Shown here: positions 1 to 64,000 of the stretch, piece by piece
How the letters are laid out: every line of letters begins with the position of its first letter
Numbering within the stretch: position 1 is the first letter of the stretch
Source: Desulfobacterales bacterium
Lineage (GTDB): Bacteria; Desulfobacterota; Desulfobacteria; Desulfobacterales; JALSRD01
Length of the DNA stretch: 64,000 bases
Reading direction: 5' to 3'
Assembly: GCA_026984935.1 (NCBI GenBank)
Contig: JALSRD010000035.1
Coordinates: forward strand, 32,000 to 95,999
Notes under the pieces: model-generated
Database searches by the model: none
What the model saw: the letters and a program-made list of their open reading frames with translations, nothing else
Told to the model about the DNA's origin: nothing
Translations under genes and position numbers: made by a program

Positions 1-1
1 C

Positions 2-115
2 GGCATGGTGAGCGCCACCCTTTTGACCCTCGTCGTCGTGCCGGCGCTGTACGGGCTGGTAAAAGGCTGGAAGCTGCCGAAAGAAACCCCGGTGCACTCA
101 AAGGAAAAAGTATAA
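2..115 (+). CDS. C-terminal end of an RND-family (CzcA/CusA/AcrB-like) efflux pump subunit; 5' part lies upstream of the window
   Basis: Frame open from the window edge to TAA 113-115. It translates GMVSATLLTLVVVPALYGLVKGWKLPKETPVHSKEKV. A last hydrophobic helix with VVPALY plus a basic tail is typical of RND pump C-termini. The call rests on only 37 aa. Confidence 0.5.
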   Translation, partial: GMVSATLLTLVVVPALYGLVKGWKLPKETPVHSKEKV

Positions 116-238
116 GCAGCGCTTCATTCAAACAGCTGTACATTCCTTGCCCAGTTTTTTTCCTCGTACCGGCGCGGGCCCCGCCCGGTTGCCAGGCGTG
201 ATGAGCAAAGAAAGCGAAATTGTAAATTTTTGGGTGGA

Positions 239-254
239 TGGCACCATGCTTGCA
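239..254 (+). promoter_or_regulatory. sigma-54 (RpoN) -24/-12 promoter
   Basis: TGGCAC-CATGC-TTGCA is read directly at 239-254. It is an exact match to TGGCAC-N5-TTGCA with correct GG/GC spacing, about 45 nt upstream of ATG 298. Confidence 0.75.
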
Positions 255-297
255 TAACATTTTAGCCAATGGAAAACAAAAGCAAAAGGAGGACGGC

Positions 298-699
298 ATG
301 AAAAAAGTAATTGTAAAAGCACCTGCTTTTATCGCGGTGGTGACGGTTCTACTGGCTTTTAATAGCGCCCCCAAAGCCATAGCTGCCGGAAAGGCTATTA
401 CGCTCGAAGGCACATTCCAGGGGGCCTCCTGTACGCACTATAAGGAAAAGTGCTACGCGGACGACGCGCATGTTGCCCTGGAACACGATTTCGTACTGGT
501 TTTGCCAAACGGTAAACATTACTTCCTGCCGAACCTCAGGCGCGGAATCAAGGCCCGGCACGCCGGCCAGACGGTGCGCGTTCGTGGAGAACTGGATGAC
601 CATGCGATCTGGGTGGAAAAACTGAGCGTTAAAAGGGGCAACACCTACCAGAGTGTCTGGGATTTAAAGGAACAGAAAAAGCTATATGAAATGCGGTAA
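298..699 (+). CDS. small secreted protein of unknown function (133 aa)
   Basis: ATG 298 is preceded by AGGAGG (287-292). The N-terminus MKKVIVKAPAFIAVVTVLLAFNSAPKAIAAG looks like a Sec signal peptide. The mature part has 2 Cys (CTHYKEKC). No family recognised. Confidence 0.7.
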   Translation: MKKVIVKAPAFIAVVTVLLAFNSAPKAIAAGKAITLEGTFQGASCTHYKEKCYADDAHVALEHDFVLVLPNGKHYFLPNLRRGIKARHAGQTVRVRGELDDHAIWVEKLSVKRGNTYQSVWDLKEQKKLYEMR

Positions 700-2029
700 G
701 GCATAACTGATGCCGCAATTTTTCAAGAAGTTGTGATCGAGACGCACCAATATGCATTTCGGCTCCGCTTTTTGAGCCGGGATGCATATTTTGCCCTGTT
801 TGCCCAGATTTATCCGGATTTTTCGAGAAATCACATGATGCCGCCGCTGCCAAAAAGGCACAACAGTATACCATTGACGGCATGTTATAGATGTGACGTG
901 GTACCACCGGTTGCAGCTGGTGTGTGAAAAGAAAATCGACATCTATGACCCACCGGCACCCGACATGGGGGCCTGTTGCCGGATCCATCACCTCACCAGC
1001 CTCTCCTGGAAAACGATAAAAAATGTACTGTGCAACTTGAGCGCAGCCGAAACTCTGTTGTGCAGGGCATCAGCCGCAACACACACTCCATAAAGCCCAA
1101 TGCCGCACCGCGTCGGATCTCCCTAATCGATCATCCGTCCGCTGCAGCGTGCCTTTCCGCCCGTCAATGCTAAAACCCTGCAGGGCCGAACAGGCAACGA
1201 ATTGTGGCTTTTTTACCCAAATCGCGGATTTCTGCCTACCGTGATGCGCGAAAACGACGCGTTCAGCAGCTGAAAAGCGGATTTCACCCTCAGCAAAGAT
1301 CAGGTGGATTCTTCAGAGGGTTTTGCATCGATTTATACAGCCCGAAGCTCGCCGGGCATTTCCCGATGGCCGCATCTGCAAGTCAGGCGCTGGAACTCCG
1401 CATATCGCACACTCGGCTGACCGATACATTCAAACAGCGTCGTGGCGTGTTTTCAATTGACGTTAAGCCTTGACGGATGTACCACTTTTTGGTATTTACT
1501 GCCCGTTTGCAGTTTTTCTGCGCCATTGCCTGTCGGACGAAACCGCATGACATGCTTCACTTGAACTTTTGCGCGGCCCGACTTCAAGAAGTGGCGCCCG
1601 ATCGATATCGGAAAGATGCGGCCGTGGTTCGCAGCGCCTTGCACCTCCGGCGAACCATTTCCACCAGCGGTCACGCGACACCCAAGTACATACCTTCTCC
1701 AGCAAAAGACCTTAAAACACAACTGTTGAACCGTGCCGCCGGACGACGTGCATCCGGTCCAACATGAAAAGAGCCATGCCGCCAGCAGCCAGAGAATAGG
1801 CGCCTTTTCACCCCCTGTGCGCCCATCTTGATTCCTATACGCGGCAGCCCGTGAAACCTACCTGCAGCAGGCTGTGGAAAATCGGCTCGCAAACCGATTC
1901 ACAGGGGCTGCAGCGTTTCATACGTCTTGCAACTTTAAACCGCCTCAAAAAAGAAAGGAGGTGATGGAAGGGGCAGCAAGCTTTCCCGGTCAATCAAGTA
2001 ACAATTTCAACCAACAGGGGGAAAACAAG

Positions 2030-3493
2030 ATGAAAAAGTTATCACTTCTTACAGGTCTTTTGTGGCTGTTCGTCCTTTGCGGCGCTGCTTTCGGTGCGGA
2101 CCTGGCGTTTCACGGAGATCTGAACAACCGCTTTTTGACTTACACCAACCACAACGACTGGCTGAGCCCGGAGTCCAAAGGTGTGCTGCACGACGATACC
2201 GTGCAAGAATCCTACGGCGAGCTGAAATACCGCTTCTGGTTTGAAGCGGGAACCGACGACAATGCCGTCAAGGGGGTCTATGCCATTGAGATCGGCGGCA
2301 TCCGTTTCGGCCGCAACGACAGCTCGGTGGGCAAGGGCCAGGGCGGCAGTTTTTCCGGTGATGCCGTCAACGTCGAAACCCGCTGGGCGTACCTGGACTT
2401 CCAGGTCCCCTTTGTGGAACAAAAGTCCCGCTTCAAGGTCGGCCTGCAGCCGACCAGCGTCAACTCCTTTCTGTGGCAGGAAACCGCCGCCGGCGTGAAA
2501 CTCGATGGTTCGCTCAACGTGCTGGACTATGAGCTGGGATGGATCCGGGCTGTCGACAATCTTGCCAGATCAGAGAACGATGACGACATCAAGGACCAGG
2601 ACTCGTTTATCGGACGTCTGAATTACAAAGCGTCCAACCATTTTAAGATCGGCCTGTTCGGACTGTTCATGAACGGCGACGCCGGCCAGCGGCCGGACTT
2701 CAGCACCGACGCTGCAGGCAACCCGACGGGCATTGCACCCGGTCTTGGGCTGGTAACACCGCGTAAATACGAAATCAAATCCTTTGCCGACATCGCCGGC
2801 CTGAGTTTCTATACGGTAGGTGTAGACGGATCTTATACTGCCGGTAGGTTTTTTGTGGACTGGGACCTGATGTACGAAGGGGGCACAGTCAATGATATTT
2901 TTTTCGATGATTCAGAATTTTCCGGCAAATCGGCCTCCGGCGATTTCGACGTCAGCGCCTATCTGGCCCACGTAGACCTGGGGTACAAGATGGGAAAGAC
3001 CAAGTTCACCTACACCTTCTGGTACGCCTCAGGCGATGACAACGCCGCCGACAACGATTTCGACGGCTTCCTCTCCGTGGATGTCGACCGCTTCGACAGC
3101 CAGACGATGTTCGAAGGCAACTACACCGACGATGTCACTTACTTCACAGAAAGGCCCTACATGCTCGACAAGGGCTTTATCATGAACAAATTGGCCGTGG
3201 ATTACCAGGCAACCGCCAAGCTGAAAGTCGGCAGTGCGCTGATGTATATGGCCACGGCAGAGGACATCGACTACTTCGACAGCAGCAACATTGCGCGCAG
3301 CAACAGCGATATCGGGCTTGAAATCAACGGATACCTCAAGTATATGCTGTACAAAAGGCTTGAATTTGCCATCAATGCCGGCTATCTTTTCTCCGGCGAT
3401 GCCATGGACGCCTTCGAGCAGGGGGCCATCAAGAACGGAAGCGCCGACGAAGATATTTTTGTCAGCAGCGCCAGGCTCCGATATAAATTCTAA
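2030..3493 (+). CDS. outer-membrane beta-barrel protein (porin-like), family not recognised
   Basis: Internal ATG 2030 sits after a GGGGGA RBS. Signal peptide MKKLSLLTGLLWLFVLCGAAFGA. The sequence has an alternating aromatic/Gly/Asp-rich composition and a C-terminal ...ARLRYKF ending in Phe, the typical OMP beta-signal. Confidence 0.75.
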   Translation: MKKLSLLTGLLWLFVLCGAAFGADLAFHGDLNNRFLTYTNHNDWLSPESKGVLHDDTVQESYGELKYRFWFEAGTDDNAVKGVYAIEIGGIRFGRNDSSVGKGQGGSFSGDAVNVETRWAYLDFQVPFVEQKSRFKVGLQPTSVNSFLWQETAAGVKLDGSLNVLDYELGWIRAVDNLARSENDDDIKDQDSFIGRLNYKASNHFKIGLFGLFMNGDAGQRPDFSTDAAGNPTGIAPGLGLVTPRKYEIKSFADIAGLSFYTVGVDGSYTAGRFFVDWDLMYEGGTVNDIFFDDSEFSGKSASGDFDVSAYLAHVDLGYKMGKTKFTYTFWYASGDDNAADNDFDGFLSVDVDRFDSQTMFEGNYTDDVTYFTERPYMLDKGFIMNKLAVDYQATAKLKVGSALMYMATAEDIDYFDSSNIARSNSDIGLEINGYLKYMLYKRLEFAINAGYLFSGDAMDAFEQGAIKNGSADEDIFVSSARLRYKF

Positions 3494-3516
3494 AGGCGGT
3501 CACCTCATCTGATACC

Positions 3517-3541
3517 AGAGGCCGGGGGCTTCCCGGCCTCT
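3517..3541 (+). other. GC-rich intercistronic hairpin (possible attenuator or mRNA stabiliser; no U-tract)
   Basis: agaggccggg (3517-3526) is a perfect complement of cccggcctct (3532-3541), with a 5-nt loop. It lies between the OMP gene stop and the lipoprotein gene start. Confidence 0.35.
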
Positions 3542-3565
3542 TGCACCCACGACGGAGTCAAGTCT

Positions 3566-5305
3566 ATGAGAAGCACGACGAAATACATGCTGGTCGGCAT
3601 TTTAGCGCTTTTGGCATGCCTGTCGGGCCCGTTGCCCTCACAGGCCGGCGTTGTGGAAAAAATCGCCAACGATTTTCAGCCGGTTTCCGGTTACGTGGTA
3701 ATGGCTGAGGGCCGGGAATACATCATCGACCTGGGCAAAAGCGCCGGCATCGTGCTGGGGGATCTTTTTAGCGTGGTGGCCCCCGGCAAAGAGATTGTCG
3801 ATCCGGCCACAAAAAAAGTCCTGGGGCGCCTGGAACAAACCAAAGCTATCTTGAAAGTGGTGCGCCTCAAGGCCAGCTATTGCTTTGTCCGTTCTTTAAG
3901 TGGGCACAACGGTATCAAACGCGGAGACCGCGTGCGGCGTTTTGAAAATCTGACAGCCTCTTTTTGGGATTACACCGGCCACGGAAAGCCTGTTTTCCAT
4001 CGTCTGCAGCACATGCTGCCCGGCTTAAAGTGGGAAGGCTATGATGAGTCCCAGCGCAACAAACCATCCACGGTCCAGCCGCCATCCAGCGCTGCATCAT
4101 CGTTGCTTTTTATCCTTACGGCCGGCGGCATCGAAGTGCGCGACCCTGAATTTGCCGTTATTCACCGCTACAAGCCGCCCCGGCTCCCGTCCAGCGCAGG
4201 CAGGCCCGTTACCCGGGAAAACGCTTCCAAAGCTGCAGTTATGGAGCAGGGCCCCGTACCTGAGAAAGCCCCGTCGGCGTCGGGCCGCAAACCAGCGCCG
4301 GCGACGGTCGCTTATGCAGCGAAGTTTCATAACCTGGCGGCGCGCGGCAATCTTCCGGGCTTGACCGTGATGGCCGATTTCATCACCGGGAAACAACGCG
4401 TGCTGATGGCATCCACTGATGGATCGGTCATCCACATCTTTGAAGTCAGCGCCAAACTAAAACCTGTCGCCGAAACCACCCTGCCTTATCCAGGCCAGAT
4501 CCTGGCCGTCAAGTGGTGGCAGCCGGACGCTCAAGCACCGCCCTACCTGGTTAGCACTAGTTGGTATGACAATGAAATTACGGGAACCATTTTTTCTTTG
4601 CAGCCAAGCGGCCTTACACCGGTTCAAGAGAGAGTCCCTGGAATATTCGGATCGTTTGATATGGACGGGGATCGGAGACCAGAGACTCTTTTTAGCCAGG
4701 AATTCGACCCGGAAACGTTCTTTGGTCAGCGTGTCCGACGGGTAGGCCTGAACAGCGGGCAGCTGTCCTATTCCCGCCCAAAGCTGATGCTGCCGCGGCG
4801 TTTTCCGGTGCTGGGCAGCCTGTTTGCCGACCTGACCGGTGATGGTCGCCTGGAAACGGCTTTCATCCGGAACAGAATCCTATATATTTACCAGGAGCAG
4901 AAACTGCTGTATGCGTCTTCCAAACAAATGGGCGGCAGCCTCTCCTTTTTAACCTATGATATTGATCCGCTGGCAAAAAGTGTCATGACAACATCGGTCA
5001 CCATCGAGATCTCTCCCGTTGCCGCAGACATCGATGGCGATGGCAAGCTGGAAATTCTGGCAAGTGCTTCAGACAAAACTTTTTTAGGTGCCGCCAGCGT
5101 CACCACGGGGATCAAAAACAGCTGGCTGGCAGTCATCAAGTTCCGCAACGGGACTTTCGAGACCGGCACCCTGGGGGACAAACTGGACAAAGCGATAGAG
5201 GGCATCACCTTTGCCGACGGACAGGTGTTGGTGGTCCTTTCCCAACCGGGAACTATCCTGGGCAAAGAGGGAAGCAGCCGTTTGCTGGCCTACCAGCTGA
5301 AATAA
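3566..5305 (+). CDS. FG-GAP/VCBS-repeat lipoprotein
   Basis: Signal peptide with lipobox (MRSTTKYMLVGILALLAC). Repeated Ca-binding-like DxDGDG motifs are present: FDMDGDRRPETLF, DLTGDGRLETAF, ADIDGDGKLEILAS. These are typical of FG-GAP beta-propeller repeats. Confidence 0.75.
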   Translation: MRSTTKYMLVGILALLACLSGPLPSQAGVVEKIANDFQPVSGYVVMAEGREYIIDLGKSAGIVLGDLFSVVAPGKEIVDPATKKVLGRLEQTKAILKVVRLKASYCFVRSLSGHNGIKRGDRVRRFENLTASFWDYTGHGKPVFHRLQHMLPGLKWEGYDESQRNKPSTVQPPSSAASSLLFILTAGGIEVRDPEFAVIHRYKPPRLPSSAGRPVTRENASKAAVMEQGPVPEKAPSASGRKPAPATVAYAAKFHNLAARGNLPGLTVMADFITGKQRVLMASTDGSVIHIFEVSAKLKPVAETTLPYPGQILAVKWWQPDAQAPPYLVSTSWYDNEITGTIFSLQPSGLTPVQERVPGIFGSFDMDGDRRPETLFSQEFDPETFFGQRVRRVGLNSGQLSYSRPKLMLPRRFPVLGSLFADLTGDGRLETAFIRNRILYIYQEQKLLYASSKQMGGSLSFLTYDIDPLAKSVMTTSVTIEISPVAADIDGDGKLEILASASDKTFLGAASVTTGIKNSWLAVIKFRNGTFETGTLGDKLDKAIEGITFADGQVLVVLSQPGTILGKEGSSRLLAYQLK

Positions 5306-5364
5306 CGGCGGTGGCAAAACATCAACGCCCATGGCAGCATGGCTATCAAAACAGCATTTGAATT

Positions 5365-7254
5365 TTAATCTTTCTGTTTTATCACCACCAGGGTAAGGTC
5401 ATCTTCCAGGGTGGCGTTTCCCCGGAAGCGGTCTGCGGCAGCGGTCACGGCGGAGATGATTTCACCGGCAGCAGCACCGTGGCTGGTCTGCAGCACCCGG
5501 CGCAAACGCTCCTTGCCAAACCGTTCCCCATGCTGGTTTTGTGTTTCCCACAGCCCATCGGTGCTGATCAACAGAATGTCTCCCGCCTCCCACCCACTGT
5601 ACCGGTTTTCGACAAAACAATGACTCTCATCGACGCCCAAGGCAATGCCCTTGCCGTCCAGCACGACAAAGTCATCCACTGACGGACGGTACACGATGGC
5701 CGGGTCGTGGCCGGCCCTGACCCAGTGGATTTCGCCCTTTTGAATGTCGATGGTCATCAGGAAAAGCGTCATAAAATCCCCCTGGTATCCGGTATCCAGG
5801 CACAGGAGCCGGTTGGCGGCGGAAACTGCCTGCGACAGATCATCCGTTTGGATGATGCTGCTGCGAATCAGCGCCCGGGCGGTGGTCATCAACAGGGCGG
5901 CAGCCACACCGTGGCCCGACACGTCGCCCACGGCCACGCCGATCTTATGCGGCCCCAACTCCGGAAACTGGAAAAAATCGTAGTAATCGCCGCCGGTTTC
6001 ATCGCAGTAAAGACATTTGCCGGCAATGTCCAGAGCGGCAACGTGCAATTCATCGCGGGGTAACAGGCTGCGCTGCAGGTCTTTGGCCAGATCGAGCGCC
6101 ATCTTCATACGCACGCGCTCTTCCAGCTGCACCACCATGCGGTTGAAACTGCGAATCAGTTCACCGACCTCATCATTGGATTTCACCGGCAGGGAGATGC
6201 CGTAATGTCCGGCGGCCACCTTCTCGGCGGCCTGCGAGACTTCCCTGATGGAGCGTACCGTGCCACGGGTGGCCAGCCGGATGAGAAGCAGGATCACGAC
6301 AACAAATGCGGCTCCGGTCGCATAGTAATGCAGACGAAAATGCAGGATGGGCGCCAGCACCTCACGGCCGGGAGCGATGATCACGAGGGTCCAGGGCGCC
6401 TCCTGCAGCTTGTAGAAACTGCTGATCCTGGGGGGCGGAAACCCGCGCCCGAAAATCGTGCCGTAAGGCATGGCCATGATGCCGTACATCGTGCGCTGCT
6501 CCAGGGGGTCGCCGCCTTCGGCCAACCGGCCACGTTTCGCCGGCAAATTGCCCGCCAGCACACGTCCGATGTTATCCACCAGCAGCGCCTTGTGGTGACG
6601 CCACCAACCGGTGGATTCAACGGCCTTCACCAGATAGTCGAAACGCAGAGCGATTTCCAGGCGGCCGATGATTTTGCCGGAAGCGTTCTTGATATTCGAC
6701 AGCAATGACAACATTTCACCTTTCTGGGCGGCATCGTAATGCGGCAGAGAAAATTCGACGATATCGGCCATGCGGTAGGGCATGATGTCCATTTCCATCA
6801 TGTGTCCCATATTCCCCATATTCTCCCTCATCTTTTTTCGCACCTGGGGGGAACTACCCATCATCGCACCCATCCCTCCTCGCATCATCTGCTGCATGTC
6901 CATAGGCGCCTTTTGCGCACTCGCCTTCGGAGGAGGAGTCTTCCAAGTCAAGCCAACACGTGTAACGCCAGGCATGCGTCGGAGCTGCCTGAGCACGACG
7001 CCCCTGACCTGGTCGGCGTAAAGGGTGTTGCCGATACGGTGAAACATTTTGAGCAGTTCCTTGGGGCGGCTCAATCGCATGTCCACCAAATGGGCGGCAC
7101 GCTGCAGTTTCAGGGTGGTTGCCTCGCGCCACTGATTGAGGAGGCTGTCACGGGCATAGATAAATCCGGCGACTCCCATCCCCACCAGCAGGAACGCCAC
7201 CGGGAGAAGTACAAAAAGCGCCAGCCGATGTTGGATGGATTTTATTCTGATCAT
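5365..7254 (-). CDS. membrane-bound HAMP domain / PP2C (SpoIIE/RsbU-type) protein phosphatase
   Basis: Start ATG 7254 has an AAGAGG RBS. N-terminal TM (LALFVLLPVAFLLVGMGVAGFIY), a large extracytoplasmic region, and a second TM. HAMP (…AAEKVAAGHYGISLPVKSNDEVGELIRSFNRMVVQLEE). SpoIIE/PP2C core (GGDYYDFF…GVAVGDVSGHGVAAALLM…STDGLWE…LEDDLTLVVIK). Confidence 0.9.
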   Translation of the reverse strand: MIRIKSIQHRLALFVLLPVAFLLVGMGVAGFIYARDSLLNQWREATTLKLQRAAHLVDMRLSRPKELLKMFHRIGNTLYADQVRGVVLRQLRRMPGVTRVGLTWKTPPPKASAQKAPMDMQQMMRGGMGAMMGSSPQVRKKMRENMGNMGHMMEMDIMPYRMADIVEFSLPHYDAAQKGEMLSLLSNIKNASGKIIGRLEIALRFDYLVKAVESTGWWRHHKALLVDNIGRVLAGNLPAKRGRLAEGGDPLEQRTMYGIMAMPYGTIFGRGFPPPRISSFYKLQEAPWTLVIIAPGREVLAPILHFRLHYYATGAAFVVVILLLIRLATRGTVRSIREVSQAAEKVAAGHYGISLPVKSNDEVGELIRSFNRMVVQLEERVRMKMALDLAKDLQRSLLPRDELHVAALDIAGKCLYCDETGGDYYDFFQFPELGPHKIGVAVGDVSGHGVAAALLMTTARALIRSSIIQTDDLSQAVSAANRLLCLDTGYQGDFMTLFLMTIDIQKGEIHWVRAGHDPAIVYRPSVDDFVVLDGKGIALGVDESHCFVENRYSGWEAGDILLISTDGLWETQNQHGERFGKERLRRVLQTSHGAAAGEIISAVTAAADRFRGNATLEDDLTLVVIKQKD

Positions 7255-7501
7255 GGGATTGCCTCTTTTGTGATCAGGCCGAACTTTCCACCTGCATTCC
7301 GGCCCCAAACCTGCTTAATTTTTACACGACTGCTCCAGATCCGCAATCTTCGTGCTAAAATATTTCGCACATGCCGCTGCCGGGAATCTGTCCAGATACT
7401 AAATCCAGGGCGGACATATTCCCCCTATCATACCGAGATCGTATAGACAATTTGGATTTCCGGCTTTTGGGAAGCCCCGGATCCGGGTCCAGTCTCGGCA
7501 A

Positions 7502-7517
7502 TGGCATGTAAATTGCT
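7502..7517 (+). promoter_or_regulatory. sigma-54 (RpoN) -24/-12 promoter
   Basis: TGGCAT-GTAAA-TTGCT at 7502-7517 has correct GG-N10-GC spacing. It lies 96 nt upstream of ATG 7613, in an AT-rich intergenic region. Confidence 0.7.
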
Positions 7518-7612
7518 AAAAATATGGAAAAAGATAAATTTTGCATCATCGGGCATTCAATCCGGACGCAACGTCCCGTGACAAAAGGCGCAACTTGCTG
7601 GAGAATATGTAA

Positions 7613-7885
7613 ATGGACTTTCAACAATACTACCTCGACCTGTTCGAAATGCTGAATTCTACCTGCAAAAAGATAGCCTCCGGCAATTATGCTGAAGTCG
7701 ACGCTGACAAATTGTTTGAACTGGCCAAGAAAAACCGCTACCCCTCATTTCTTTCGGATCTGGCTGAATCCTTTGGCATGATGTTGGTCAAAGTGGAAGC
7801 CAGGGAATTTCGCATGCAGCAACTGATTGAAAACCTGGAAAAGGCGAAAAAGGAACTCGAAAAGTGCCTGACAGACCCCAGCTGA
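7613..7885 (+). CDS. small coiled-coil protein of unknown function (90 aa)
   Basis: It is the first ORF after the sigma-54 promoter. The C-terminal half is a heptad-like helix (EAREFRMQQLIENLEKAKKELEKCL). No family recognised. Coding status is supported by its position and by overlap-coupling to the next gene. Confidence 0.55.
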   Translation: MDFQQYYLDLFEMLNSTCKKIASGNYAEVDADKLFELAKKNRYPSFLSDLAESFGMMLVKVEAREFRMQQLIENLEKAKKELEKCLTDPS

Positions 7886-8739
7886 AAAACCGATCGGGAA
7901 CCGGCTATACCCGAAAACCGAGGAAGAGTAGGGTTTTAAAGGCAGCATCGTGGCTCGCTGTCATCATCGTAATGTCGATAGCTTCGGTTGCTTTACAGGC
8001 CCTGGCCGCGGAAGTCTGCCGGGACGGCTTCCGTCAGGACCTGGAATTCTGGGAAGAAGTCATCCGCCTGGACCCGGAAGACGACCGCGCCTACCGCCGG
8101 CGGGGAACGTCCCATCGCAGGATGGGGCACTATGAACGTGCCCTGAAAGATTACACACGCGCCATCGAGCGCAATCCCCGCTCCGCGGAAAGCTACTTCG
8201 TACGCGGCATGACCTACAAGCTTCTGGGCCGCTACCGGAAGGCCCTTGCCGAGTACAACCGGGCCATCCGCCTCAACCCCGAGGACGCCCGGTTTTACCG
8301 CCAGCGCGGTGTGGTCTACAAGAACATGGGCAAATACCGCTTGGCGATCAAAGACTACAACCGGGCCATCGAACTCAATCCCTACTATGCGCGGGCGTAT
8401 GACAACCGCGGCGCCGCCCGAAAAAAACTCAAGGCCTACACCCAGGCCATCGAGGATTACGATCGGGCCATCCGCCTCAACCCCGAAGTCGCCAGGTTTT
8501 ACGTGCACCGCGGCGTGGCATTCAAAAATCTGGGGAAATATCCGCAGGCCATTTCCGAGTTCAACCGGGCCCTGGAACTCAAGCCGGACCTGGCATCGGC
8601 CTACGGCCATCGGGGGAGGGTTTATATTCAACTCGGCCATTCCGATGCGGCCTGCCGGGATTTCTTAAAAGCACGCCAATTGGGCGATGACAGCTTCTGG
8701 CAGTGGGCGCTGCAGAAAAAGCGCTGCGCCGCTCCATGA
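7864..8739 (+). CDS. TPR-repeat protein with N-terminal signal/anchor
   Basis: Seven consecutive 34-aa TPR units (e.g. AYRRRGTSHRRMGHYERALKDYTRAIERNPRSAE; ARFYRQRGVVYKNMGKYRLAIKDYNRAIELNPYYA). There is a hydrophobic N-terminal stretch WLAVIIVMSIASVALQALAAE. The start is uncertain: GTG 7864 or ATG 7972. Confidence 0.85.
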   Translation: MPDRPQLKNRSGTGYTRKPRKSRVLKAASWLAVIIVMSIASVALQALAAEVCRDGFRQDLEFWEEVIRLDPEDDRAYRRRGTSHRRMGHYERALKDYTRAIERNPRSAESYFVRGMTYKLLGRYRKALAEYNRAIRLNPEDARFYRQRGVVYKNMGKYRLAIKDYNRAIELNPYYARAYDNRGAARKKLKAYTQAIEDYDRAIRLNPEVARFYVHRGVAFKNLGKYPQAISEFNRALELKPDLASAYGHRGRVYIQLGHSDAACRDFLKARQLGDDSFWQWALQKKRCAAP

Positions 8740-8758
8740 CTCCGGAAAGGGAAAACGC

Positions 8759-9535
8759 ATGCAGCCAGGATACACGTTACAGGTCTGCGCTCAAACAGAC
8801 ATCGGTTTGAAGCGCACGTGCAATGAGGACAGCTATTTTATTTCCGATCGCAATTTAGCACAAATCGGCATCGACAATAAGCATGCCGTATTCGCCGTGG
8901 CCGACGGCATGGGCGGCCACGCCGGCGGTGATGTCGCCAGTCAGATGGCGGTGCGCGAACTTGCCGGCTGCCATAAAAACGGAAACGGGCCCTCTGAAAG
9001 CGAGGAGGCGGCCTACCTGAAATACATGGAAAAAGTCATCTTCTCCATTCACCGCCGCATCGCGGACTACGGGCAGACCCATCCGGATGTGGAGGGCCTG
9101 GGAACGACACTTTCGGTTCTGGTGCTCACCGGCCGCAAGGCGCTGATGGCCCATGTGGGTGACAGCCGCATTTACCGGCTGCGGGAAGGGCGGTTGGAGC
9201 AGATGACCCGTGACCATACCCTGGTGGGGCAGTTTGTTGAGGCCGGTGTGATGACCGTCGAGGAGGCCGGTGCACACCCGTTGCGCCACGTCATGATGCA
9301 AGCCGTAGGGCACGGCATCGAGCATGTGTTCACGCGCATGGAGGACCTGCACGCCCAGGACCTGTTCCTGCTGTGCAGCGATGGATTGCACGAGGCCGTG
9401 CCGCAAAGTGAAATTATGGAAACCATGCTTGCCGGGGCCGGGCACGGCCATATCTGCCGCGATCTGGTCGCAAAAGCGCTGCAGCACGGTGGCCCTGACA
9501 ATATCACCGTTGTAGCCGTCCGGGCAGCGTGCTGA
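8759..9535 (+). CDS. PP2C-family Ser/Thr protein phosphatase (Stp-like)
   Basis: MQPGYTLQVCAQTDIGLKRTCNEDSY…FAVADGMGGHAGGDVAS…LMAHVGDSRIYR…LLCSDGL…GGPDNITVVAV: these are the canonical PPM motifs. Confidence 0.93.
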   Translation: MQPGYTLQVCAQTDIGLKRTCNEDSYFISDRNLAQIGIDNKHAVFAVADGMGGHAGGDVASQMAVRELAGCHKNGNGPSESEEAAYLKYMEKVIFSIHRRIADYGQTHPDVEGLGTTLSVLVLTGRKALMAHVGDSRIYRLREGRLEQMTRDHTLVGQFVEAGVMTVEEAGAHPLRHVMMQAVGHGIEHVFTRMEDLHAQDLFLLCSDGLHEAVPQSEIMETMLAGAGHGHICRDLVAKALQHGGPDNITVVAVRAAC

Positions 9536-9549
9536 AAGGCGTAAAGATC

Positions 9550-11517
9550 ATGCCGGAAACCGAGACCACAAGCTTCAAACCGGGAACCGTGCTCAACGAC
9601 AAATGGGTCGTCCTGGAATTTATCGCCAAAGGCGGCATGGGGGAAATATACCGGGCGCATCAGCTCAACCTGAATCGCGACGTGGTCATCAAGGTGGTTT
9701 CATCGGAATGGCTGGCGTCCTGCGAAGACGACGAGGAGGAGCTGACCAACGGATTGCAGCGTTTCCGCAATGAAGTCCAGGCCATGGCCCAGATCCGACA
9801 CCCCAACATCGTCCAGGTCTACGATTACGGGTCGCTGGCCGCCGATAAGAGCCGCCGCAACATTCCCTTAGAGTACATCGCCATGGAGTATATCCCCGGC
9901 AGCACCCTGCGGGCCACCATGAGCGAAGAGGGTTTTTACCCGGAAGAGGACGAAGCCCGGCGGTGGCTGCAGCGCTACTTTCTGCCTTTGCTCGACGGCG
10001 TCGAGGCCATGCACCGGGCCGGCATGATCCACCGGGATCTCAAACCGGAAAACGTCCTCATGGACGGCCAAACCCCTAAAATCGTCGATTTCGGGCTGGC
10101 TCGCTCCTGCAGACTGAAATCCGTCACGCAGTCCATCGATGTCAAGGGAACCCCTCCCTATATGTCTCCGGAGCAGTTCTTCGATTTCGGCAGGGTGGAT
10201 CAGCGGGCGGACATCTATTCCCTTGGCAAAATCCTCTATGAATCCATCGACGGGAAAATGACCAACAAGGTCAAGCCGTTTAACAGCATCCACCTGTCCA
10301 ATCCATCTACGCCCTTTTTCAAGGCACTCGACGACATCATCCGCAAAGCCACGGCGGAAGACATCGAAAAGCGCTTTGAAACGGTGGCGCCGCTGAGGCA
10401 ATCGCTGCGCCATGCCATCGGGCAGGCCGAGCCAAACCGCTCCGCAGACCCGACCCCGGTAGACCCGGGGGCGCACCCTCCGCAGCCGGACCGCAACGCC
10501 CGCCTGAAATCGACAATCCGGATGGGTCTGGCCGCAGCCGCCGTCCTGGGTGTCTTGTTTTTTTTCTGGGTTAGGGGCCATGTTCCGGCACAACGCCCGG
10601 CCGAAACCGTCGTCGGACCGCAGGGCCCAATCGCCGACCGGCAGCCCGCGCTTCCCTCACGCGCGACAAAAAGCCCCGCAGGCACCACCGGCTCCCTGCC
10701 CGCATCGATCCGCGCCGAAGACGGCATGCTGCTGCATATCGTCCGCGGCGGCCCCCTGACCTTTCCGCGCGGATGGGTGTCCGCCGGCAAAAAAACAACG
10801 GTACATTCCTTTTTCATGGACGAGACGCCGGTGACCAACCACCAGTATGTGGAATTTTTAAATCAATTGCTTTTGTATATCCAGGTGAAGGGTGCGGTGG
10901 TAAGAAGCGGAAACCGCATCCTGCTGCTGCTCGGTGAAGTCATGGAGGGATACGAGCCGATCCTGTTCAAAAACGGAAAGTTTCGCTTAAACAGCCCCAA
11001 ATACGCCGCCAGTCCGGTACTGCGGGTGACGGCCTACGGGGCATCGGCTTTTGCCCGCTTCTACGGACGGCGCCTGCCCACGGCAACCGAATGGCTGTAC
11101 GCCATCCAAAAAGGCTCGCCCGCTCCGGCTGCCGGCCCTCAAACCCCGCAGGAACAGCCAAAGTCCGCCACCGGCATGGCACGGATGATGGCCAACCAGG
11201 CGGACGGCAAGGCGATTTCGCCATCGCCCCTCGCCAAAGCGGAACTACCGAAAAAAAACATGTCGGTTTTGATGCTGAAGGCCAACGCCCTGGGTATCCG
11301 CGGACTGAACAGCGGGCTGGGCGAATGGGGGCTGCGCATCATACGGGAGGGAACCGAAGGGGGGAAGGAGCGCCTGGAATACGTCGTCCTGGGTGCTTTC
11401 GACAACAGCCCCCGGTCACCGGTAAAGGGCCCGGCGCTGGTCACGCGCCACCCTTGGGAAGCCTTTGAAGAGGTCGGATTCCGCACCGTGATCGGCGTCG
11501 GCAGCGGGAACGGATGA
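9550..11517 (+). CDS. Ser/Thr protein kinase with TM segment and C-terminal FGE-sulfatase (SUMF1)-like domain
   Basis: Hanks kinase motifs are present: GKGGMGEIYRA, VVIKV, HRDLKPENVLM, DFGLA, GTPPYMSPE. TM helix LAAAAVLGVLFFFWV. The C-terminal region has FFMDETPVTNHQYVEFL…RLPTATEWLYA…GEWG…EEVGFRTV, typical of the formylglycine-generating-enzyme fold. Confidence 0.9.
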   Translation: MPETETTSFKPGTVLNDKWVVLEFIAKGGMGEIYRAHQLNLNRDVVIKVVSSEWLASCEDDEEELTNGLQRFRNEVQAMAQIRHPNIVQVYDYGSLAADKSRRNIPLEYIAMEYIPGSTLRATMSEEGFYPEEDEARRWLQRYFLPLLDGVEAMHRAGMIHRDLKPENVLMDGQTPKIVDFGLARSCRLKSVTQSIDVKGTPPYMSPEQFFDFGRVDQRADIYSLGKILYESIDGKMTNKVKPFNSIHLSNPSTPFFKALDDIIRKATAEDIEKRFETVAPLRQSLRHAIGQAEPNRSADPTPVDPGAHPPQPDRNARLKSTIRMGLAAAAVLGVLFFFWVRGHVPAQRPAETVVGPQGPIADRQPALPSRATKSPAGTTGSLPASIRAEDGMLLHIVRGGPLTFPRGWVSAGKKTTVHSFFMDETPVTNHQYVEFLNQLLLYIQVKGAVVRSGNRILLLLGEVMEGYEPILFKNGKFRLNSPKYAASPVLRVTAYGASAFARFYGRRLPTATEWLYAIQKGSPAPAAGPQTPQEQPKSATGMARMMANQADGKAISPSPLAKAELPKKNMSVLMLKANALGIRGLNSGLGEWGLRIIREGTEGGKERLEYVVLGAFDNSPRSPVKGPALVTRHPWEAFEEVGFRTVIGVGSGNG

Positions 11518-11595
11518 AGACAGGCCGCCGATACCCTCGATCGCGACACGGCTGCCGTACGGCACCCTACGATGATGGCCACACATTGGCGGCGC

Positions 11596-11622
11596 TTGAC
11601 ATTTATCGGCCGGGCATAATAT
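11596..11622 (+). promoter_or_regulatory. possible sigma-70-type promoter for the glycan cluster
   Basis: TTGACA (11596-11601), a 15-nt spacer, then TAATAT (11617-11622), about 100 nt upstream of ATG 11721. The spacer is shorter than optimal. Confidence 0.3.
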
Positions 11623-11720
11623 CCTTTGTAAAAAAGAGCATTTTCGAAAGGACATGGAAATCCTTCGCCGGCAGCTTCAAGACTGCCCATACAGGCGGGA
11701 TTCCCAACGAAAAAATCAAA

Positions 11721-12680
11721 ATGGCACGTTCCGACGTCCACCCCGTACACCGCTTCGAGCCCTGGCAGGTTTTCCCGGGATCCTACCGCAACCCGCCCCC
11801 GGACGGAAACTTTCCCGCCGCGCCGCGGCAGGCGCCGGCCATTTCGCCGGACACCCCGATCGCCTCCATGGGGTCCTGCTTTGCGCGCGAAATCCGTAAA
11901 ATCCTGCTGGCAAAGGGCTACGCCTACATCACCGAAGAAACCCATCACCCGGCCGCGGTGCACGCCAGCGCCGCCTGGGAGCGCGTCTACAACACCTTCT
12001 GCCTGCGCCAGATCTTCGAGTACACCTTTGGAACCTGGCGGCCGGCGCTGCGCTGGTGGCACACACCGCAAAGCGGCCGCATCCAGGACCCTTACCGCCG
12101 CATCATCCTCTACGACGACCTGCAGGCGGCCGAAGCCGATTTCACCCGCCACAGAATCTGCTCGCGGCGCGCCCTGGAGCGCGCCGAGGTGCTGATTCTG
12201 ACGCTGGGCCTGACCGAAATCTGGCAGGACCGCGAAGACGGCGCCGTGATCTGCCTGCCGTCGGGCCCCTACGTCAGCGAGGGCGGCGACATGACGCGCT
12301 ACCGCTTCCGGGTCAGCCGATACAATGAAAACCTGGACAATCTGGAACGTATCCACGCCATCCTGGCGCGCCACAACCCGGCCTGCCGCCTGCTGATCAC
12401 GGTTTCCCCGGTGCACCTGTGGGCCACCTTCCGCCGCGATGCCGATGTGATCAGCGCGTCGTGCAACTCCAAGTCCACGCTGCGGGCGGCCGCCGATGAA
12501 TTCTGCACGCGCCACGACAACGCGCATTACTTTCCGGCCTTTGAAATGGCCACCATCTACCAGCCGCTGACCGGCCGCAGCTGGTTTTCCGAAGGCAAGG
12601 AAAATTTTCACGTCAATTCAGACTGTGTCGATTTCATCATGCGCCATTTTTTCCGCTTCTACAGCCCGCCGGCCTGCTGA
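11721..12680 (+). CDS. GSCFA-domain protein (putative SGNH-like esterase/acyl-hydrolase)
   Basis: It contains the eponymous motif …TPIASMGSCFAREIRKIL… near the N-terminus, and later LTLGLTEIW and VSPVHL blocks. The family is uncharacterised. Confidence 0.8.
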   Translation: MARSDVHPVHRFEPWQVFPGSYRNPPPDGNFPAAPRQAPAISPDTPIASMGSCFAREIRKILLAKGYAYITEETHHPAAVHASAAWERVYNTFCLRQIFEYTFGTWRPALRWWHTPQSGRIQDPYRRIILYDDLQAAEADFTRHRICSRRALERAEVLILTLGLTEIWQDREDGAVICLPSGPYVSEGGDMTRYRFRVSRYNENLDNLERIHAILARHNPACRLLITVSPVHLWATFRRDADVISASCNSKSTLRAAADEFCTRHDNAHYFPAFEMATIYQPLTGRSWFSEGKENFHVNSDCVDFIMRHFFRFYSPPAC

Positions 12681-12713
12681 CCGCCCGGGAGTGCACATCT
12701 TCACCTTGACAAA

Positions 12714-13358
12714 ATGCCGGCAACTACATTACTCATACCGCAACGAAAACCCTTACGCCACGGAGATACACCCGAACTTATGTGCTTTGCGTGCGCCACC
12801 ATGTCGCGGCAGGCGCTGGATGCCGCGCTCTCGAAAGCCGTACGCCATCCGCATTCAGACATCGGCAAGGGCAAACTGTACATTTCACCGGAGGCCTATG
12901 CCACGCCGGACCGTGAAACGAACCTGGTCATCAGTCCCTACTGCATCCTGGACTGTACCGGATCGATATCCATCGGACCGTGGTGCAATATCGGGCCGCG
13001 CACGCGCATCTACACGCACGACCACATTCATGCCGGCCGCATTCCCTTGAGCCGGGTGCAGGAGACCTACGGCATCCTGTTCCAGGACAAACGCATCGGC
13101 GCCGACGTCTGGATCCACGACGGGTCACTGGTGCTCTACCAGGTGACGGACATCCCCGACGGCTTCATTCTGGGCGGCGGGTCGGTGCTGACACGCAATC
13201 CCGGTCCCTATGAAATCTGGGCCGGCAATCCCGCCCGCAAAATTGCAACGCGCCGCGATATCAGCCGCCGGGAATACCTCCAACAGGTCTGCGGCGAGCG
13301 TTTTTGGCTCGACGAAGAAGGCCCGGACCCCCGACCCATCGCCGGGGGCAACCCATAA
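12714..13358 (+). CDS. hexapeptide-repeat (LbH) acyl/acetyltransferase
   Basis: Left-handed beta-helix repeats: ISPYCILDCTGSISIGPWCNIGPRTRIY… IGADVWIHDGSLVL… ILGGGSVLTRNPGPYEIWAGNPARKI. The start is uncertain (ATG 12714, 12780 or 12801). Confidence 0.8.
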   Translation: MPATTLLIPQRKPLRHGDTPELMCFACATMSRQALDAALSKAVRHPHSDIGKGKLYISPEAYATPDRETNLVISPYCILDCTGSISIGPWCNIGPRTRIYTHDHIHAGRIPLSRVQETYGILFQDKRIGADVWIHDGSLVLYQVTDIPDGFILGGGSVLTRNPGPYEIWAGNPARKIATRRDISRREYLQQVCGERFWLDEEGPDPRPIAGGNP

Positions 13359-13361
13359 GCC

Positions 13362-14555
13362 ATGGCCCGCCAGGCAACCTACAACATTCTGATGTACTCC
13401 CACGACACCTACGGGCTGGGCCATATCCGCCGCACCATGGCCATTGCCGCCAGTCTCAGGGGGCCGGACGTCAATATTCTGATTCTCACCGGATCGCCCA
13501 TCGCCGGCCGCTTCGCCTTCCCGGAACAGGTCGATTTCGTGCGCATCCCGGGCATGATCAAGAAAACCAACGACGAGTATCTGCCCCTGTCCATCAAGAT
13601 CAACCCCAAACACGCTTTGGACATCCGCAAGAATATCATCACGGCCACTGCCAAGGCCTTTCGGCCGGACCTGTTCATCGTGGACAAGGAGCCGCTGGGA
13701 TTGAAAAAGGAGATTCTGCCGACACTCCAGTGGCTCAAACGCTGCATGCCCAAAAGCCGCACGATCCTGGGCCTGCGTGACGTCATGGACGACGCCGCGG
13801 TCGTGCGCCGCGACTGGCACGAAAAGGGGATCTACCGCACGCTGGACGAACTGTACTCGGAAATCTGGATATACGGTCTTAAGTCCCTGTACGACCCCAT
13901 CCGGGAATACGCCATCCCCGACTGTATCAGCTCCAAGATCCACTTTACCGGCTACATCCCGCGCAAAACCCCGTCAAGAGAAACGCGGCGCAAGACGCGG
14001 CGTGAGCACATGGTCAACGGGAAAGGCAAACTGGTGGTCGTCACCACCGGCGGCGGCGGCGACGGGTACGCCGTCATGGACACCTACCTGGCCATGCTGG
14101 AGCGCACGCCTCTGGCGGTGAACAGCATCCTGGTCACCGGCCCCTTCATGCCCAAGGCGCAGCGCCGCAACCTGTTCCGCCGCGCCCGCCGGCTGAAGAT
14201 CCGCACCTATCACTTCTACCGCCAGATGGAAAAGCTGCTGGCCGCCGCCGACCTGGTCATCAGCATGGGCGGCTACAACACGCTGTGCGAAATCCTCAGC
14301 CAGAAGACCGTTTCGCTGGTCATCCCCCGCGAAGCCCCGCGACGCGAACAGCTCATCCGGGCCCAGGCCATGGCGGGCTGCAACCTGGTGGACTACATTC
14401 CCTGGAGTGAACTCACGCCCGCGCACCTGCAGCAAAAAGTCGATTCCCTGCTCAACGCCCCCCGCCGTTACCTCGCAGCCGTATCGAATTTCCGCCTCAC
14501 CGGACTGGACGTCATGTGCCGCCGGCTGGCGGCTTTCAAAGGCAGGGTATGCTGA
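13362..14555 (+). CDS. glycosyltransferase, GT-B fold (GT28/MGT-like 'predicted glycosyltransferase' type)
   Basis: N-terminus YNILMYSHDTYGLGHIRRTMAIAASL; C-terminal nucleotide-sugar half VVTTGGGGDGY… ISMGGYNTLCEIL. It is a paralogue of the gene at 16446-17615. Confidence 0.8.
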   Translation: MARQATYNILMYSHDTYGLGHIRRTMAIAASLRGPDVNILILTGSPIAGRFAFPEQVDFVRIPGMIKKTNDEYLPLSIKINPKHALDIRKNIITATAKAFRPDLFIVDKEPLGLKKEILPTLQWLKRCMPKSRTILGLRDVMDDAAVVRRDWHEKGIYRTLDELYSEIWIYGLKSLYDPIREYAIPDCISSKIHFTGYIPRKTPSRETRRKTRREHMVNGKGKLVVVTTGGGGDGYAVMDTYLAMLERTPLAVNSILVTGPFMPKAQRRNLFRRARRLKIRTYHFYRQMEKLLAAADLVISMGGYNTLCEILSQKTVSLVIPREAPRREQLIRAQAMAGCNLVDYIPWSELTPAHLQQKVDSLLNAPRRYLAAVSNFRLTGLDVMCRRLAAFKGRVC

Positions 14556-15826
14556 AATCCGGCCGGCGCCCGGTTCTGGGCATGATTCTGAAAGGTTATC
14601 CGCGCATTTCGGAAACCTTCATCTCCAATGAAATCCTGCTGCTGGAGCAGCTGGGGTTTCGCGTGCACATTTTTTCCATGCGCCGGCCGCGGGAAACCTT
14701 CAGCCATGCGAACGTCCGGCGGATCGAAGCCGCGGTCGACTACCTGCCCGAACGCATGCTGCCCAAATTGCCACAGCTGGTCAGAGAAAACCTGCTGCTG
14801 GCCGCACAAGCGCCGTTTCGCTACAGACAGGCGCTGAAAATGGCCTGCACACGCTTTTTGCGCACACGCCGCTCCGCTACCTTAAAGCACCTGCTGCAGG
14901 CCGGTTTTCTGGTGCGCCGCCTGCTGCCCGGCAGCGGCGTTGCGCATCTGCACGCGCATTTCGCCCACTCGCCGACTTCGGTGGCACTGTTTGCCGGCCT
15001 TCTGGGTGGCCTGCCGTTCAGTTTCACGGCCCACGCCAAGGATATCTACACCTCGCACCCGCAGCAACTGGCCGAAAAAATCGCCCGCGCGCGTTTCGTG
15101 GTGACCTGTACACGATACAACCGGCGGTACCTGCAGCGCCTGGCGTCCACCTGCCGCACACCCATCGACTGCGTCTACCACGGCATCGATGTGCGCCGTT
15201 TTTCCGCCGGCACCAGCCCGGTTGCAGGTGCAGCGCGACCCCACAGCCCCTACCGCCTGCTGACCGTGGCGCGCCTGACACCCAAAAAAGGCCTGCCCAC
15301 CGTCTTTAAGACCCTGGCTTGGCTGCGCGCACGCAGCGTGCCTTTCGAGCACGTGCTCATCGGTGACGGCGAAGCACGGGCGGAAACCCTGGGGCATCTC
15401 CGCAGCCTGCAACTGGAATCGGCCGTACGCTGGCTGGGTACCCAGCCCCATGACGTGGTGCTGAAACACTACCGCCGCGCCGACCTCTTCCTGCTGGGAT
15501 GCGAGGTCGCGGCCAACGGTGACCGCGACGGGATTCCCAACGTGCTGTTGGAGAGCATGGCCATGGGTGTGCCGGTGGTCGCCACGCGCGTATCGGCGAT
15601 TCCCGAACTGGTCCAAGACCAAGCCGGCGGCCTGTTGGTCGCACCCCGCAATCCTGCTGAAATGGGCAGCGCCGCGCTGCGCCTGCTCACCGACCACGGC
15701 CTGCGGCAGCGCGTCATCGCCCGCGGACGCCAAAGGGTGCGGCAGCATTTCGACAACCGTTTGCTGATCCGGAACCTGGCGCAGCGCTTCCGGACCGCGC
15801 TGGCGGAAACATGCAGCGTACCATGA
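14549..15826 (+). CDS. glycosyltransferase family 4 (GT-B, WcaL-like)
   Basis: ILKGYPRISETFISNEILLLEQLGF at the N-terminus. C-terminal EX7E-type region: GDRDGIPNVLLESMAMGVPVVATRVSAIPELV. ATG 14549 overlaps the upstream stop (ATGCTGA). ATG 14582 is an alternative start. Confidence 0.88.
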   Translation: MLKSGRRPVLGMILKGYPRISETFISNEILLLEQLGFRVHIFSMRRPRETFSHANVRRIEAAVDYLPERMLPKLPQLVRENLLLAAQAPFRYRQALKMACTRFLRTRRSATLKHLLQAGFLVRRLLPGSGVAHLHAHFAHSPTSVALFAGLLGGLPFSFTAHAKDIYTSHPQQLAEKIARARFVVTCTRYNRRYLQRLASTCRTPIDCVYHGIDVRRFSAGTSPVAGAARPHSPYRLLTVARLTPKKGLPTVFKTLAWLRARSVPFEHVLIGDGEARAETLGHLRSLQLESAVRWLGTQPHDVVLKHYRRADLFLLGCEVAANGDRDGIPNVLLESMAMGVPVVATRVSAIPELVQDQAGGLLVAPRNPAEMGSAALRLLTDHGLRQRVIARGRQRVRQHFDNRLLIRNLAQRFRTALAETCSVP

Positions 15827-16443
15827 GCCAGACAGCCGCCGCCACACAGTTCGGCCTGATCCGGCACGCACCCACCGCCTGGAACCTGGGAAAACGCATC
15901 ATGGGGCAGATGGATCAGGCCCTGGCGCCTGTCGGCGAAGACGCGGCCCGGCGCTGGGGCCGGCGGCTGGCAACTGAAAACTGGGACCGCATCCTTTCCA
16001 GCGACAGCCGCCGGGCAGTGCAGACCGCCGAGCTGGTGAACCTTTCCGTGCGTGCCGAGCTGCACACCGACACGCGGTTGCAGGAGCAGAACTGGGGCCG
16101 ATGGAGCGGCAGACGCCTGTCCGAAATCCGTGCCGGTGCGAAAGACCGGCTCGAGGCCCTCGAACAGACCGGCTGGCGCTTCCGCCCGCCGGGGGGCGAA
16201 GACCGCCGCAGTGTGCAGCGGCGCGCCTTTCGGGCACTGGCGGAGGCTGTTGAACGCTGGCCCGGTGCCCGCATCCTGGTGGTCACCCATGAAGGCGTCA
16301 TCAAGTGCCTGGTCTACCATTTGCGCGGGCGCCGCTTCGTGCCGTCAGAAGCGCCGCTGCTGCTGCCGTACCACCTGCACCGCATCACCGCCGGGGCCGG
16401 CCGGCCCTGGCGGGTTGACGTCAACGCCATAGACCTGAGGTGA
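15811..16443 (+). CDS. histidine phosphatase family protein (phosphoglycerate-mutase-like)
   Basis: FGLIRHAPTAWN (RHG-type catalytic His motif), ILSSDSRRAVQTAEL, VVTHEGVIKCLV. An alternative start, ATG 15823, would give an ATGA overlap with the GT4 stop. Confidence 0.85.
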   Translation: MQRTMSQTAAATQFGLIRHAPTAWNLGKRIMGQMDQALAPVGEDAARRWGRRLATENWDRILSSDSRRAVQTAELVNLSVRAELHTDTRLQEQNWGRWSGRRLSEIRAGAKDRLEALEQTGWRFRPPGGEDRRSVQRRAFRALAEAVERWPGARILVVTHEGVIKCLVYHLRGRRFVPSEAPLLLPYHLHRITAGAGRPWRVDVNAIDLR

Positions 16444-16445
16444 CC

Positions 16446-17615
16446 ATGAAAATTGCCGCCTACTGTCAGTACGTGCTCGGTATCGGTCATTTTTTCAGAA
16501 TCCTGGAGATCTGCCGCGCACTGGCGGACCACGACGTTCTGCTGATTACCGGCGGCCCGCCGGTGGACGCCCATCTGCCGAAGCATGTACGCCATGTTCC
16601 GCTGACCAGCCTGAAGATGGACAAACAATTCACACGGCTTCTGGCCCTGGAGCCGGGACAGGATGTGGAACAGATCAAATCCCGGCGGTGCCGGCGGCTG
16701 CTGGACATTTTCCGTACGGAAAAGCCGGACGTTCTGCTCATCGAACTGTACCCTTTCGGCCGGCGCGCCTTTTCTTTCGAAATCATTCCCCTCCTGGAAA
16801 TGCTCCACAGCCGGCCGCACGACCGCTGCAGCGTCGTCTGCAGCCTGCGCGACATCCTGGTGGAAAAAAACGACCCGCAGACCTACGAGGCGCGTGCCAT
16901 CCGCATTTTAAAGCGTTTTTTCGACGCCCTGCTGGTCCACGGCGACCCAAACGTAATCCGCCTGGACGCGACCTTTGCGCGCACCGCCGACATTCCCGTG
17001 CCGCTGGTCTACACCGGCTACGTGGCGCCGGCCGTGCCGGAAGGCGCGCGCCGACGCCTGCGCGCCGAACTGGGCCTGGCCGCAGATGAAAAGCTGGTGG
17101 TCGCCAGCGCCGGCGGCGGGCGTATCGGCGGGCAGCTGCTGTCGGCCGCCGTTGCGGCCATGAACTTTCTCGAACACCCCTCCGGCTGCCGCCTGCAGCT
17201 GTTTACCGGGCCGTTCGGCAAGGACAGCGCCATCGCAGATCTGAAACGGCGCGCCGCTAAAAACGTGCACATCGCGCGCTTTACCACCGATTTCCTCTCC
17301 TGCCTGGCCGCCGCCGACCTGTCTCTCAGCCTGGGCGGCTACAACACCTGCATGAACATACTGGCCTCCGGTGTACCGGCGCTGGTGTGGCCTTCACCGC
17401 AGGACCGTGAGCAGGGCCTGCGCGTTGAGCGACTGGCGGAACTGGGCGCCATGCAGCGGCTGACGCAGGCCGATCTCGATCCGCGGCGCCTGGCCGTCAG
17501 GATGCAGCCCCTGCTGCAGCAGGCGGAACGTACGCACATTGCCATCGACATGCAGGGTGCCGCGGCCACCGCACGCTGGCTGGCAGCGCACGCCGACGGC
17601 CGCAGGAGGCTGTAG
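16446..17615 (+). CDS. glycosyltransferase, GT-B fold (paralogue of 13362-14555)
   Basis: MKIAAYCQYVLGIGHFFRILEICRALA… VASAGGGRIGG… LSLGGYNTCMNILA. A GAGGTGA RBS precedes it, and GTG 16440 overlapping the upstream stop is also possible. Confidence 0.8.
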   Translation: MKIAAYCQYVLGIGHFFRILEICRALADHDVLLITGGPPVDAHLPKHVRHVPLTSLKMDKQFTRLLALEPGQDVEQIKSRRCRRLLDIFRTEKPDVLLIELYPFGRRAFSFEIIPLLEMLHSRPHDRCSVVCSLRDILVEKNDPQTYEARAIRILKRFFDALLVHGDPNVIRLDATFARTADIPVPLVYTGYVAPAVPEGARRRLRAELGLAADEKLVVASAGGGRIGGQLLSAAVAAMNFLEHPSGCRLQLFTGPFGKDSAIADLKRRAAKNVHIARFTTDFLSCLAAADLSLSLGGYNTCMNILASGVPALVWPSPQDREQGLRVERLAELGAMQRLTQADLDPRRLAVRMQPLLQQAERTHIAIDMQGAAATARWLAAHADGRRRL

Positions 17616-18410
17616 GTGCCCGCCGGCTGCCATGTTTTATGGCGCAAGGCGCCGCACAAGACGCTCGCGGCCCTTGTTCACGACAGCCTGGCGCATATTC
17701 CCGCCGGTACTGGGGTGCGCGTTTTCTTCCGCGCCGACGACATCGGCGTCCCCTCGCGGTCCTTCTCCCGGCTGCTCGCGATCTTCAGCAGGCAGCAGGC
17801 GCCGCTGGCACTGGCCGTGGTGCCGGCGTGGCTCACGCAGCCGCGCTGGCGCTTTCTGTTGCGCGCAAGCACCGGCAACCGGCGCCGCTGGTGCTGGCAC
17901 CAGCACGGCTGGCGGCACGTCAACCACGAAAAACGGGGCAAAAAGCAGGAGTTCGGCCCGGCGCGTACGCCGGCAATGCTGGAGGCCGATCTTCTGCGCG
18001 GCAGAAAACGCCTGCAGGCGCTGATGGGCGACCGGTTTACCCCCATTTTCACGCCACCCTGGAACCGCTGCAGCCGCGAGGCCCTGGCGCTGCTGAAGGC
18101 GCACGGCTACCTGGCCGTTTCCCGCGATGCCGGCGCGCGCGCAACCGGGCCGTTAGGACCGCCGGACATCGCCGTGAATGTGGACCTGCACACCCGTTGT
18201 GAAAGCGACGCGCAAGACGCCGCAAGGGGCCTGGCCGCGGAGCTGCGTTATGCCTTTGCCCGCGGCACCTGCGGCATCATGATCCATCACCGGCGCATGA
18301 ATGCCGCCGCCCTCGAATTTCTGGCGCTTCTGGTCGGAACCCTGGCGGCCCACCCGCGGGTGCACCTGGTGGACATGCGCGATCTTGCCGACCGCAGCCG
18401 GTCGCCGTAA
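17616..18410 (+). CDS. CE4/NodB-like polysaccharide deacetylase family protein (divergent)
   Basis: GTG start immediately follows the upstream TAG. VRVFFRADDIG resembles the (T)FDDG Asp-Asp motif. WHQHGWRHVNHE contains an HxxxH metal motif. The family assignment is tentative. Confidence 0.55.
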   Translation: MPAGCHVLWRKAPHKTLAALVHDSLAHIPAGTGVRVFFRADDIGVPSRSFSRLLAIFSRQQAPLALAVVPAWLTQPRWRFLLRASTGNRRRWCWHQHGWRHVNHEKRGKKQEFGPARTPAMLEADLLRGRKRLQALMGDRFTPIFTPPWNRCSREALALLKAHGYLAVSRDAGARATGPLGPPDIAVNVDLHTRCESDAQDAARGLAAELRYAFARGTCGIMIHHRRMNAAALEFLALLVGTLAAHPRVHLVDMRDLADRSRSP

Positions 18411-18438
18411 TTTTCGCCGACAGCCGGCAACTGTGTGG

Positions 18439-18467
18439 TTGCACTTTGCACATTTCTGCCCTATATT
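18439..18467 (+). promoter_or_regulatory. sigma-70-type promoter upstream of arnB
   Basis: TTGCAC (18439-18444), an exact 17-nt spacer, then TATATT (18462-18467). It lies in the only sizeable gap (147 bp) of the cluster, about 90 nt upstream of ATG 18557. Confidence 0.5.
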
Positions 18468-18556
18468 ACGGCACCGCCGGCCGAGCCTGAAAGGCATATT
18501 GCACGGCTCGACGGCAACCTTTTTATGAAGCCTTGCGACACCCGGCGAAACAGGTC

Positions 18557-19708
18557 ATGCGAAAAGAGTTTTTGCCTTTTTCACGCCCTTCCATCACCGA
18601 GGCGGACATTGCCGCCGTGGCGGACGTGCTGCGTTCGGGATGGATCACCAGCGGGCCGCAAAACGCCGCCTTCGAGGAGCAATTTTGCCGCTACGTGGGC
18701 AGCAAAAGCGCGGTGGCGCTTTCCTCGGCCACGGCCGGCATGCACCTGGCGCTGATGGCCGCCGGTATCGGGCCGGGTGACGAGGTCATCACGCCCTCCA
18801 TGACCTGGGTCTCCACCGTCAACCTGATCACCTTGTGCGGTGCCCGTCCCGTTTTCGCCGATATTGAGCGCGACACATTGATGATCAGCGCACGGACCGT
18901 CCAAGACCTGATTTCCGCCCGCACGCGCCTCATCATCCCGGTACACTTTGCCGGCGCGCCGGTGGACATGCACCCGCTGCGCCGTCTGGCCGAACGCCAC
19001 GGCATCGCGATCATCGAAGACGCGGCCCACGCCGCCGGCAGCGCCTACCGCGGCGACCTTGTGGGTGCACATGGCACGGCCATCTTCTCGTTTCATCCCA
19101 TCAAGAACCTGACATGCGCCGAGGGCGGCATGCTGTGCAGCGATGACCCCGCCTTCTGCGAACGTATCCGCAGCCTCAGATTCCACGGACTGGGGGTGGA
19201 CGCCTACGACCGGCGCCGGCAAGGGCGCTCGCCCCAGGCCGAGGTGCAGGAGCCGGGCTTCAAATACAACCTGCCGGACGTGCTGGCCGCCCTCGGCCTG
19301 CAGCAGCTGCACCGCCTGGACGCACTCAACGCCCGGCGTGCACAGCTGGCGGCGCTTTACCGCGAACAGCTGGCGGACATTGATGAAATCCGCCCGCTGG
19401 CCGTTCCCGGCTATCCCCACCGGCACGCCTGGCATCTGTTCGTCATCCGCCTGGACATCGAACGCGCCGGCATGGACCGTGACGCATTCATGCAGGCGCT
19501 CAAAGACCGCAACATCGGCAGCGGCATTCACTTCCGTGCCGTTCACCGGCAGAAGTACTACCGTGAAACGCTGAAGCCGGCGCCGGACCACCTGCCGCAC
19601 ACCGAATGGAATTCGGAGCGTATCTGCTCACTGCCCCTGTTTCCGGATATGCACGCCGAAGACGTGGCCGACGTAACCGCAGCCATCAAGGACATCCTGG
19701 CATCATGA
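18557..19708 (+). CDS. arnB: UDP-4-amino-4-deoxy-L-arabinose--oxoglutarate aminotransferase
   Basis: [43 protein letters not shown]… closely parallels E. coli ArnB (FLPFSRPAMG…SGWITTGPKN). It is a DegT/DnrJ/EryC1 fold with the PLP Lys region FSFHPIKN. Confidence 0.93.
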
Positions 19709-20694
19709 ACACTCCCGGCCTGGTTTCCATCGTCATCCCGGTTTTCAACGAAGCCGAAAACCTGGACGAACTGGTAAACCGCTGCCTGGCTGCCTGCCGC
19801 CGGATGCAGCGTCCCTTCGAAATCATCCTGGTGGATGACGGCAGCAGCGACGGCTCCGATGCACGCATCGAACAGGCGGCCGGCACGCACCCCGAAGTGA
19901 TCGGTGTATTTTTGAACCGCAACTACGGCCAGCACGCGGCGGTTATGGCGGGCTTCGACCAGTGCGCGGGAGAAATCGTCGTCACGCTGGATGCCGATCT
20001 GCAGAATCCGCCCGAGGAGATCCCGCGCCTGGTGGATCACATGCAGGAGGGCATCGACGTGGTGGGCAGCGTGCGCGCCCACCGCCAGGACAGGCTCTCG
20101 CGCCGCCTGGCCTCGGCGCTCATCAACCGCGCCGTGCAGAAATCCACCGGCGTCATGATGCACGACTACGGCTGCATGCTGCGCGCCTACCGGCGGCACA
20201 TCGTCGATGCCATGCGCAGCTGCCACGAGCGCAGCACCTTCATCCCCATCCTGGCCAACAGCTTCGCGCGGGGCACCACGGAGATCGAAGTGCGCCACGA
20301 AGCCCGCCGCAAGGGAAGCTCCAAGTACGGCCTCATCAAACTGCTCTCGCTGCTCTTCGACCTGCTGACGTCCATGACCACGGCCCCTTTGCGGCTGCTG
20401 GGAATCACAGGGGCCGTGGTTTCCGTGGCCGGCATCGGCTTTGGCCTGCTGCTGCTGCTGATGCGCCTCATCTTCGGTGCCCAGTGGGCGGCCGAAGGCG
20501 TGTTCACCCTGTTTGCCATTCTGTTTATCTTCGTGGGCGCCCAGTTCATCGGCATGGGACTGCTGGGCGAATACATCGGCCGCATCTACCACGACGTGCG
20601 CGGCCGGCCGCGCTACTTCGTGCTCAAGGTGCTGGGCAATGAGCGCCGCGACCGGCCGGCAGCTCCCGAAAACCACCCGCCGCCATCGAAATAG
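19705..20694 (+). CDS. arnC: undecaprenyl-phosphate 4-deoxy-4-formamido-L-arabinose transferase
   Basis: Near-colinear with E. coli ArnC: [10 protein letters not shown]…[14 protein letters not shown]…[17 protein letters not shown]…[17 protein letters not shown]…[11 protein letters not shown]…[18 protein letters not shown]. Its ATGA overlaps the arnB stop. Confidence 0.96.
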
Positions 20695-20714
20695 ATCGGA
20701 ATAGAAAGGAATCC

Positions 20715-22766
20715 ATGAAGACCATTGTACTGGCCTACCACAACATCGGCTGCATCGGCATCCGGGCGCTGATCAAACACGGCTTCGAGATCGCCGCCGT
20801 TTTTACCCACGCCGACCAGCCGGGAGAGCGGATCTGGTTCGATTCGGTGGCCGAGCTGGCCGCCGACCACGACATCCCGGTCTTTGCCCCCGAGAGCATC
20901 AACCATCCCCTGTGGGTTGCCCGCATCCGGGAAATGCAGCCCGAAATCCTCTTTTCCTTCTACTACCGCAACATGGTGGGTGCCGAGGTGCTGGGCATCC
21001 CGCCGCGCGGCGCCCTGAACCTGCACGGCTCCCTGCTGCCACGCTACCGCGGACGCTGCCCCATCAACTGGGTGCTGATCAACGGAGAGCACGAAACCGG
21101 GGTCAGCCTGCACCACATGGTGCTCAAACCAGATGCCGGCGACATCGTCGCCCAGCAAAAAATCCCCATCGACGCCGACGATACGGCGCTTTCCCTGCAC
21201 GCCAAGGCGGCTGCCGCCAGTGCGCAGCTGCTCGATACGATCCTGCCGCATATCAAGAGCGGCACCGCCCCGCGCATCCCCCAGGATGCATCCCGGGCCA
21301 CCTACTTCGGCGGCCGCAGCGCCGCCGACGGGGAAATCGACTGGCAGCAGCCCGCGGCGGCGATCTACAACCTGGCGCGCGCGGTCACCCACCCCTACCC
21401 GGGCGCTTTCAGCTACATGGGCCGCCGCAAGTGCATTTTCTGGAAACTCACGCCCGTAGCCCACGGCCACGGACAGCCGGGAACCGTGCTTTCGACCGAC
21501 CCGCTGAAAATTGCCTGCGCCGACGGCGCCCTGCAGGTCGAAAGTGCCCAGGTCGCAGGCGGCATCCCCGTCAGCGGCAGCCAGCTGGTCAGCGAAATGG
21601 GGCTGGCCGCAGGTATGCGCTTTACCAAACAGTTGCGCGACGCGCCTGCCGGCGTGTGCAAAAAGCACGTGCTCATCCTGGGGGTGGACGGCTTCATCGG
21701 CAGCCACCTGAGCGAGCGCCTGCTGGATTCGGGGAAATACGAAGTCCACGGCATGGACCTGGACCGGCACTCCCTGGACGGCCTGCTGGACCGCCCCGGT
21801 TTTCACTTCAGCGAGGGAGACATCTCCATCCACCGCGAGTGGATCGAATACCACGTCCGCAAGTGCGATATCGTGATCCCGCTGGTGGCCATCGCCACTC
21901 CCATCGAATACGTGCGCAACCCGCTGCGCGTCTTCGAACTCGACTTCGAAGAGAACCTGCGCATCGTGCGCTACTGCGCCAAGTACGGCAAACGCATCCT
22001 GTTTCCCTCCACTTCGGAAGTCTACGGCATGTGCGAGGACCCCCTGTTCGACGAGGACCGCTCGCGCCTGGTGCTGGGCCCCATCCGCAAGCAGCGCTGG
22101 ATATACTCCTGCTGCAAACAGCTGCTCGACCGGGTCATCTGGGCATACGGCAGCAAGCAGGGGCTGCGGTTTACCCTGTTTCGGCCCTTCAACTGGATCG
22201 GCCCGCGGTTAGACAGCCTGGCCTCGGCGCGCATCGGCAGTTCACGCGCCATCACCCAGCTGATCCTCAACCTCACCGAAGGCATGCCCATTCAGCTGGT
22301 CGACGGCGGCAGCCAGAAGCGCTGCTTCACGGATGTCGAAGACGGAGTGGAATGCCTCTTTCGCATCATCGAAAACAAAGACGGCTGCTGCGACGGACGT
22401 ATCTTCAACATCGGCAGCCCGGACAACGAAGCCAGTATCGCCCAGCTGGCCGACATGTTGATCGAAAAATTCCAGGCCCATCCGCTACGCGCAAAATTCC
22501 CGCCCTTAGCCGGCCTGCACCGGGTGGAAAGCCGCACTTTTTACGGCAGCGGATACGAGGATGTGCATCACCGCAAGCCGAGCATCGAGAACGCACGCCG
22601 TTTTCTCAACTGGACCCCGCGGATCAGTCTGGCGGAATCCGTGGAGAAGACCCTGGACTTTTTCCTGCGCGAAGCTGTGCAGTCCTGCGCGTTCGACCCC
22701 AGCCTGCCGGCCGCGCCGGCTACGGAAGATGCCACCCGCCCCGACATGGCGGAAGGTGCCGGGTGA
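20715..22766 (+). CDS. arnA: bifunctional UDP-L-Ara4N formyltransferase / UDP-glucuronate C-4'' decarboxylase
   Basis: 683 aa. The N-terminal formyltransferase has [19 protein letters not shown]. The C-terminal SDR decarboxylase has [14 protein letters not shown]… and [10 protein letters not shown] (YxxxK). Domain order is the same as E. coli ArnA. Confidence 0.96.
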
Positions 22767-23659
22767 AAGTCGGGCTGCGCATCGACGTCGACACCCTGCG
22801 GGGCACGCGCCGGGGCGTACCGGCCCTGCTGCAGCTGCTTGAAACGCTGGGAGTGCGCGCCAGCTTCTTTTTCTGCGTGGGTCCGGACAACATGGGGCGC
22901 AACGCTTTGCGCCTGCTGCGGCCGGACTTCCTCAAGAAAATGCGGCGCACGCACGCCGCCGGCCTGTACGGCTGGGACATTCTGCTCAAGGGCACGCTGG
23001 GCCCCGGCCCCAACATTGCACACCACGCCGGCAGCGTTATCGGCCAGACCGCCGCCAGGGGGCATGAAATCGGCCTGCACGCCTGGGACCACTGGGCCTG
23101 GCAGGCACGCATCGAACGTATGACACCGGCGGCCGTGCGGCGCAGCCTGGAAAAAGGCGTCGTACGGCTCCGGCAACTGACCGGCAGGAGGCCCGTGTGC
23201 TCCGCGGCGCCGGCCTGGAAGTGCACCGACCGGGTACTGCGCGAAAAAAACCGTTTCGCCTTTGCCTACAACAGCGACTGCCGCGGGCACAGCATCTTTT
23301 ACCCGCGTGCGGGCCGCGAAATACTCCCCCAACCACAGATTCCCGTAACCCTTCCGACTTACGATGAAGTCGTGGGCCGAGAAGGCGTCACGGCGGCGGA
23401 TTTCAACACCTATCTGTTCAGGTGCCTGCGGCCGGGAGCGCTCAACGTGCTGACCATTCACGCCGAAGTCGAAGGCATCGCCTGCCTGAAGCTGTTCGCC
23501 GGTTTTGCCCGCCGCGCCAGGGCCAGGGGAGTTACGCTGACGCCGCTGGGCGAACTGCTGGGCGATACGCGCCGCATCGCGCCCGCGGCCATCGTCACCG
23601 CCGAGACACCCGGCCGCCAGGGGTGGCTTTCGCTGCAGGAAGGAACCCATCCGGCATGA
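22763..23659 (+). CDS. arnD: 4-deoxy-4-formamido-L-arabinose-phosphoundecaprenol deformylase
   Basis: GTG 22763 overlaps the arnA stop (GTGA). [23 protein letters not shown]…[12 protein letters not shown]…LYGWDILL…[11 protein letters not shown]…[11 protein letters not shown]…TIHAEVEG closely parallels E. coli ArnD. Confidence 0.95.
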
Positions 23660-25311
23660 AGGCGGCTGGGCGCCCATACAACGGCCTGAAGCTGGGAGTA
23701 CTTTTCCTGCTGATCTACCTTCTGCCGCTGGGATTCAGGCCGCTGATCATCCCGGACGAGATGCGCTACGCCGAGATCCCCAGGGAGATGATCGCTTCAG
23801 GCAACTGGGTGGTTCCGCGTTTAAACGGCCTGCGCTACTTCGAAAAGCCGGTCATGGGCTACTGGCTGACCGCCGCCGGCATCACACTTTTCGGACACAA
23901 CGCGTTCGGCGCCCGCTTTTCATCGGCGCTCACCACCGGACTGGCGGCGCTGCTGATCTTTACGCTCGTGCGGCGATACACCACAGGCTCCCACCTGGCA
24001 TTTTCGGCAACGGCCATCTTTCTGACCCTTTTCCAGGTGGCCGCCCTGGGCACCTTCAACCTGCTGGATGCCACGCTGGCCTTTTTCGTGACCGCCGCCA
24101 TGGCCGCTTTTTTCGCTGCCGTGCAGCAACCGGCCGGCAGCCGGTATAAAGGGCTCCTGCTGGCACTGTGCGGCATCTGCTGCGGCGGCGGTTTTCTGAC
24201 CAAAGGCTTCGTGGCCTTTGCCATCCCCGCCGTTTCCGCCGTCCCCTTCATGCTCTGGCAGCGGCGATTCAAAGAACTTCTGGTGATCGGCTGGATCCCG
24301 CTGCTCTGTGCGCTGTTGACCGCCGCACCCTGGGCGCTGATGATCCACCAACAGGCACCGGACTTCTGGCATTTTTTCATCATAAATGAACACATTCGCC
24401 GCTTTGCGGCCGCCGATGCCCAACACCGGGCCTTTTTCGGCTACTACCTGCTCCTGCTGCCGGCAGCCGCCCTGCCCTGGAGCGCCTTTTTCCCGGCGGC
24501 CGCCATCGGCATCCGCAAAACCGGCACGCGCCAGGCACTGCAGCGCTGGGCGCTGTGCTGGTTCGTCTTCCCGCTGCTCTTTTTTTCAGTGGCACACGGC
24601 AAGATCCTGACCTACATCCTGCCCTGCTTCGCGCCGCTTGCCATCCTGGCCGCTTGCGGCCTGCAGGCCTACTTCGAACGCGGGCACCAGAAGGCTTTCG
24701 GTATCGCGGCGCAGGCGCTGTCCGTTTCCGCTTTCCTGTGCGCGGCGGCCATCGCCAGCGTTCAACTCACGGGCCTTCATGGCCTCAGGCCCTATACCGC
24801 TTTCTGGAAAATGCTGCCGGCGGCCGGCGGCCTGACCGCCTTCGCCCTGCTGCTGTCCGGGGCCGCCCGCAGCCGCAATTCGCAGAAAAAAATCTGCATG
24901 GTCGCGCTTGCATCACTGGCCGTTTTCGCCGCCGCGCCGTTTTCCATTCCCCATGAAACCCTGGTTCGCAAGGCCCCCGGCGACTTCCTGCAGCGCATGG
25001 CCACGCACATACATCCCGATACGATCCTGGTGGCCGACGAAAGGCCGCTTTTGGCGGTCTGCTGGACCTACCGGCGCAGCGACGTCTACCAACTGGGGGC
25101 CGGCGGCGAGCTGATGTACGGTTTCCGCTACGCCGATGCCCGCAACCGGCTGCTGAATCCCGCACAGTTCTCCCAATTGATCGGCACGGCACCGGGACGA
25201 GTCGCACTGGTGGCCTCGGCCGAAAAATACCGGAGGTGGCAGCCGGACCTGCCACATCCGGTTTTTATGGACCGCAGCGCCGACAACGGCTTTGTGTTCG
25301 CCCAATGGTGA
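23656..25311 (+). CDS. arnT: undecaprenyl phosphate-alpha-L-Ara4N:lipid A arabinosyltransferase
   Basis: ATGA overlap with the arnD stop. GT83/PMT-type polytopic protein with LPLGFRPLIIPDEMRYAEIPREMIASGNWVVP (ArnT signature DE.RYAEI.REM). About 551 aa, like E. coli ArnT. Confidence 0.93.
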   Translation: MKAAGRPYNGLKLGVLFLLIYLLPLGFRPLIIPDEMRYAEIPREMIASGNWVVPRLNGLRYFEKPVMGYWLTAAGITLFGHNAFGARFSSALTTGLAALLIFTLVRRYTTGSHLAFSATAIFLTLFQVAALGTFNLLDATLAFFVTAAMAAFFAAVQQPAGSRYKGLLLALCGICCGGGFLTKGFVAFAIPAVSAVPFMLWQRRFKELLVIGWIPLLCALLTAAPWALMIHQQAPDFWHFFIINEHIRRFAAADAQHRAFFGYYLLLLPAAALPWSAFFPAAAIGIRKTGTRQALQRWALCWFVFPLLFFSVAHGKILTYILPCFAPLAILAACGLQAYFERGHQKAFGIAAQALSVSAFLCAAAIASVQLTGLHGLRPYTAFWKMLPAAGGLTAFALLLSGAARSRNSQKKICMVALASLAVFAAAPFSIPHETLVRKAPGDFLQRMATHIHPDTILVADERPLLAVCWTYRRSDVYQLGAGGELMYGFRYADARNRLLNPAQFSQLIGTAPGRVALVASAEKYRRWQPDLPHPVFMDRSADNGFVFAQW

Positions 25312-25432
25312 GACCGGAGCCGGTGCCGATTTACACCGGCGGCGCTTTGTGCTACACAATAGTTCGGAAGCCCGCAGGCGCCGTTTAAGCGGCATATTCC
25401 GGCGTCCGGAACACCAACTAATAGAGGGGCCC

Positions 25433-26116
25433 GTGAACAGGAAAGACGCCAGCGGCGGTGCAGCGGTCGAACGCCTGGTCAAACTGCCATTTAAAAAATC
25501 CTTGGAGATCTCCATCAAAAGCCTGCGGGCCCGTTTTTACCGCTCGCTGATCACGACGCTTAGCCTGGTGCTGGCGGTGTCTTTTTTGAGTTTTGTGCGC
25601 GTGGGAACGGACGTCGCCAACGGCCTCCTGGCCACCGGCGACCCGGCGCTGCGGCAGGCCCTGGTGCGGTCGGGTTACGACCTGGGGCCTGAAGATACGC
25701 ACACCGGCAGCAGCCCCAAACAGCGCTGGATTATCATCCTGTCACTGGTGGTCTGCACGGTGGGCATCATCAATGCGCAACTGATGGCGGTTACCGAAAG
25801 GTTCCGCGAAATCGGCACCATGAAATGCCTCGGGGCCCTGGACCGCTTTATTCTGAGACTCTTTCTCCTGGAATCGGGGATGCAGGGGCTGGCCGGCGCC
25901 TTTGCCGGAGCGCTCATCGGGGCCTTCTTTGCCGTGATCGGTGCCGGACTGCATTACGGAACGGTGGTTTTGCGTGTACTGCCGCTGTCGGACGTGGCCA
26001 TTTCCGTCGGCCTGGCCACCGGCGTGGGGTGCCTGCTGAGCCTGGTCGGCGTGCTTTACCCGGCCATTGTGGCCGCCCGCATGCAGCCGGTGGACGCCAT
26101 GCGCGTGGAACATTAG
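25433..26116 (+). CDS. FtsX-family ABC permease, minimal type (4 TM, very short periplasmic loop)
   Basis: GTG 25433 follows an AGAGGGG RBS. SLRARFYRSLITTLSLVLAVSFLSF (TM1), about 45 aa of loop, then the FtsX core IINAQLMAVTERFREIGTMKCLGALDRFILRLFLLESGMQGL…LYPAIVAARMQPVDAMR. Confidence 0.85.
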   Translation: MNRKDASGGAAVERLVKLPFKKSLEISIKSLRARFYRSLITTLSLVLAVSFLSFVRVGTDVANGLLATGDPALRQALVRSGYDLGPEDTHTGSSPKQRWIIILSLVVCTVGIINAQLMAVTERFREIGTMKCLGALDRFILRLFLLESGMQGLAGAFAGALIGAFFAVIGAGLHYGTVVLRVLPLSDVAISVGLATGVGCLLSLVGVLYPAIVAARMQPVDAMRVEH

Positions 26117-26175
26117 TGACGGTTGATTTCAAGGGTTCGGAGTGAAGCGCTAAAAACCAGACGATAGTCCAAGCC

Positions 26176-26913
26176 ATGCCGCAGACGACACACATCGTAC
26201 GCGTATCCAAAGTGACCAAGAACTTTCATCTCGGCAAAGTCGAGGTGCGGGTGCTGAAAGGCATCGACCTGGAGATTGAACGCGGCAACTACATCTCCAT
26301 CATGGGGCCGTCCGGATCGGGCAAGAGCACGCTCTTCAACATGATCGGCGGCCTGGACAAACCCACCTCCGGCAAGGTCTTTATCGACGACGTGGACATC
26401 GCCCAGCTCGATGCCTATGAGCTGGCCTGGCTGCGCTGCCGTAAAATCGGCTATATTTTCCAGACTTTCAACATCATTCCGGTGATGACCGCGCTGGAGA
26501 ATGTCACCCTGCCCATGATTTTTGCCGGCGTGGGCAATGACGAGGCTGTTGAAAAGGGCATTCAGCTGCTGGAGCTGGTGGGTCTGGGCGACCGCTTTCA
26601 GCACAAGCCGTCCGAGCTTTCCGGCGGCCAGCAGCAACGCGTGGCCGTGGCCCGTGCACTGGCCAACGACCCGGCCATCATCCTGGCCGACGAACCCACG
26701 GGCAACCTGGACCTGACCACCGGCGAAGAAATTATCTACCTGCTCAAGCGGTTGTGCCGCGAACGCGGGGTAACCGTGATCTCCGCGACCCACGACTTCA
26801 AAATGCTCAACGTTTCAGACCAGGTGGTATGGATCCGCGACGGTCTGATCGATAAGATCGAGGGCCGTGACGAGCTTTCCATCTCGGTGGGTGAAATCGG
26901 CCGACGGGATTAA
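26176..26913 (+). CDS. ABC transporter ATP-binding protein (MacB/LolD/FtsE class)
   Basis: Walker [10 protein letters not shown]; Q-loop; signature [15 protein letters not shown]; Walker [13 protein letters not shown]; H-loop ATHD. Confidence 0.95.
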
Positions 26914-27025
26914 ACAATACCCCGCTCTGACACCTGCTGCACGTGCGCCCCGCCGGCGGTATCATCAATTGCAGACGGTTTTTTTATATTTCACTTTCGG
27001 CTTAAAATGTAAAATTGCTACCCAT

Positions 27026-30000
27026 ATGTCGATCCGCACTACTTCAGCAGACCGCCCAACACGCTGTGACCCGCCTGGCAGGTGGTATCGGCAGGCCTGC
27101 CTGTGCACGCTGGCCTGCGGCCTGATCCTGGCGATAATGTGCGCCGGCGCATTTGCCAAAGATTCCGAACCCGAAACCTTCAGCACCCTGATCGCGCGCT
27201 TCAGCAGAACCGGCGACCGCAGCACCGGCACACCGGGCAACGCCGCAGCCGCCCGGTTGATCAAAGCGGCCTTCAAGCGCAACGGGCTGGCGCCGGTGGG
27301 CAGCCAGTACTTCTCTCAACCTGTCCTGCAATTCGGACCCAGCCATCTGGTATTGCCCCAGCGCCACCTGCAGATTGCGATCTCGGCACTTGCCGCCAAC
27401 ATCATCGCACCGAACACGGTCCCTCCCGGAGGCATCGAGGGTCCGCTGATCTATGTGGGCGACGGCGCATTGCAGCACTTAAGCGGCAAAACCATCCGGG
27501 GTGCCGTGGTACTGATGGAACTGGACTCGGGCCGGAACTGGCAGTCGGCGGCCGACCTGGGAGCACGGGCTTTGATCTACATCGACCGCGGCGTAACCGA
27601 CAAAACACTTTTCGACGAGAAAATCGAACTGACACCGCTGCAGTTTCCGCGCTTCGACGTTCCCGCGGCAGACCTGCACAAGCTCTTCGGCGATTTCGAA
27701 AAGGCCCCCCGTGGCCTTGTGGCCGGCCGCATCCGCATCGACGGCCGTGCCCGATGGGTCAACGCCCCGGCCGAAAATATCTACGCACTGGTCGAGGGCA
27801 GCGATTCCAAACTCAAAGAAGAGCTGATCATCGTCGAGACTTTTTACGACAGCAGTCGGCGGGTCGCTGGGCATTCGCCCGGCGCCGATGAAGCCTGCGG
27901 CATCGCCAGCCTGCTGAATCTGGCCCGGGACCTGAAAAGCCACCCGCCGGCACGCTCCGTTCTGCTGGTGGCCACCGGCGCCCATGCCCAGACGCTGGCC
28001 GGCATGCGTGAACTGATCGCGGCCATCCGCACCCGCAGTCTTGATATGCGCCGGCGCAAAAGGATGCTCAAAGCCCTTGCCTCGCACAGCCGCGAGGTAT
28101 TGCAGCGCCTGCGGCAGGCCATGCAGACCGACGACCTGCAGCAGCTTCTGTCCGATGACCCGCGCATCAACCGGCAGGTGCACCAGGCACTCAACGACCG
28201 CATCAAAACGCGCACCGATCACCTCTCGCGCCTTTTGATGAAACTGCGTCTGCAGACAGCCGGCCGGCAACAGGCGGCCATCGATGCCGCCGCCAACCGC
28301 CGCCTTTTGCTGCGGCGGCTGGGATGGCGCCAGACTTTCGCGGACCTGCCGCCCGCCGAAGCGGCTGTTTTGAAAACCCTGATCCCCGAAACCATGGCCG
28401 CCCAGAAACACATCCTGGCCGACGCCCGGCGGCAGTTGAAGCAGATCAAAAGCGCGCGCGCACTGCGTGCCGTCGTCAAAAGCCACGAACTCACGGCGGT
28501 CATTGCGCTGCACCTCTCCAGCCACGGCGACGGTGTGGGCGCCTTCAGCCGCGGTTTTCTCTACCCCCTGAAACCGACCATCAACCGCGTCACGCCTTAC
28601 AGCCGGCTGGACGAAGTCCTCAGGCAGGCGGCGGCCGAGGTTCAGCAACAGCTGGGCGTCAAAGGGTTCTTTCACGATACCCTGCGGCCCAGCCACCTGA
28701 AACCCTGGCAGAGCTTCTTCATCGACCGGCCCCTGCTGGGCGGCGAAGTGGCGTCGCTGGCCGGATACCTGGGCATCTCGCTGGCCACCACCAACGATGC
28801 GCGCCGGGCCTGGGGCACCCCCGGCGACCGGCCCGAAAACATGGATATGGTTTTTGCCGCACGGCAGGACCGGCTGGTGCGCGGGGTCATCCGCTACCTG
28901 GCGCAGGGCCATCCGCTGACCACCAACATCTCCCCGCGCAATGGGTTCGCCACGGTCAACGGCCGGGTCAACTTTCTGCGCCAGGGCGAACTTTTCGCCG
29001 ACCAGGCGGCACCCGACAGCGTCATCCTGGCCTACCAGGGCCCCGTCCACTACCTGGCCATGACCGATGCCCGCGGGACGTTCATGCTAAAAGGTGTCGC
29101 CGACAAAAAGCACGAACTGCACAAAGTCATCATCGAAGGCTACAGGTTCGACCCGGACAGCGGCACGGCCATCTGGGCCATTGACAAAAAAAAGACCGGC
29201 AAACCGGCGTACCGGCTCAAAATGAAACGGCGGCGCATGGTCACCAACCTGGTCATGTTCGCCTGCCGGCAGAGTACGCTGTTCAACCTCCTGGAACCGC
29301 GCAATTTTCACTACATGACCAAAATCCAGCTATTGGACGGCCGTCGCAACGCGCCACCACTGCGGTACTGGTTCAGCCGCACGGATACCCGCTCTTCCAC
29401 GCTCCTGTCCCTCTTCCTGGAGCCGGGAACGCCTTTCAAGTTGACCCTTGCGGACACGGTGCTGCGCAAAAAACTGATCCTGATCAATGCCGCCCCCGAA
29501 AACCCCAACGGCAGCGGCTACCGTATCGACGACTGGCCTTTTCTGCAGCCGACCGAACTCAAGGTGGCCCGCGACATGTGGACCCTGCTGGCACCCCGGA
29601 TTACCAACCTGGAAGCGCACGGCATTTTCGACGCCCGCATCCGCGGCCTGCAGCGGGCCGGTACGGCCGCCCTGGAGCAGGCGCAAAAAGCGCTGGCAGC
29701 CCGGCGCTACAGCCGCTTCTCGGAAGAAGCCCTCAAATCCTGGGCACTGGCCACCCGGGTTTACGATCATGTCGAAAAAACCCAGAAAGACGTGCTTTTC
29801 GGCGTGCTTTTTTATATCGCCCTGTTCGTCCCTTTTGCTTTCTGCGCCGAACGGCTGCTGTTCTCCTACACCAATATCCACAAACGCATCGTCGCCTTTC
29901 TGGCGATCCTGCTGCTGCTGATCGCGGTCATTTACAAGGTGCATCCGGCCTTTCAGCTGGCCTACAGCCCCACTGTCGTGATCCTGGCCTTTTTTATCAT

Positions 30001-31903
30001 CGGCCTCTCTTTGATGGTGACGCTGATCATTTTCTTTCGTTTTGAAGAGGAAATGGCACGCCTGCAGAAACGCGCCACCAGGGCCTTCAGCGGCGAAATC
30101 AGCCCCTGGAAAGCCTTTGTGGCCGCCTTCTTTCTGGGCGTCAGCAACCTGCGGCGACGGCGCCTGCGCACCGCCCTGACGTGCATTACCCTGATCATCC
30201 TGACTTTCACCATCATGAGCTTCACTGCCGTCAAGTCCCAGCGCCGGCATACGCGACTTCTGTACCAGAAAACCATCCCCTACCGCGGTTTTCTGCTCAA
30301 AACCATCAACTGGCGGGATCTACCCCCGGAAACTCTCGGCGTGCTCGCGCACATTTTCCCCCAAGGCAGCCATGTGGCCGCGCGCGTCTGGCTGGAAAAC
30401 GAAGACCGCACGCGCACCACCGCTGTTATGCTGCACAATGCCAAAGCCGCTTTCGAAGCCCGGGGTGTTGTGGGGCTTTCGTCCGCTGAACCGGCGGTTT
30501 CCGGCATCGACCGGATCCTGACGGCCGGCCGCTGGTTTGCGCCCCGCGAACGCTTTGCAGCTATCCTGCCGCAGGCCATGGCCCGCCGGCTGAACATCGA
30601 CCCGAACACCCCCCGAACGGCACATGTGCGCATATGGGGCATCGACTTCCATGTGGTGGGGACTTTTTCGTCCCGCGCTCTGGCACGGCACGTCGACCTG
30701 GATGGAGAAATCCTGACACCGGTGACTTTTCCCAGCGAGGCGGCCACCACACTGACCGAAGTCGAGATGGATGCTCTGGAATCCGGCGAAGACGTGCGTT
30801 CGTTCCAGAGCCGCTACCAGCACGTACCGGCCGAACGCACCCTCATCATACCGGCTGCCACACTACTGCGCCTGGGCGGCCATCTCAAGGGTGCGGCGGC
30901 CGGGCTCCCTGCAGATGCACACCCCCGTCAAGTGGCCGCAAAACTGGTGGACCGTCTGGAACTAAGCCTCTTTTCCGGCGAACCGCGGGGCACCTTTCTC
31001 TACCAGGCCAGCGATACCCTCAGTTACAGCGGTATGCCCAATATCATTATCCCGCTGGCCATTTCGGTTTTCATCGTCCTGAACACCATGATCGGAAGTG
31101 TCTTTGAGCGCAAAAACGAAATCGCTATTTACACTTCCGTGGGGCTGGCACCTTCGCACGTCGCCTTTCTCTTCATCGCCGAATCGTTGGCTTTCGCCGT
31201 ACTGAGCGTGGTACTCGGCTATCTGCTGGCCCAGGTTTCCGCCAGCCTGTTTGCCGGCACGGCACTGTGGGCCGGCATCACGGTGAACTACTCCTCGCTG
31301 GCGGGTGTGGCGGCCATGATCCTGGTGATTCTGGTGGTGCTGGTTTCGGTGATCTACCCGTCACGGGTGGCCGCCCGCATCGCCATACCGGATATCAACC
31401 GCTCCTGGACGCTGCCCGAATCCCAGGGCAACACGCTATCCATCACCCTGCCGTTTTTGATGAAAATGGATGAATACTGCGGTGTGGGCGGCTACCTGCT
31501 GGATTACTTCAACAGCCACCAGGACGTTTCCCACGGCATATTTTCCACCGGCGAAGTCCGCTGCCAGGCCCAGCGCCCGGCTCCCGACGACAACCTGACA
31601 TCATCGCAACCGCGGCCGGTTTATTTCCAACTGGACTCGCGCGTCTGGCTGGCGCCCTTCGACCTGGGGATCATGCAGCAGGTGCAGCTGTCCATCGGAC
31701 CAGCGGCCGACGAACCCGGTTTTCTGGAGATCCGGGTGATGCTGGCACGCGAATCCGGTGAAGCCAACACCTGGCATCGCATCAACCGGGTGTTTTTAAA
31801 CCGGCTGCGGCGCCAGCTGCTGGCATGGCGTTCACTGGACAAGGACACCAAATCCGGCTATATTCGCCTGGTCAACGAATACCGGACAGCGGCCAGCGCC
31901 TGA
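27026..31903 (+). CDS. 1625-aa fusion: N-terminal anchor + PA/M28-like (apparently inactive) ectodomain + helical region + FtsX-type ABC permease + C-terminal domain of unknown function
   Basis: TM ACLCTLACGLILAIMCAGAFA. PA domain GPLIYVGDGALQHLSGKTIRGAVVLMELDSGRNWQSAADLGARALIYID. M28-like core NIYALVEG…IIVETFYDS…SPGADEACGIASLLNLAR…SVLLVATGAHAQTLAG. Three TMs lie around aa 985-1050. FtsX unit LRRRRLRTALTCITLIILTFTIMSF … FERKNEIAIYTSVGLAPSHVAFLFIAESLAF … IYPSRVAARIAIPD. Confidence 0.85.
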   Translation: MSIRTTSADRPTRCDPPGRWYRQACLCTLACGLILAIMCAGAFAKDSEPETFSTLIARFSRTGDRSTGTPGNAAAARLIKAAFKRNGLAPVGSQYFSQPVLQFGPSHLVLPQRHLQIAISALAANIIAPNTVPPGGIEGPLIYVGDGALQHLSGKTIRGAVVLMELDSGRNWQSAADLGARALIYIDRGVTDKTLFDEKIELTPLQFPRFDVPAADLHKLFGDFEKAPRGLVAGRIRIDGRARWVNAPAENIYALVEGSDSKLKEELIIVETFYDSSRRVAGHSPGADEACGIASLLNLARDLKSHPPARSVLLVATGAHAQTLAGMRELIAAIRTRSLDMRRRKRMLKALASHSREVLQRLRQAMQTDDLQQLLSDDPRINRQVHQALNDRIKTRTDHLSRLLMKLRLQTAGRQQAAIDAAANRRLLLRRLGWRQTFADLPPAEAAVLKTLIPETMAAQKHILADARRQLKQIKSARALRAVVKSHELTAVIALHLSSHGDGVGAFSRGFLYPLKPTINRVTPYSRLDEVLRQAAAEVQQQLGVKGFFHDTLRPSHLKPWQSFFIDRPLLGGEVASLAGYLGISLATTNDARRAWGTPGDRPENMDMVFAARQDRLVRGVIRYLAQGHPLTTNISPRNGFATVNGRVNFLRQGELFADQAAPDSVILAYQGPVHYLAMTDARGTFMLKGVADKKHELHKVIIEGYRFDPDSGTAIWAIDKKKTGKPAYRLKMKRRRMVTNLVMFACRQSTLFNLLEPRNFHYMTKIQLLDGRRNAPPLRYWFSRTDTRSSTLLSLFLEPGTPFKLTLADTVLRKKLILINAAPENPNGSGYRIDDWPFLQPTELKVARDMWTLLAPRITNLEAHGIFDARIRGLQRAGTAALEQAQKALAARRYSRFSEEALKSWALATRVYDHVEKTQKDVLFGVLFYIALFVPFAFCAERLLFSYTNIHKRIVAFLAILLLLIAVIYKVHPAFQLAYSPTVVILAFFIIGLSLMVTLIIFFRFEEEMARLQKRATRAFSGEISPWKAFVAAFFLGVSNLRRRRLRTALTCITLIILTFTIMSFTAVKSQRRHTRLLYQKTIPYRGFLLKTINWRDLPPETLGVLAHIFPQGSHVAARVWLENEDRTRTTAVMLHNAKAAFEARGVVGLSSAEPAVSGIDRILTAGRWFAPRERFAAILPQAMARRLNIDPNTPRTAHVRIWGIDFHVVGTFSSRALARHVDLDGEILTPVTFPSEAATTLTEVEMDALESGEDVRSFQSRYQHVPAERTLIIPAATLLRLGGHLKGAAAGLPADAHPRQVAAKLVDRLELSLFSGEPRGTFLYQASDTLSYSGMPNIIIPLAISVFIVLNTMIGSVFERKNEIAIYTSVGLAPSHVAFLFIAESLAFAVLSVVLGYLLAQVSASLFAGTALWAGITVNYSSLAGVAAMILVILVVLVSVIYPSRVAARIAIPDINRSWTLPESQGNTLSITLPFLMKMDEYCGVGGYLLDYFNSHQDVSHGIFSTGEVRCQAQRPAPDDNLTSSQPRPVYFQLDSRVWLAPFDLGIMQQVQLSIGPAADEPGFLEIRVMLARESGEANTWHRINRVFLNRLRRQLLAWRSLDKDTKSGYIRLVNEYRTAASA

Positions 31904-31912
31904 GACGACTCT

Positions 31913-33952
31913 ATGCAACCGGAACCTCCCACTTCTGACAGCGTTACAGAAAACCGCAGCCACGCGGCGCCCGACGGGGCCGTGGTACGCCCGCGGGCAA
32001 TCATTCTGGGATTCCTGCTGGCTGCCGTGATCTGTGCCGCAACGCCCTTCAACAACACCTATCGCCAGGCCACGCCGCTGGGCGGCGGCCATTTCCCGCT
32101 GGCGCCTTTTTTCATCCTGGTCTGGCTGACCCTGCTGGTGGCCGGCGGCAGGCGGATCTTTACGGGGAAAAAGATTCTTTCCGGCACCGAACTGCTGGTC
32201 TGCTGGATCCTGATGGTGCTCGTTTCCGGCATCCCCTACACCGGGCTGATGCGCACGTTGTTGATCAACCTGACGGCACCCTATCATTTCGCCAGCATGG
32301 GAAACCGCTGGCCGGACACGCTGCAGCCGCTCCTGCCGCACAGCTGGTATCCCCAGAGCCGGAAGGCCATCACCGCTCTTTACGACGGCCTGCCCGGCGG
32401 CCGCCAGATGTCCTGGTGGCAGGTCATCCGCCGGATTCCCTGGCAGGCCTGGGCGACGCCCGTCATGGTCTGGGGCAGCTTCATCCTGGCTTGCTATTTC
32501 GTCATGATCTGCATGATCAACCTCCTGAGCCGCCAGGCCCTGTCCCACGAACGCATGAATTTCCCCCTGCTGCGGGTTCCCATTCTGATGGAAGAAGCCC
32601 TGGACCAGAGCCGACTGGGGCGTTTTTTCGCTAACCGTTTTATGCTGGCCGGAATGGCCATCCCGGTCTTTCTGCACCTGATCAACGGCTTTCATTTTTA
32701 CAACCCGTCGGTCCCCCAGATTCCGACGCTCATCCTGGCCGGGCCCTACTTCCCCAAACACGGCCTTTTTTCCGGATTCGCCAAACTGAAGATCTACTTC
32801 TATCCGGCCTTCATCGGCTTTGCCTTCCTGGCCTCCAAACAGATTTCCTTTTCCTTCTGGCTCTTTTTCATCCTGGGGGCCCTGCTCTACGGCATACTCG
32901 GCCTGCTGGGCTACAACATCCCGGCATCGGCGCTGGGCATTACCTTCGGCCCCACGCTCGCCCGCCCCGAGGAAACCCAGATGATCGGCGCCTATGGTAT
33001 TTTTTTCGTCTTTTTGGTCTGGCTGGCGCGCCGACACCTGGTAGACGTCATCCGGCAGGCAATGGGCCGCCGGCCCTCGGCTGCAACCGAGGGTGACTGG
33101 CTCTCCACGCGCATCTCGTTCTGGGGGTTTTTCATCGGCTCCAGCGTACTGGTTCTGTGGCTGCATTTTTTCGGGCTGCCGCTGTGGGCCTCCGTAGTCG
33201 TTCTGTGCGCCTTTTTCATGGTCATGCTGGTGGCCAGCCGCGTGATCTGCCAGGGCGGCGTCGCCTACTTTACACTGACCGCCGCACCCATGGACGGCCT
33301 GCTCACCTTTTTCGGTCCGCAGTTCTTCACCCAGGTGGGCATTCTCATTACGGCGGTGGTGCAAAAAGTGCTCTTCGTCGACCTGCGCGAATCGCTGATG
33401 CCGTCGCTGCTGCACGCCCAAAGAATCACCCACGGCGTGCGTGCCCGGCGCGGGCTGATCACCGGCGGAATTTTCGCCACCCTGATCAGCGGCGTGGCCG
33501 TGTCGTTTGTCGCCATGCTGGCCTTAGGGTACAAATTCGGGCTGCGGGAGCTTCAGCTGGACTGGGCCACGCGCACCAGCGTGGCGGTTTATGAAAATAT
33601 CAACACGCTGGTTACCACGCCGGTGAAACCCGGCCACTGGGTCCTGATTTTCACGCTCATCGGTGCGGCCGTAATGCTTGTGCTCGTGGCCTGCTATCAC
33701 CGTTTCTACTGGTGGCCGATCCACCCCATCGGCTACCTTACGGCATACAGCTCCGCCATGCGCATCCTGTGGTTCAGCTTTTTTGTCGGCTGGCTGGCAA
33801 ACGCCCTGTGCATGCGGTACGGGGGCGTCGTTTTGTTCAAACGGCTGCGTTATTTTTTTATCGGTCTGATTATCGGAGACTTTCTGATGGGCGGCGGCTG
33901 GGCCATATACGGCCTGTTCAGTGATGCCAGCTACCAGGTGCTGCCGGGATAA
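31913..33952 (+). CDS. large polytopic inner-membrane protein of unknown function (679 aa)
   Basis: Many hydrophobic helices run throughout. Trp-rich loop (MSWWQVIRRIPWQAWATPVMVWGSF) followed by ERMNFPLLRVPILMEE. Real-gene codon bias (GC3-rich). No characterised family recognised, though it is possibly distantly OPT-like. Confidence 0.75.
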   Translation: MQPEPPTSDSVTENRSHAAPDGAVVRPRAIILGFLLAAVICAATPFNNTYRQATPLGGGHFPLAPFFILVWLTLLVAGGRRIFTGKKILSGTELLVCWILMVLVSGIPYTGLMRTLLINLTAPYHFASMGNRWPDTLQPLLPHSWYPQSRKAITALYDGLPGGRQMSWWQVIRRIPWQAWATPVMVWGSFILACYFVMICMINLLSRQALSHERMNFPLLRVPILMEEALDQSRLGRFFANRFMLAGMAIPVFLHLINGFHFYNPSVPQIPTLILAGPYFPKHGLFSGFAKLKIYFYPAFIGFAFLASKQISFSFWLFFILGALLYGILGLLGYNIPASALGITFGPTLARPEETQMIGAYGIFFVFLVWLARRHLVDVIRQAMGRRPSAATEGDWLSTRISFWGFFIGSSVLVLWLHFFGLPLWASVVVLCAFFMVMLVASRVICQGGVAYFTLTAAPMDGLLTFFGPQFFTQVGILITAVVQKVLFVDLRESLMPSLLHAQRITHGVRARRGLITGGIFATLISGVAVSFVAMLALGYKFGLRELQLDWATRTSVAVYENINTLVTTPVKPGHWVLIFTLIGAAVMLVLVACYHRFYWWPIHPIGYLTAYSSAMRILWFSFFVGWLANALCMRYGGVVLFKRLRYFFIGLIIGDFLMGGGWAIYGLFSDASYQVLPG

Positions 33953-34006
33953 AATCCAGAGTCCCCGACGCGGCGCAAATGTAAATTCAACACACGGACC
34001 GCATAG

Positions 34007-35974
34007 ATGTACGAAGACAGAGAACTGCAGGAATACCGCGATCTGCTGAAGCCGCCGGATCACTTCGAGGAGGGCTTCGACTGGAAGGCCATTGTGGGCG
34101 CGGTCTTCATCGGCTTTTTGATGATGCCGGGCAGCATGTACCTGCAGCTGGTTATCGGCAGCGGCATCGGTCCCGCCGCCCGCTGGGTGACCATCATCCT
34201 GTTTGCCGAAATCGCCAAGAGATCCTATACCGAACTCAAGCAGCAGGAGATCTTTCTGCTCTACTACATGGCGGGCGCCGCCCTGGCCTCGCCTTTCCAG
34301 GGCCTTTTGTGGAATCAGTACCTGGTGCAGTCCGATGCCGCCCGCATGCTGGGGTTGACCGAATTTATCCCCAGGTGGGTGGCCCCGGCCCCCGGATCGC
34401 AATCTTTGATCGAACGCACCTTCTTCCACCGCGACTGGATGATTCCCATCCTGCTGCTCATCGGCTCCCAGATCATCCAGCGCATCGACCAGTTCGGGCT
34501 GGGCTATGCCCTCTACCGCATCACCTCCGATGTGGAGAAACTGCCCTTTCCCATGGCACCGGTGGGCGCCCTGGGAACCATGGCCCTGGCCGAATCCACC
34601 GAGGACAAGCAGAAGAGCTGGAAGTGGCGGGTGTTTTCCATCGGCGGGGTCATCGGCCTGGCCTTCGGCGCACTTTACGTCATGCTGCCCACGGTCTCGG
34701 GGCTGCTCTTCACCGAGCCGGTCCAATTGATCCCCATTCCCTGGGTCGAGCTGACGCGCCACACCGAAAATGTCCTGCCGGCGGTGGCCACCGGCATCCA
34801 GCTGGACCTGGGCCTGATCTTCATCGGCATGGTGCTGCCCTTCTGGGCGGTGATGGGCGGCCTGGCCGGGCTGCTGATCACCGTGGCCGCCAACCCCATC
34901 CTCTACCGCCACGGAATCCTGCACCGCTGGCATCCGGGCATGGGGACCGTGGATACCGTTTTTGCCAACAATTTCGATTTTTACATGAGTTTCGGCATCG
35001 GCCTGGGCCTGGCCATCGCCTTCATCGGCATCTGGCACGTACTGCGCTCTTTCGGCAACCGCGGCGCCGCCGGAGGGCCGCGTCCCAGCTTCGCGGATCT
35101 TTTCCGGCCGCCGCCGGGCCGGGGGGATTTCAACTTCTGGATCTCCATCGGGATTTACCTTTTTTCAACGCTGTCCTACACCGGCCTGTGCCTCTGGCTG
35201 GTTCCCAGCTTTCCGTGGTTGTTCTTCGTGATCTACGGATTTGTCTACACGCCCATCGTGTCTTATATTACAGCCAGGATGGAGGGCATCGCGGGCCAGT
35301 TCGTCAGCCTGCCGCTGGTGCGCGAAGCCAGCTTCATCGCCGGATCGAAATTTTTCGGCTACCACGGCATCGAAATCTGGTACGCGCCCATTCCGATTCA
35401 CAACTACGGCGCCGCCACCGTCAGTTTCCGCGAAATCGAGCTGACAGGCACCAGCATCCGTGGTATCATCAAGGCCGAGATCGTGGTTTTCCCGGTGGTG
35501 ATGGTGGCCAGCCTGCTCTTTTCACAGTTCATCTGGCAGCTGGCGCCCATTCCCTCCAGCAGCTACCCCTATGCCCAGGAAATGTGGCACCTGCAGGCGC
35601 TCAACACGCTGCTCATGCAGACCTCGACGCTGGAGGGAAACGCGCTTTTTTACCAGGCATTAAGCGGCAGTTACGTACTGTCGGGACTCGGTTTCGGAAT
35701 CGTCACCTATTTCCTTCTGACCCTATTCGGGCTGCCCATTTTGCTGATTTACGGCGTCGTGCGCGGACTGGGCCAGAGCACCCCGCACGGCATGATCCTG
35801 GAAGTGGTCGGTGCCCTGCTGGGACGTTTTTTCTTCCTGAAGCGTTACGGCGGCATGTGGCGCCAATACGCACCCGTGCTGCTGGCCGGCTTTTCGTGCG
35901 GCATGGGACTGACCGGCATGTTCGCCATGGGATTTACATTGATTCTGAAGTCACTGGGACGGCTGGCTTACTGA
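34007..35974 (+). CDS. large polytopic inner-membrane protein of unknown function, OPT-superfamily-like (655 aa)
   Basis: Multi-TM protein. The motif DVEKLPFPMAPVGALGTMALAES resembles the conserved L-x-FPSG-x-A motif of OPT oligopeptide transporters. The assignment is from memory and is tentative. Confidence 0.75.
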   Translation: MYEDRELQEYRDLLKPPDHFEEGFDWKAIVGAVFIGFLMMPGSMYLQLVIGSGIGPAARWVTIILFAEIAKRSYTELKQQEIFLLYYMAGAALASPFQGLLWNQYLVQSDAARMLGLTEFIPRWVAPAPGSQSLIERTFFHRDWMIPILLLIGSQIIQRIDQFGLGYALYRITSDVEKLPFPMAPVGALGTMALAESTEDKQKSWKWRVFSIGGVIGLAFGALYVMLPTVSGLLFTEPVQLIPIPWVELTRHTENVLPAVATGIQLDLGLIFIGMVLPFWAVMGGLAGLLITVAANPILYRHGILHRWHPGMGTVDTVFANNFDFYMSFGIGLGLAIAFIGIWHVLRSFGNRGAAGGPRPSFADLFRPPPGRGDFNFWISIGIYLFSTLSYTGLCLWLVPSFPWLFFVIYGFVYTPIVSYITARMEGIAGQFVSLPLVREASFIAGSKFFGYHGIEIWYAPIPIHNYGAATVSFREIELTGTSIRGIIKAEIVVFPVVMVASLLFSQFIWQLAPIPSSSYPYAQEMWHLQALNTLLMQTSTLEGNALFYQALSGSYVLSGLGFGIVTYFLLTLFGLPILLIYGVVRGLGQSTPHGMILEVVGALLGRFFFLKRYGGMWRQYAPVLLAGFSCGMGLTGMFAMGFTLILKSLGRLAY

Positions 35975-35983
35975 GGAGCAACC

Positions 35984-36598
35984 ATGAAATACATTCTTCC
36001 CCTTCTGGCACTCATACTCCTTTTCCTGGGTACAGATGTCTGCCGCGCGGATGTCCCGCACCAGGTGGCCGGGTTCGTGCTCGGCACGGACATCTCCCGT
36101 TATACAGACAAACTCAACATGCAAAGCGCACTGCCCGTAAGATTCAGGCCCTATCTCAAAGAGGTCGAGACCCGCAACCTGCCGGGATTTAAAATCGGTC
36201 TGGTTACCTACGGCACCTGCGCCGCACCCAACCATATCGTGCGCATCCGGCTCAAATACGAAAACGCCTCCAAGAAATTCTTTGAACTGCTGCTCAAGCG
36301 CTTTAAACGCCGTTTCGGTCCGGATCCGGAGTGGCGCGGCGATCCCTTCGAGGTCATCATCGCCTGGAAGTGGTCGTTCGTAGATGCCAAGAAAAACCGC
36401 ATCAGCTTGATTTTACAGCATAACACGCTGAACAAAAACGAGAAGATGGGAAACGTGGTCAAACTCACCATGTGGAACCGCATCGAGGCCGAACGCGCCT
36501 GCTGGGACAAGACCCATCCCGAGCACCGGCTGGCCCCCAAGGAAGCGGAAAGCATGCCGTGGGGACCCAGGTTCTGGCAACACTGCATTCCGCGTTGA
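35984..36598 (+). CDS. secreted protein of unknown function (204 aa)
   Basis: Signal peptide MKYILPLLALILLFLGTDVCRA. It is tightly packed (9-bp gap) behind the membrane protein gene. No family recognised. Confidence 0.7.
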   Translation: MKYILPLLALILLFLGTDVCRADVPHQVAGFVLGTDISRYTDKLNMQSALPVRFRPYLKEVETRNLPGFKIGLVTYGTCAAPNHIVRIRLKYENASKKFFELLLKRFKRRFGPDPEWRGDPFEVIIAWKWSFVDAKKNRISLILQHNTLNKNEKMGNVVKLTMWNRIEAERACWDKTHPEHRLAPKEAESMPWGPRFWQHCIPR

Positions 36599-36636
36599 TC
36601 TCCTTGCAGGGCACGGGCATCGGCTGAGCGAATCCT

Positions 36637-37503
36637 ATGGATCGGAGAAACATCGACTGGAACGGAATCCACTTCCAAGTGCCCCGGGACTGGGAAATCA
36701 CACGCATCGACCGGCGCTATCTGGTGCTGGAAAGCGTCGGAGCGCCCCAAATGGAAGTCAAATGGCATGCCATCCGCGGACCTTTTCGTAGGGCCCGTTA
36801 TTACAAGCGGCTGTCAGACGCCTGCGGGGCATCCGGACGATTCGAACCCATGGACCTGCCAAATGCCTGGCGCAGCGCGCTGGCGGATTTCACGGCCGCC
36901 GCCTTTACCTGGCAAAAGGGGAAGCTGCAGTCCCGCGGGGTTGTCCTGCACTGCCGCACCTGCCGCAAGGTCTGCCTGGTGCAGTTTTTTGGTACCCTTG
37001 CGGCGCGCACAGACGATGTAGCGCGGCAGATACTGGCCACCTTTCGCGACCATGCCGAAGATTCGGTGCGCGACTGGTCGGTCTTCGATATTCGCGCCCG
37101 GCTTCCCCGGCCTTACGTGCTGAAACATTTTTGTTTTGAAGCCGGACGCTATGAGCTTGTCTGGCAGCACAAGCGCCGCATGCTCACCCTGATGCGCTGG
37201 GGACCGGCAGCGGCCCTGCTTGACGGCCGTAAACTGGCGGCGTTCGCCGCCCGGCAACTGGGCATTGCGGAGCACCGCTGGCAGCCGGCCGGTGGCGCTT
37301 CGGCAAAGACCGCACTGCAGTGGCGGCGCCCCGCAACCCGCATGGCGGTCTGGCAACTGTTTCCGGCACCGGTACGCGTGCAGGCGGCGCGTATCTGGCA
37401 CCGGCCGGCCGAAAATCGTATTCTGGCGGCAGTATTCAAAGACTGCAAAGCCATCGAGCAAGACGACCTGGATACCATCTGCGGCAGCTATGAAGCGCTT
37501 TAA
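36637..37503 (+). CDS. cytoplasmic protein of unknown function (288 aa)
   Basis: No signal peptide or TM. It has a CxxC (HCRTCRKVC). Its stop overlaps the start of the next gene by 14 bp. No family recognised. Confidence 0.65.
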   Translation: MDRRNIDWNGIHFQVPRDWEITRIDRRYLVLESVGAPQMEVKWHAIRGPFRRARYYKRLSDACGASGRFEPMDLPNAWRSALADFTAAAFTWQKGKLQSRGVVLHCRTCRKVCLVQFFGTLAARTDDVARQILATFRDHAEDSVRDWSVFDIRARLPRPYVLKHFCFEAGRYELVWQHKRRMLTLMRWGPAAALLDGRKLAAFAARQLGIAEHRWQPAGGASAKTALQWRRPATRMAVWQLFPAPVRVQAARIWHRPAENRILAAVFKDCKAIEQDDLDTICGSYEAL

Positions 37504-37879
37504 ACGCCAACCCGAGGCAGCGGCGCTGTCCCGCGAGGAAGCCTTGAACTGTGTTCCCGTAAAAAGTCGCCATATACACGAAGAGCGCATGCCATCGGGC
37601 GACGCCCTGATCGCCTACCCCCAGCAGCTGCGCCCCCTGCCGCGCTTTCTGCTGCGCCGCCTGGGGAAAAAACCGCCGGCCATGCCGCCGCGCAAGCTGC
37701 AGCTGGACAATCTGGGTACCGATGTGTGGAATCTCATCGATGACCGCCGCAGCGTGCGCCGGATCGTTAAACGCTTTGCCGAGATCCACCGTCTGCCGCG
37801 GCGGGAAGCCGAACTTTCGGTGACGCGCTTTCTGCGCGAGCTGGGAAAACGCGGGCTCGTGGCCATGAAACGGACGTAA
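37490..37879 (+). CDS. PqqD-family (RiPP-recognition-element-like) protein
   Basis: The C-terminal 60 aa, LQLDNLGTDVWNLIDDRRSVRRIVKRFAEIHRLPRREAELSVTRFLRELGKRGLV, follow the PqqD winged-helix pattern (ln.t...iw.l.dg..tv.eia..l...y.v......Dv..fl..L...gl). Confidence 0.7.
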   Translation: MKRFKRQPEAAALSREEALNCVPVKSRHIHEERMPSGDALIAYPQQLRPLPRFLLRRLGKKPPAMPPRKLQLDNLGTDVWNLIDDRRSVRRIVKRFAEIHRLPRREAELSVTRFLRELGKRGLVAMKRT

Positions 37880-37882
37880 GAG

Positions 37883-38530
37883 ATGAGCGACCAGGAGCCG
37901 GAAGCCATGCTCGAAAAGTATCTGGCGGCGCATACCGACGCCCTGCCGGAACTGTGCGTGGACCTTCTGGAAGAGACCGAGCGCAAGACCGGGCGGGCAC
38001 ACTGGAGTATCGGCAAGGTCGAGGGCCGCTTTCTGCAGATGATCGTCCGCCTTTCCCGAACCCGTCAGGCGGTGGAAGTGGGCACTTTTACCGGTTTTTC
38101 GGCCCTGATGATCGCCGCCGCGCTGCCGCCGGACGGTTGCCTGGTGACCTGCGAAATCGATCCCCAGGTGGCTGAAATCGCCCGGCGCTATTTCGCAAAA
38201 AGCCCCCATGGGCACAAAATCCGTCTGGAGCTGGGGCCGGCCATTGACACACTGCGGGAAATGGCGCCGGGCCGAACAGACTTTGTCTTCATCGACGCCG
38301 ACAAGACCCTGTACAGCCGCTATTTTGACGAGGCGTACCGCATCCTGCGCAGCGGCGGCCTGATTCTGGTGGACAACGTCTTCTGGCGCAGGAAGGTGCT
38401 GCGCAGCCGCATTCGCAACGCCAACGCCCGCGCCATCGCCGCCTTGAATGCCAAAATCGCGCAGGATACGCGCGTCGAAAAAGTCATGCTCAACCTGCGC
38501 GACGGGGTCTACCTGATTCGCAAAAAATGA
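37883..38530 (+). CDS. class I SAM-dependent O-methyltransferase (family 3, caffeoyl-CoA OMT-like)
   Basis: VEVGTFTGFSALMIAAAL (SAM motif I) … FVFIDADKTLYSRYFDEAYRILRSGGLILVDNVFWRRKV is typical of the cation-dependent OMT family. Confidence 0.9.
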   Translation: MSDQEPEAMLEKYLAAHTDALPELCVDLLEETERKTGRAHWSIGKVEGRFLQMIVRLSRTRQAVEVGTFTGFSALMIAAALPPDGCLVTCEIDPQVAEIARRYFAKSPHGHKIRLELGPAIDTLREMAPGRTDFVFIDADKTLYSRYFDEAYRILRSGGLILVDNVFWRRKVLRSRIRNANARAIAALNAKIAQDTRVEKVMLNLRDGVYLIRKK

Positions 38531-38537
38531 AATGTGC

Positions 38538-39428
38538 TCACCGCAGCGCCGCTGCAAAACGTGCGGCCTGACGGCGCAGGTTGGCGGCCCAGTCGGCGGC
38601 CAGGGGATCGGCGGAAATGACTTTTGCCCCGATGGCCGCCGCCACGGTCCTGGCACTCTTGGCGGAAAACTGGGGCTGCACGAAAATGGCCGTGATGCCG
38701 TGCCCGCGGCCGTAGCGGATCAGCTTCTGCAGCTGCTCCGGCTTGGGATCTTTCCCCTCGATTTCCACCGGCAGCTGCCGCAGGCCGTAGGTGCGCGCAA
38801 AATACCCCCAGGCCGGGTGAAAGACCATAAATTCCCGCCGCCGCAGACCCGCCAGGGTGGCGCGTATTTCACGGTCCAGTCTGTCCAGAAAGGCGACGAA
38901 ACTTGTGAAGTTTTTCTTGTACTGGGCTGCGTGGTCGGGATCCGCCCCGGCCAGGGCCCGATAAATGTGGCGTGCCTGGATTTTGACCAGCGGCGGCGAA
39001 AGCCAGATATGGGGATCCTTGACGCCCGTATGCGAAAGGCCGGAGGACGGTGCCCGGCCCGGACGGAACGTCCTTGCCATGGCGATTTTGGAGATGCCGC
39101 CGTCGGTGTGAACCACCAGCAGGTGCGCGTTGGCCGCCTGGAACCTCGGCAGCCAGGTTCTTTCGAAAGGCACACCGACGGCAAAGTAAATTTTCGCGCG
39201 CGAAAGCGCCACCATCTGGCCGGGCCTGGGCTCATAGGTGGCCGGACTGGCCCCGGGCGGTACCATGACCGCCGGGTGCACATGGGCGCCGCCGATTTTT
39301 TCGACAAAAAATCGCTGCGGCGGGATACTCACAAAAACGTTGAGCGGCCCCGCCTGCACAGGCGCCGCCCCCACACCCGCCAGCAGCAGTGCCGCCAGCA
39401 GAAGCTCGCAGCAGTGGGTGAATTTCAT
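38538..39428 (-). CDS. metal (Zn/Mn-type) ABC transporter substrate-binding protein, ZnuA/TroA family
   Basis: Signal peptide MKFTHCCELLLAALLLAGVGAAPVQA. The sequence VFVSIPPQRFFVEKIGG…PPGASPATYEP…HIWLSP…MVFHPAWGYFARTYGL is cluster-9 SBP-like. No cognate permease or ATPase lies adjacent. Confidence 0.85.
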   Translation of the reverse strand: MKFTHCCELLLAALLLAGVGAAPVQAGPLNVFVSIPPQRFFVEKIGGAHVHPAVMVPPGASPATYEPRPGQMVALSRAKIYFAVGVPFERTWLPRFQAANAHLLVVHTDGGISKIAMARTFRPGRAPSSGLSHTGVKDPHIWLSPPLVKIQARHIYRALAGADPDHAAQYKKNFTSFVAFLDRLDREIRATLAGLRRREFMVFHPAWGYFARTYGLRQLPVEIEGKDPKPEQLQKLIRYGRGHGITAIFVQPQFSAKSARTVAAAIGAKVISADPLAADWAANLRRQAARFAAALR

Positions 39429-39479
39429 TTCAGGGCCTCCGTACTCCGTATCCCGAACCTGACGGTCTGTGCCGCCGAT

Positions 39480-39821
39480 TTACCCGGTTTTCAGTTGCGC
39501 CATGGCCGTCTGCATATCGGGGAAAATGGGCAGGAACGTGTCAAAACCCGATATTTCGAAGACTTCCCGGACATAATCCTCCATGGCGCAGAGGACCACT
39601 TTGCCGTCGACGGGTTTGAGCTTTTTGGCGGTCTTGTTCAGGATGCGCAGGCCCGCGCTGGTGATATAGTCGAGGGCCTGGCAGTCCACCACGATGAAGC
39701 GCACGCCGTTGTCGATGGATGTCGATATCTTGTCGTCAAATTCAGGCGCGGTGTTCGAATCCAAACGGCCGTTCAGCTTGAATACAGCGGTGTCATTCTC
39801 TTTTTCTTCTATAATTTCCAT
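39480..39821 (-). CDS. STAS-domain anti-sigma-factor antagonist (SpoIIAA/RsbV-like)
   Basis: 113 aa. FKLNGRLDSNTAPEF… VVDCQALDYITSAGLRIL carries the conserved phosphorylatable Ser in DYITSAGL. Confidence 0.92.
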   Translation of the reverse strand: MEIIEEKENDTAVFKLNGRLDSNTAPEFDDKISTSIDNGVRFIVVDCQALDYITSAGLRILNKTAKKLKPVDGKVVLCAMEDYVREVFEISGFDTFLPIFPDMQTAMAQLKTG

Positions 39822-39933
39822 CTGCTGCTCTCTCCTTTGCGTTCATCGCCGTATCGTGGCCATGCAGTCCGGCCAGGCGGTGAAAATTTTTGCAAACCCC
39901 CGCGTTCGCGTTCGTCGGCATCCGGACAGGCAT

Positions 39934-40365
39934 TCAGGGTGCCTTCCGGTCCAACGTTTTGGTCAACGTCAGGATATTCCGGTTGCCGACCCGCCTGTAC
40001 TGCATCCCCTGCATCAGCTCTTTGCAGATATGCACCCCCAGACCGCCGATTTCACGGTTTTCAACGGGGCCTTTCAGATCGGGGGATTTGAGCGCCACCG
40101 GGTTGAAGGGTTTGCCGTCATCTTCCAGCAAAATGGTCAGGCGGCCCCTGTCATGGGAGACAGAAATATGGATCCAGTGGGTTTTGTCGTCCCCAAAAGC
40201 ATACATGACGATGTTGGTGAAGAGCTCTTCCACCACCAGGTTGAGATGAAATATCTGCCTGCGGTCCAATCCCTGGGATTCACCAAAGGCCTGAATGCGC
40301 TCAAACAGCCGGTTGGTTTCCGAAAGGCTGTTTTTAAGCTTCAACGAAATTTTACCCGCAGCCAT
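39934..40365 (-). CDS. anti-sigma regulatory factor / Ser protein kinase (RsbW/SpoIIAB-like, HATPase_c)
   Basis: N-box VVEELFTNIVMYAF, G1 LEDDGKPFNP, G2 EIGGLGVHICKELM. The start is taken at ATG 40365; the ORF is open up to 40443. Confidence 0.85.
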   Translation of the reverse strand: MAAGKISLKLKNSLSETNRLFERIQAFGESQGLDRRQIFHLNLVVEELFTNIVMYAFGDDKTHWIHISVSHDRGRLTILLEDDGKPFNPVALKSPDLKGPVENREIGGLGVHICKELMQGMQYRRVGNRNILTLTKTLDRKAP

Positions 40366-40390
40366 CGCCACCACTTTCCCGGAAACGAGT

Positions 40391-40918
40391 TTACAGCACA
40401 CTGACGCCGGTTTTTTTGATGCAGGTCTCACAACTTTCGGCATGCCCGCTTAAAAACGCCTCTTCCCAGTCGCTGATACTCCGGATCAATGACTGAAAGA
40501 TCTTCGGAAAGGTTTCCGGAAAAGCCCCGATGCCTTTGACGAATTTCTCGCGCTCCAGGATCAGGACGTACACCTCCGTCGTGGCCTCAAGCGAAAAGAG
40601 CCGCGGCATACGCCCCAACAGCGACAGACTGCCCAGCAGCGTTCCGGCGCCATATGACCGTATCGTACACGGCCGGTCCTCGCAAGCGTACAGCAGATCG
40701 GCCGCCCCCGAAATGATATAGATGGCACAGCCGTCATCGTCCCCCTGGCGAAACAGGTACTCGCCGGCCTTAAAAGTTTCGCGGGTGCACAGGTAGGCCA
40801 GCACTTTCAGGACCTCCAGCGGCAGGGCGCCGAAAAAGCTCGTTTCACGCAACAGGCTGATGTTGTCCTGGAATTCACAGGATGCGCAGTTGTTACCGTT
40901 TTTTCCCGATAAGCTCAT
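40391..40918 (-). CDS. cyclic-nucleotide-binding-domain protein flanked by CxxC motifs
   Basis: cNMP beta-barrel pattern LRETSFFGALPLEVLKVLAYLCTRETFKAGEYLFRQGDDDGCAIYIISGAADL…GAGTLLGSLSLLGRMPRLFSLEATTEVYVLILERE. N-terminal CASC and C-terminal CETC. Its start overlaps the upstream ABC gene by 26 bp. Confidence 0.8.
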   Translation of the reverse strand: MSLSGKNGNNCASCEFQDNISLLRETSFFGALPLEVLKVLAYLCTRETFKAGEYLFRQGDDDGCAIYIISGAADLLYACEDRPCTIRSYGAGTLLGSLSLLGRMPRLFSLEATTEVYVLILEREKFVKGIGAFPETFPKIFQSLIRSISDWEEAFLSGHAESCETCIKKTGVSVL

Positions 40919-43409
40919 AGAGCATCCCCTTTTGGGCCATGAGTTCATCATAGGTCCCGATTTCACCGATCTTGCCGGCTTTCAGAACGATAATCTGGTC
41001 GTAGTTTTTGATGGTGTCCAGGCGGTGCATGATGGAAATCACCGTTCGACGGCCTTTCCAACGTGTTTCCAGCAGGTTCTGTATACGGCTCTGGGACTTA
41101 TTATCCAGTGCCGACGTGGCCTCGTCCATGATCAGGATGGGGGGGGTCTTCAAAAAGGTGCGCGCCACCGCCAGCTTCTGGCGCTGCCCGCCGGAAAGCC
41201 GGTCACCCTTGCTGCCCACGTCGAACTGCATGCCGATTTCGATGATGGTCTCCAGCACGTCTTCTTCGATCAGCACCTGAATAATGCTCTGGTTGATCTT
41301 TTCCTGGGCGTGGGGCTGGGTGCTCTTCATTTTGCCGAAAAAGATGTTGTTTAAAATCGTCTGTGAAAAAATATATTCCGAGGACTGATAAAACGTCACA
41401 CACTCCGGCCGTTCCTGGCTGACTTTTTCTTTAAACAGGGCGCGCCCCTCGAGGATCAGGTCTTCGAGCAGGGAAGGCAGCGACACCATCTTGTGCTTGC
41501 CGGGGATGAACCTTAAAGCCAGCTGCAGCAGCCGGGCGTGATCTTCGTCAGAGAGCTGGTGCAGACGCAGTTTTTCCAGGCGTGCCACCAGATGCTTGTA
41601 GTCTTCGATCTCGGTGGCCGCAATGGGACTCTGTCGGAAAAACACCTCGTCCGGCGGCAGGTTGCCCAGGATGTCCACCAGCTGCCGGGCCAGGCCGGCG
41701 CCCAGGCCCAGCAGCGGGCGGGTCAGATCGGCCTGCTTCAAAAAGTCCAGGAAATAGGCATTGCGCGGCAGGTTGGCTTCGAGAAAATCCTCGCTGTCAG
41801 GCGTACCGAAAATCAAATTTTCCGTAATATTCGAATGGTACAGATACTTGTCCTCTTCATAAAACTCGACATATTCGGCCAGCTGGGCGCCGAAATCACG
41901 CTGCAGGTTGTGGCGCACCTGGATGAGCTGCCCGACCAGATCGTCATGCTTGCCGCGCGTCAGCACCGTGTTGAGTCCAAAACGCAGAACATCCAGAAAA
42001 AGGCCGGTCTGCTGCAGCGCCTCGATGCGGTCGTCACGGTCGGGCAGCGCCTCTTTTCCCTTGTCGGCGCTTCCACTGATCAGGGCCGCCCGGGCGTACA
42101 GCAGGTTTTCCTCGATGGTTCCCGAAAAAATGAAGGGGCGCTGGGACACGAAACCGACATTCTGCACGATATCCCGCTTGGTCAACTCGGACACCTCGTA
42201 GCCGTCAATACGCAGGCTGCCGGCGGTGTATTTGTAGAGCTGCCCGATGCACTGCCCCAGGGTGGTTTTGCCGCTGCCGGAAAAACCCACCACCGCCAGC
42301 TGGCTGCCGGGGTCCAGGGCGAAGGACACGTCCCGCAACAGCCGGATACCGCTGGGTGTCAGAAAGGATAGATTTTTGACCTCGATACGCCCCTTGAAGC
42401 GGTAGGGCGCCCGCCCTTCAGGCTCCAGCACATGTTCAGGCGGTACGTCGAAGAGCGACATGGTGCGGGCATAATTGACCGATCCATCCTGGTAGACCTG
42501 GTAAAATTCGATCAGTTCTTTCCAGGGATCGTACAACTTTTCCTGGGCGGAGAGGAAAGCGACCAGCGACCCCAACGCCAGGTGCCCGCGGATGGAGAGG
42601 TAGCCGCCCAGAATAAAGATGATGAAAGGCCCCAGGCTGACGAAGAAGTTGTTCGAGCTTTTGATGGCAAAACGATAAAGACTCCAGGTGATGCGCGTCT
42701 TCAACAGGCGGTCGACCAGACGGTCGTATTTCTTGTTTTCAATGCCAAACGCGCCGTTGCTCTGGATTTCGTGAATGCCCGAAACGGACTCGGCAATCTT
42801 GTTGGACAACAGGCGCGCCTGGCTCACCCGTTTTTTGTTGGCCGCGTTAACGCGCTTTTGCAGCATGGGCACCAGGAAAACCACGATGGGATAGATGGAC
42901 AGCGAGACAGCGGCCAGAAGTGGATTGAGCCAGAAAAGGTAGCCGGCAAACGCCAGCAGCGTCAGAATGTTGCTCACGGGCACCGCCACGGCCATCCCGA
43001 CAAAATTTCCCGGCAGGGAAAGCTCGGAAACCAGCGCGTTGACGACCGTCCCCGGCTGGGTGTTGCGAAAGAAGCTCAGCGGCAGCGTCAGGATATGGTG
43101 GTAGAGCGCCTTGCGCATCTGCGCCGTGGCCTGCTGCGCAACGTAGGTCTGCAGGGCGTTGATCATGAATTTCAAGCCGCTGGCAAGGACCACGGCAACC
43201 AGGTAGACGCCGCAGTAACGCAACAGCAGGTCCATGCGGCGCAGGCTGATAGCCTCGTTGACGATGCGCTTTTGCATCTCCAGCGGAACGACGCGTGCAA
43301 ACACCGTCAGCATGATGATGGCCACCAGCAGGATCTGGAGCTTGATGTTGACGGCAAAAACCCAGGAAAACAGCGTCCTTTTCACCACTGGTGTCTGCGC
43401 TTTGGGCAT
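40893..43409 (-). CDS. ABC exporter (fused TMD-NBD) with about 240-aa insertion in the NBD helical subdomain
   Basis: ATG 43409 has a GGAGG RBS. Six-helix type-I exporter TMD. Walker A GFSGSGKTT, Q-loop VSQ, signature LSGGQRQKLAVAR, Walker B ILIMDEATSALD, H-loop MHR. The distance from Walker A to the signature is about 360 aa rather than the usual ~100. Confidence 0.9.
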   Translation of the reverse strand: MPKAQTPVVKRTLFSWVFAVNIKLQILLVAIIMLTVFARVVPLEMQKRIVNEAISLRRMDLLLRYCGVYLVAVVLASGLKFMINALQTYVAQQATAQMRKALYHHILTLPLSFFRNTQPGTVVNALVSELSLPGNFVGMAVAVPVSNILTLLAFAGYLFWLNPLLAAVSLSIYPIVVFLVPMLQKRVNAANKKRVSQARLLSNKIAESVSGIHEIQSNGAFGIENKKYDRLVDRLLKTRITWSLYRFAIKSSNNFFVSLGPFIIFILGGYLSIRGHLALGSLVAFLSAQEKLYDPWKELIEFYQVYQDGSVNYARTMSLFDVPPEHVLEPEGRAPYRFKGRIEVKNLSFLTPSGIRLLRDVSFALDPGSQLAVVGFSGSGKTTLGQCIGQLYKYTAGSLRIDGYEVSELTKRDIVQNVGFVSQRPFIFSGTIEENLLYARAALISGSADKGKEALPDRDDRIEALQQTGLFLDVLRFGLNTVLTRGKHDDLVGQLIQVRHNLQRDFGAQLAEYVEFYEEDKYLYHSNITENLIFGTPDSEDFLEANLPRNAYFLDFLKQADLTRPLLGLGAGLARQLVDILGNLPPDEVFFRQSPIAATEIEDYKHLVARLEKLRLHQLSDEDHARLLQLALRFIPGKHKMVSLPSLLEDLILEGRALFKEKVSQERPECVTFYQSSEYIFSQTILNNIFFGKMKSTQPHAQEKINQSIIQVLIEEDVLETIIEIGMQFDVGSKGDRLSGGQRQKLAVARTFLKTPPILIMDEATSALDNKSQSRIQNLLETRWKGRRTVISIMHRLDTIKNYDQIIVLKAGKIGEIGTYDELMAQKGMLYELIGKKR

Positions 43410-44073
43410 AAAGCCTGCCTCCGGTTGTCTGTCAGCCAAATCGCCTGCCGGCTGAATCTTCGCCGACTTTCTGTAATTGTTACCGCATAAACCACTTTTT
43501 TTCAAACTTAAAAGCGTATCCAAAAGTATGGCTGTCCGTTGCGCTTGAGACTCGCGCAACTCGCGCCACGATAAGTTCGCTTAATTTTGGCGTTGCGGTG
43601 CCTGCCTGCGCCAAGCGCAGCGCGGCAGGCAGGCCCGGCTGGCAAGGCACTCCGTACCAGGATCAATTGGATAAATGCTCCGTCCGTTGCGAGTGGGCCT
43701 ATGTTCGCAACATCACAGCTATCATCAAGAAATGGCCGGGAAAGGTACTGGAGACTGCGCCTTCCTGACTGAGACGTACCCGTCGGCGGCGTTGCCGCCA
43801 CGGTCACGCGCCTCAATCGCGGCAACATGGCGGAATCGGCAGGCGCTTTTCCGCGACAGGTCCTGCCGTGGATTCTGACGGATCCATAGCATAATGATGG
43901 GGGGATTCGTACAGTGCCGAAAACCGGGAACCAGGGGGCGGGTGCCGTATGGCCCGAAGTGCAATGACAGGTGCCGCCAACCCTGAAATCAAGCCGTATC
44001 CTCCAGGACTTGCAAACGGCCAAGCAATGAGATAACCGATGGCCCAAACACCACCCACATGAAGAGGCGCAGC

Positions 44074-44508
44074 ATGGAAAACCAGGAACACTATCGCAAA
44101 TTGGAAAACATGATGCATTCGGCGCCGCTGGTCAAACTCACCGGCGCACGGGTCGAAATCAGCAGGGGCGAGGCGGTGATCCGGATTCCGGTGGATGAAA
44201 AATTTTTCCACGCCGCCGGCGCCCTGCACGGCGCCATTTATTTCATGGCCCTGGACAACGCGGCCTTTTTTGCCGTCAATTCCCTGGTAAAGGATGTTTT
44301 CGTATTGACCACGAGCTTCACCACCTATTTGACGCGCCCGGTATCGGAAGGGGTGATAAAGGCCGTCGGGCGCGTGGTCAACCCGCATCCGCGCCAGTAT
44401 CTTGCGGAATCCGTTTTGCATAATTCAGAGGGTAAGGAAATCGGGAGGGGCCACGGCGTTTTCCTGAAAAGCAAAATCCCGCTGTCCGAAAAAATCGGAT
44501 ACCAATAG
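44074..44508 (+). CDS. PaaI/hotdog-fold thioesterase
   Basis: APLVKLTGARVEISRGEAVIRIPV…AAGALHGAIYFMALDNAAFFA…GRGHGVF matches the PaaI family pattern. ATG 44074 has an AGAGG RBS; ATG 44059 is an alternative start. Confidence 0.85.
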   Translation: MENQEHYRKLENMMHSAPLVKLTGARVEISRGEAVIRIPVDEKFFHAAGALHGAIYFMALDNAAFFAVNSLVKDVFVLTTSFTTYLTRPVSEGVIKAVGRVVNPHPRQYLAESVLHNSEGKEIGRGHGVFLKSKIPLSEKIGYQ

Positions 44509-44666
44509 AACTTCAAACCACCAACCTGCGTGGACTGCCCGCTCCACGCCATCGGCCGTTCATATCACAGCCGTGACAGCTGAGGTGCCTATGCAGACGG
44601 GCATGGCCGGCGCCATCAGTGCGACGAAAAATTTAAATCAACCTGTTCGGGAAAGGAGAGGCAACG

Positions 44667-44993
44667 ATGCGCAACCTATTGAGCGGTGTAGAGGAAATTC
44701 TACTGATGGATCCCGGTCCTTCCAACGTGCCGGATCCGGTCTATCGGGCTTTAGGCACGAGGACGGTTGGCCATCTGGATCCGCATTTCATCAAAATCAT
44801 GGACGCGATTAAGTCCCGCTTGCAAAAGCTGATCAAAACGTCGGCCAAACTGACCCTGCCGGTTTCCGGCACCGGCTCGGCGGGCATGGAGACGTGTTTT
44901 GTCAACCTGGTCGAGCCCCGTGATCCCGTGCTCATCCTGATCAACGGGGTATTCGGCATGCGCATGCAGGATGTGGCCACACGCCTGTGTTGA
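44667..44993 (+). pseudogene. 5' fragment of a class V aminotransferase (serine-pyruvate/alanine-glyoxylate type), truncated after about 108 aa
   Basis: [44 protein letters not shown]…[34 protein letters not shown] is the conserved N-terminal third of AGXT-like enzymes (normally about 380 aa). The ORF stops at 44993, and 37 bp later the convergent DapA-family gene ends. Confidence 0.7.
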
Positions 44994-45029
44994 CACTTGG
45001 AAAAGACGCTCGGGCCGTATAACCGGCCG

Positions 45030-45929
45030 TCAGGCGGCCGGCAACTCCGCCCCGGCGAGAATGCGGCGCACTTCCCGTTTTTGATCCTCGGACAGGGGCA
45101 GCAGCGGCGGGCGCGGCAAGCCGCCGAAATACCCACACAAATCCAGGGCGTATTTCAGCCCCGCGATGCCGTAGGTAGCGGTCACGGCTGCGTTGACCGG
45201 CAGCATCTTGAGCTGCAGCCGGCGGGCTGCTTCCCACTGCTGGTTTTTCGCCGCCTGCCAAATGGCCACGCAGGCTTCGGGCGCCACATTGGCCAGCGCC
45301 AGAATGCCGCCCACGCACCCCAGGCTCAAGGCCCCCAGCAGGGCGCCGGCGGTTCCCACCAGCACGTAAAAATCCGGCGGCACGGCATTCAACAGGGCGC
45401 CCAACTGGGCCACGTTGCCGGTACTGTCCTTGATGCCGACGATGCGGGGATGCTGCGCCAGATGGGCCACGGTAGCCACGTCCAGGTTAATGCCGGTAAA
45501 TTTGGGGACGTTGTACAGCAGGATGGGAATCGGTGATGCGTCCGCCAGTGTCTCGTAGTGGTGAATCAGGGCCCGCGGGGTCATCCGGCTGCCGTAGTAG
45601 CAGGGCGTGACCACCAGGGCGGCATGGACGCCCAGGGCCGCGCAGTCCCGCGTCAGGCGGATCGTGGCGGCGGTGCTTTCGCATCCCGTCCCGGCCAGAA
45701 CCAGCCTGTTTTGCGGCGCCGCCTGCACCACCGTCTGGACGGCGCGGCGTTTTTCATCTTCAGACAGATAGACATATTCACCGTTGGACCCCAGCACGAG
45801 CACCCCGGCGATGCCGGTCGTACACCACTTGGCGACATTGGCGGCCATCTGGTCGACGGCCAGGCAGTCGTTTTCGAATACCGTGGGAATCGGCGGAAAG
45901 ATTCCGCTAAAATCGTATGCGTTTGCCAT
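45030..45929 (-). CDS. dihydrodipicolinate synthase/N-acetylneuraminate lyase (DapA) family aldolase
   Basis: GIFPPIPTVF… GVLVLGSNGEYVYLSEDEKRRAV… TPCYY… RIVGIKDSTGN (Schiff-base Lys). Substrate specificity cannot be inferred. Confidence 0.88.
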   Translation of the reverse strand: MANAYDFSGIFPPIPTVFENDCLAVDQMAANVAKWCTTGIAGVLVLGSNGEYVYLSEDEKRRAVQTVVQAAPQNRLVLAGTGCESTAATIRLTRDCAALGVHAALVVTPCYYGSRMTPRALIHHYETLADASPIPILLYNVPKFTGINLDVATVAHLAQHPRIVGIKDSTGNVAQLGALLNAVPPDFYVLVGTAGALLGALSLGCVGGILALANVAPEACVAIWQAAKNQQWEAARRLQLKMLPVNAAVTATYGIAGLKYALDLCGYFGGLPRPPLLPLSEDQKREVRRILAGAELPAA

Positions 45930-45987
45930 CGCAGCCCTTTCCGGTGGGAAGGTCCACATCGGCGGCCTGCCCGAACCCGCCATGATA

Positions 45988-46600
45988 ACTGCCCCAATTT
46001 GCCAGAACCGTCAAGTCCCGTTTTGCAATGCAGCCGCCGAATGCCATGCAGGCGCCTGGATCCAGCCTGTACCGCGCCCATTTGCCGCTGGAAATATCGG
46101 CTGCCACGGCTTTTGACCGGCCATAGGCCTCGACATGCACCCGGTTTCGGTTTATCGTATTGCGACGATGAATCGGTGGGAGGCCACAGGTTTTGCGGAC
46201 GATATACCGGATACGCATGAGCTCGCAGGGCTGTGCAAGGCGCCTCCAAGACCGTTTGGCAAGACGACCTCAGGCCCACAAATCCCTGATAACATCGTCC
46301 AGACCGCCCAAAGTTTCGAGAAATTCGCGGCGGGGCCGCCATGATTTCATATTCGGGCCGGTGGGTCTCGCCGACGGGCCAGTCTCCCTCGTTGACCGCA
46401 TACGTAGCGCCGCAACCGAGCGGACAGTTGGCGCAGGCATATTTCCCGATCTTGTACTTGGCGTCCATGGTGGGGCCATCCAGTCTCCGGATGGATTCTT
46501 TCCCGAAATCAATGACGCCGACGCCACCCCAGTTTTTCACTGGCGAATCGCCGCACAAGGCGAGGGGAACCGTCCCGGCCGTCGTGCCGGAGCACCTTTT
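45988..46600 (-). pseudogene. degenerate remnant of an aldehyde:ferredoxin oxidoreductase (AOR family) gene
   Basis: One frame (about 46340-46600) reads SPVKNWGGVGVIDFGKESIRRLDGPTMDAKYKIGKYACANCPLGCGATYAVNEGDWPVGETHRPEYE, i.e. the AOR CxxCxxxC 4Fe-4S region followed by PEYE. Another frame (about 45988-46065) reads LDPGACMAFGGCIAKRDLTVLANWG, like the AOR C-terminal D..G.C.F block. The N-terminal ~200 aa and most of the middle are missing, and frames are broken. Confidence 0.45.
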
Positions 46601-46708
46601 CCCGCGGAAGTCCTGAGATGCTGAAAAGAAGTCTGGCAGTTGAGCCGCTGATCGGTTACAGTGGGTGCCTGCATGAATGTTGGCGGTACTTGTTACCGGG
46701 GTGTACCC

Positions 46709-47884
46709 ATGGCCGTGCGGCATATTATTCACCTTGACATGGACGCCTTCTATCCGTCCGTGGAGATCCGCGATCATCCTGAGCTGGCGGGGCGGCCGGT
46801 CGTCGTGGGCGGGCTCAGTGACAGGGGAGTGGTTTCTTCAGCGTCATACGAGGCCAGAAAATTCGGTGTCCATGCGGCCCAACCCATGGTTACCGCCCGG
46901 CGGCTTTGCCCCGGCGGCATCTTCCTTGCGGTGCGGATGGACCGGTACCGGGAGATATCCAGGCAGGTCTTCCGGATATTCCATCGCTTCACGCCCCTGG
47001 TGGAAGCCCTGTCCATTGACGAAGCCTTTCTTGACGTGACGGACTCCACGCGCCTGTTCGGAGAACCGGCGGCCATGGCACGGCAGATCAAGGCCACGGT
47101 CCTGCACGAAACCGGGCTGACCGCATCGGCGGGAGTCGCCCCTTCCAAGTTTGTTGCCAAGATCGCCTCGGACATGCAAAAACCGGATGGACTGACAGTG
47201 ATCGGGCCGAACGAGGTGCAGGCTTTTCTCGAACCACTGCCCGTAGAAAAAATGTGGGGCGTCGGCAAGGCGACGCGTGCAACCCTGGGGCGGCTTGGCG
47301 TCCGGACCTTCGGAGACCTGAAACGCATCCCGATCGGAGAGCTTGAACGAAAATTGGGCCAACGGGGGGCCCAAATGCAGGCCCTGTCCCTGGGCCTGGA
47401 TGCAAGACCGGTGGAACCGGAACGTAAGGTGAAATCCGTGGGCCACGAGGAGACCTTCGAGCAGGACATCGAGAATGTGGCGGCGGCACGCAAAAAAATC
47501 CTGTCGCTTTGCACCCGCGTGGCCCGGCGCATGCGGCGTCACGAAATACGGGGGAAAACTCTCACGCTCAAGGTGAAATACAGCGACTTCAGGCAGATAA
47601 CAAGAGCGACGACAATGGCGCATGCCACGGACGACGCCGTTGAAATATTCTCCGCCGCTTGCCGTCTGCTCCGGAACACGGAGGCAGGCAAAAGGCCCAT
47701 CCGGCTCCTGGGGATATCCGTCTCCCGGCTTGAACTTCCAGGACAGGGAGAACAGCTTTGTCTTTTTGAACCGGAGCACAGTACCCGCAAAAGACGAAAC
47801 CTGAACCGGGCGCTCGATTCGGTTATCGAAAAACACGGGGAAAAGAGTGTGCTGCCCGGCTCGCTCCTGGAGCCGCGGCCATGA
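46709..47884 (+). CDS. dinB: DNA polymerase IV (Y-family translesion polymerase)
   Basis: IIHLDMDAFYPSVEIRDHPELAGRPVVVGG…SIDEAFLDVT…LTASAGVAPSKFVAKIASDMQKPDGLTVI…VEKMWGVGKAT are canonical DinB motifs. Confidence 0.95.
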   Translation: MAVRHIIHLDMDAFYPSVEIRDHPELAGRPVVVGGLSDRGVVSSASYEARKFGVHAAQPMVTARRLCPGGIFLAVRMDRYREISRQVFRIFHRFTPLVEALSIDEAFLDVTDSTRLFGEPAAMARQIKATVLHETGLTASAGVAPSKFVAKIASDMQKPDGLTVIGPNEVQAFLEPLPVEKMWGVGKATRATLGRLGVRTFGDLKRIPIGELERKLGQRGAQMQALSLGLDARPVEPERKVKSVGHEETFEQDIENVAAARKKILSLCTRVARRMRRHEIRGKTLTLKVKYSDFRQITRATTMAHATDDAVEIFSAACRLLRNTEAGKRPIRLLGISVSRLELPGQGEQLCLFEPEHSTRKRRNLNRALDSVIEKHGEKSVLPGSLLEPRP

Positions 47885-47954
47885 ACATGCCCCCGGTTTC
47901 TTTTTCGCATCATGGGATGGAGATTCTCCCGTGGAAAGGGGGCCGATTCGAGTG

Positions 47955-47981
47955 CCGGAACCTGATCGCATCAGGTTCCGG
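47955..47981 (+). terminator. perfect 12-bp hairpin downstream of dinB (probable terminator)
   Basis: ccggaacctgat-cgc-atcaggttccgg at 47955-47981 is followed by a weak T-rich stretch (cctttct). It lies 70 bp after the dinB stop, in a convergent intergenic region. Confidence 0.5.
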
Positions 47982-48011
47982 CGGCCTTTCTGCGTGCCAT
48001 ACTCGCTTTTC

Positions 48012-48047
48012 AAAAAAAAACCGGTGCTTACGACAGGCGACCGCCGG
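48012..48047 (-). terminator. possible mgtE terminator (short stem + U9 tract on - strand)
   Basis: The minus strand reads …gccggcggtcgcctgtcgtaagcaccgg-ttttttttt, about 50 nt after the mgtE stop. The U-tract is strong but the stem is weak. Confidence 0.35.
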
Positions 48048-48098
48048 CGATATAAATCATCCGGCAGCTTGCGCATACCAAAAGCGTTGCCGCCGCTG

Positions 48099-49478
48099 TC
48101 ACACCCCCAGCATGATCTTGGTGGTGGCAAAAAATATCAAAAGGCCGGTGATGTCCACGATAGTGGTCAGTGCCGGGCTGGCCACCACGGCGGGATCGAA
48201 CTTCAGTTTGGCGGCCCCCAGCGGCAGCAGGGCGCCGATCAGTGTGGAGGTCAGCACCTGCAGGCATAACGCCGTGGCAACTGCCAGGCCGATGAGGGTC
48301 GGAGAATGGGTCGGCCGTGTGACCGACCCCTCGTAAAACAGAAACACCCGGGCGAAGGCGAACAGGGCCAGCAGCAGGCCGAGCAAAAGGGCCACCTTGC
48401 TCTCCTTGACCAGCACGGTGAGCGTATCGCGCGGCGTGATCTCGTTGACGGCCAGGGCGCGCACCACCAGCGTGGCGGACTGGCTGCCCGTATTGCCGCC
48501 GGTGTCGGCCAGCATGGGCATGAAGGTGGCCAGCAGGGCGACCTGCAGCAACAGCCCCTCAAAATGCTGCACGATGTATCCGGATACCAGGCCCAAGAGC
48601 GCCAGGATCAGGATCCAGCCGCTGCGGTTTTTGAAATGCACCCAGGCCGAGGTATGCACATAAGAGGCCGCTTCATGGGAGCCGCTGATGGCCATCAGCT
48701 TTTCCATGTCCTCGGTATGCTCCTGGGAGAAAATATCGATGGCGTCATCGTAGGTGATGATCCCCACCAGCGTGTCATTGCCGTTGACCACCGGCAAGGC
48801 GATCAGGTCGTACTTCTGGATCTTGAGGGCAGCGTCTTCCTGGTCATCGGTGACATGCGCGGAAATCACGTCGCGGTGCATCATATCGTCTACTTTGGTT
48901 TTCGGCCATGCCAGGATCAGGTCTTTGAGCGAAATAAAGCCGATCAGCCGCCGCTGGTCATCGACCACGTAGGCGTAATAGATGGTCTCCTTGTCCGGCG
49001 CTTCGTGACGCAGCTTGGCGATGGCTTCCTCCGCTGTCAGGTGCGGAGACAAGGTTGCGTAGTCCGACGTCATCACCGCGCCGGCGGTGCCTTCGGGGTA
49101 GGACGAGAGTTTTCGGATATCTTCCCGTTCCGCCTGCGCAATGGCCGGCAGGAGCGCTTCACGCTGGTCTTCGGGAATCCGCTTGAGCAGGTCGACGCGA
49201 TCGTCCGGCGGCATGTCGGAAACCAGCGAGGCCAGTTCCCGGCGCCGCAGCAGGTGGGCCATCTCCACCTGTACGTCCACATCCAGGTGACTGAATATCT
49301 CGGCCCGCAGGTCTGGTTCGAGGTGCGAAAGGACCTGCCAGATCTCCGGAATTTCCAGGGCAGACAGCATCTCGGCAATCACACCGGGATGTGTGCTTCC
49401 ACAAAATTCCTTGAGCGCCTCAATGTTGTTTTCGGCGAGATGCTCCCGCAGTTCAGGGGCAACCAGGGGGTTTTTCAT
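48099..49478 (-). CDS. mgtE: magnesium transporter MgtE
   Basis: 459 aa. N-domain, tandem CBS (…VMTSDYATLSPHLTAEEAI…; …MMHRDVISAHVTDDQEDA…) and a 5-TM C-terminal domain with FMPMLADTGGNTGSQSATLVVRALA. Confidence 0.95.
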   Translation of the reverse strand: MKNPLVAPELREHLAENNIEALKEFCGSTHPGVIAEMLSALEIPEIWQVLSHLEPDLRAEIFSHLDVDVQVEMAHLLRRRELASLVSDMPPDDRVDLLKRIPEDQREALLPAIAQAEREDIRKLSSYPEGTAGAVMTSDYATLSPHLTAEEAIAKLRHEAPDKETIYYAYVVDDQRRLIGFISLKDLILAWPKTKVDDMMHRDVISAHVTDDQEDAALKIQKYDLIALPVVNGNDTLVGIITYDDAIDIFSQEHTEDMEKLMAISGSHEAASYVHTSAWVHFKNRSGWILILALLGLVSGYIVQHFEGLLLQVALLATFMPMLADTGGNTGSQSATLVVRALAVNEITPRDTLTVLVKESKVALLLGLLLALFAFARVFLFYEGSVTRPTHSPTLIGLAVATALCLQVLTSTLIGALLPLGAAKLKFDPAVVASPALTTIVDITGLLIFFATTKIMLGV

Positions 49479-49530
49479 GGTTCACCTCTCTCCAGCAGCC
49501 GCCGGTGGGAATAGCGGCTGGAGGTGAACC
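49479..49530 (-). promoter_or_regulatory. Shine-Dalgarno-sequestering hairpin immediately upstream of mgtE (expression platform of a long leader)
   Basis: The minus strand reads GGTTCACCTCCAGC-(loop)-GCTGGAGAGAGGTGAACC-ATG. This is a 14-bp stem with a 2-nt bulge, and its 3' arm contains the GGAGAGAGG RBS. Confidence 0.55.
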
Positions 49531-49955
49531 GGGGCTTCAGCTGGTCGAAAGCGGGTCCGGGTTCAGATCACATGCCGCAGAAACCACCACCGGCGAGCCG
49601 GGGTCCAGGGACTCTTCCTGGGAAACACGTTCTTTCCGTCGAGGGCAACGGCGTCTGTCACCTTCGGAATTACGCATGGGTTTCTCCGTACCTGTGTTGC
49701 AGCAAAGGCCGTGACAACCTCTCCACGTGCTGCTTTGCGTGTGGTGGAAAACTTAAGTCCCGTGTTAATTACCTGAGAGCGCGGTTTTCGTCAACAGCTA
49801 TTTCCGGCCGGCCGTACAGCGTTTTAAAAGGGCGCGCGTTTAAGCAAAGAGATACCGCGCCGGCTTGCTTTTTTGCAAGCGGGCCACTATAGTCAGACAA
49901 ACCAATATGTGCGCATTTGGCAAATACAGCTTTCTGTCGCCGTGAGGTAACGGCC

Positions 49956-51443
49956 ATGTCGTCTGAGAAAAACAACGCCTATGATATCTGCGTGATCGGG
50001 TGCGGCCCCGGAGGTTTTGCCGCTGCCATGCGCGCCTTTGACCTGGGGCAGAAGGTCTGCATCGTCGAAGGCGGCGAAATCGGCGGTGCCGGCGTCATGT
50101 GGGGTGCGCTGGCGTCCAAAACCATGTGGGAACTGGCCAAGGACTACGCCATTACCGCCCGTGTGGACCGCGGCTACCGGGCTTCCGGCCTGACCGTCGA
50201 CTACCGGGCCGTACGGCAGACGGTTTTCCAGGCCGTCCGGGAAAAACAGTACCAGATGCTCTCGCAAATCGAAACCTTTTCGCCGCAGCGCTGGCAGGGC
50301 CCGGGCAGCTTGACGCTCAAGCGCGGCCGCGCTGCATTCCTGTCGCCGCACACACTGTCCGTGCGCTATCCTGACGGGCGTCATGAGGAGATTTCAGCTG
50401 CCAGCATCATTATCGCCACCGGATCGCGTCCGCGCAAATTCCCGGGTGTGCCCGTCGACCGCGAACGCATATTCGACTCGGACAGCATTTTAAAATTGAA
50501 AACCTTTCCCCAGCGCCTGATTATCGTTGGCGCCGGCATTATCGGCTGTGAGTATGCGTCCATCTTCTCCAACTACGCCCAGACCAAGGTCTACCTGATC
50601 GACCATGCCGATCGCATCCTGCCCTTTGAGGATGACGACGTTTCCGAATTTGTCAGCGCCAACCTGAAAAAACGCGGTGTAGAGATCTTCCACTCGGCGA
50701 TCCTGCGCAGCATCGACAGCCGCACGGACCTGCTGGAGGCTGTTCTCGACTTCGAAGACGGTCACTCACAGGTGCTGAACGTGGATGCCGCCCTGATTGC
50801 CATCGGAAGACAGCCCAATCTGTCCGCTCTGAACCTGGAGGTCGCCGGCATTCAACCGGACGAACGCGGCTTTCTGGTGACCGATGCCCATTGCCGGGTA
50901 CGCGGCGACATCTACGCCGCCGGCGATGTGACGGCCCATCCGGCCCTGGTGAATATCGCCGAAACCGAGGGGCGCTATGCCGCCAAGGCAATCTGCCGCG
51001 CCAACCGCCATCCGCTGAATTACGGCAACATGTCCACGGTCATGTTCTTTTATCCGGCGGTGGCGGCCGTGGGGAAAAATGAAAAGATGTGCCGCAAGAA
51101 GAAAATTCCCTACCGCGTGGCATACTACTCCAACGCCCTGTTGAGCCGGGCGATTGCCATGCGCGCCATGAGCGGCTTTGTCAAGATCATCGTCAGTGAC
51201 GACGACCAGAACCGGATCCTGGGGATGCGCGCCGCCGGCCCCCAGGTGTCCAATACCATCATGTCCATCGCCATGCTCATGGACCAGGGGATGGGGATCC
51301 GGCACGTGCTCAAGACCGTGCATCCCCATCCGACCATGTCCGAGGGTATCCAGGAATGCCTGCGTCTTTTGCTGAACAAATCCATTTACAAGGACCACGC
51401 TTTCCCGGGGATCATCAACATGAGACGCTGGCATCCGGCGTGA
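49956..51443 (+). CDS. FAD/NAD(P)-dependent pyridine nucleotide-disulfide oxidoreductase family protein (Lpd/SthA-like) lacking the redox-active Cys pair
   Basis: DICVIGCGPGGFAAAMRA (FAD GxGxxG), IVGAGIIGCEYAS (NAD GxGxxG), AAGDV, and C-terminal HPHPTMSEG dimer-interface motif. The position of GGTCLNVGCIPSK reads GGAGVMWGALASK. Confidence 0.85.
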   Translation: MSSEKNNAYDICVIGCGPGGFAAAMRAFDLGQKVCIVEGGEIGGAGVMWGALASKTMWELAKDYAITARVDRGYRASGLTVDYRAVRQTVFQAVREKQYQMLSQIETFSPQRWQGPGSLTLKRGRAAFLSPHTLSVRYPDGRHEEISAASIIIATGSRPRKFPGVPVDRERIFDSDSILKLKTFPQRLIIVGAGIIGCEYASIFSNYAQTKVYLIDHADRILPFEDDDVSEFVSANLKKRGVEIFHSAILRSIDSRTDLLEAVLDFEDGHSQVLNVDAALIAIGRQPNLSALNLEVAGIQPDERGFLVTDAHCRVRGDIYAAGDVTAHPALVNIAETEGRYAAKAICRANRHPLNYGNMSTVMFFYPAVAAVGKNEKMCRKKKIPYRVAYYSNALLSRAIAMRAMSGFVKIIVSDDDQNRILGMRAAGPQVSNTIMSIAMLMDQGMGIRHVLKTVHPHPTMSEGIQECLRLLLNKSIYKDHAFPGIINMRRWHPA

Positions 51444-51600
51444 CGGCGCTTGACTTCGCTCCCCGGATCCCTTAGTGTTGGCCCTGGGCAGGCACACTGC
51501 TTTCATCGGCTGCCGCGCTGGCAGCCCTTTCCGTGAACCCCTGCATTCATACGGGCACGCATCACCGCGCCCGCGGCTTTTACGCCGAAAGGAGGGAACC

Positions 51601-51816
51601 ATGAGCAAAAGCGTTTACAAAATCATCGAACTGGTCGGCACAAGCCCCAATTCCTGGGACGAGGCGGCCCGCAATGCCGTCGAAACAGCCAGCCAGACGC
51701 TGAAAAACCTGCGGATAGCGGAAGTCTCGAAACTCGACATGAAAGTTGAAGACGGCAAGGTCGTTGCCTACCGGGCACGCGTAACCCTCTCCTTCAAGTA
51801 TGGTACCGAAGGTTAG
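51601..51816 (+). CDS. dodecin (small flavin-binding protein)
   Basis: MSKSVYKIIELVGTSPNSWDEAARNAVETASQTLKNLRIAEVSKLDMKVEDGKVVAYRARVTLSFKY is colinear with bacterial dodecins (VYKIvEl.G.S..s.eeA...Ai..A..tl..l.w.EV…). It has a GGAGGGA RBS. Confidence 0.9.
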   Translation: MSKSVYKIIELVGTSPNSWDEAARNAVETASQTLKNLRIAEVSKLDMKVEDGKVVAYRARVTLSFKYGTEG

Positions 51817-51842
51817 GCTTTTCCCGACCGGGACTTTTAAGG

Positions 51843-51881
51843 GGGGCTGTTTGCATCTGCAGACAGCCCCTGTCTTTTTTT
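51843..51881 (+). terminator. Rho-independent terminator after dodecin gene
   Basis: ggggctgt (51843-51850) pairs with acagcccc (51863-51870), with a 12-nt loop, followed by tgtcttttttt. Confidence 0.7.
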
Positions 51882-51894
51882 GACGGAGGGCCAC

Positions 51895-52131
51895 ATGCAA
51901 ACCGGTAATCAATCCGCGCAGGCCAGCTATCGAAAGGTCAATATTCACACCACTGCAGGGTCGAACATCAGCGGCAAGGTAAACATCGGGGCCGGCCAAC
52001 GCGTATCCGATCTTTTCATGGAAACCGGGCAGCCGTTTGTGGTGCTGGTGGACTTTGTTCACCGTGCAGGGTCCGGCAAAGTCCTGCTCGTCAGCAAGCG
52101 GCAGATCGTCTGGGTGGAACCGCTGGACTGA
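51895..52131 (+). CDS. small protein of unknown function (78 aa)
   Basis: ATG 51895 follows a GGAGGG RBS (51885-51890). GC3-rich codon usage. No family recognised. Confidence 0.5.
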   Translation: MQTGNQSAQASYRKVNIHTTAGSNISGKVNIGAGQRVSDLFMETGQPFVVLVDFVHRAGSGKVLLVSKRQIVWVEPLD

Positions 52132-52344
52132 ACGTCAGGGGCTTGTGTACGTCGGACGCCGCATTTTAAACGCTGCTGTATCCCGTGCGGTGGATTGCGA
52201 ACGTTCGGTACCGCTGCGCTTGCCTACCTTGCCGGTCAGACGCATCAACGCCATCCATCAACGCGCCGGCGGTTGGCGCAAACCCGGAGCATCCCGGCAA
52301 AGGCGCCACGGCAGCCTGTCTTTTCAGTGCACCGTTATTTTTGC

Positions 52345-52373
52345 TTGACCCTGCCGGGCGCCTTTTTTATATT
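52345..52373 (+). promoter_or_regulatory. sigma-70-type promoter of the peptide ABC operon
   Basis: TTGACC (52345-52350), a 17-nt spacer, then TATATT (52368-52373). It is followed at once by the palindrome TTTTTGC-A-GCAAAAA (52376-52390). Confidence 0.5.
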
Positions 52374-52541
52374 GCTTTTTGCAGCAAAAAAACCGTTGAC
52401 CCGCCGAAGCCCGCCTGTTCCAGCACACCCCGGCAAACGGGCCGGCAGACATTCCGAGCAAGCCCCATGGAACCGGCTGGACGCAACCCTTTCGCCGGCG
52501 GCACACCCACCGGCGGCCAACCCCTTTTACGGAGGTGTAAG

Positions 52542-54131
52542 ATGCGCAAGATGCTGTTGAACCTGACCGTTGCAGCTGCCGTTGCAGTCCTGATGCTGAC
52601 GTCGTGGCCGTCACCGGCGCAGGCCAAAACCTTCAGATGGGCCTTTCAGGGCGACCTGCAGTCCCTGGATCCACACTCGCTGAACGAAACCTTCCTGATC
52701 GGATTTCTGGGAAACGTGTACGAAGGGCTCGTACGGCGCGGCCCCGACCTGAAGATCGAGCCTGCACTGGCCAAAAGCTGGCAGATTATGGAGCCCACCC
52801 GCTGGCGGTTTCACCTGCGCAGAAATGTCAAGTTTCACAACGGCGACACATTCAACGCCGACGACGTCATTTTTTCCTACCAGCGTGCCCTGTCGGAAGG
52901 CTCGGATTTTAAAACCCGGGTTTCGACGGTCAAGAAAATGGTCAAGGTCGACGACTACACCGTCGACGTGATCACCAAGGCCCCCAACCCAATCCTGATT
53001 TCGGAGTGGAGCAGCTGGTATATCATGGACAAAAAGTGGTGTGAAAAACACGGTGCCACGGAATCAACCAATATCAAGTCCGGCAAGGAAAATTATGCCA
53101 CGCGCCATGAAAACGGCACCGGCCCCTTTATCGTGACCGAGCGCCAGAAGGACGTCAAAACCGTCCTGAAACCGTTTGCCGGCTGGTGGGACAAGCCGCG
53201 CCACAACCTGACCGAAGTGATCTTCACGCCCATTTCCTCGGATGCCACCCGCGTGGCGGCGCTGCTCTCCGGGCAGGTGGACATGATGTACCCGGTGCCG
53301 GTACAGGACATCAAACGCGTGGACAAGCATCCCGGCACTTCGGTCCTGGTGGGCCCCGAGCTGCGCACCATCTTTCTGGGAATGAACCAGACTGACAAGG
53401 CGCTGCCCTGTTCCAACCTCAAGGACAGAAACCCGCTGAAAGATGTGCGCGTCCGCAAGGCACTGTACCAGGCCATCGACATCAAAGCCATTCAGAAAAA
53501 AATCATGCGCGGCCTGTCCACGCCTTCGGCGCTGATGATTTCGCCGAAACTGTTCCCGGCCTACGCCAAGGACTTCAAACGCTACCCCTACGACCCCGCC
53601 GCATCCAAAAAGCTCTTGGCCGAAGCGGGCTATCCCAATGGCTTCAGCATGTGCATGGATTCCCCCAACAACCGCTACGTCAACGACGAGCAGATCGCCC
53701 AGGCGGTGGTTTCCATGCTGGCCAAGGTCGGCGTCAAGGTCAACCTGAAGGCCCAGCCCAAGGCCCAGTATTTCAAGAAGGTGCTCTCCTACGACACCGA
53801 GTTTTATCTGCTGGGATGGACGCCGTCGAGCTTTGACTCCTGGAACGTCCTTTACAACCTGATCGATACGCGCGAAAAGAGCGGCCGCGGCAAATTCAAC
53901 CTGGGCGGCTACTCCAACCCTGCAATCGACGCCCTGACCGATAAAATCCTCAGCGAAACCAACATCGCCAAACGTGACAAGATGATCAAGAAAGCCTATG
54001 CGCTCCTGCATCAGGACGTGGGGTACATCCCGCTGCACCAGCAATCCCTGGCCTGGGGCAAGAAGGACAATATCGACCTGGTCCAGCGCGCCGACAACCA
54101 GTTCATGCTGTTTTATGTCAATGTAAAATAG
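52542..54131 (+). CDS. ABC transporter substrate-binding protein, family 5 (peptide/nickel/opine type, DppA/OppA-like)
   Basis: ATG 52542 follows a GGAGG RBS. Signal peptide MRKMLLNLTVAAAVAVLMLTSWPSPAQA. The mature protein begins KTFRWAFQGDLQSLDPHSLNE… and has typical SBP_bac_5 blocks (RNVKFHNGDTFNADDVIFS, GTGPFIV). Confidence 0.92.
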   Translation: MRKMLLNLTVAAAVAVLMLTSWPSPAQAKTFRWAFQGDLQSLDPHSLNETFLIGFLGNVYEGLVRRGPDLKIEPALAKSWQIMEPTRWRFHLRRNVKFHNGDTFNADDVIFSYQRALSEGSDFKTRVSTVKKMVKVDDYTVDVITKAPNPILISEWSSWYIMDKKWCEKHGATESTNIKSGKENYATRHENGTGPFIVTERQKDVKTVLKPFAGWWDKPRHNLTEVIFTPISSDATRVAALLSGQVDMMYPVPVQDIKRVDKHPGTSVLVGPELRTIFLGMNQTDKALPCSNLKDRNPLKDVRVRKALYQAIDIKAIQKKIMRGLSTPSALMISPKLFPAYAKDFKRYPYDPAASKKLLAEAGYPNGFSMCMDSPNNRYVNDEQIAQAVVSMLAKVGVKVNLKAQPKAQYFKKVLSYDTEFYLLGWTPSSFDSWNVLYNLIDTREKSGRGKFNLGGYSNPAIDALTDKILSETNIAKRDKMIKKAYALLHQDVGYIPLHQQSLAWGKKDNIDLVQRADNQFMLFYVNVK

Positions 54132-54143
54132 GGGCAAACTTCC

Positions 54144-54202
54144 GGCAGATGGTGCAGGACGCTCAAAAGGCGTCATTCCCGACCGCGTCCTGCGCATCTG
54201 CC
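54144..54202 (+). other. long intercistronic stem-loop between the binding-protein and permease genes
   Basis: ggcagatggtgcaggacgc (54144-54162) pairs with gcgtcctgcgcatctgcc (54185-54202), with two central mismatches. An alternative inner pairing is gacgc/gcgtc (54158-54175). Confidence 0.5.
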
Positions 54203-54292
54203 TGCCGCCGGCACACGGTGCCCGCAGCACTTGCCGGAAATGTGTGACACCCGGCGGGTTCGCCTGAAGTTTCGAAGAACAAAACGCAGATC

Positions 54293-55282
54293 ATGACCGC
54301 CTTTATCATCCGCCGCCTGCTCCAGTCGGTATTCGTCATGCTGGTTGTCGCGCTGGTGGCATTCCTGATGTTCAACTACGTCGGCGACCCCGTCAACCAG
54401 ATGGTGGGCATCGACACCTCCTTCGCACAACGTGAACATCTGCGCCAGGAACTGGGCCTCAACGACCCGACCCTGGTCCAGTTCGCCCGTTTCGTGGGCC
54501 ACGCCGTGCGCGGCGACTTCGGGCTGTCTTACCAGCACAAGCGCCCCGTGGCGGACCTGTTCAAGGAGCGCCTCCCCGCCACGCTGGAGCTCTCGTTGGT
54601 GGCGGCCCTGTTTTCCTTGCTGGTGGGCATCCCCATGGGCGTTTACACCGGCCTGAAACCCGACGGCTGGCTGAGCCGCATCTTCATGGCCTTTTCGCTG
54701 GTCGGCGTGTCCCTGCCGACTTTTTTGATCGGGATCCTGCTGATCTTCGTTTTCTCGGTAATCCTCGGCTGGCTGCCCTCTTACGGCCGCGGGACGGTGG
54801 TTGCCATCGGCGGCTGGACCACCGGCCTTTTGACCGTCAGCGGACTGAAGGCTCTGCTGATGCCGGCCGTGACCCTGGGCCTGTTCCAGCTCACACTGAT
54901 CATGCGGCTGGTGCGCTCCGAAATGCTGGAAGTACTGCGTACCGACTACATCAAGTTCGCCCGCGCGCGCGGCCTGACCGACAGGGCCATCAACTTCGGC
55001 CATGCCCTGAAAAACACCCTGGTGCCGGTGATGACCATCACCGGCCTACAGATCGGATCAATCATCGCCTTTGCCATCATCACCGAAACCGTCTTTCAAT
55101 GGCCCGGCATGGGGCTGATGTTCCTGCAGGCCATCCAAAACGTCGACATCCCCATCATGTCGGCCTACCTGATCCTGGTGGCCTTCTTTTTCGTGGTGAT
55201 CAACCTGATCGTGGACATCCTCTACTACGTCGTCGACCCGCGCCTGCGGGTCGATACGGCCAAGGCCAACGGCCATGCCTAG
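54293..55282 (+). CDS. ABC transporter permease (DppB/OppB-like)
   Basis: MTAFIIRRLLQSVFVMLVVALVAFLMF…; EAA-loop region YIKFARARGLTDRAINFGHALKNTLVPV. Binding-protein-dependent transport family. Confidence 0.93.
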   Translation: MTAFIIRRLLQSVFVMLVVALVAFLMFNYVGDPVNQMVGIDTSFAQREHLRQELGLNDPTLVQFARFVGHAVRGDFGLSYQHKRPVADLFKERLPATLELSLVAALFSLLVGIPMGVYTGLKPDGWLSRIFMAFSLVGVSLPTFLIGILLIFVFSVILGWLPSYGRGTVVAIGGWTTGLLTVSGLKALLMPAVTLGLFQLTLIMRLVRSEMLEVLRTDYIKFARARGLTDRAINFGHALKNTLVPVMTITGLQIGSIIAFAIITETVFQWPGMGLMFLQAIQNVDIPIMSAYLILVAFFFVVINLIVDILYYVVDPRLRVDTAKANGHA

Positions 55283-56240
55283 GCCCGACACCGAAACAGC
55301 GGCACCGGCTGCTCCCGCCCGGCATACGACCAATTTCCTGCACCGCCTGGCCGACAGCGACATTTTTTACTCCTTCCGCCATTCACCGGTCACCGTGGCG
55401 GCGGCGATCGTCACGCTGCTGATTATCTTCGGGGCCGTGGCGGCCCCCTGGATCGCACCCCAGAATCCTTTCGACATGGCCAGCCTCGATCTGCTCGACG
55501 CCCACACGCCGCCCTCCTGGGAGGCCGACGGCAATCCCAAGTACCTGCTGGGCACCGACGACCAGGGCCGCGACCTGCTGTCGGCCATTCTCTACGGATC
55601 GCGCATCTCGCTCATGGTCGGTTTTTTCAGCGTCCTGTTTTCCATGGCGGTGGGGGTCAGCCTGGGAGTGGTATCCGGGTACGTCGGCGGCTTTGTCGAC
55701 GCCCTGATCATGCGCATCGCCGAGATCCAGATCAGTTTCCCGGCCATTTTGATCGCGCTTTTGATCGACGGTGTACTGCGCACCCTGATTCCCGAAGCCA
55801 AATCCGAGCAGCTGGCGGACACCGTACTGATCTTTTCCATCGGCATATCCGGCTGGGTGCAGTACGCCCGTACCGTGCGCAGTTCGACGCTGGTGGAGCG
55901 CGGCAGGGAATACGTGCAAGCGGCCCGGGTCATCGGCATCCACCCGCTGATGATCATGGTCCGGCACATTCTGCCCAACGTGATGGGGCCCGTGCTGGTG
56001 ATCGGCACCATTCATCTGGCCGTGGCCATCATCACCGAGGCGACCCTCTCGTTTCTGGGGGTGGGCATACCACCCACCCAGCCCTCGCTGGGAACCCTGA
56101 TCCGCATCGGCAACGACTATCTTTTTTCCGGCGAATGGTGGATCACCATCTTTCCGAGCATCGCGCTGGCCAGTCTGGTGCTGGCGGTGAACCTTCTGGG
56201 AGACTGGATGCGCGACGCGCTCAACCCGAAACTACGCTGA
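55275..56240 (+). CDS. ABC transporter permease (DppC/OppC-like)
   Basis: It overlaps the upstream stop by 8 bp. LGTDDQGRDLLSAILYGSRISL and YVQAARVIGIHPLMIMVRHILPNVMGPV are typical OppC/DppC blocks. Confidence 0.93.
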   Translation: MPRPDTETAAPAAPARHTTNFLHRLADSDIFYSFRHSPVTVAAAIVTLLIIFGAVAAPWIAPQNPFDMASLDLLDAHTPPSWEADGNPKYLLGTDDQGRDLLSAILYGSRISLMVGFFSVLFSMAVGVSLGVVSGYVGGFVDALIMRIAEIQISFPAILIALLIDGVLRTLIPEAKSEQLADTVLIFSIGISGWVQYARTVRSSTLVERGREYVQAARVIGIHPLMIMVRHILPNVMGPVLVIGTIHLAVAIITEATLSFLGVGIPPTQPSLGTLIRIGNDYLFSGEWWITIFPSIALASLVLAVNLLGDWMRDALNPKLR

Positions 56241-57211
56241 TGCCCGGGCCCCTGCTTCAGATCGCGCATCTGCGCATCGCTTTCGATACCCGCCGCGGCA
56301 ACCTGGTGGCCGTGGACGACGTGTCTTTCGATGTCCACCGGGGAGAAGTTTTCGGCATTGTGGGGGAATCCGGCGCGGGCAAGTCCCTGACCGGCCAGGC
56401 CGTCATCGGCCTGCTGGAACCGCCCGGCAGGATCACGGCCGGCCGCATACGTCTCGAAGGCCGGCGCATCGACAACCTGCCCTATGCCCGCATGCGCCGT
56501 CTGCGCGGCAAACAGATCGGCATGATCTTCCAGGATCCGCTCACCAGTTTAAACCCGCTTTACACCATCGGCCGGCAGCTCACGGAAACCATCCTGACAC
56601 ACCGCAACATGAGCCATGCCCAGGCCCGGGAGCATGCCGTCCGCATCCTCTCCGACGTGGGCATCCCGGCCGCCGAAAAACGCATGGAGCACTACCCGCA
56701 CCAGTTTTCCGGCGGCATGCGCCAGCGCGTGGTCATCGCACTGGCGCTGTGCGTCAACCCCAAGCTGGTCATCGCCGATGAACCCACTACGGCCCTGGAT
56801 GTCTCCATCCAGGCCCAGATCATCGCCCTACTGAAACAGCTTTGCGAAAAGCACGCCACCGCCGTGGTGCTGATCACCCACGACATGGGCGTCATCGCCG
56901 AAATCTGCGACCGCGTGGCGGTCATGTACGCCGGGCGCATCGTGGAACTCGGGACGGTGCGGCAGGTGGTGAAACACGCCCGCCACCCCTATGCCAGCGG
57001 ACTGATGGGCGCGATCCCCTCGCTGCGCCACCGGCAGGAGCGCCTCAACCAGATCGAGGGCAGCATGCCGCGCCTGGCCGAAATTCCCGCCGGCTGCGCC
57101 TTTCACCCCCGCTGCCCGGAGGCCTTCGCAAAATGCCGCCGGCGGCGGCCGCACCTGATTGAAATCCAAGGCGCGCAGGTGGCCTGCTGGCTTTACGGGG
57201 AGAAAGCATAA
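56240..57211 (+). CDS. ABC transporter ATP-binding protein (DppD/OppD-like)
   Basis: Walker A GESGAGKS, signature [15 protein letters not shown], Walker [13 protein letters not shown]-terminal oligopeptide-type extension with CAFHPRC. Confidence 0.94.
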
Positions 57212-58258
57212 ATGGGGGAGGCCCACCGGCTGCCTGACCTTTCCGGGCCCATCCTGCGGGTCAGCGGCCTGAAACGCTTTTTCGACGTTTCCAGACCGCT
57301 GCTCAACCGCCTGCTGGAAGGCCAGCCACGGCAGCTATTGAAAGCCGTAAACGGCGTCGACTTTGAGATCGGAGAGGGGGAAACCTTTGCCCTGGTGGGA
57401 GAGTCGGGCTGCGGCAAATCCACGGTGGCCAACCTGGCGGCGGGGCTGTACGCCCCCAGCGCCGGGAAAATCGAATTCGAAGGAGTCGATATCGCCACCC
57501 TGAGCCGGCGCCAGATGTCGCCCTACCGCCGGCACCTGGCCATGATCTTCCAGGACCCCTATGCCAGCCTGAATCCCCGCTGGCGCGTGCAGCGCATCGT
57601 CGGCGAACCCATCCGCGCCTTCGGCCTGCTCAGCGACCGGCGGGCCATTGCCCGGCGCACGGCCGAACTGCTGCAGCAGGTGGGGCTGTCGCCCGCAGAC
57701 GGCGAAAAGTACCCCCACGAATTTTCCGGCGGACAGCGCCAACGGATTTCGATCGCCCGGGCGCTGGCCTCACAGCCGCGTTTTATCATCTGCGACGAAC
57801 CGACGTCGGCGCTGGATGTCTCGGTCCAGGCCCAGATACTGAATCTGATGAAGGGCCTTCAGCGCCGCCTGGGGCTATCCTACCTGTTCATTTCCCACGA
57901 CCTGGCCGTGGTGCGCCACATGGCCGACCACATCGGTGTCATGTACCTGGGCCGCCTGTGCGAAAAAGGACCGGCCGATGCCATTTTCAGCCACCCGCGG
58001 CATCCCTACACGCGCATGCTGCTCGACACCATTCCGGACATCGAAATGACCGGGCGCAGGCGCATCCCTGTCAGCGGCGAAATTCCCAACCCCATTGATC
58101 CGCCCATGGGCTGCGCTTTCCATCCGCGCTGCCCGCTGGCGAACCAGCGCTGCCGCCGGGAACGTCCGGAGTTGGCGCCTTTGTCAGGCGGTGCCCTGGC
58201 AGCCTGCCATGCTTCGCTGGCAGGCGCATCCTGGCAGCCGGACGCTCCGCCGGAATAG
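57212..58258 (+). CDS. ABC transporter ATP-binding protein (DppF/OppF-like)
   Basis: Walker [10 protein letters not shown], signature [15 protein letters not shown], Walker [13 protein letters not shown]-terminal CAFHPRCP motif. Confidence 0.94.
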
Positions 58259-58266
58259 AACCGGCG

Positions 58267-58476
58267 CTACAGCGCCGCCGGGTAGTTGATTTCCTTGAGG
58301 GTCGCCAGAATCTTTTCACGGGTTGCCGGCGCACTCCAATCCACCGTGACCGACTTGGTCTCCACACTGCCCTCGACGCGCGAAACGCCGTTGACTTCAC
58401 TCAATTCATTCTGAATGGAGGCCGTACAGTGGCCGCACGAAATATTGGGAATGGAAAAAGTCTCGGTTGTCATCAC
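58267..58476 (-). CDS. heavy-metal-associated (HMA) domain protein, CopZ-like metallochaperone
   Basis: 69 aa. FSIPNISCGHCTASIQNEL…VTVDW is a ferredoxin-like HMA fold with a CxxC metal site. Confidence 0.88.
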   Translation of the reverse strand: MMTTETFSIPNISCGHCTASIQNELSEVNGVSRVEGSVETKSVTVDWSAPATREKILATLKEINYPAAL

Positions 58477-58572
58477 AGTTCCTCCTTTTGCCGCCGCGGT
58501 TGAAAATACGCTTTTTCAGGAAAGGGCGCTCGGCCGACCATGCCCCGAATTTAAGCACGCCGGCGATGGTCT

Positions 58573-58929
58573 TCAAGACCTCAGGTCCTTTTTCTTTTGC
58601 TCAAACTCTTCACGGTCGATTTCGCCGCGCGCGTAGCGCTGGGCCAGAATGTCCAGCGCCGTGGCGCGGTTGTCGCCGGAGCGGTCCGGATGGCTGCCGC
58701 GCGTGGATTGCACAAGCCATTTGATCAAAAAGATCACGCCGACGATGAGCAGCAGCCAGAAGATCCACATGAAGATCATCCCCGGCCAGCCCATGCCCCA
58801 ACCCATGCCCCAGGATCCCATCATCCCCGGGCCCATGCGCCAGCCGCCGTAGTTGCCCCACTGGGCAAAAGCCGGCACGCTGGTAGTGAATAGCAAGAGC
58901 AGTGCAGTTGCGATCGTATATAAAACCAT
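58573..58929 (-). CDS. membrane protein with Gly/Met/Trp-rich periplasmic segment and C-terminal SHOCT domain
   Basis: Signal/anchor MVLYTIATALLLLFTTSVPAFA. QWGNYGGWRMGPGMMGSWGMGWGMGWPGM, then TM IFMWIFWLLLIVGVIFLI. C-terminus ALDILAQRYARGEIDREEFEQKKKDL is the SHOCT short oligomerisation motif. Confidence 0.8.
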   Translation of the reverse strand: MVLYTIATALLLLFTTSVPAFAQWGNYGGWRMGPGMMGSWGMGWGMGWPGMIFMWIFWLLLIVGVIFLIKWLVQSTRGSHPDRSGDNRATALDILAQRYARGEIDREEFEQKKKDLRS

Positions 58930-58950
58930 TGGGTGTTCTCCTATTGCGTT

Positions 58951-59736
58951 TTACTGTTTCACAGCCGGCTTCCGGGTGCCGGAATTATCCGGCGCGGGCG
59001 TCCCGCTCCAGGGTCCCATCATACCGCCGCCCCAGCCGCCGTATCCACGGCCCTGGTAACCGGGCCCCATCATGCCCGGACCCATCATCATGCCGGGGCC
59101 CATCATGCCGCCCCAGCCACCGTATCCGTAGCCATGGTAACCCGCTCCCGCCATACCGCAAGCCGCGCCGAACTGCGGGTTAATCCTGCGCATCTCGAAT
59201 ACCTGCTCAAGGTGCATTTTGGCCAGACGGGCACGCAGTCCGGACAACGCCTCCTGAATCTTTATGGCCTGCTTTTCGTCTGGTTTCTCTTTGCTCAGTT
59301 CAATGGACAGCTCCAGCCGTTTCTGGTACATTTTGCGGCGTAGAGCGGCACTTTTTTTCCAAAAATCAGCATGCAGCCGGTTGATTTTTTCCAGATCCTC
59401 TTTGGAAAGCTGCGATCCAGGTCCCCAGCCGCCATACCCGCGGCCCTGCCAACCACCCGGCCCCATCATCATGCCGCCGCCCATCATACCGGGACCCATC
59501 ATGCCGCCGCCCATCATACCGGGACCCATCATGCCGCCGCCCATCATACCGGGACCCATCATACTGCGGCCCATCATACCGCCCCAGCCGCCGTATCCGC
59601 GGCCCTGCCAACCTGGTCCCCCCATCATGTTGCCGCCGCCGTGGGCCCAGACACCGGAGACTCCTGCAATCATCAGGGATGCCAGCAGCATGGTCGCCAG
59701 ACCCGTCATCTTAATACTGATCCGAAAAGCTTTCAT
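58951..59736 (-). CDS. periplasmic Spy/CpxP/ZraP-family protein flanked by Met/Gly-rich repeats (putative heavy-metal stress protein)
   Basis: Signal peptide MKAFRISIKMTGLATMLLASLMIAGVSGVWA. The central helical hairpin LSKEDLEKINRLHADFWKKSAALRRKMYQKRLELSIELSKEKPDEKQAIKIQEALSGLRARLAKMHLEQVFEMRRI is typical of the family. Both flanks consist of GPGMMGGGMM and G(W/Y)QGRGYGGWG repeats. Confidence 0.85.
   Translation of the reverse strand: MKAFRISIKMTGLATMLLASLMIAGVSGVWAHGGGNMMGGPGWQGRGYGGWGGMMGRSMMGPGMMGGGMMGPGMMGGGMMGPGMMGGGMMMGPGGWQGRGYGGWGPGSQLSKEDLEKINRLHADFWKKSAALRRKMYQKRLELSIELSKEKPDEKQAIKIQEALSGLRARLAKMHLEQVFEMRRINPQFGAACGMAGAGYHGYGYGGWGGMMGPGMMMGPGMMGPGYQGRGYGGWGGGMMGPWSGTPAPDNSGTRKPAVKQ
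59461..59580. repeat. 4 x 30-bp tandem repeat inside the Met/Gly-rich gene
   Basis: The unit gggacccatcatgccgccgcccatcatacc is identical at 59491-59520 and 59521-59550. Slightly diverged copies lie at 59461-59490 and 59551-59580. On the - strand it encodes GMMGGGMMGP units. Confidence 0.9.
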
Positions 59737-60047
59737 TTTGTGATTCCTTTCTACCGAAAGATAAAAATTGCCAGAATTCCGTGAATCGTCTTGGCGATAC
59801 ACGGATGCTCTCCCTGGCATTGCGATACATCAAGAAGCGTGCCGAAATCGCCGGATCATGCGGGCCCATATCATATCTTGTTGATATCGATATGTATATT
59901 AAAATTTTACGGCAGTTTTACAGCCAACATAAGGTCTTGCAGCGGGCCGGCAGTCTGGATAAAAAATACCCAACTGATGGGGGGTTAAACACCGCGGGTG
60001 CGTAAAAAATACACATGCAGGCAATGCAGCAAGGTACGGTGAGAAGA

Positions 60048-60965
60048 TCAGGTAAGATGCTGTTTTTGTAGCAGTTGCCGGATATCGTCGATTTTTTCCG
60101 TGGCTGCAGCTTCCCCCAGCTCGAAAAAGCTGTCGTAACAGGAAAAATCGGTCCAGTAAAATTCGTCGACGGCCGGTTCGATCAGGATGTCGCAGCGCTC
60201 CCGGCCGGGCAGGCTCAGGCAGTCCATCATGATGTCCATGACCCGGCTGACCACGTCGACCCCGTCGTCGAAGCGGCATTGTGCGCGGGTATAGCGGCTG
60301 ACATCGACTCCGATGACCGTGTGGGCCCCTTTCTCTCTGGCCGCCGCTGCCGGTACGGGGTCGACAACACCGCCGTCGACCAGCTGCATGTCCTGCCAGC
60401 AAACCGGCGGCATGAAACCGGGCACCGCACAGCTGGCCATCACGGCGGGAATCAGCGGGCCTTCCTGCAGGGTGACTTTATGCCCCGAAATCAGGTCAAC
60501 CGCCGTGGCTGCAAAGGGAATCCGCGTATCCGCAAGGTCGATATCGGTCACATAGGGTTCCACACAGCAGCGGAACTCTTCTTCGGAGAGCAGGGCTTTT
60601 TTGACCAGGAGCATGTTGAAGACAATCTCTTTGGCTGCGATTTCGCCCAGACGGCTCAACAGGTCCGATTTCGGGGTGACATGGTGGGGTATTTTCTCCA
60701 GGATTTTAAAGGCCTCCTGAACCCGGGCATCGGTCTCAAAGACTTCCACCACCCGGTTCCGCAGGCTGTCCGCTTCCGGCAAGATGGCATACGCGGCGCC
60801 GACCAGGGCGCCGATACTGCTGCCCACGATGAGGTCGATTGGGATTTGGGCCTCTTCCAGCACTTTCAAGACTCCAATATGGGACAGGCCGCGTGCGCCA
60901 CCCCCGCCCAGCACCAGTGCCACTTTCCGTCTGTCCGCCATCGTCGTCTCCCCGGGTTCGCTCAT
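60048..60965 (-). CDS. patatin-like phospholipase (RssA-like)
   Basis: VALVLGGGGARGLSHIGVL (oxyanion GGxR), GSSIGA (GxSxG nucleophile), VDGGVVDPVP (catalytic DG). Confidence 0.92.
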   Translation of the reverse strand: MSEPGETTMADRRKVALVLGGGGARGLSHIGVLKVLEEAQIPIDLIVGSSIGALVGAAYAILPEADSLRNRVVEVFETDARVQEAFKILEKIPHHVTPKSDLLSRLGEIAAKEIVFNMLLVKKALLSEEEFRCCVEPYVTDIDLADTRIPFAATAVDLISGHKVTLQEGPLIPAVMASCAVPGFMPPVCWQDMQLVDGGVVDPVPAAAAREKGAHTVIGVDVSRYTRAQCRFDDGVDVVSRVMDIMMDCLSLPGRERCDILIEPAVDEFYWTDFSCYDSFFELGEAAATEKIDDIRQLLQKQHLT

Positions 60966-61395
60966 TTTGAGGATGGTTTTTTTCTACCTGAATTTTGCAA
61001 GCATCGCGTTTGCCGCATATACAAGGCGCAAGGCATGCGGCTGTAACAGGCGGCCGCCCATGCCCTGCAACGCAGCAGATGCGGTGAACTCAGCGCTCCC
61101 GTAAGACAGACAATCTTGAAGTAAAAATGTCTTGCAGTAAAAATGGCAGGTTTCCGAAGATGCCCATTACGTAAAAAACGCCGTCTTTAAGGCAACCATA
61201 AGGTTATAATCCCAAGCGACAGTTTTCAAGATCGTCTGTGCCGGATTCAGGTACTATAACTGCTGCATATCCGGCCGTCAAGCACAACAACTGCCGTAAA
61301 ATGCAGCGCACGCTGCGTCGCCCGGCTTGTGTTTTACAGTTTGCGGTGCTATCAGGAAACGGTTACGCCAACTTCCACCGAACCAGGAGACCGCA

Positions 61396-62571
61396 ATGCA
61401 GGATGTGAAAAACGCCGTCGCCCAACAAAAGGACTTCGTGGTCAAATTGCGCCGGGATCTGCACCAGATTCCCGAAACCGCCTTCACGGAAGAAAAAACA
61501 TCTGCCTATGTAACCCGCGTTTTAGAAAAACTCGGCCTTCCCGTTACCACCGGGATTGCGCGGTTCGGCGTCGTGGCCCAGCTGGACACGGGCCGCAGCG
61601 GGCCTGTCCTGATGATCCGGGCGGACATGGATGCCCTGCCCATCGCCGAAGATACCGGCCTGGCCTTCACTTCGCGCCACCCTGGCGTAATGCACGCCTG
61701 CGGGCACGACGCCCACATGGCCATGGCGCTGGGAGCGGCCGCGGCCCTGGTGCAATTAAAGGAAAGCCTGCGCGGCACCGTCAAATTCGTCTTCCAGCCG
61801 GCCGAAGAGGGCCCCGGCGGCGCCCAGCCCATGATCGAGGCCGGCGTGATGGAAAACCCCAAAGTCGACTACGCCTTCGGCTGCCACGTGTGGCCGGACA
61901 TTCCCGCAGGCTGCGTCGGTGTCAGAGAAGGCCCCCTGCTGGCCTCCATGGGCCGTTTCGATCTGAAAATCATCGGCCAAGGCGGACACGGCGCCATGCC
62001 CCACCAGTGCGTGGATGCACTGGAAATCGGATGCCAGGTGGTTTCCGCGCTGCAGCGCATCGTGTCGCGCCAGATGAATCCCCTGACCCCGACGGTGGTG
62101 ACGGTGGGCAGCTTTCACGCCGGCAGCGCCTTCAATATCATCGCGCCCGAAGCCGATCTGTGCGGCACCCTGCGCACCTTCGAGCGCGACATCTGGCAGT
62201 CCTGGCCGCAGCGCCTGGAAAAAATCATCGGCGGCGTCTGCAGCGCCATGGGTGCCACGTACAACCTTAAACTTTCACCGGGCTATCCGCCGACCATCAA
62301 CGATGCGGACATGGCCGCGGTGGTGCGGGCGTGTGCCCGCGAAACCGTGGGTCCGCAAAAGGTGGTGGAACCGTCGCCCACCATGGGCGGCGAGGACATG
62401 TCTTTCTTCCTGGAAAAGGCCAAAGGCTGCTTTTTCTGCCTGGGAACCGGTTACCGGGGTGGTGCTCCGATCCACAATGCGCATTTCGATTTCCATGAAG
62501 ACATGCTGGGGATCGGCGTCGAGATATACTGCCGCACAGCCTTGAAACTGCTGGCCCGGATAGGATTGTAA
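61396..62571 (+). CDS. M20D-family amidohydrolase (N-acyl-amino-acid/hippurate hydrolase-like)
   Basis: LRRDLHQIPETAFTEEKTSAYV…IRADMDALPI…MHACGHDAHMAM…FQPAEEGPGGA…GGEDMSFF are canonical M20/M25/M40 blocks. It has an AGGAGA RBS. Confidence 0.92.
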   Translation: MQDVKNAVAQQKDFVVKLRRDLHQIPETAFTEEKTSAYVTRVLEKLGLPVTTGIARFGVVAQLDTGRSGPVLMIRADMDALPIAEDTGLAFTSRHPGVMHACGHDAHMAMALGAAAALVQLKESLRGTVKFVFQPAEEGPGGAQPMIEAGVMENPKVDYAFGCHVWPDIPAGCVGVREGPLLASMGRFDLKIIGQGGHGAMPHQCVDALEIGCQVVSALQRIVSRQMNPLTPTVVTVGSFHAGSAFNIIAPEADLCGTLRTFERDIWQSWPQRLEKIIGGVCSAMGATYNLKLSPGYPPTINDADMAAVVRACARETVGPQKVVEPSPTMGGEDMSFFLEKAKGCFFCLGTGYRGGAPIHNAHFDFHEDMLGIGVEIYCRTALKLLARIGL

Positions 62572-62652
62572 GCCCGCAGATTGTGTGCTATAGAGCCGGC
62601 AGGCAAGCGACCTGCCATGCGTTGACAACACGAAAAAAGAGGGGGCGTATCC

Positions 62653-64000
62653 ATGAAAAAGATGATGATCGTTCTGCTGTCCGTTTTGCTGATCGCGGCT
62701 TTCGGCAGCCTGGCCGGTGCCAAGACCCTGAAAGTCGGCCTGGATGCCGACCCGGTTTCGCTGGACCCGCACGTGCAGCTTTCCGGCGGCATGCTGCAGC
62801 TTTCGCACTGGGTGTTCGATCCCCTGGTGCGCTGGACCCAGAAGATGACGTTCGAACCGCGCCTGGCGACCAAATGGAAACGCATCGACGACCTGACCAT
62901 GCGTTTCTACCTGCGCAAAGGCGTCAAGTTCCACAGCGGCAACCCGTTTACCGCCAAAGACGTGAAGTTCACCGTCGAGCGCCTCAAAAAGAGCGTCGAT
63001 TTCAAGGGTCTCTTCGAACCCTTTGCCGGCGTCAAGATCATCGACGACCATACGGTGGATATCACCACCAAGAAACCTTATGCCCTTTTGCTGAACATGG
63101 CCACCTACATTTTCCCCATGGACAGCAAATTTTATTCCGGCAAGGACAAAAACGGCCAGCCCAAGGACGCCATTGTCAAGATCGGCCCGTCATTTGCCCT
63201 GAACCATGAATCCGGTACCGGCCCTTTCAAGGTGACCTACCGTGAACAGGGCGTCAAAACGGTGTTCGAACGCTTTGCCGGCTACTGGGACAAAAAGTCT
63301 CCGGGCAACGTCACCAAGATGATTTTAACGCCCATCAAGGAAGACGCCACGCGCGTGGCGGCCCTTTTGTCCGGGGACGTGGATTTCATCTCGCCGGTGC
63401 CGCCCCAGGATTTTATGCGCATCAAACGCGATGCCAACGTCAACCTGTTCACCTATCCGGGCGGGCGCATCATCACGGTGCAGATGAACGAAAAACGGCG
63501 GAAGGAGTTCAGGGACGTGCGCGTGCGCCAGGCCATCGTGTACGCCATCAACAACGCCGGCATCGTCAAGACCATCATGAAGGGCACGGCCACCGTGGCC
63601 GGGCAGCAGAGCCCGCCGGGCTACGCCGGCCACAACCCGGCCTGCAAACCGCGCTACGACCTGAAAAAGGCGCGTGCCCTGATGAAAGCCGCCGGCCTGG
63701 AAAAAGGCTTTACCTGCACCATGATCGCGCCCAACAACCGCTATGTCAACGACGAAAAGATCGCCCAGGCGGTGGTTTCCATGCTGGCCAAGATCAACAT
63801 CAAGGTGAACCTGAAAACCATGCCCAAGGCCCAGTACTGGGACGAGTTCGACGCCCAGGTGGCCGACATGCAGATGATCGGCTGGCATTCCGACACCGAG
63901 GATTCCGGCAACTTCAGCGAATTCCTGGTCATGTGCCCCAACAAGAAAACCGGCTACGGGCAGTACAACAGCGGCAACTACTGCAACCCCGAGGTGGACA
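62653..64000 (+). CDS. ABC transporter substrate-binding protein, family 5 (paralogue of 52542-54131); 3' end beyond window
   Basis: It is not in the ORF track because no stop lies inside the window. ATG 62653 follows GAGGGGG. MKKMMIVLLSVLLIAAFGSLAGAKTLKVGLDADPVSLDPH… RKGVKFHSGNPFTAKDVKFT… GTGPFKV… NNRYVNDEKIAQAVVSMLAKINIKVNLK. Confidence 0.9.
   Translation, partial: MKKMMIVLLSVLLIAAFGSLAGAKTLKVGLDADPVSLDPHVQLSGGMLQLSHWVFDPLVRWTQKMTFEPRLATKWKRIDDLTMRFYLRKGVKFHSGNPFTAKDVKFTVERLKKSVDFKGLFEPFAGVKIIDDHTVDITTKKPYALLLNMATYIFPMDSKFYSGKDKNGQPKDAIVKIGPSFALNHESGTGPFKVTYREQGVKTVFERFAGYWDKKSPGNVTKMILTPIKEDATRVAALLSGDVDFISPVPPQDFMRIKRDANVNLFTYPGGRIITVQMNEKRRKEFRDVRVRQAIVYAINNAGIVKTIMKGTATVAGQQSPPGYAGHNPACKPRYDLKKARALMKAAGLEKGFTCTMIAPNNRYVNDEKIAQAVVSMLAKINIKVNLKTMPKAQYWDEFDAQVADMQMIGWHSDTEDSGNFSEFLVMCPNKKTGYGQYNSGNYCNPEVD

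Follow-up and report, generated by a model that had tools for sequence, protein, structure and literature searches.

Seven co-directional genes in a 64,000-nucleotide stretch of DNA from a Desulfobacterales bacterium (the window) are best read as part of a widespread, uncharacterized system for building glycans that is linked to exporters and occurs in sulfate-reducing bacteria and rhizobia. Sequence comparisons indicate that the conserved partners of this cluster are ABC export systems, not the arn operon that adjoins it in the window, and across two phyla the cluster set sits beside ABC export machinery. We found no literature on the cluster family and no member with a known product.

Organization of the cluster and family assignments

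The cluster extends from 11721 to 18410 on the plus strand and comprises seven touching or overlapping ORFs, followed by arnBCADT. This clustering is far beyond chance; the synteny is conserved across many genomes. The preliminary description of this DNA had reported seven genes on one strand with overlapping or touching boundaries, and all of its ORFs and junctions were confirmed: the GT4 start (14549) precedes the GT28A stop (14555), the phosphatase start (15811) precedes the GT4 stop (15826), GT28B starts at 16440 (or 16446) next to the phosphatase stop (16443), and the CE4-like start (17616) directly follows the GT28B stop (17615). Neither signal peptides nor transmembrane segments were found in any of the seven proteins. 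A promoter-like site (TTGACA-18-TATCCT, 11596..11625, plus strand; 10/12 match, weak evidence) lies in the 204-nt gap between a Ser/Thr kinase gene and the GSCFA gene; its position is not conserved in L006, a locus from another species.

The first gene (11721..12680, +) encodes a 319-aa GSCFA-family protein of the SGNH clan, a putative esterase or acyl/acetyl-transferase. Whereas gene callers place its start at 11514, in 15 of 43 alignments with homologues the first aligned position is exactly residue 70 of the resulting long ORF, and the start context ATG-GCN-CGN-TCC-GA is conserved in L006; both bear out the start predicted earlier at 11721 (M70 of the long ORF). Profile searches likewise upheld the earlier domain calls, including the likeness of GSCFA to SGNH proteins: the protein scored 158 bits against PF08885 (cut-off, 25), and the GSCFA serine block is visible in its translation as MGSCFA. 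No PDB relative was detected by sequence. The GSCFA family is related to SGNH proteins, and its function is unknown (PMC9487903).

The second gene, an ORF from 12714 that probably starts at 12780 (12780..13358, +), encodes an O-acetyltransferase-like protein of the hexapeptide (left-handed beta-helix, LbH) type. No Pfam match exceeded its threshold (Hexapep, 18.6 versus 27), and NCBIfam matches to Vat, CatB, WbbJ, and maltose acetyltransferase LbH models (E values of ~1e-9 to 1e-6) were all below cut-offs. Over residues 62-201, the protein matched xenobiotic and maltose acetyltransferases in the PDB with E values of 9e-9 to 1e-5 (6pu9, 9e-9; CatB8; maltose O-acetyltransferase).

GT28A (13362..14555, +), the conserved core gene, and its paralogue GT28B (16440..17615, +; 28% identity) encode GT-B glycosyltransferases with Glyco_tran_28_C scores of 51 and 46 bits, respectively. 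An identity with MurG was rejected (TIGR01133, 33 and 29 bits versus a cut-off of 250); what the two proteins have in common with it is limited to the C-terminal GT28 domain and the GT-B fold. The AF2 model of GT28A shows a generic GT1/MurG-type GT-B fold, with natural-product GT1 enzymes as the nearest folds. GT4 (14549..15826, +) encodes a WcaL/EpsE-like glycosyltransferase, for which general GT4 membership is indicated by Glycos_transf_1 (96-98 bits), but not equivalog identity with EpsE (NF041876, 182 versus 400) or WcaL (TIGR04005, 117 versus 538). Its best PDB matches are PimB', BshA, and MshA, and an SPS-like protein was also matched.

The product of the fifth gene (15811..16443, +) is a histidine phosphatase (branch 1) predicted to be cytoplasmic, scoring 151 bits against PF00300 (His_Phos_1), with the RHG-type catalytic motif reading IRHAPT at residues 17-22. 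Its best PDB matches are PhoE (3e-21), followed by mycobacterial glucosyl-3-phosphoglycerate phosphatase (2e-13), and CobC; equivalog cut-offs were not reached (CobC, 114 versus 163). The last gene (17616..18410, +) encodes a CE4-fold, DUF2334-like protein, predicted to be a cytoplasmic deacetylase. Its earlier designation as a CE4-like deacetylase agrees with fold and conserved motifs, but the protein falls just under the Pfam thresholds (Polysacc_deac_1, PF01522, 21.7 versus 23.1; DUF2334, 20.1 versus 26). Precomputed annotation assigns PF01522, PF10096, or both to many homologues. Foldseek searches of the PDB with the AF2 model (pLDDT, 84.8) returned almost only CE4 enzymes (top E value, 7e-7), with ArnD (8t0j) at rank 35. 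The model has the CE4 (beta/alpha)-barrel fold, with conserved Asp-Asp and His-x3-His metal/catalytic motifs; D41, D42, H95, H97, H101, H104, R117, D190, H192, and H225 are invariant among 35 homologues, and the alignment columns of RADD, HQHGWRH, TPPWNR, and IHH show little or no variation.

Conserved gene neighborhood and exporters

GT28A has more than 7700 homologues and is ~70% identical across Desulfobacterales. Relatives were found in 566 species genomes; 80 loci were analyzed, all annotated as Desulfobacterales or deltaproteobacterial MAGs except for a few mislabelled bins. The pairing of GT28A with the WcaL-like GT4 is invariant, GT4 following GT28A in 41/41 informative loci. The common extension consists of a second GT4 (GT4'; 30/41 loci), lost in the window, the histidine phosphatase (27/41), GT28B (24/41), and the CE4-fold deacetylase (14/41). 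Frequent accessories are GSCFA, which adjoins GT28A in 29 of 58 loci, usually divergently, and the putative hexapeptide acetyltransferase gene (9/58).

FtsX/ABC genes accompany the cluster in 18 of the 41 informative loci, and of 24 loci of the long type, 19 have a trio of FtsX, ABC, and M28-FtsX genes directly 3' of the glycosyltransferase cluster. In relatives, among them L005, the deacetylase gene is immediately followed by genes for FtsX, a LolD-like ATPase, and an M28-FtsX protein of ~1650 aa; the trio is inverted and upstream, still adjacent, in L038, and GT28A-GT4-GT4' occurs without an exporter within 10 kb in L019 and L041. In the window, an FtsX-only permease (227 aa), a LolD/MacB-type ATPase (245 aa), and an M28-peptidase/FtsX membrane protein (1678 aa) are encoded after arnT (25433..31903, +). 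They are followed by genes for a DUF6785/DUF6784 protein, a 655-aa polytopic protein, proteins of 204 and 288 aa, a PqqD-like protein, and an O-methyltransferase (31913..38530, +), and, on the minus strand, by genes for STAS, HATPase_c_2 (RsbW-like), and cNMP-binding proteins (39480..40966) downstream of an ABC exporter gene (40893..43559), all in the same order in L171-L173. The exporter (ORF of 888 aa; likely 838 aa, with a start near 43409) combines ABC_membrane with an ABC_tran domain that is split by a ~250-aa insert, and is ~70% identical across Desulfobacterales. The exporter-cNMP protein pair (40.4-43.6 kb) marks the far end of the block conserved in L171-L173. In three Desulfobacterales contigs and the window, this split-NBD exporter is located 15-22 kb from the cluster rather than adjacent to it; L171 and L056 are contiguous on one contig, without arn.

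The composition of this block, which includes a PqqD-like recognition element and the M28 peptidase-FtsX protein, bears on the idea that a peptide or protein encoded there is the substrate of the glycosyltransferases and that the product is an exported glycosylated peptide. The PqqD-like gene, a radical SAM/SPASM gene adjoining the exporter in L173, and the natural-product GT1 folds nearest to GT28A would fit this idea. We nonetheless regard it as highly improbable: the alphaproteobacterial and Escherichia versions possess glycosyltransferases and exporter but none of the peptide-related genes, and no precursor peptide was identified.

Outside Desulfobacterales, GT28A homologues with 34-43% identity occur on alphaproteobacterial and Escherichia plasmids. 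Sulfitobacter shows the same GT28A-GT4-(GT4')-phosphatase-GT28B-deacetylase order together with an ABC exporter, and its gene at the CE4-like position is annotated as a polysaccharide deacetylase. Rhizobium, Sinorhizobium, and Shinella have a GT28A-GT4-GT28B core, with GT28B orthologues (33-35% identity) as the third glycosyltransferase in the Rhizobium, Shinella, and S. meliloti clusters. Next to the Sulfitobacter and rhizobial versions lie sequences for an unusual ABC exporter of 840-1030 aa and for a protein or domain that binds cNMP. The window exporter is 28% identical over 833 aa (E value, 3e-98) to the Rhizobium exporter beside GT28A-GT4-GT28B and is a full-length homologue also of the cluster-adjacent exporters of Sulfitobacter, Shinella, and S. 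meliloti, and the window cNMP protein is homologous to that encoded after the exporter in Rhizobium pRL11 (E value, 6e-14). The S. meliloti version includes a polysaccharide lyase and a nucleotide-sugar dehydrogenase; the Escherichia plasmid variant has two kinases and a sugar dehydrogenase besides an ABC exporter and an alginate-export porin.

These neighbors also weigh against a soluble cytoplasmic glycoside as the product, for example a compatible solute, or a thiol or cofactor based on GlcN, made by the logic of MshA/MshA2/MshB or GpgS/GpgP. Such a product would accord with BshA and MshA among the nearest solved relatives of GT4, with glucosyl-3-phosphoglycerate phosphatase as the second-best solved relative of the phosphatase, and with the solubility of all cluster enzymes. 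It is improbable, however, considering the consistently adjacent exporters, the polysaccharide lyase and alginate-export porin of the variants, and three to four glycosyltransferases, more than is typical for a solute; moreover, known thiol pathways use deacetylases of the LmbE family rather than of CE4.

Relation of the cluster to the arn operon

By its sequence, the arnB-arnC-arnA-arnD-arnT operon (18557..25311, +), situated between the deacetylase and FtsX genes, is genuine, with five equivalogs in order: ArnA scored 1068 bits (cut-off, 777), and ArnB (617/631), ArnC (487/529), ArnD (363/382), and ArnT (489/567) were just under the cut-off, each as a full-length best match. arnE/F were not found in the window's operon. 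A promoter candidate for arn (TTGCAC-17 nt-TATATT, 18439..18467, +) is located in the spacer between the CE4-like gene and arnB. Both hexamers and their spacing are kept in L006, where the remaining spacer has diverged and is ~300 nt longer; arn has its own conserved promoter-like element. A hairpin, CGACCG-CAGC-CGGTCG followed by a T-rich run (18389..18404, +), overlaps the CE4-like stop and is a weak terminator candidate, the number of terminator-like matches in the region not being above shuffled expectation.

The preliminary description had regarded the cluster as fused to arn and had suggested that it encodes an additional, uncharacterized decoration of lipid A/core or of a lipid-linked glycan. 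An uncharacterized glycoconjugate is still the predicted product, but the synteny comparison speaks against the fusion and an arn-linked lipid A/core decoration. The link is not supported: among 41 informative Desulfobacterales loci, arn comes after the cluster just once, the cluster was found beside none of the 80 closest metagenomic arn operons (0/33 upstream, 0/23 downstream), and the spacer holds the candidate promoter pair and hairpin. Likewise, arn is absent beside the clusters of Sulfitobacter, Rhizobium, Sinorhizobium, Shinella, and the Escherichia plasmid, and the alphaproteobacterial clusters have exporters. Homology between the seven cluster genes and the arn genes does not go beyond superfamily level. 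Our best reading is that arn is a separate unit, inserted between the deacetylase and FtsX genes in this lineage, and that the cluster did not originate with arn.

With these counts, we consider it quite improbable that the seven genes extend the arn pathway by a further decoration of lipid A, core, or undecaprenyl-linked Ara4N, with the phosphatase removing a lipid A or sugar phosphate. The genes share a strand with arnB, which starts 146 nt past the CE4-like stop, the arrangement is common to the window and the one other species represented by L006, and the operon lacks arnE/F. ArnD, to which the CE4-like model has some resemblance, is itself a cytoplasmic CE4 enzyme acting on a lipid-linked sugar; yet sequence identity to ArnD is 30% over 61 aa only. 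In enterobacteria, Ais/PmrG, a periplasmic His_Phos_1 LPS-core phosphatase encoded next to arn, provides a precedent for such a neighbor. The phosphatase of the window, however, is predicted to be cytoplasmic; lacking a signal peptide and transmembrane segments, it therefore could not act on periplasmic lipid A as Ais/PmrG or LpxE/F do, which argues against the earlier suggestion that it removes a lipid A phosphate. Identity with the Ais/PmrG LPS core heptose(II)-phosphate phosphatase was rejected, the protein having no hydrophobic N-terminus and its catalytic motif beginning at residue 17. In two species the cluster and arn have remained neighbors, which may provide a local functional benefit.

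A putative exporter-coupled glycan pathway

We favor, with somewhat better than even confidence, the interpretation that the seven genes encode the part of a conserved ABC-exporter-coupled glycan or glycolipid system that assembles and tailors the product in the cytoplasm, and that this system did not originate with arn. Using nucleotide sugars, peripheral GT-B enzymes at the cytoplasmic face would assemble an oligo- or polysaccharide that may be lipid-anchored. By analogy with GpgS/GpgP or MshA/MshA2, one transfer might use or produce a phosphorylated intermediate cleared by the phosphatase, and the CE4 enzyme, like NodB and ArnD, might N-deacetylate a HexNAc residue on the still-cytoplasmic product. 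The putative LbH enzyme and the SGNH protein would attach or modify acyl/acetyl groups, transport across the inner membrane would fall to the split-NBD ABC exporter and its cNMP-binding partner, and the FtsX/LolD-like/M28-FtsX complex would handle the product in the envelope, arnBCADT with its own putative promoter having been placed between the deacetylase and FtsX genes in this lineage only. The order of the enzymatic steps is purely inferred. The cluster contains no initiating phosphoglycosyl transferase, including enzymes of the WecA/WbaP type, no flippase, and no polymerase.

Known systems resemble this scheme in part. The Nod-factor pathway, the lipo-chitooligosaccharide system NodC/NodB/NodA/NodL/NodS/NodIJ, is alike in logic only, with cytoplasmic oligosaccharide assembly, a cytoplasmic CE4 N-deacetylase (NodB), an O-acetyltransferase of the LbH type (NodL; putative in the window), a nearby methyltransferase, and export by an ABC system. 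In contrast to the GT2 enzyme NodC, the present backbone enzymes belong to GT-B (GT28-like and GT4); the cluster lacks NodA, includes a histidine phosphatase and an SGNH protein, and has an exporter of another ABC type, and no proteins are orthologous. GpgS/GpgP, MshA/MshA2, and SPS/SPP share a GT-B gene beside a phosphatase gene, the phosphatase here being GpgP-like and GT4 resembling MshA, BshA, and the SPS-like protein. However, those pathways have one or two transferases, lack an exporter, and yield products that are small and soluble, whereas the present system has three to four glycosyltransferases, acyl-tailoring enzymes, and conserved exporters. Wzm/Wzt O-antigens, KpsMT capsules, and the Vi antigen are similarly assembled completely in the cytoplasm by soluble or peripheral glycosyltransferases before ABC export, and the sugar dehydrogenase, lyase, and outer-membrane porin of the alphaproteobacterial and Escherichia variants add to this likeness. 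Export of the Wzm/Wzt or KpsMT type was nevertheless rejected: instead of an ABC-2 permease with a separate ATPase, the exporters found are a fused ABC_membrane-ABC_tran half-transporter with a split NBD and a cNMP partner, or an FtsX-type system with a LolD-like ATPase.

It is possible, though doubtful, that GT28A-GT4-GT28B, the split-NBD exporter, and the cNMP protein represent an unrecognized cyclic-nucleotide-gated pathway exporting a partly de-N-acetylated, acylated oligosaccharide or glycolipid. If so, this pathway would be common to Desulfobacterales, rhizobia, roseobacters, and some Escherichia plasmids, in Desulfobacterales would be embedded in an envelope supercluster of ~30 kb that encodes a giant M28-FtsX protein, and would yield an envelope or signaling glycoconjugate of a new class.

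Seven cytoplasmic enzymes with glycan-related folds

ORF listing and translation bore out the preliminary description of seven co-directional genes on the plus strand (11721-18410), including the tight junctions it had given (14555/14549, 15826/15811, 16443/16440, and 17615/17616) and its start of the first gene at 11721, which we prefer to the position chosen by gene callers (11514). In order, the genes encode a GSCFA protein, a hexapeptide-type (LbH) acyltransferase, the GT-B glycosyltransferase GT28A, a GT4 glycosyltransferase, a histidine phosphatase, a second GT-B enzyme, GT28B, and a CE4-like deacetylase. GT28A and GT28B both belong to the Glyco_tran_28_C family and are paralogs sharing 28% identity. 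The best named relatives of the GT4 enzyme are EpsE and WcaL, both far under their equivalog cut-offs. The phosphatase matches His_Phos_1 with 151 bits, its best solved relatives being PhoE and the mycobacterial glucosyl-3-phosphoglycerate phosphatase. The hexapeptide-type protein scores under the Pfam threshold, resembles Vat/CatB/maltose acetyltransferases at an E value of about 1e-9, and gave a concordant result in the PDB search. In this window, the GT4 gene directly overlaps that of the phosphatase (15811-15826).

The preliminary description had staked its reading on the GSCFA and deacetylase assignments surviving profile searches. The GSCFA product matches PF08885 with 158 bits. The CE4-like protein lies slightly below the Polysacc_deac_1 and DUF2334 thresholds; an alignment of 35 homologs revealed invariant Asp-Asp, His-x-His-x3-His, PWNR, D-x-H, and HH columns, and the PDB matches of its AF2 model (pLDDT 84.8) are almost all CE4 esterases and deacetylases. 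Neither assignment has therefore failed. PDB sequence searches with GT28A, the CE4-like protein, the GSCFA protein, and two proteins encoded farther downstream, a 655-aa membrane protein and a DUF6785 protein, returned no specific match; lectin hits of the CE4-like protein were noise, and a Foldseek search with GT28A recovered only the generic GT-B fold, which does not discriminate function. Transmembrane segments and signal peptides were found in none of the seven proteins, and the enzymes are soluble and cytoplasmic.

Conservation of the cluster and its relation to arn

The window sits within a 236-kb metagenomic contig, and its close relatives are all Desulfobacterales metagenome-assembled genomes. 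A GT28A profile scan of species-representative genomes detected relatives in 566 genomes, the best 80 loci of which were analyzed; 41 of these extend at least 8 kb downstream of GT28A and form the basis of the downstream counts. GT4 follows in all 41 loci, making the GT28A/GT4 pair invariant, and the phosphatase (27 loci), GT28B (24 loci), and the CE4-like gene (14 loci) are found at decreasing frequency. A second GT4 gene, present in 30 of the 41 loci, is missing from the window; in these loci and in the nearest relatives, L007 and L008, it lies between GT4 and the phosphatase gene. In short-type loci, ATPase matches of about 33% identity located 3' of this second GT4 gene belong to an unrelated NMT1/UbiA ABC transporter. 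Upstream of the cluster, plus-strand genes overlap in a string (7613-11517) made up of a small ORF and the genes for a TPR membrane protein, a PP2C phosphatase, and a Ser/Thr kinase carrying a fused FGE-sulfatase domain. We rejected the TPR, PP2C, and kinase genes as cluster members, given that none of 58 loci with an upstream flank carries them.

Downstream of the cluster lies a bona fide arnB-C-A-D-T operon (18557-25311, plus strand); it ends at arnT, and neither of the flippase genes arnE and arnF precedes the FtsX gene (23656-25433). From the gene content and this adjacency, the preliminary description had suggested that the cluster is fused to arn and decorates lipid A or core, or a lipid-linked glycan. 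Neither the fusion nor the lipid A decoration is supported by comparison of the loci. Only one of the 41 GT28A loci, the relative L006 (GT28A identity of 79%), has arn genes downstream. For the converse test, we took the 80 metagenomic arnA loci closest to that of the window (64-72% identity). Within the limits of its contig, each of them has arnB, C, D, or T, but a cluster gene upstream of arn occurred in none of 33 informative loci and an FtsX or M28-FtsX gene downstream of arn in none of 23. Moreover, in relatives the deacetylase gene is directly followed by three genes, whose products are a short FtsX permease, an ATPase of the LolD/MacB type, and an M28-peptidase/FtsX protein of roughly 1650 aa (FtsX and the LolD-like ATPase are present in 18 of the 41 loci). 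In the window, this trio is located after arnT, so arnBCADT splits a gene order that is otherwise conserved.

A search for insertion scars, in the form of direct or inverted repeats on either side of arn, gave none that was convincing. In the 146-nt spacer 5' of arnB, a hairpin followed by a T-run lies at the stop of the deacetylase gene; the spacer also contains a promoter-like element, TTGCAC-17-TATATT. Both hexamers and their spacing are kept in L006, whose spacer is otherwise divergent and about 300 nt longer. The G+C content is 63-69% over the glycosyltransferase genes and arn (14000-24000), compared with 55-60% in most of the remaining window. Judged by these gene neighborhoods, the cluster is not tied to arn. 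An arn-linked decoration of lipid A or core, for which the layout shared by the window and L006 speaks, is improbable and conceivable only as a local, lineage-specific association.

Exporter and conserved envelope block

The ABC set following arnT (25433-31903, plus strand) is unusual and type-VII-like: its permease (227 aa) consists of FtsX only, its LolD-like ATPase is 80-85% identical across the order, and its third member, of 1678 aa, has an M28 peptidase domain and, at the C terminus, an FtsX domain. On three independent contigs, a conserved block runs from the M28-FtsX gene through genes for DUF6785, the 655-aa membrane protein, 204- and 288-aa proteins, and a PqqD-like protein, continues on the opposite strand with STAS, HATPase_c_2, and cNMP-binding proteins, and is closed by an ABC exporter. 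In locus L171, this block is contiguous with the glycosyltransferase cluster of L056, and arn is absent. The seven genes thus mark one end of a supercluster that spans about 32 kb (11.7-43.6 kb) and is broken up by arn.

The exporter (40893-43559, minus strand; 888 aa, probably 838 aa) has a split nucleotide-binding domain, interrupted by about 250 inserted residues, and, like GT28A, shows about 70% identity across Desulfobacterales. The neighboring gene (40391-40966, minus strand) encodes a small cNMP-binding protein homologous to a rhizobial one. No other protein of the block is as conserved as the polytopic 655-aa protein (34007-35974, plus strand), which shows 83-88% identity in other Desulfobacterales; searches of Pfam, NCBIfam, and the PDB returned no match for it. 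A HAMP-SpoIIE (RsbU-like) phosphatase gene lies upstream of the supercluster (5365-7308, minus strand), and genes for an RsbW-like kinase and a STAS protein lie at its other end (39480-40443, minus strand), an arrangement that suggests partner-switching control; a SpoIIE fragment also occurs near the exporter in L171. A 519-aa ORF (38532-40091, plus strand) overlapping the real minus-strand ZnuA, STAS, and HATPase_c_2 genes is almost certainly spurious. Scans of the window for Rfam families and tRNAs gave no hits.

Relatives in a second phylum and proposed function

A tblastn search of plasmids and chromids with GT28A returned 275 records, the majority from Rhizobium and Sinorhizobium. Sulfitobacter dubius retains the core order of the window, with genes for a sugar dehydrogenase, a GT28-like enzyme, two GT4 enzymes, a histidine phosphatase, a second GT28-like enzyme, a polysaccharide deacetylase, and an ABC exporter of 1034 aa. 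The roughly 150 additional residues at the C terminus of this exporter may form a cNMP-binding domain. In Rhizobium johnstonii pRL11 (immediately 3' of pRL110053-54), Shinella, and S. meliloti pSymB, GT28A-GT4-GT28B genes, whose products are 33-39% identical to those of the window, precede the gene for an ABC exporter about 900 aa long, which is followed by a cNMP-binding protein in Rhizobium and Shinella and by a Crp/Fnr-family regulator in S. meliloti. A sugar dehydrogenase is encoded nearby in all three, adenylate cyclase in Rhizobium and S. meliloti, methyltransferases in Shinella and S. meliloti, and a polysaccharide lyase additionally in S. meliloti. Alignments of the window exporter with its counterparts in rhizobia (28% identity over 833 aa, E value of 3e-98) and in Sulfitobacter span the full length. 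The similarity of an Opp-like importer in the window (52.2-58.3 kb) to the importer beside the rhizobial clusters is at family level only, and we rejected their equivalence. On an Escherichia plasmid, GT28-GT4-GT4 genes accompany those for an ABC exporter, a pair of APH-like kinases, a porin for alginate export, and a sugar dehydrogenase; this plasmid-borne locus is a candidate for the synthesis of a surface polysaccharide. It (173-183 kb of IncF plasmid pla1 of Escherichia sp. KS167_9B) lies beside genes for K88-type fimbriae and for an S6 autotransporter.

Two different classes of ABC exporter are conserved next to the cluster in two phyla, and accessories typical of acidic polysaccharides (dehydrogenase, lyase, and porin) accompany some variants. 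The enzymes might also produce a soluble glycoside, an unlikely alternative against which mainly the conserved exporters speak, or a glycopeptide, which we consider very improbable, mainly because the alphaproteobacterial versions lack peptide-related genes. We favor an uncharacterized, widespread, exporter-coupled glycan cluster, in which an oligo- or polysaccharide or a glycolipid would be assembled stepwise in the cytoplasm. The phosphatase might clear a phosphorylated intermediate, the CE4 enzyme would de-N-acetylate a HexNAc residue ahead of export, the LbH protein and the GSCFA protein, a member of the SGNH clan, may edit acetyl or acyl groups, and the finished product would then be exported. 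Nod-factor synthesis and ABC-dependent polysaccharide pathways are nearest in logic, although we do not claim the cluster as a member of either.

Literature searches on the cluster, its families, and the rhizobial locus tags found no characterization of, or publication on, any member. Fitness phenotypes are available only for the adjacent sugar dehydrogenase pRL110056 of R. johnstonii 3841, which scores as required in nodules and for root colonization and was assumed by the authors to have an O-antigen role (bioRxiv 10.1101/2020.05.07.082560; PMC11103875). Functional inference can be led astray when genes lie head to tail in a single genome, and no new lipid A modification is revealed here. 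What emerges is a highly conserved gene set, apparently characterized by nobody, common to sulfate reducers and plant symbionts and tied to regulated export. Considering the nodule and root phenotypes of pRL110056, the product of this gene set may matter for surface biology, and the cluster is a target of moderate interest for experimental work.

Follow-up and report, generated by a model that had tools for sequence, protein, structure and literature searches.

Two divergent OPT-superfamily membrane proteins adjoin a type VII ABC system in a conserved gene module of Desulfobacterales

Two adjacent genes of a Desulfobacterales bacterium, here called A and B, encode polytopic membrane proteins that are anciently diverged members of the OPT/Yellow-Stripe-like superfamily, homologous over their full length, and that lie in a deeply conserved gene neighbourhood together with FtsX-type ABC genes. 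Our preferred reading, to which we assign a probability of about 0.5, is that A and B are the membrane-translocating unit of this conserved module, acting on a peptide-like substrate beside a type VII ABC machine. The genes were analysed in a window of 64,000 nucleotides (GenBank assembly GCA_026984935.1, contig JALSRD010000035.1, positions 32,000 to 95,999 of the forward strand), and all coordinates refer to this window.

Table 1. Genes of the module and the two conserved motifs, with positions in the window.
Feature	Position	Strand	Evidence or detail
Small FtsX-type permease, 4 TM, short outer loop	25292..26116	+	Pfam FtsX 1.3e-13
ABC ATPase, LolD/MacB/FtsE type	26176..26913	+	Pfam ABC_tran 2.9e-34
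Giant FtsX permease, ORF of 1678 aa	26867..31903	+	Pfam M28 3e-6, FtsX 7e-10
Protein A, DUF6785 + DUF6784 polytopic membrane protein, predicted OPT/YSL fold	31913..33952	+	ATG, 679 aa
Motif ERMNFPLLRVP in A, residues 213-223	32549..32581	+	E213, P218 invariant
Protein B, divergent OPT-superfamily membrane protein	34007..35974	+	ATG, 655 aa
Motif EKLPFPMAPVGALGTMALAES in B, residues 177-197	34535..34597	+	P182 invariant
p204, 204-aa protein with N-terminal signal peptide, no known family	35984..36598	+	
p288, 288-aa soluble protein, unnamed family	36637..37503	+	Conserved CxxC (C106, C109)
PqqD-like small protein (peptide-binding RRE-type)	37490..37879	+	Pfam PqqD 9e-9
Class I O-methyltransferase (Methyltransf_3)	37883..38530	+	Pfam 1.2e-55

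Proteins A and B are divergent members of the OPT superfamily

The initial annotation had described a tandem pair of polytopic proteins separated by 54 bp, each carrying a quoted motif, and the open reading frames, hydrophobicity and motif positions all agree with that description. Both proteins are strongly hydrophobic, with many membrane helices predicted from hydropathy and from DSSP assignment of structural models; the models contain ∼16–18 long helices each, and a crude hydropathy scan gives fewer distinct peaks. Homologues of A and B number in the thousands, indicating that both are real genes. The further statement that neither has a characterised orthologue holds for B, which has no direct match in Pfam or NCBIfam, DUF6785 and DUF6784 included, and whose close homologues are named ‘peptide transporter’ by NCBI. 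It needs amendment for A, which belongs to a named family of unassigned function, matching DUF6785 (PF20581) over residues 26–543 (1e-169, 565.6 bits, cutoff 25) and DUF6784 (PF20580) over residues 579–677 (1e-35, 122.4 bits, cutoff 26.4), both above the gathering scores. All homologues of A are clear DUF6785/DUF6784 members; a search of the literature found no papers on these domains, and the searched sources assign them no function or fold relationship. Across Desulfobacterales species B is ∼85% and A ∼66% identical, and the conservation of B at the level of the ATPase (median identity 85% and 84%, respectively) fits many constrained contacts.

Neither A nor B reaches any score with the Pfam OPT model (PF03169, gathering score 25.8 bits), and none of 41 close homologues of A matches it even at E < 10. 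Among 44 diverse aligned homologues of B, 19 do match, several of them above threshold. Four relatives found with B by phmmer (E 1e-49 to 1e-193) match nearly the whole model, at 55.1 (P0364), 49.5 (P0381), 48.8 (P0346), and 33.9 bits (P0242), and the likeness of B to OPT transporters that had been suggested from its motif is thus substantiated by homologues that pass the gathering score. The identity between A and B is ∼13%, and their similarity is not significant by BLASTP or by hhalign with a shallow alignment (2.3%). With diverse alignments of the two families, hhalign returns a probability of 97.9% (E 5.8e-13) over 587 columns end to end with a score of 113.7, compared with at most 31.6, and E values of at least 0.01, for reversed and block-shuffled controls, which bears out the paralogy that had been raised as a question.

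AlphaFold (AF2) models were obtained for A (pLDDT 86.2, pTM 0.88) and B (pLDDT 87.5, pTM 0.89). The sole significant Foldseek matches of both models in the PDB are to barley Yellow Stripe 1 (HvYS1, 7wst/7wsr), with E 3.3e-12 and TM 0.64–0.70 to 7wst_A for B, and E 2.6e-8 and TM 0.58/0.64 to 7wst_A, as well as TM 0.60/0.67 to 7wsr_A, for A. Matches below HvYS1 have E > 0.01 and TM ∼0.1. The predicted structures thus place both proteins in the fold of barley YS1, which consists of a core domain and a scaffold domain and for which an elevator-type mechanism has been proposed. In their full-length fold, their length of ∼650 aa and their many TM helices A and B resemble the OPT family (TC 2.A.67, YSL branch); they differ in having only 13–14% identity to HvYS1 in structure-based alignment, in forming a fixed pair of strongly diverged paralogues instead of one gene, and in being tied to FtsX-type ABC genes, a tie absent from the OPT literature searched.

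The two motifs align to each other in the profile–profile alignment and stand out beyond chance because their key residues are invariant or at least 90% conserved across both families: the invariant positions of A hold in 49 diverse DUF6785 proteins, and in 44 diverse homologues of B the invariant P182 is accompanied by E177, L179, and F181, each at 90% or more. Of the aligned positions conserved in both families, 20 of 24 are identical, including the E-x-x-x-F-P motif and three charged residues, two Glu and one Arg (E93, E213, and R443 in A; E81, E177, and R424 in B), and this intramembrane Glu/Glu/Arg set is also kept in the relatives that match Pfam OPT. The (D/E)-x-K-L-x-[FY]-P motif may correspond to the ‘KLTYPSGTATA’ region of YSL proteins, which it resembles. 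The NPG and KIPPR motifs, described for many though not all OPT proteins (PMC3061005), are absent from both A and B, which therefore argues only against membership of the fungal/plant PT clade.

The operon and its conservation across lineages

The flanking genes are those expected from the initial annotation, an ABC system upstream (small FtsX permease, ATPase, and giant) and a signal-peptide protein, p204, downstream. The small permease, which has 227 aa in sister contigs, probably starts near 25433; it is found in 47 of 83 loci, a count limited by contig ends. The ATPase scores 229 bits with the NCBIfam LolD model, below that model's cutoff. The giant likely starts at the ATG at 27026, giving 1625 aa; an N-terminal TM anchor is followed by a PA/M28 aminopeptidase-like domain, a helical region, and 3 TM helices, after which come a MacB-like FtsX module (one TM helix, an outer domain of ∼270 aa, and 3 more TM helices) and a C-terminal domain of ∼180 aa. 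The M28-like domain matches an aminopeptidase of known structure (PDB 2ek8, E 2.9e-4), and its site is degenerate, the canonical His and Glu-Glu residues being missing and the ligands substituted in 4 diverse homologues, so that peptidase chemistry cannot be assumed. On the downstream side, p204 is co-located in 48 of the 83 loci; p288 has no match in Pfam or the PDB and has a homologue (E 9e-7) in the distant locus L090, where the PqqD-like protein also occurs (ORF listed as 37220–37879 here, 129 aa as called in locus L001). The O-methyltransferase is present in 16 of 83 loci at a variable position, downstream here and upstream of FtsX in other loci. The arn (lipid A aminoarabinose) genes lie directly upstream of the operon and include a separate ArnT-like gene at 23422–25311, which encodes the sole GT-C protein in the vicinity.

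FtsX permeases and a cognate ATPase in one operon, as in type VII ABC systems, are present in the small permease, the giant, and the ATPase. As in MacB, LolCDE, FtsEX, and BceAB, FtsX permeases in which TM1 is followed by a large outer domain occur with a LolD/MacB/FtsE-like ATPase, and the degenerate peptidase-like domain of the giant recalls the FtsEX–EnvC arrangement. In contrast to known type VII systems, the giant is far larger (1,460–1,920 aa) and carries a PA/M28-like domain at its N terminus as well as three additional TM helices, and, unlike MacAB–TolC, the operon encodes no MacA-type adaptor and no TolC, none of its proteins having a Pfam or NCBIfam match to a MacA/HlyD-type adaptor or an outer-membrane duct. 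Neither A nor B is itself a component of an ABC system, and we know of no type VII system with OPT-fold partners.

In 78 of 83 loci A and B lie side by side. The functional link to the ABC genes that had been suspected from position is supported by synteny in about 80 species of Desulfobacterales, where the order FtsX-ABC-giant-A-B-p204-p288-PqqD is kept, and by rearrangement of the same genes in very distant lineages (loci L085, L090, and L094, 28–46% identity). In a set of 80 distant metagenomic loci, B directly follows the giant in 49 of 72, and stop and start frequently overlap at this junction. In the distant loci having at least 6 kb on both sides the giant is found in 16 of 16, the A family in 13, and a nearby ATPase in 2, indicating that giant, A, and B recur together and that the ATPase is rarely close by in this clade. 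The module extends to Candidatus Poribacteria and the archaeal Candidatus Brockarchaeota; a literature search found nothing on it. Nevertheless, seven Desulfobacterales loci carry A-B-p204-p288-PqqD with neither giant nor ABC genes within 10 kb, and locus L092 has a DUF6785 gene with none of the partners nearby, so that the coupling is not obligatory in cis. Co-location alone, moreover, does not prove that A, B, and the giant form a physical complex.

Loci that keep A–B without giant or ABC genes, and a distant clade in which the ATPase is seldom adjacent, would fit A and B being ordinary, independent proton-coupled importers that take up oligopeptides or metal chelates and share an operon with the ABC genes through a common physiological theme, for instance the scavenging of peptides, without building a machine with them. 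The fold and the relatives of both proteins, which are those of the OPT family, are also consistent with this explanation, as are characterised OPT members that work alone or as homodimers (PMC9691689, PMC3061005). We consider it unlikely, although it survives best among the alternatives. Even where gene order is reshuffled, the giant–B adjacency and the A/giant/B trio are kept across Bacteria and in an archaeal phylum, which far exceeds the usual pattern of a shared regulon; paralogues at such low identity are held together nearly everywhere, and a nutrient importer acting alone is not usually conserved to the 85% seen for B.

A proposed translocating unit and the alternatives to it

In the preferred reading, the scaffold domains would hold A and B together in a pseudo-symmetric heterodimer, which would carry a peptide-like substrate through the cytoplasmic membrane; this substrate would be either an oligopeptide or a chelate derived from a peptide. 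The type VII machine would consist of the small FtsX permease, the ATPase, and the giant, whose ATP-driven FtsX subunits would not themselves take the substrate through the bilayer; rather, FtsX mechanotransmission would move the pseudo-peptidase binding domain such that substrate is captured, presented, or released on the outer face, while on the inner face the cytoplasmic PqqD-like protein and p288 may handle the peptide. We lean towards uptake, since the OPT members characterised so far import their substrates. The heterodimer has a precedent in YS1, which homodimerises through its scaffold domains (HvYS1, PMC9691689), and the peptide theme is suggested by the M28/PA-like domain of the giant, by the PqqD-like protein, and by the PDZ or beta-propeller inserts of some homologues of B, in keeping with peptidases that are known as fusion partners or operon neighbours of OPT genes and with prokaryotic OPT genes often lying beside peptidases (PMC3061005). 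We infer in this way the physical complex, the heterodimer, the substrate class, the direction, and the ATP coupling, as well as the role of ‘substrate conduit’ that the initial annotation had offered for A and B. That the A/B heterodimer and the giant constitute an obligate, mechanically coupled hybrid machine in Bacteria and Archaea, with a pseudo-aminopeptidase output domain that captures or hands over the peptide, is a tentative proposal that we rather doubt.

In RiPP pathways PqqD-like domains act as chaperones that bind peptides, and the Pfam PqqD match, together with the presence of PqqD and p288 beside the module even in distant L090, might indicate transport in the outward direction. 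A PqqD-bound cytoplasmic peptide, possibly modified by p288 or by the O-methyltransferase, the latter often adjoining the module, would then pass outward via A/B, after which the FtsX-type ABC machine would expel it or install it in the envelope; MacB-type systems do handle substrates already outside the cytoplasm (PMC5985334). However, no precursor-peptide gene, recognisable RiPP maturase, membrane-fusion protein, or outer-membrane duct gene was seen in the operon; PqqD and p288 are not detected in the distant clade by simple HMMs; known OPT members import; and the module occurs in an archaeon, an organism without an outer membrane. Export is judged unlikely, and slightly less probable than independent import.

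Lower still we place the possibility that A and B have ceased to be transporters and, as OPT-fold pseudo-transporters, serve an FtsEX-like mechanotransmitter controlling an envelope process, whether as membrane scaffolds, as receptors, or as regulators; in the parallel case of FtsEX–EnvC the output is a degenerate peptidase domain. The giant, in which an FtsX module is fused to a helical region and to a metallopeptidase-like domain that is degenerate, recalls FtsX with EnvC, a coiled coil plus degenerate LytM (PMC7668044), and both the very high conservation of B and the protein-binding PDZ or beta-propeller inserts of some of its homologues are compatible with such a role. Conservation of the intramembrane Glu/Glu/Arg residues in both families and in their OPT-positive relatives is what an active carrier predicts, and argues against it, as does the entire OPT fold, which the models of A and B retain over their full length. 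Finally, although an ArnT-like GT-C protein and other arn genes lie next to the operon, the identification of A and B as GT-C glycosyltransferases, polymerases, or flippases of the arn operon is effectively refuted, since ArnT neighbours the module in only 3 of 83 loci and the search for a strong GT-C or polymerase match, which the initial annotation had named as a contrary outcome, gave no sequence or fold match for either protein to GT-C, Wzy, O-antigen ligase, or flippase families.

A fold and superfamily are now given to DUF6785/DUF6784, with thousands of members, and likewise to a highly conserved ‘peptide transporter’ family outside Pfam coverage. The giant FtsX pseudo-M28 protein and two OPT-fold paralogues make up a module spanning Desulfobacterota, Poribacteria, and Brockarchaeota, with the ATPase, the PqqD-like protein, and the 288-aa protein as variably present partners. 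The conserved charged residues E81, E177, and R424 in B and E93, E213, and R443 in A are offered as targets for mutation. To our knowledge no described system joins a secondary-transporter fold to a mechanotransmitting ABC system, and prokaryotic OPT proteins are almost uncharacterised. If the parts of the module act together, they would unite a secondary-carrier fold and an ATP-driven mechanotransmitter in a new way, and A and B would provide an accessible case for the study of prokaryotic OPT proteins.

Organization of the operon containing A and B

The two adjacent ORFs A and B, separated by 54 bp, encode polytopic proteins that a hydropathy scan finds hydrophobic over their whole length, as the initial annotation of a tandem OPT-like pair had read them from sequence alone, and the motifs quoted there are located at residues 213–223 of A and 177–197 of B. 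The genes downstream of B as far as the O-methyltransferase follow one another with spacings of 3–59 bp or small overlaps. Pfam and NCBIfam reveal neither a membrane-fusion protein nor an outer-membrane duct among the operon genes, and a promoter and terminator scan gave signals no higher than the shuffled expectation. GC content is 0.53–0.57 in the first 8 kb of the window, 0.64–0.67 at 14–24 kb, and then near 0.60.

Features of the A/B operon and its neighbours (positions in the window)
Feature	Position	Strand	Length	Remarks
arnBCADT-like operon	18533-25311			complete; lipid A aminoarabinose modification; directly upstream of FtsX/OPT module
FtsX permease	25292-26116			upstream of A/B
ABC ATPase	26176-26913			upstream of A/B
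Giant	26867-31903		1,678 aa	Peptidase_M28 and FtsX matches; upstream of A/B
M28-like domain of giant	27770-28220			giant residues ~304-452
A	31913-33952	+	679 aa	
B	34007-35974	+	655 aa	
p204		+	204 aa	signal peptide; downstream of B
p288	36637-37503	+	288 aa	downstream of B
PqqD-like protein		+		downstream of B
O-methyltransferase	37883-38530	+	215 aa	intact here
519-aa ORF	38532-40091	+	519 aa	probably spurious
ZnuA	38538-39428	-		well supported
STAS	39480-39821	-		well supported
HATPase_c_2	39934-40443	-		well supported

The arn-like operon comprises a DegT aminotransferase, a GT2, an ArnA-like formyltransferase/epimerase, a polysaccharide deacetylase and an ArnT-like GT-C scoring 488 bits, under the 567-bit equivalog cutoff. 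It is a separate neighbour and was rejected as functional context: of 83 related loci, only 3 have ArnT next to the module. The 519-aa ORF was likewise rejected as an operon member: it lies antisense to the three minus-strand genes. It lacks a family match and is probably spurious, with weak tblastn matches in other loci. The O-methyltransferase is split into two called pieces (129/137 + 89 aa) in loci L001–L003, public contigs 96–99% identical to this one, which suggests a frameshift or assembly error there.

Family, fold and relationship of A and B

A matches Pfam DUF6785 (1e-169) and DUF6784 (1e-35). B has no match in Pfam or NCBIfam, nor has A in NCBIfam, and tblastn of A against plasmids gave no match. 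Close homologues of B, named "peptide transporter" by NCBI, are 87–89% identical across Desulfobacterales and Syntrophobacteria MAGs, and homologues of A in the same organisms are 66–78% identical. An exhaustive phmmer search with B against 1.8 billion cluster representatives returned 1,007 families at E < 1e-3.

The OPT-likeness ascribed to B by the initial annotation is upheld in an alignment of 44 diverse full-length B homologues of 24–88% identity (A3), 19 of which match Pfam OPT. Near full-length matches over the gathering score of 25.8 bits include P0364 (55.1 bits), P0381 (49.5) and P0346 (48.8), and P0242, which is 53% identical to B, reaches 33.9 bits. By transitive homology of sequence, these scores place B in the OPT superfamily as a divergent member.

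Structure prediction leads to the same family. For B, modelled with AlphaFold2 (pLDDT 87.5, pTM 0.89), a PDB fold search gives just two significant matches, 7wst_A (E 3.3e-12) and 7wsr_A, both of them the barley OPT-family transporter Yellow Stripe 1 (HvYS1), with TM 0.64–0.70 over ~666 columns; all other matches have E > 0.01 and TM ~0.1. Modeling of A needed divergent family members, which were taken from the neighbourhood of a distant B homologue (locus L085) and then from a search seeded with L085 (P0391–P0398). The resulting model (pLDDT 86.2, pTM 0.88) likewise has HvYS1 as its sole PDB fold match (E 2.6e-8 and 4.8e-7, TM 0.58–0.67). HvYS1 is reachable from A and B by fold only; PDB sequence searches with A, B and the profiles A3, A4 and A5 returned nothing relevant. 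HvYS1 is a homodimer held via scaffold domains and a C-terminal strand, and an elevator mechanism has been proposed for it (PMC9691689). Neither A nor B matches a GT-C or polymerase in sequence or fold, which excludes such a role, named by the initial annotation as a competing explanation.

The suspected paralogy of A and B is not apparent in simple comparisons: BLASTP matched the motif region alone (E 3.1, not significant), and hhalign of a shallow A alignment (66–90% identity) against the B family gave 2.3% probability. The comparison turned significant only once eight very divergent DUF6785 proteins joined the A alignment; the diversified alignment, A4, aligns with A3 at 97.9% probability (E 5.8e-13, score 113.7, 587 columns), spanning residues 18–674 of A and 9–638 of B. 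Controls in which either alignment was reversed, or A3 was shuffled in 25-column blocks in five trials, scored ≤31.6 with E ≥ 0.01, indicating that the signal is not due to hydrophobic composition. Both families are strongly conserved at 24 aligned positions, and at 20 of these the residue in A and B is the same, including (A|B) E93|E81, W180|W144, E213|E177, P218|P182, R443|R424, G449|G430 and C-terminal glycines; the F-P motif first noted in the pair proves common to both families through the aligned prolines P218 and P182. The profile alignment and these shared positions identify A and B as full-length remote paralogues having their few conserved charged intramembrane residues in common, which argues that ancestral carrier chemistry has been kept by both.

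Conservation and partners of the module

Tblastn of the module genes covered 80 species-level Desulfobacterales genomes, found via the A family, and 83 loci. The placement of A and B between an ABC system and a secreted protein, from which a functional role had initially been surmised, recurs there in a conserved gene order, (methyltransferase)-FtsX-ABC-giant-A-B-p204-p288-PqqD. A and B are adjacent in 78/83 loci, and the remaining genes are present wherever the contig extends far enough. Median identity across loci is 84% for the ABC ATPase, 85% for B, 68% for FtsX, 66% for A, 57% for the giant, 48% for p204, 45% for PqqD and 34% for p288. Seven loci of a sub-lineage (L018, L028, L036, L057, L069, L076 and L078) contain A-B-p204-p288-PqqD with neither giant nor ABC within 10 kb. 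The complete chromosome of one MAG (CP070652.1) has two A-locus copies, L013 with the full module and L012 with just a short 185-aa match to B and a short piece of the giant.

The association extends far past Desulfobacterales with differing gene order. Locus L085 reads ABC, DUF6785, a 1,916-aa FtsX giant and a B homologue (38% identity); L090 reads DUF6785, p288 homologue, PqqD, FtsX, ABC, a 1,626-aa giant and a B homologue (46%); L094 reads FtsX, DUF6785, a 1,461-aa M28+FtsX giant and a bona fide Pfam OPT protein with 28% identity to B. In L088 the homologue of the giant, 25% identical over 817 aa (E 9e-74), overlaps the start of the gene for a B homologue of 32% identity. As an exception, the DUF6785 gene of L092 stands with no module partner nearby. 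Among 80 more metagenomic loci from the distant clade, found with alignment A6, 72 have upstream sequence, and 49 of these encode the giant directly upstream of the B homologue and on the same strand; where at least 6 kb is available on both sides (n=16), the giant is present in 16/16, DUF6785 in 13/16 and the ABC ATPase in only 2/16. Many distant loci are metagenomic, with GC from 34% to 63%, and cluster members place the distant relatives in Candidatus Poribacteria and the archaeal phylum Candidatus Brockarchaeota. The giant-B gene pair is present in the latter (L088 and the protein cluster of P0332), so that the module occurs in Bacteria as well as Archaea.

The giant begins with an N-terminal anchor, ~870 outer residues and three TM helices. 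A MacB-like FtsX module comes next, made up of one TM helix, an outer domain of ~270 aa and three more TM helices, and a tail of ~180 aa ends the protein. Its N-terminal domain aligns to PA-domain M28 aminopeptidases (PDB 2ek8, E 2.9e-4). Four very divergent giants, those of this window and of L085, L090 and L094, have F/F/R/F in place of the zinc-ligand His of H-x-D, and their catalytic/ligand Glu-Glu pair reads HA/HF/QA/HD; these losses argue that the M28-like domain is probably a binding module rather than a peptidase. Three of the four share a His where the first Glu would stand. In prokaryotes, OPT genes commonly share an operon with peptidase genes or are fused to them (PMC3061005). The p288 family, which has no name and neither a Pfam nor a PDB match, conserves C106-x-x-C109, C282 and several invariant Trp (alignment A7), and stays together with the PqqD-like protein as far out as L090, a very distant locus.

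A possible OPT-type translocation module

The OPT and DUF6785/DUF6784 families are already in databases, and a literature search found no paper on DUF6785, DUF6784, PF20581/PF20580 or an association of OPT with FtsX/MacB. Three points appear undescribed so far: that DUF6785/6784 can be assigned to the OPT fold, that two OPT paralogues of such divergence occur as a fixed pair, and that this pair is linked, in Bacteria and in Archaea, to a giant FtsX protein with a pseudo-M28 domain.

The anatomy of the module is solid, and its function can be proposed at the level of a model. Six B homologues (P0242, P0246, P0247, P0250, P0264 and P0265; 860–1,083 aa, 40–53% identical to B) contain a beta-propeller (Reg_prop/WD40) or PDZ domain inserted where B has a short loop following residue ~543, and these inserts point to peptide or protein ligands. 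In type VII ABC systems, ATP-driven motion is relayed to outer domains and substrates are not carried through the bilayer. Export of a PqqD-chaperoned peptide by the module is a live alternative to uptake, and it is possible that A and B are independent importers or pseudo-transporter scaffolds. In the best-supported model, A and B would together make up, as a heterodimer, an OPT-type unit that translocates a peptide-like substrate; the mechanotransmitting FtsX pair would work with them, its pseudo-aminopeptidase domain capturing or releasing substrate outside, and the PqqD-like and p288 proteins would act on the cytoplasmic side. As to the direction of transport by A and B, we lean towards uptake.
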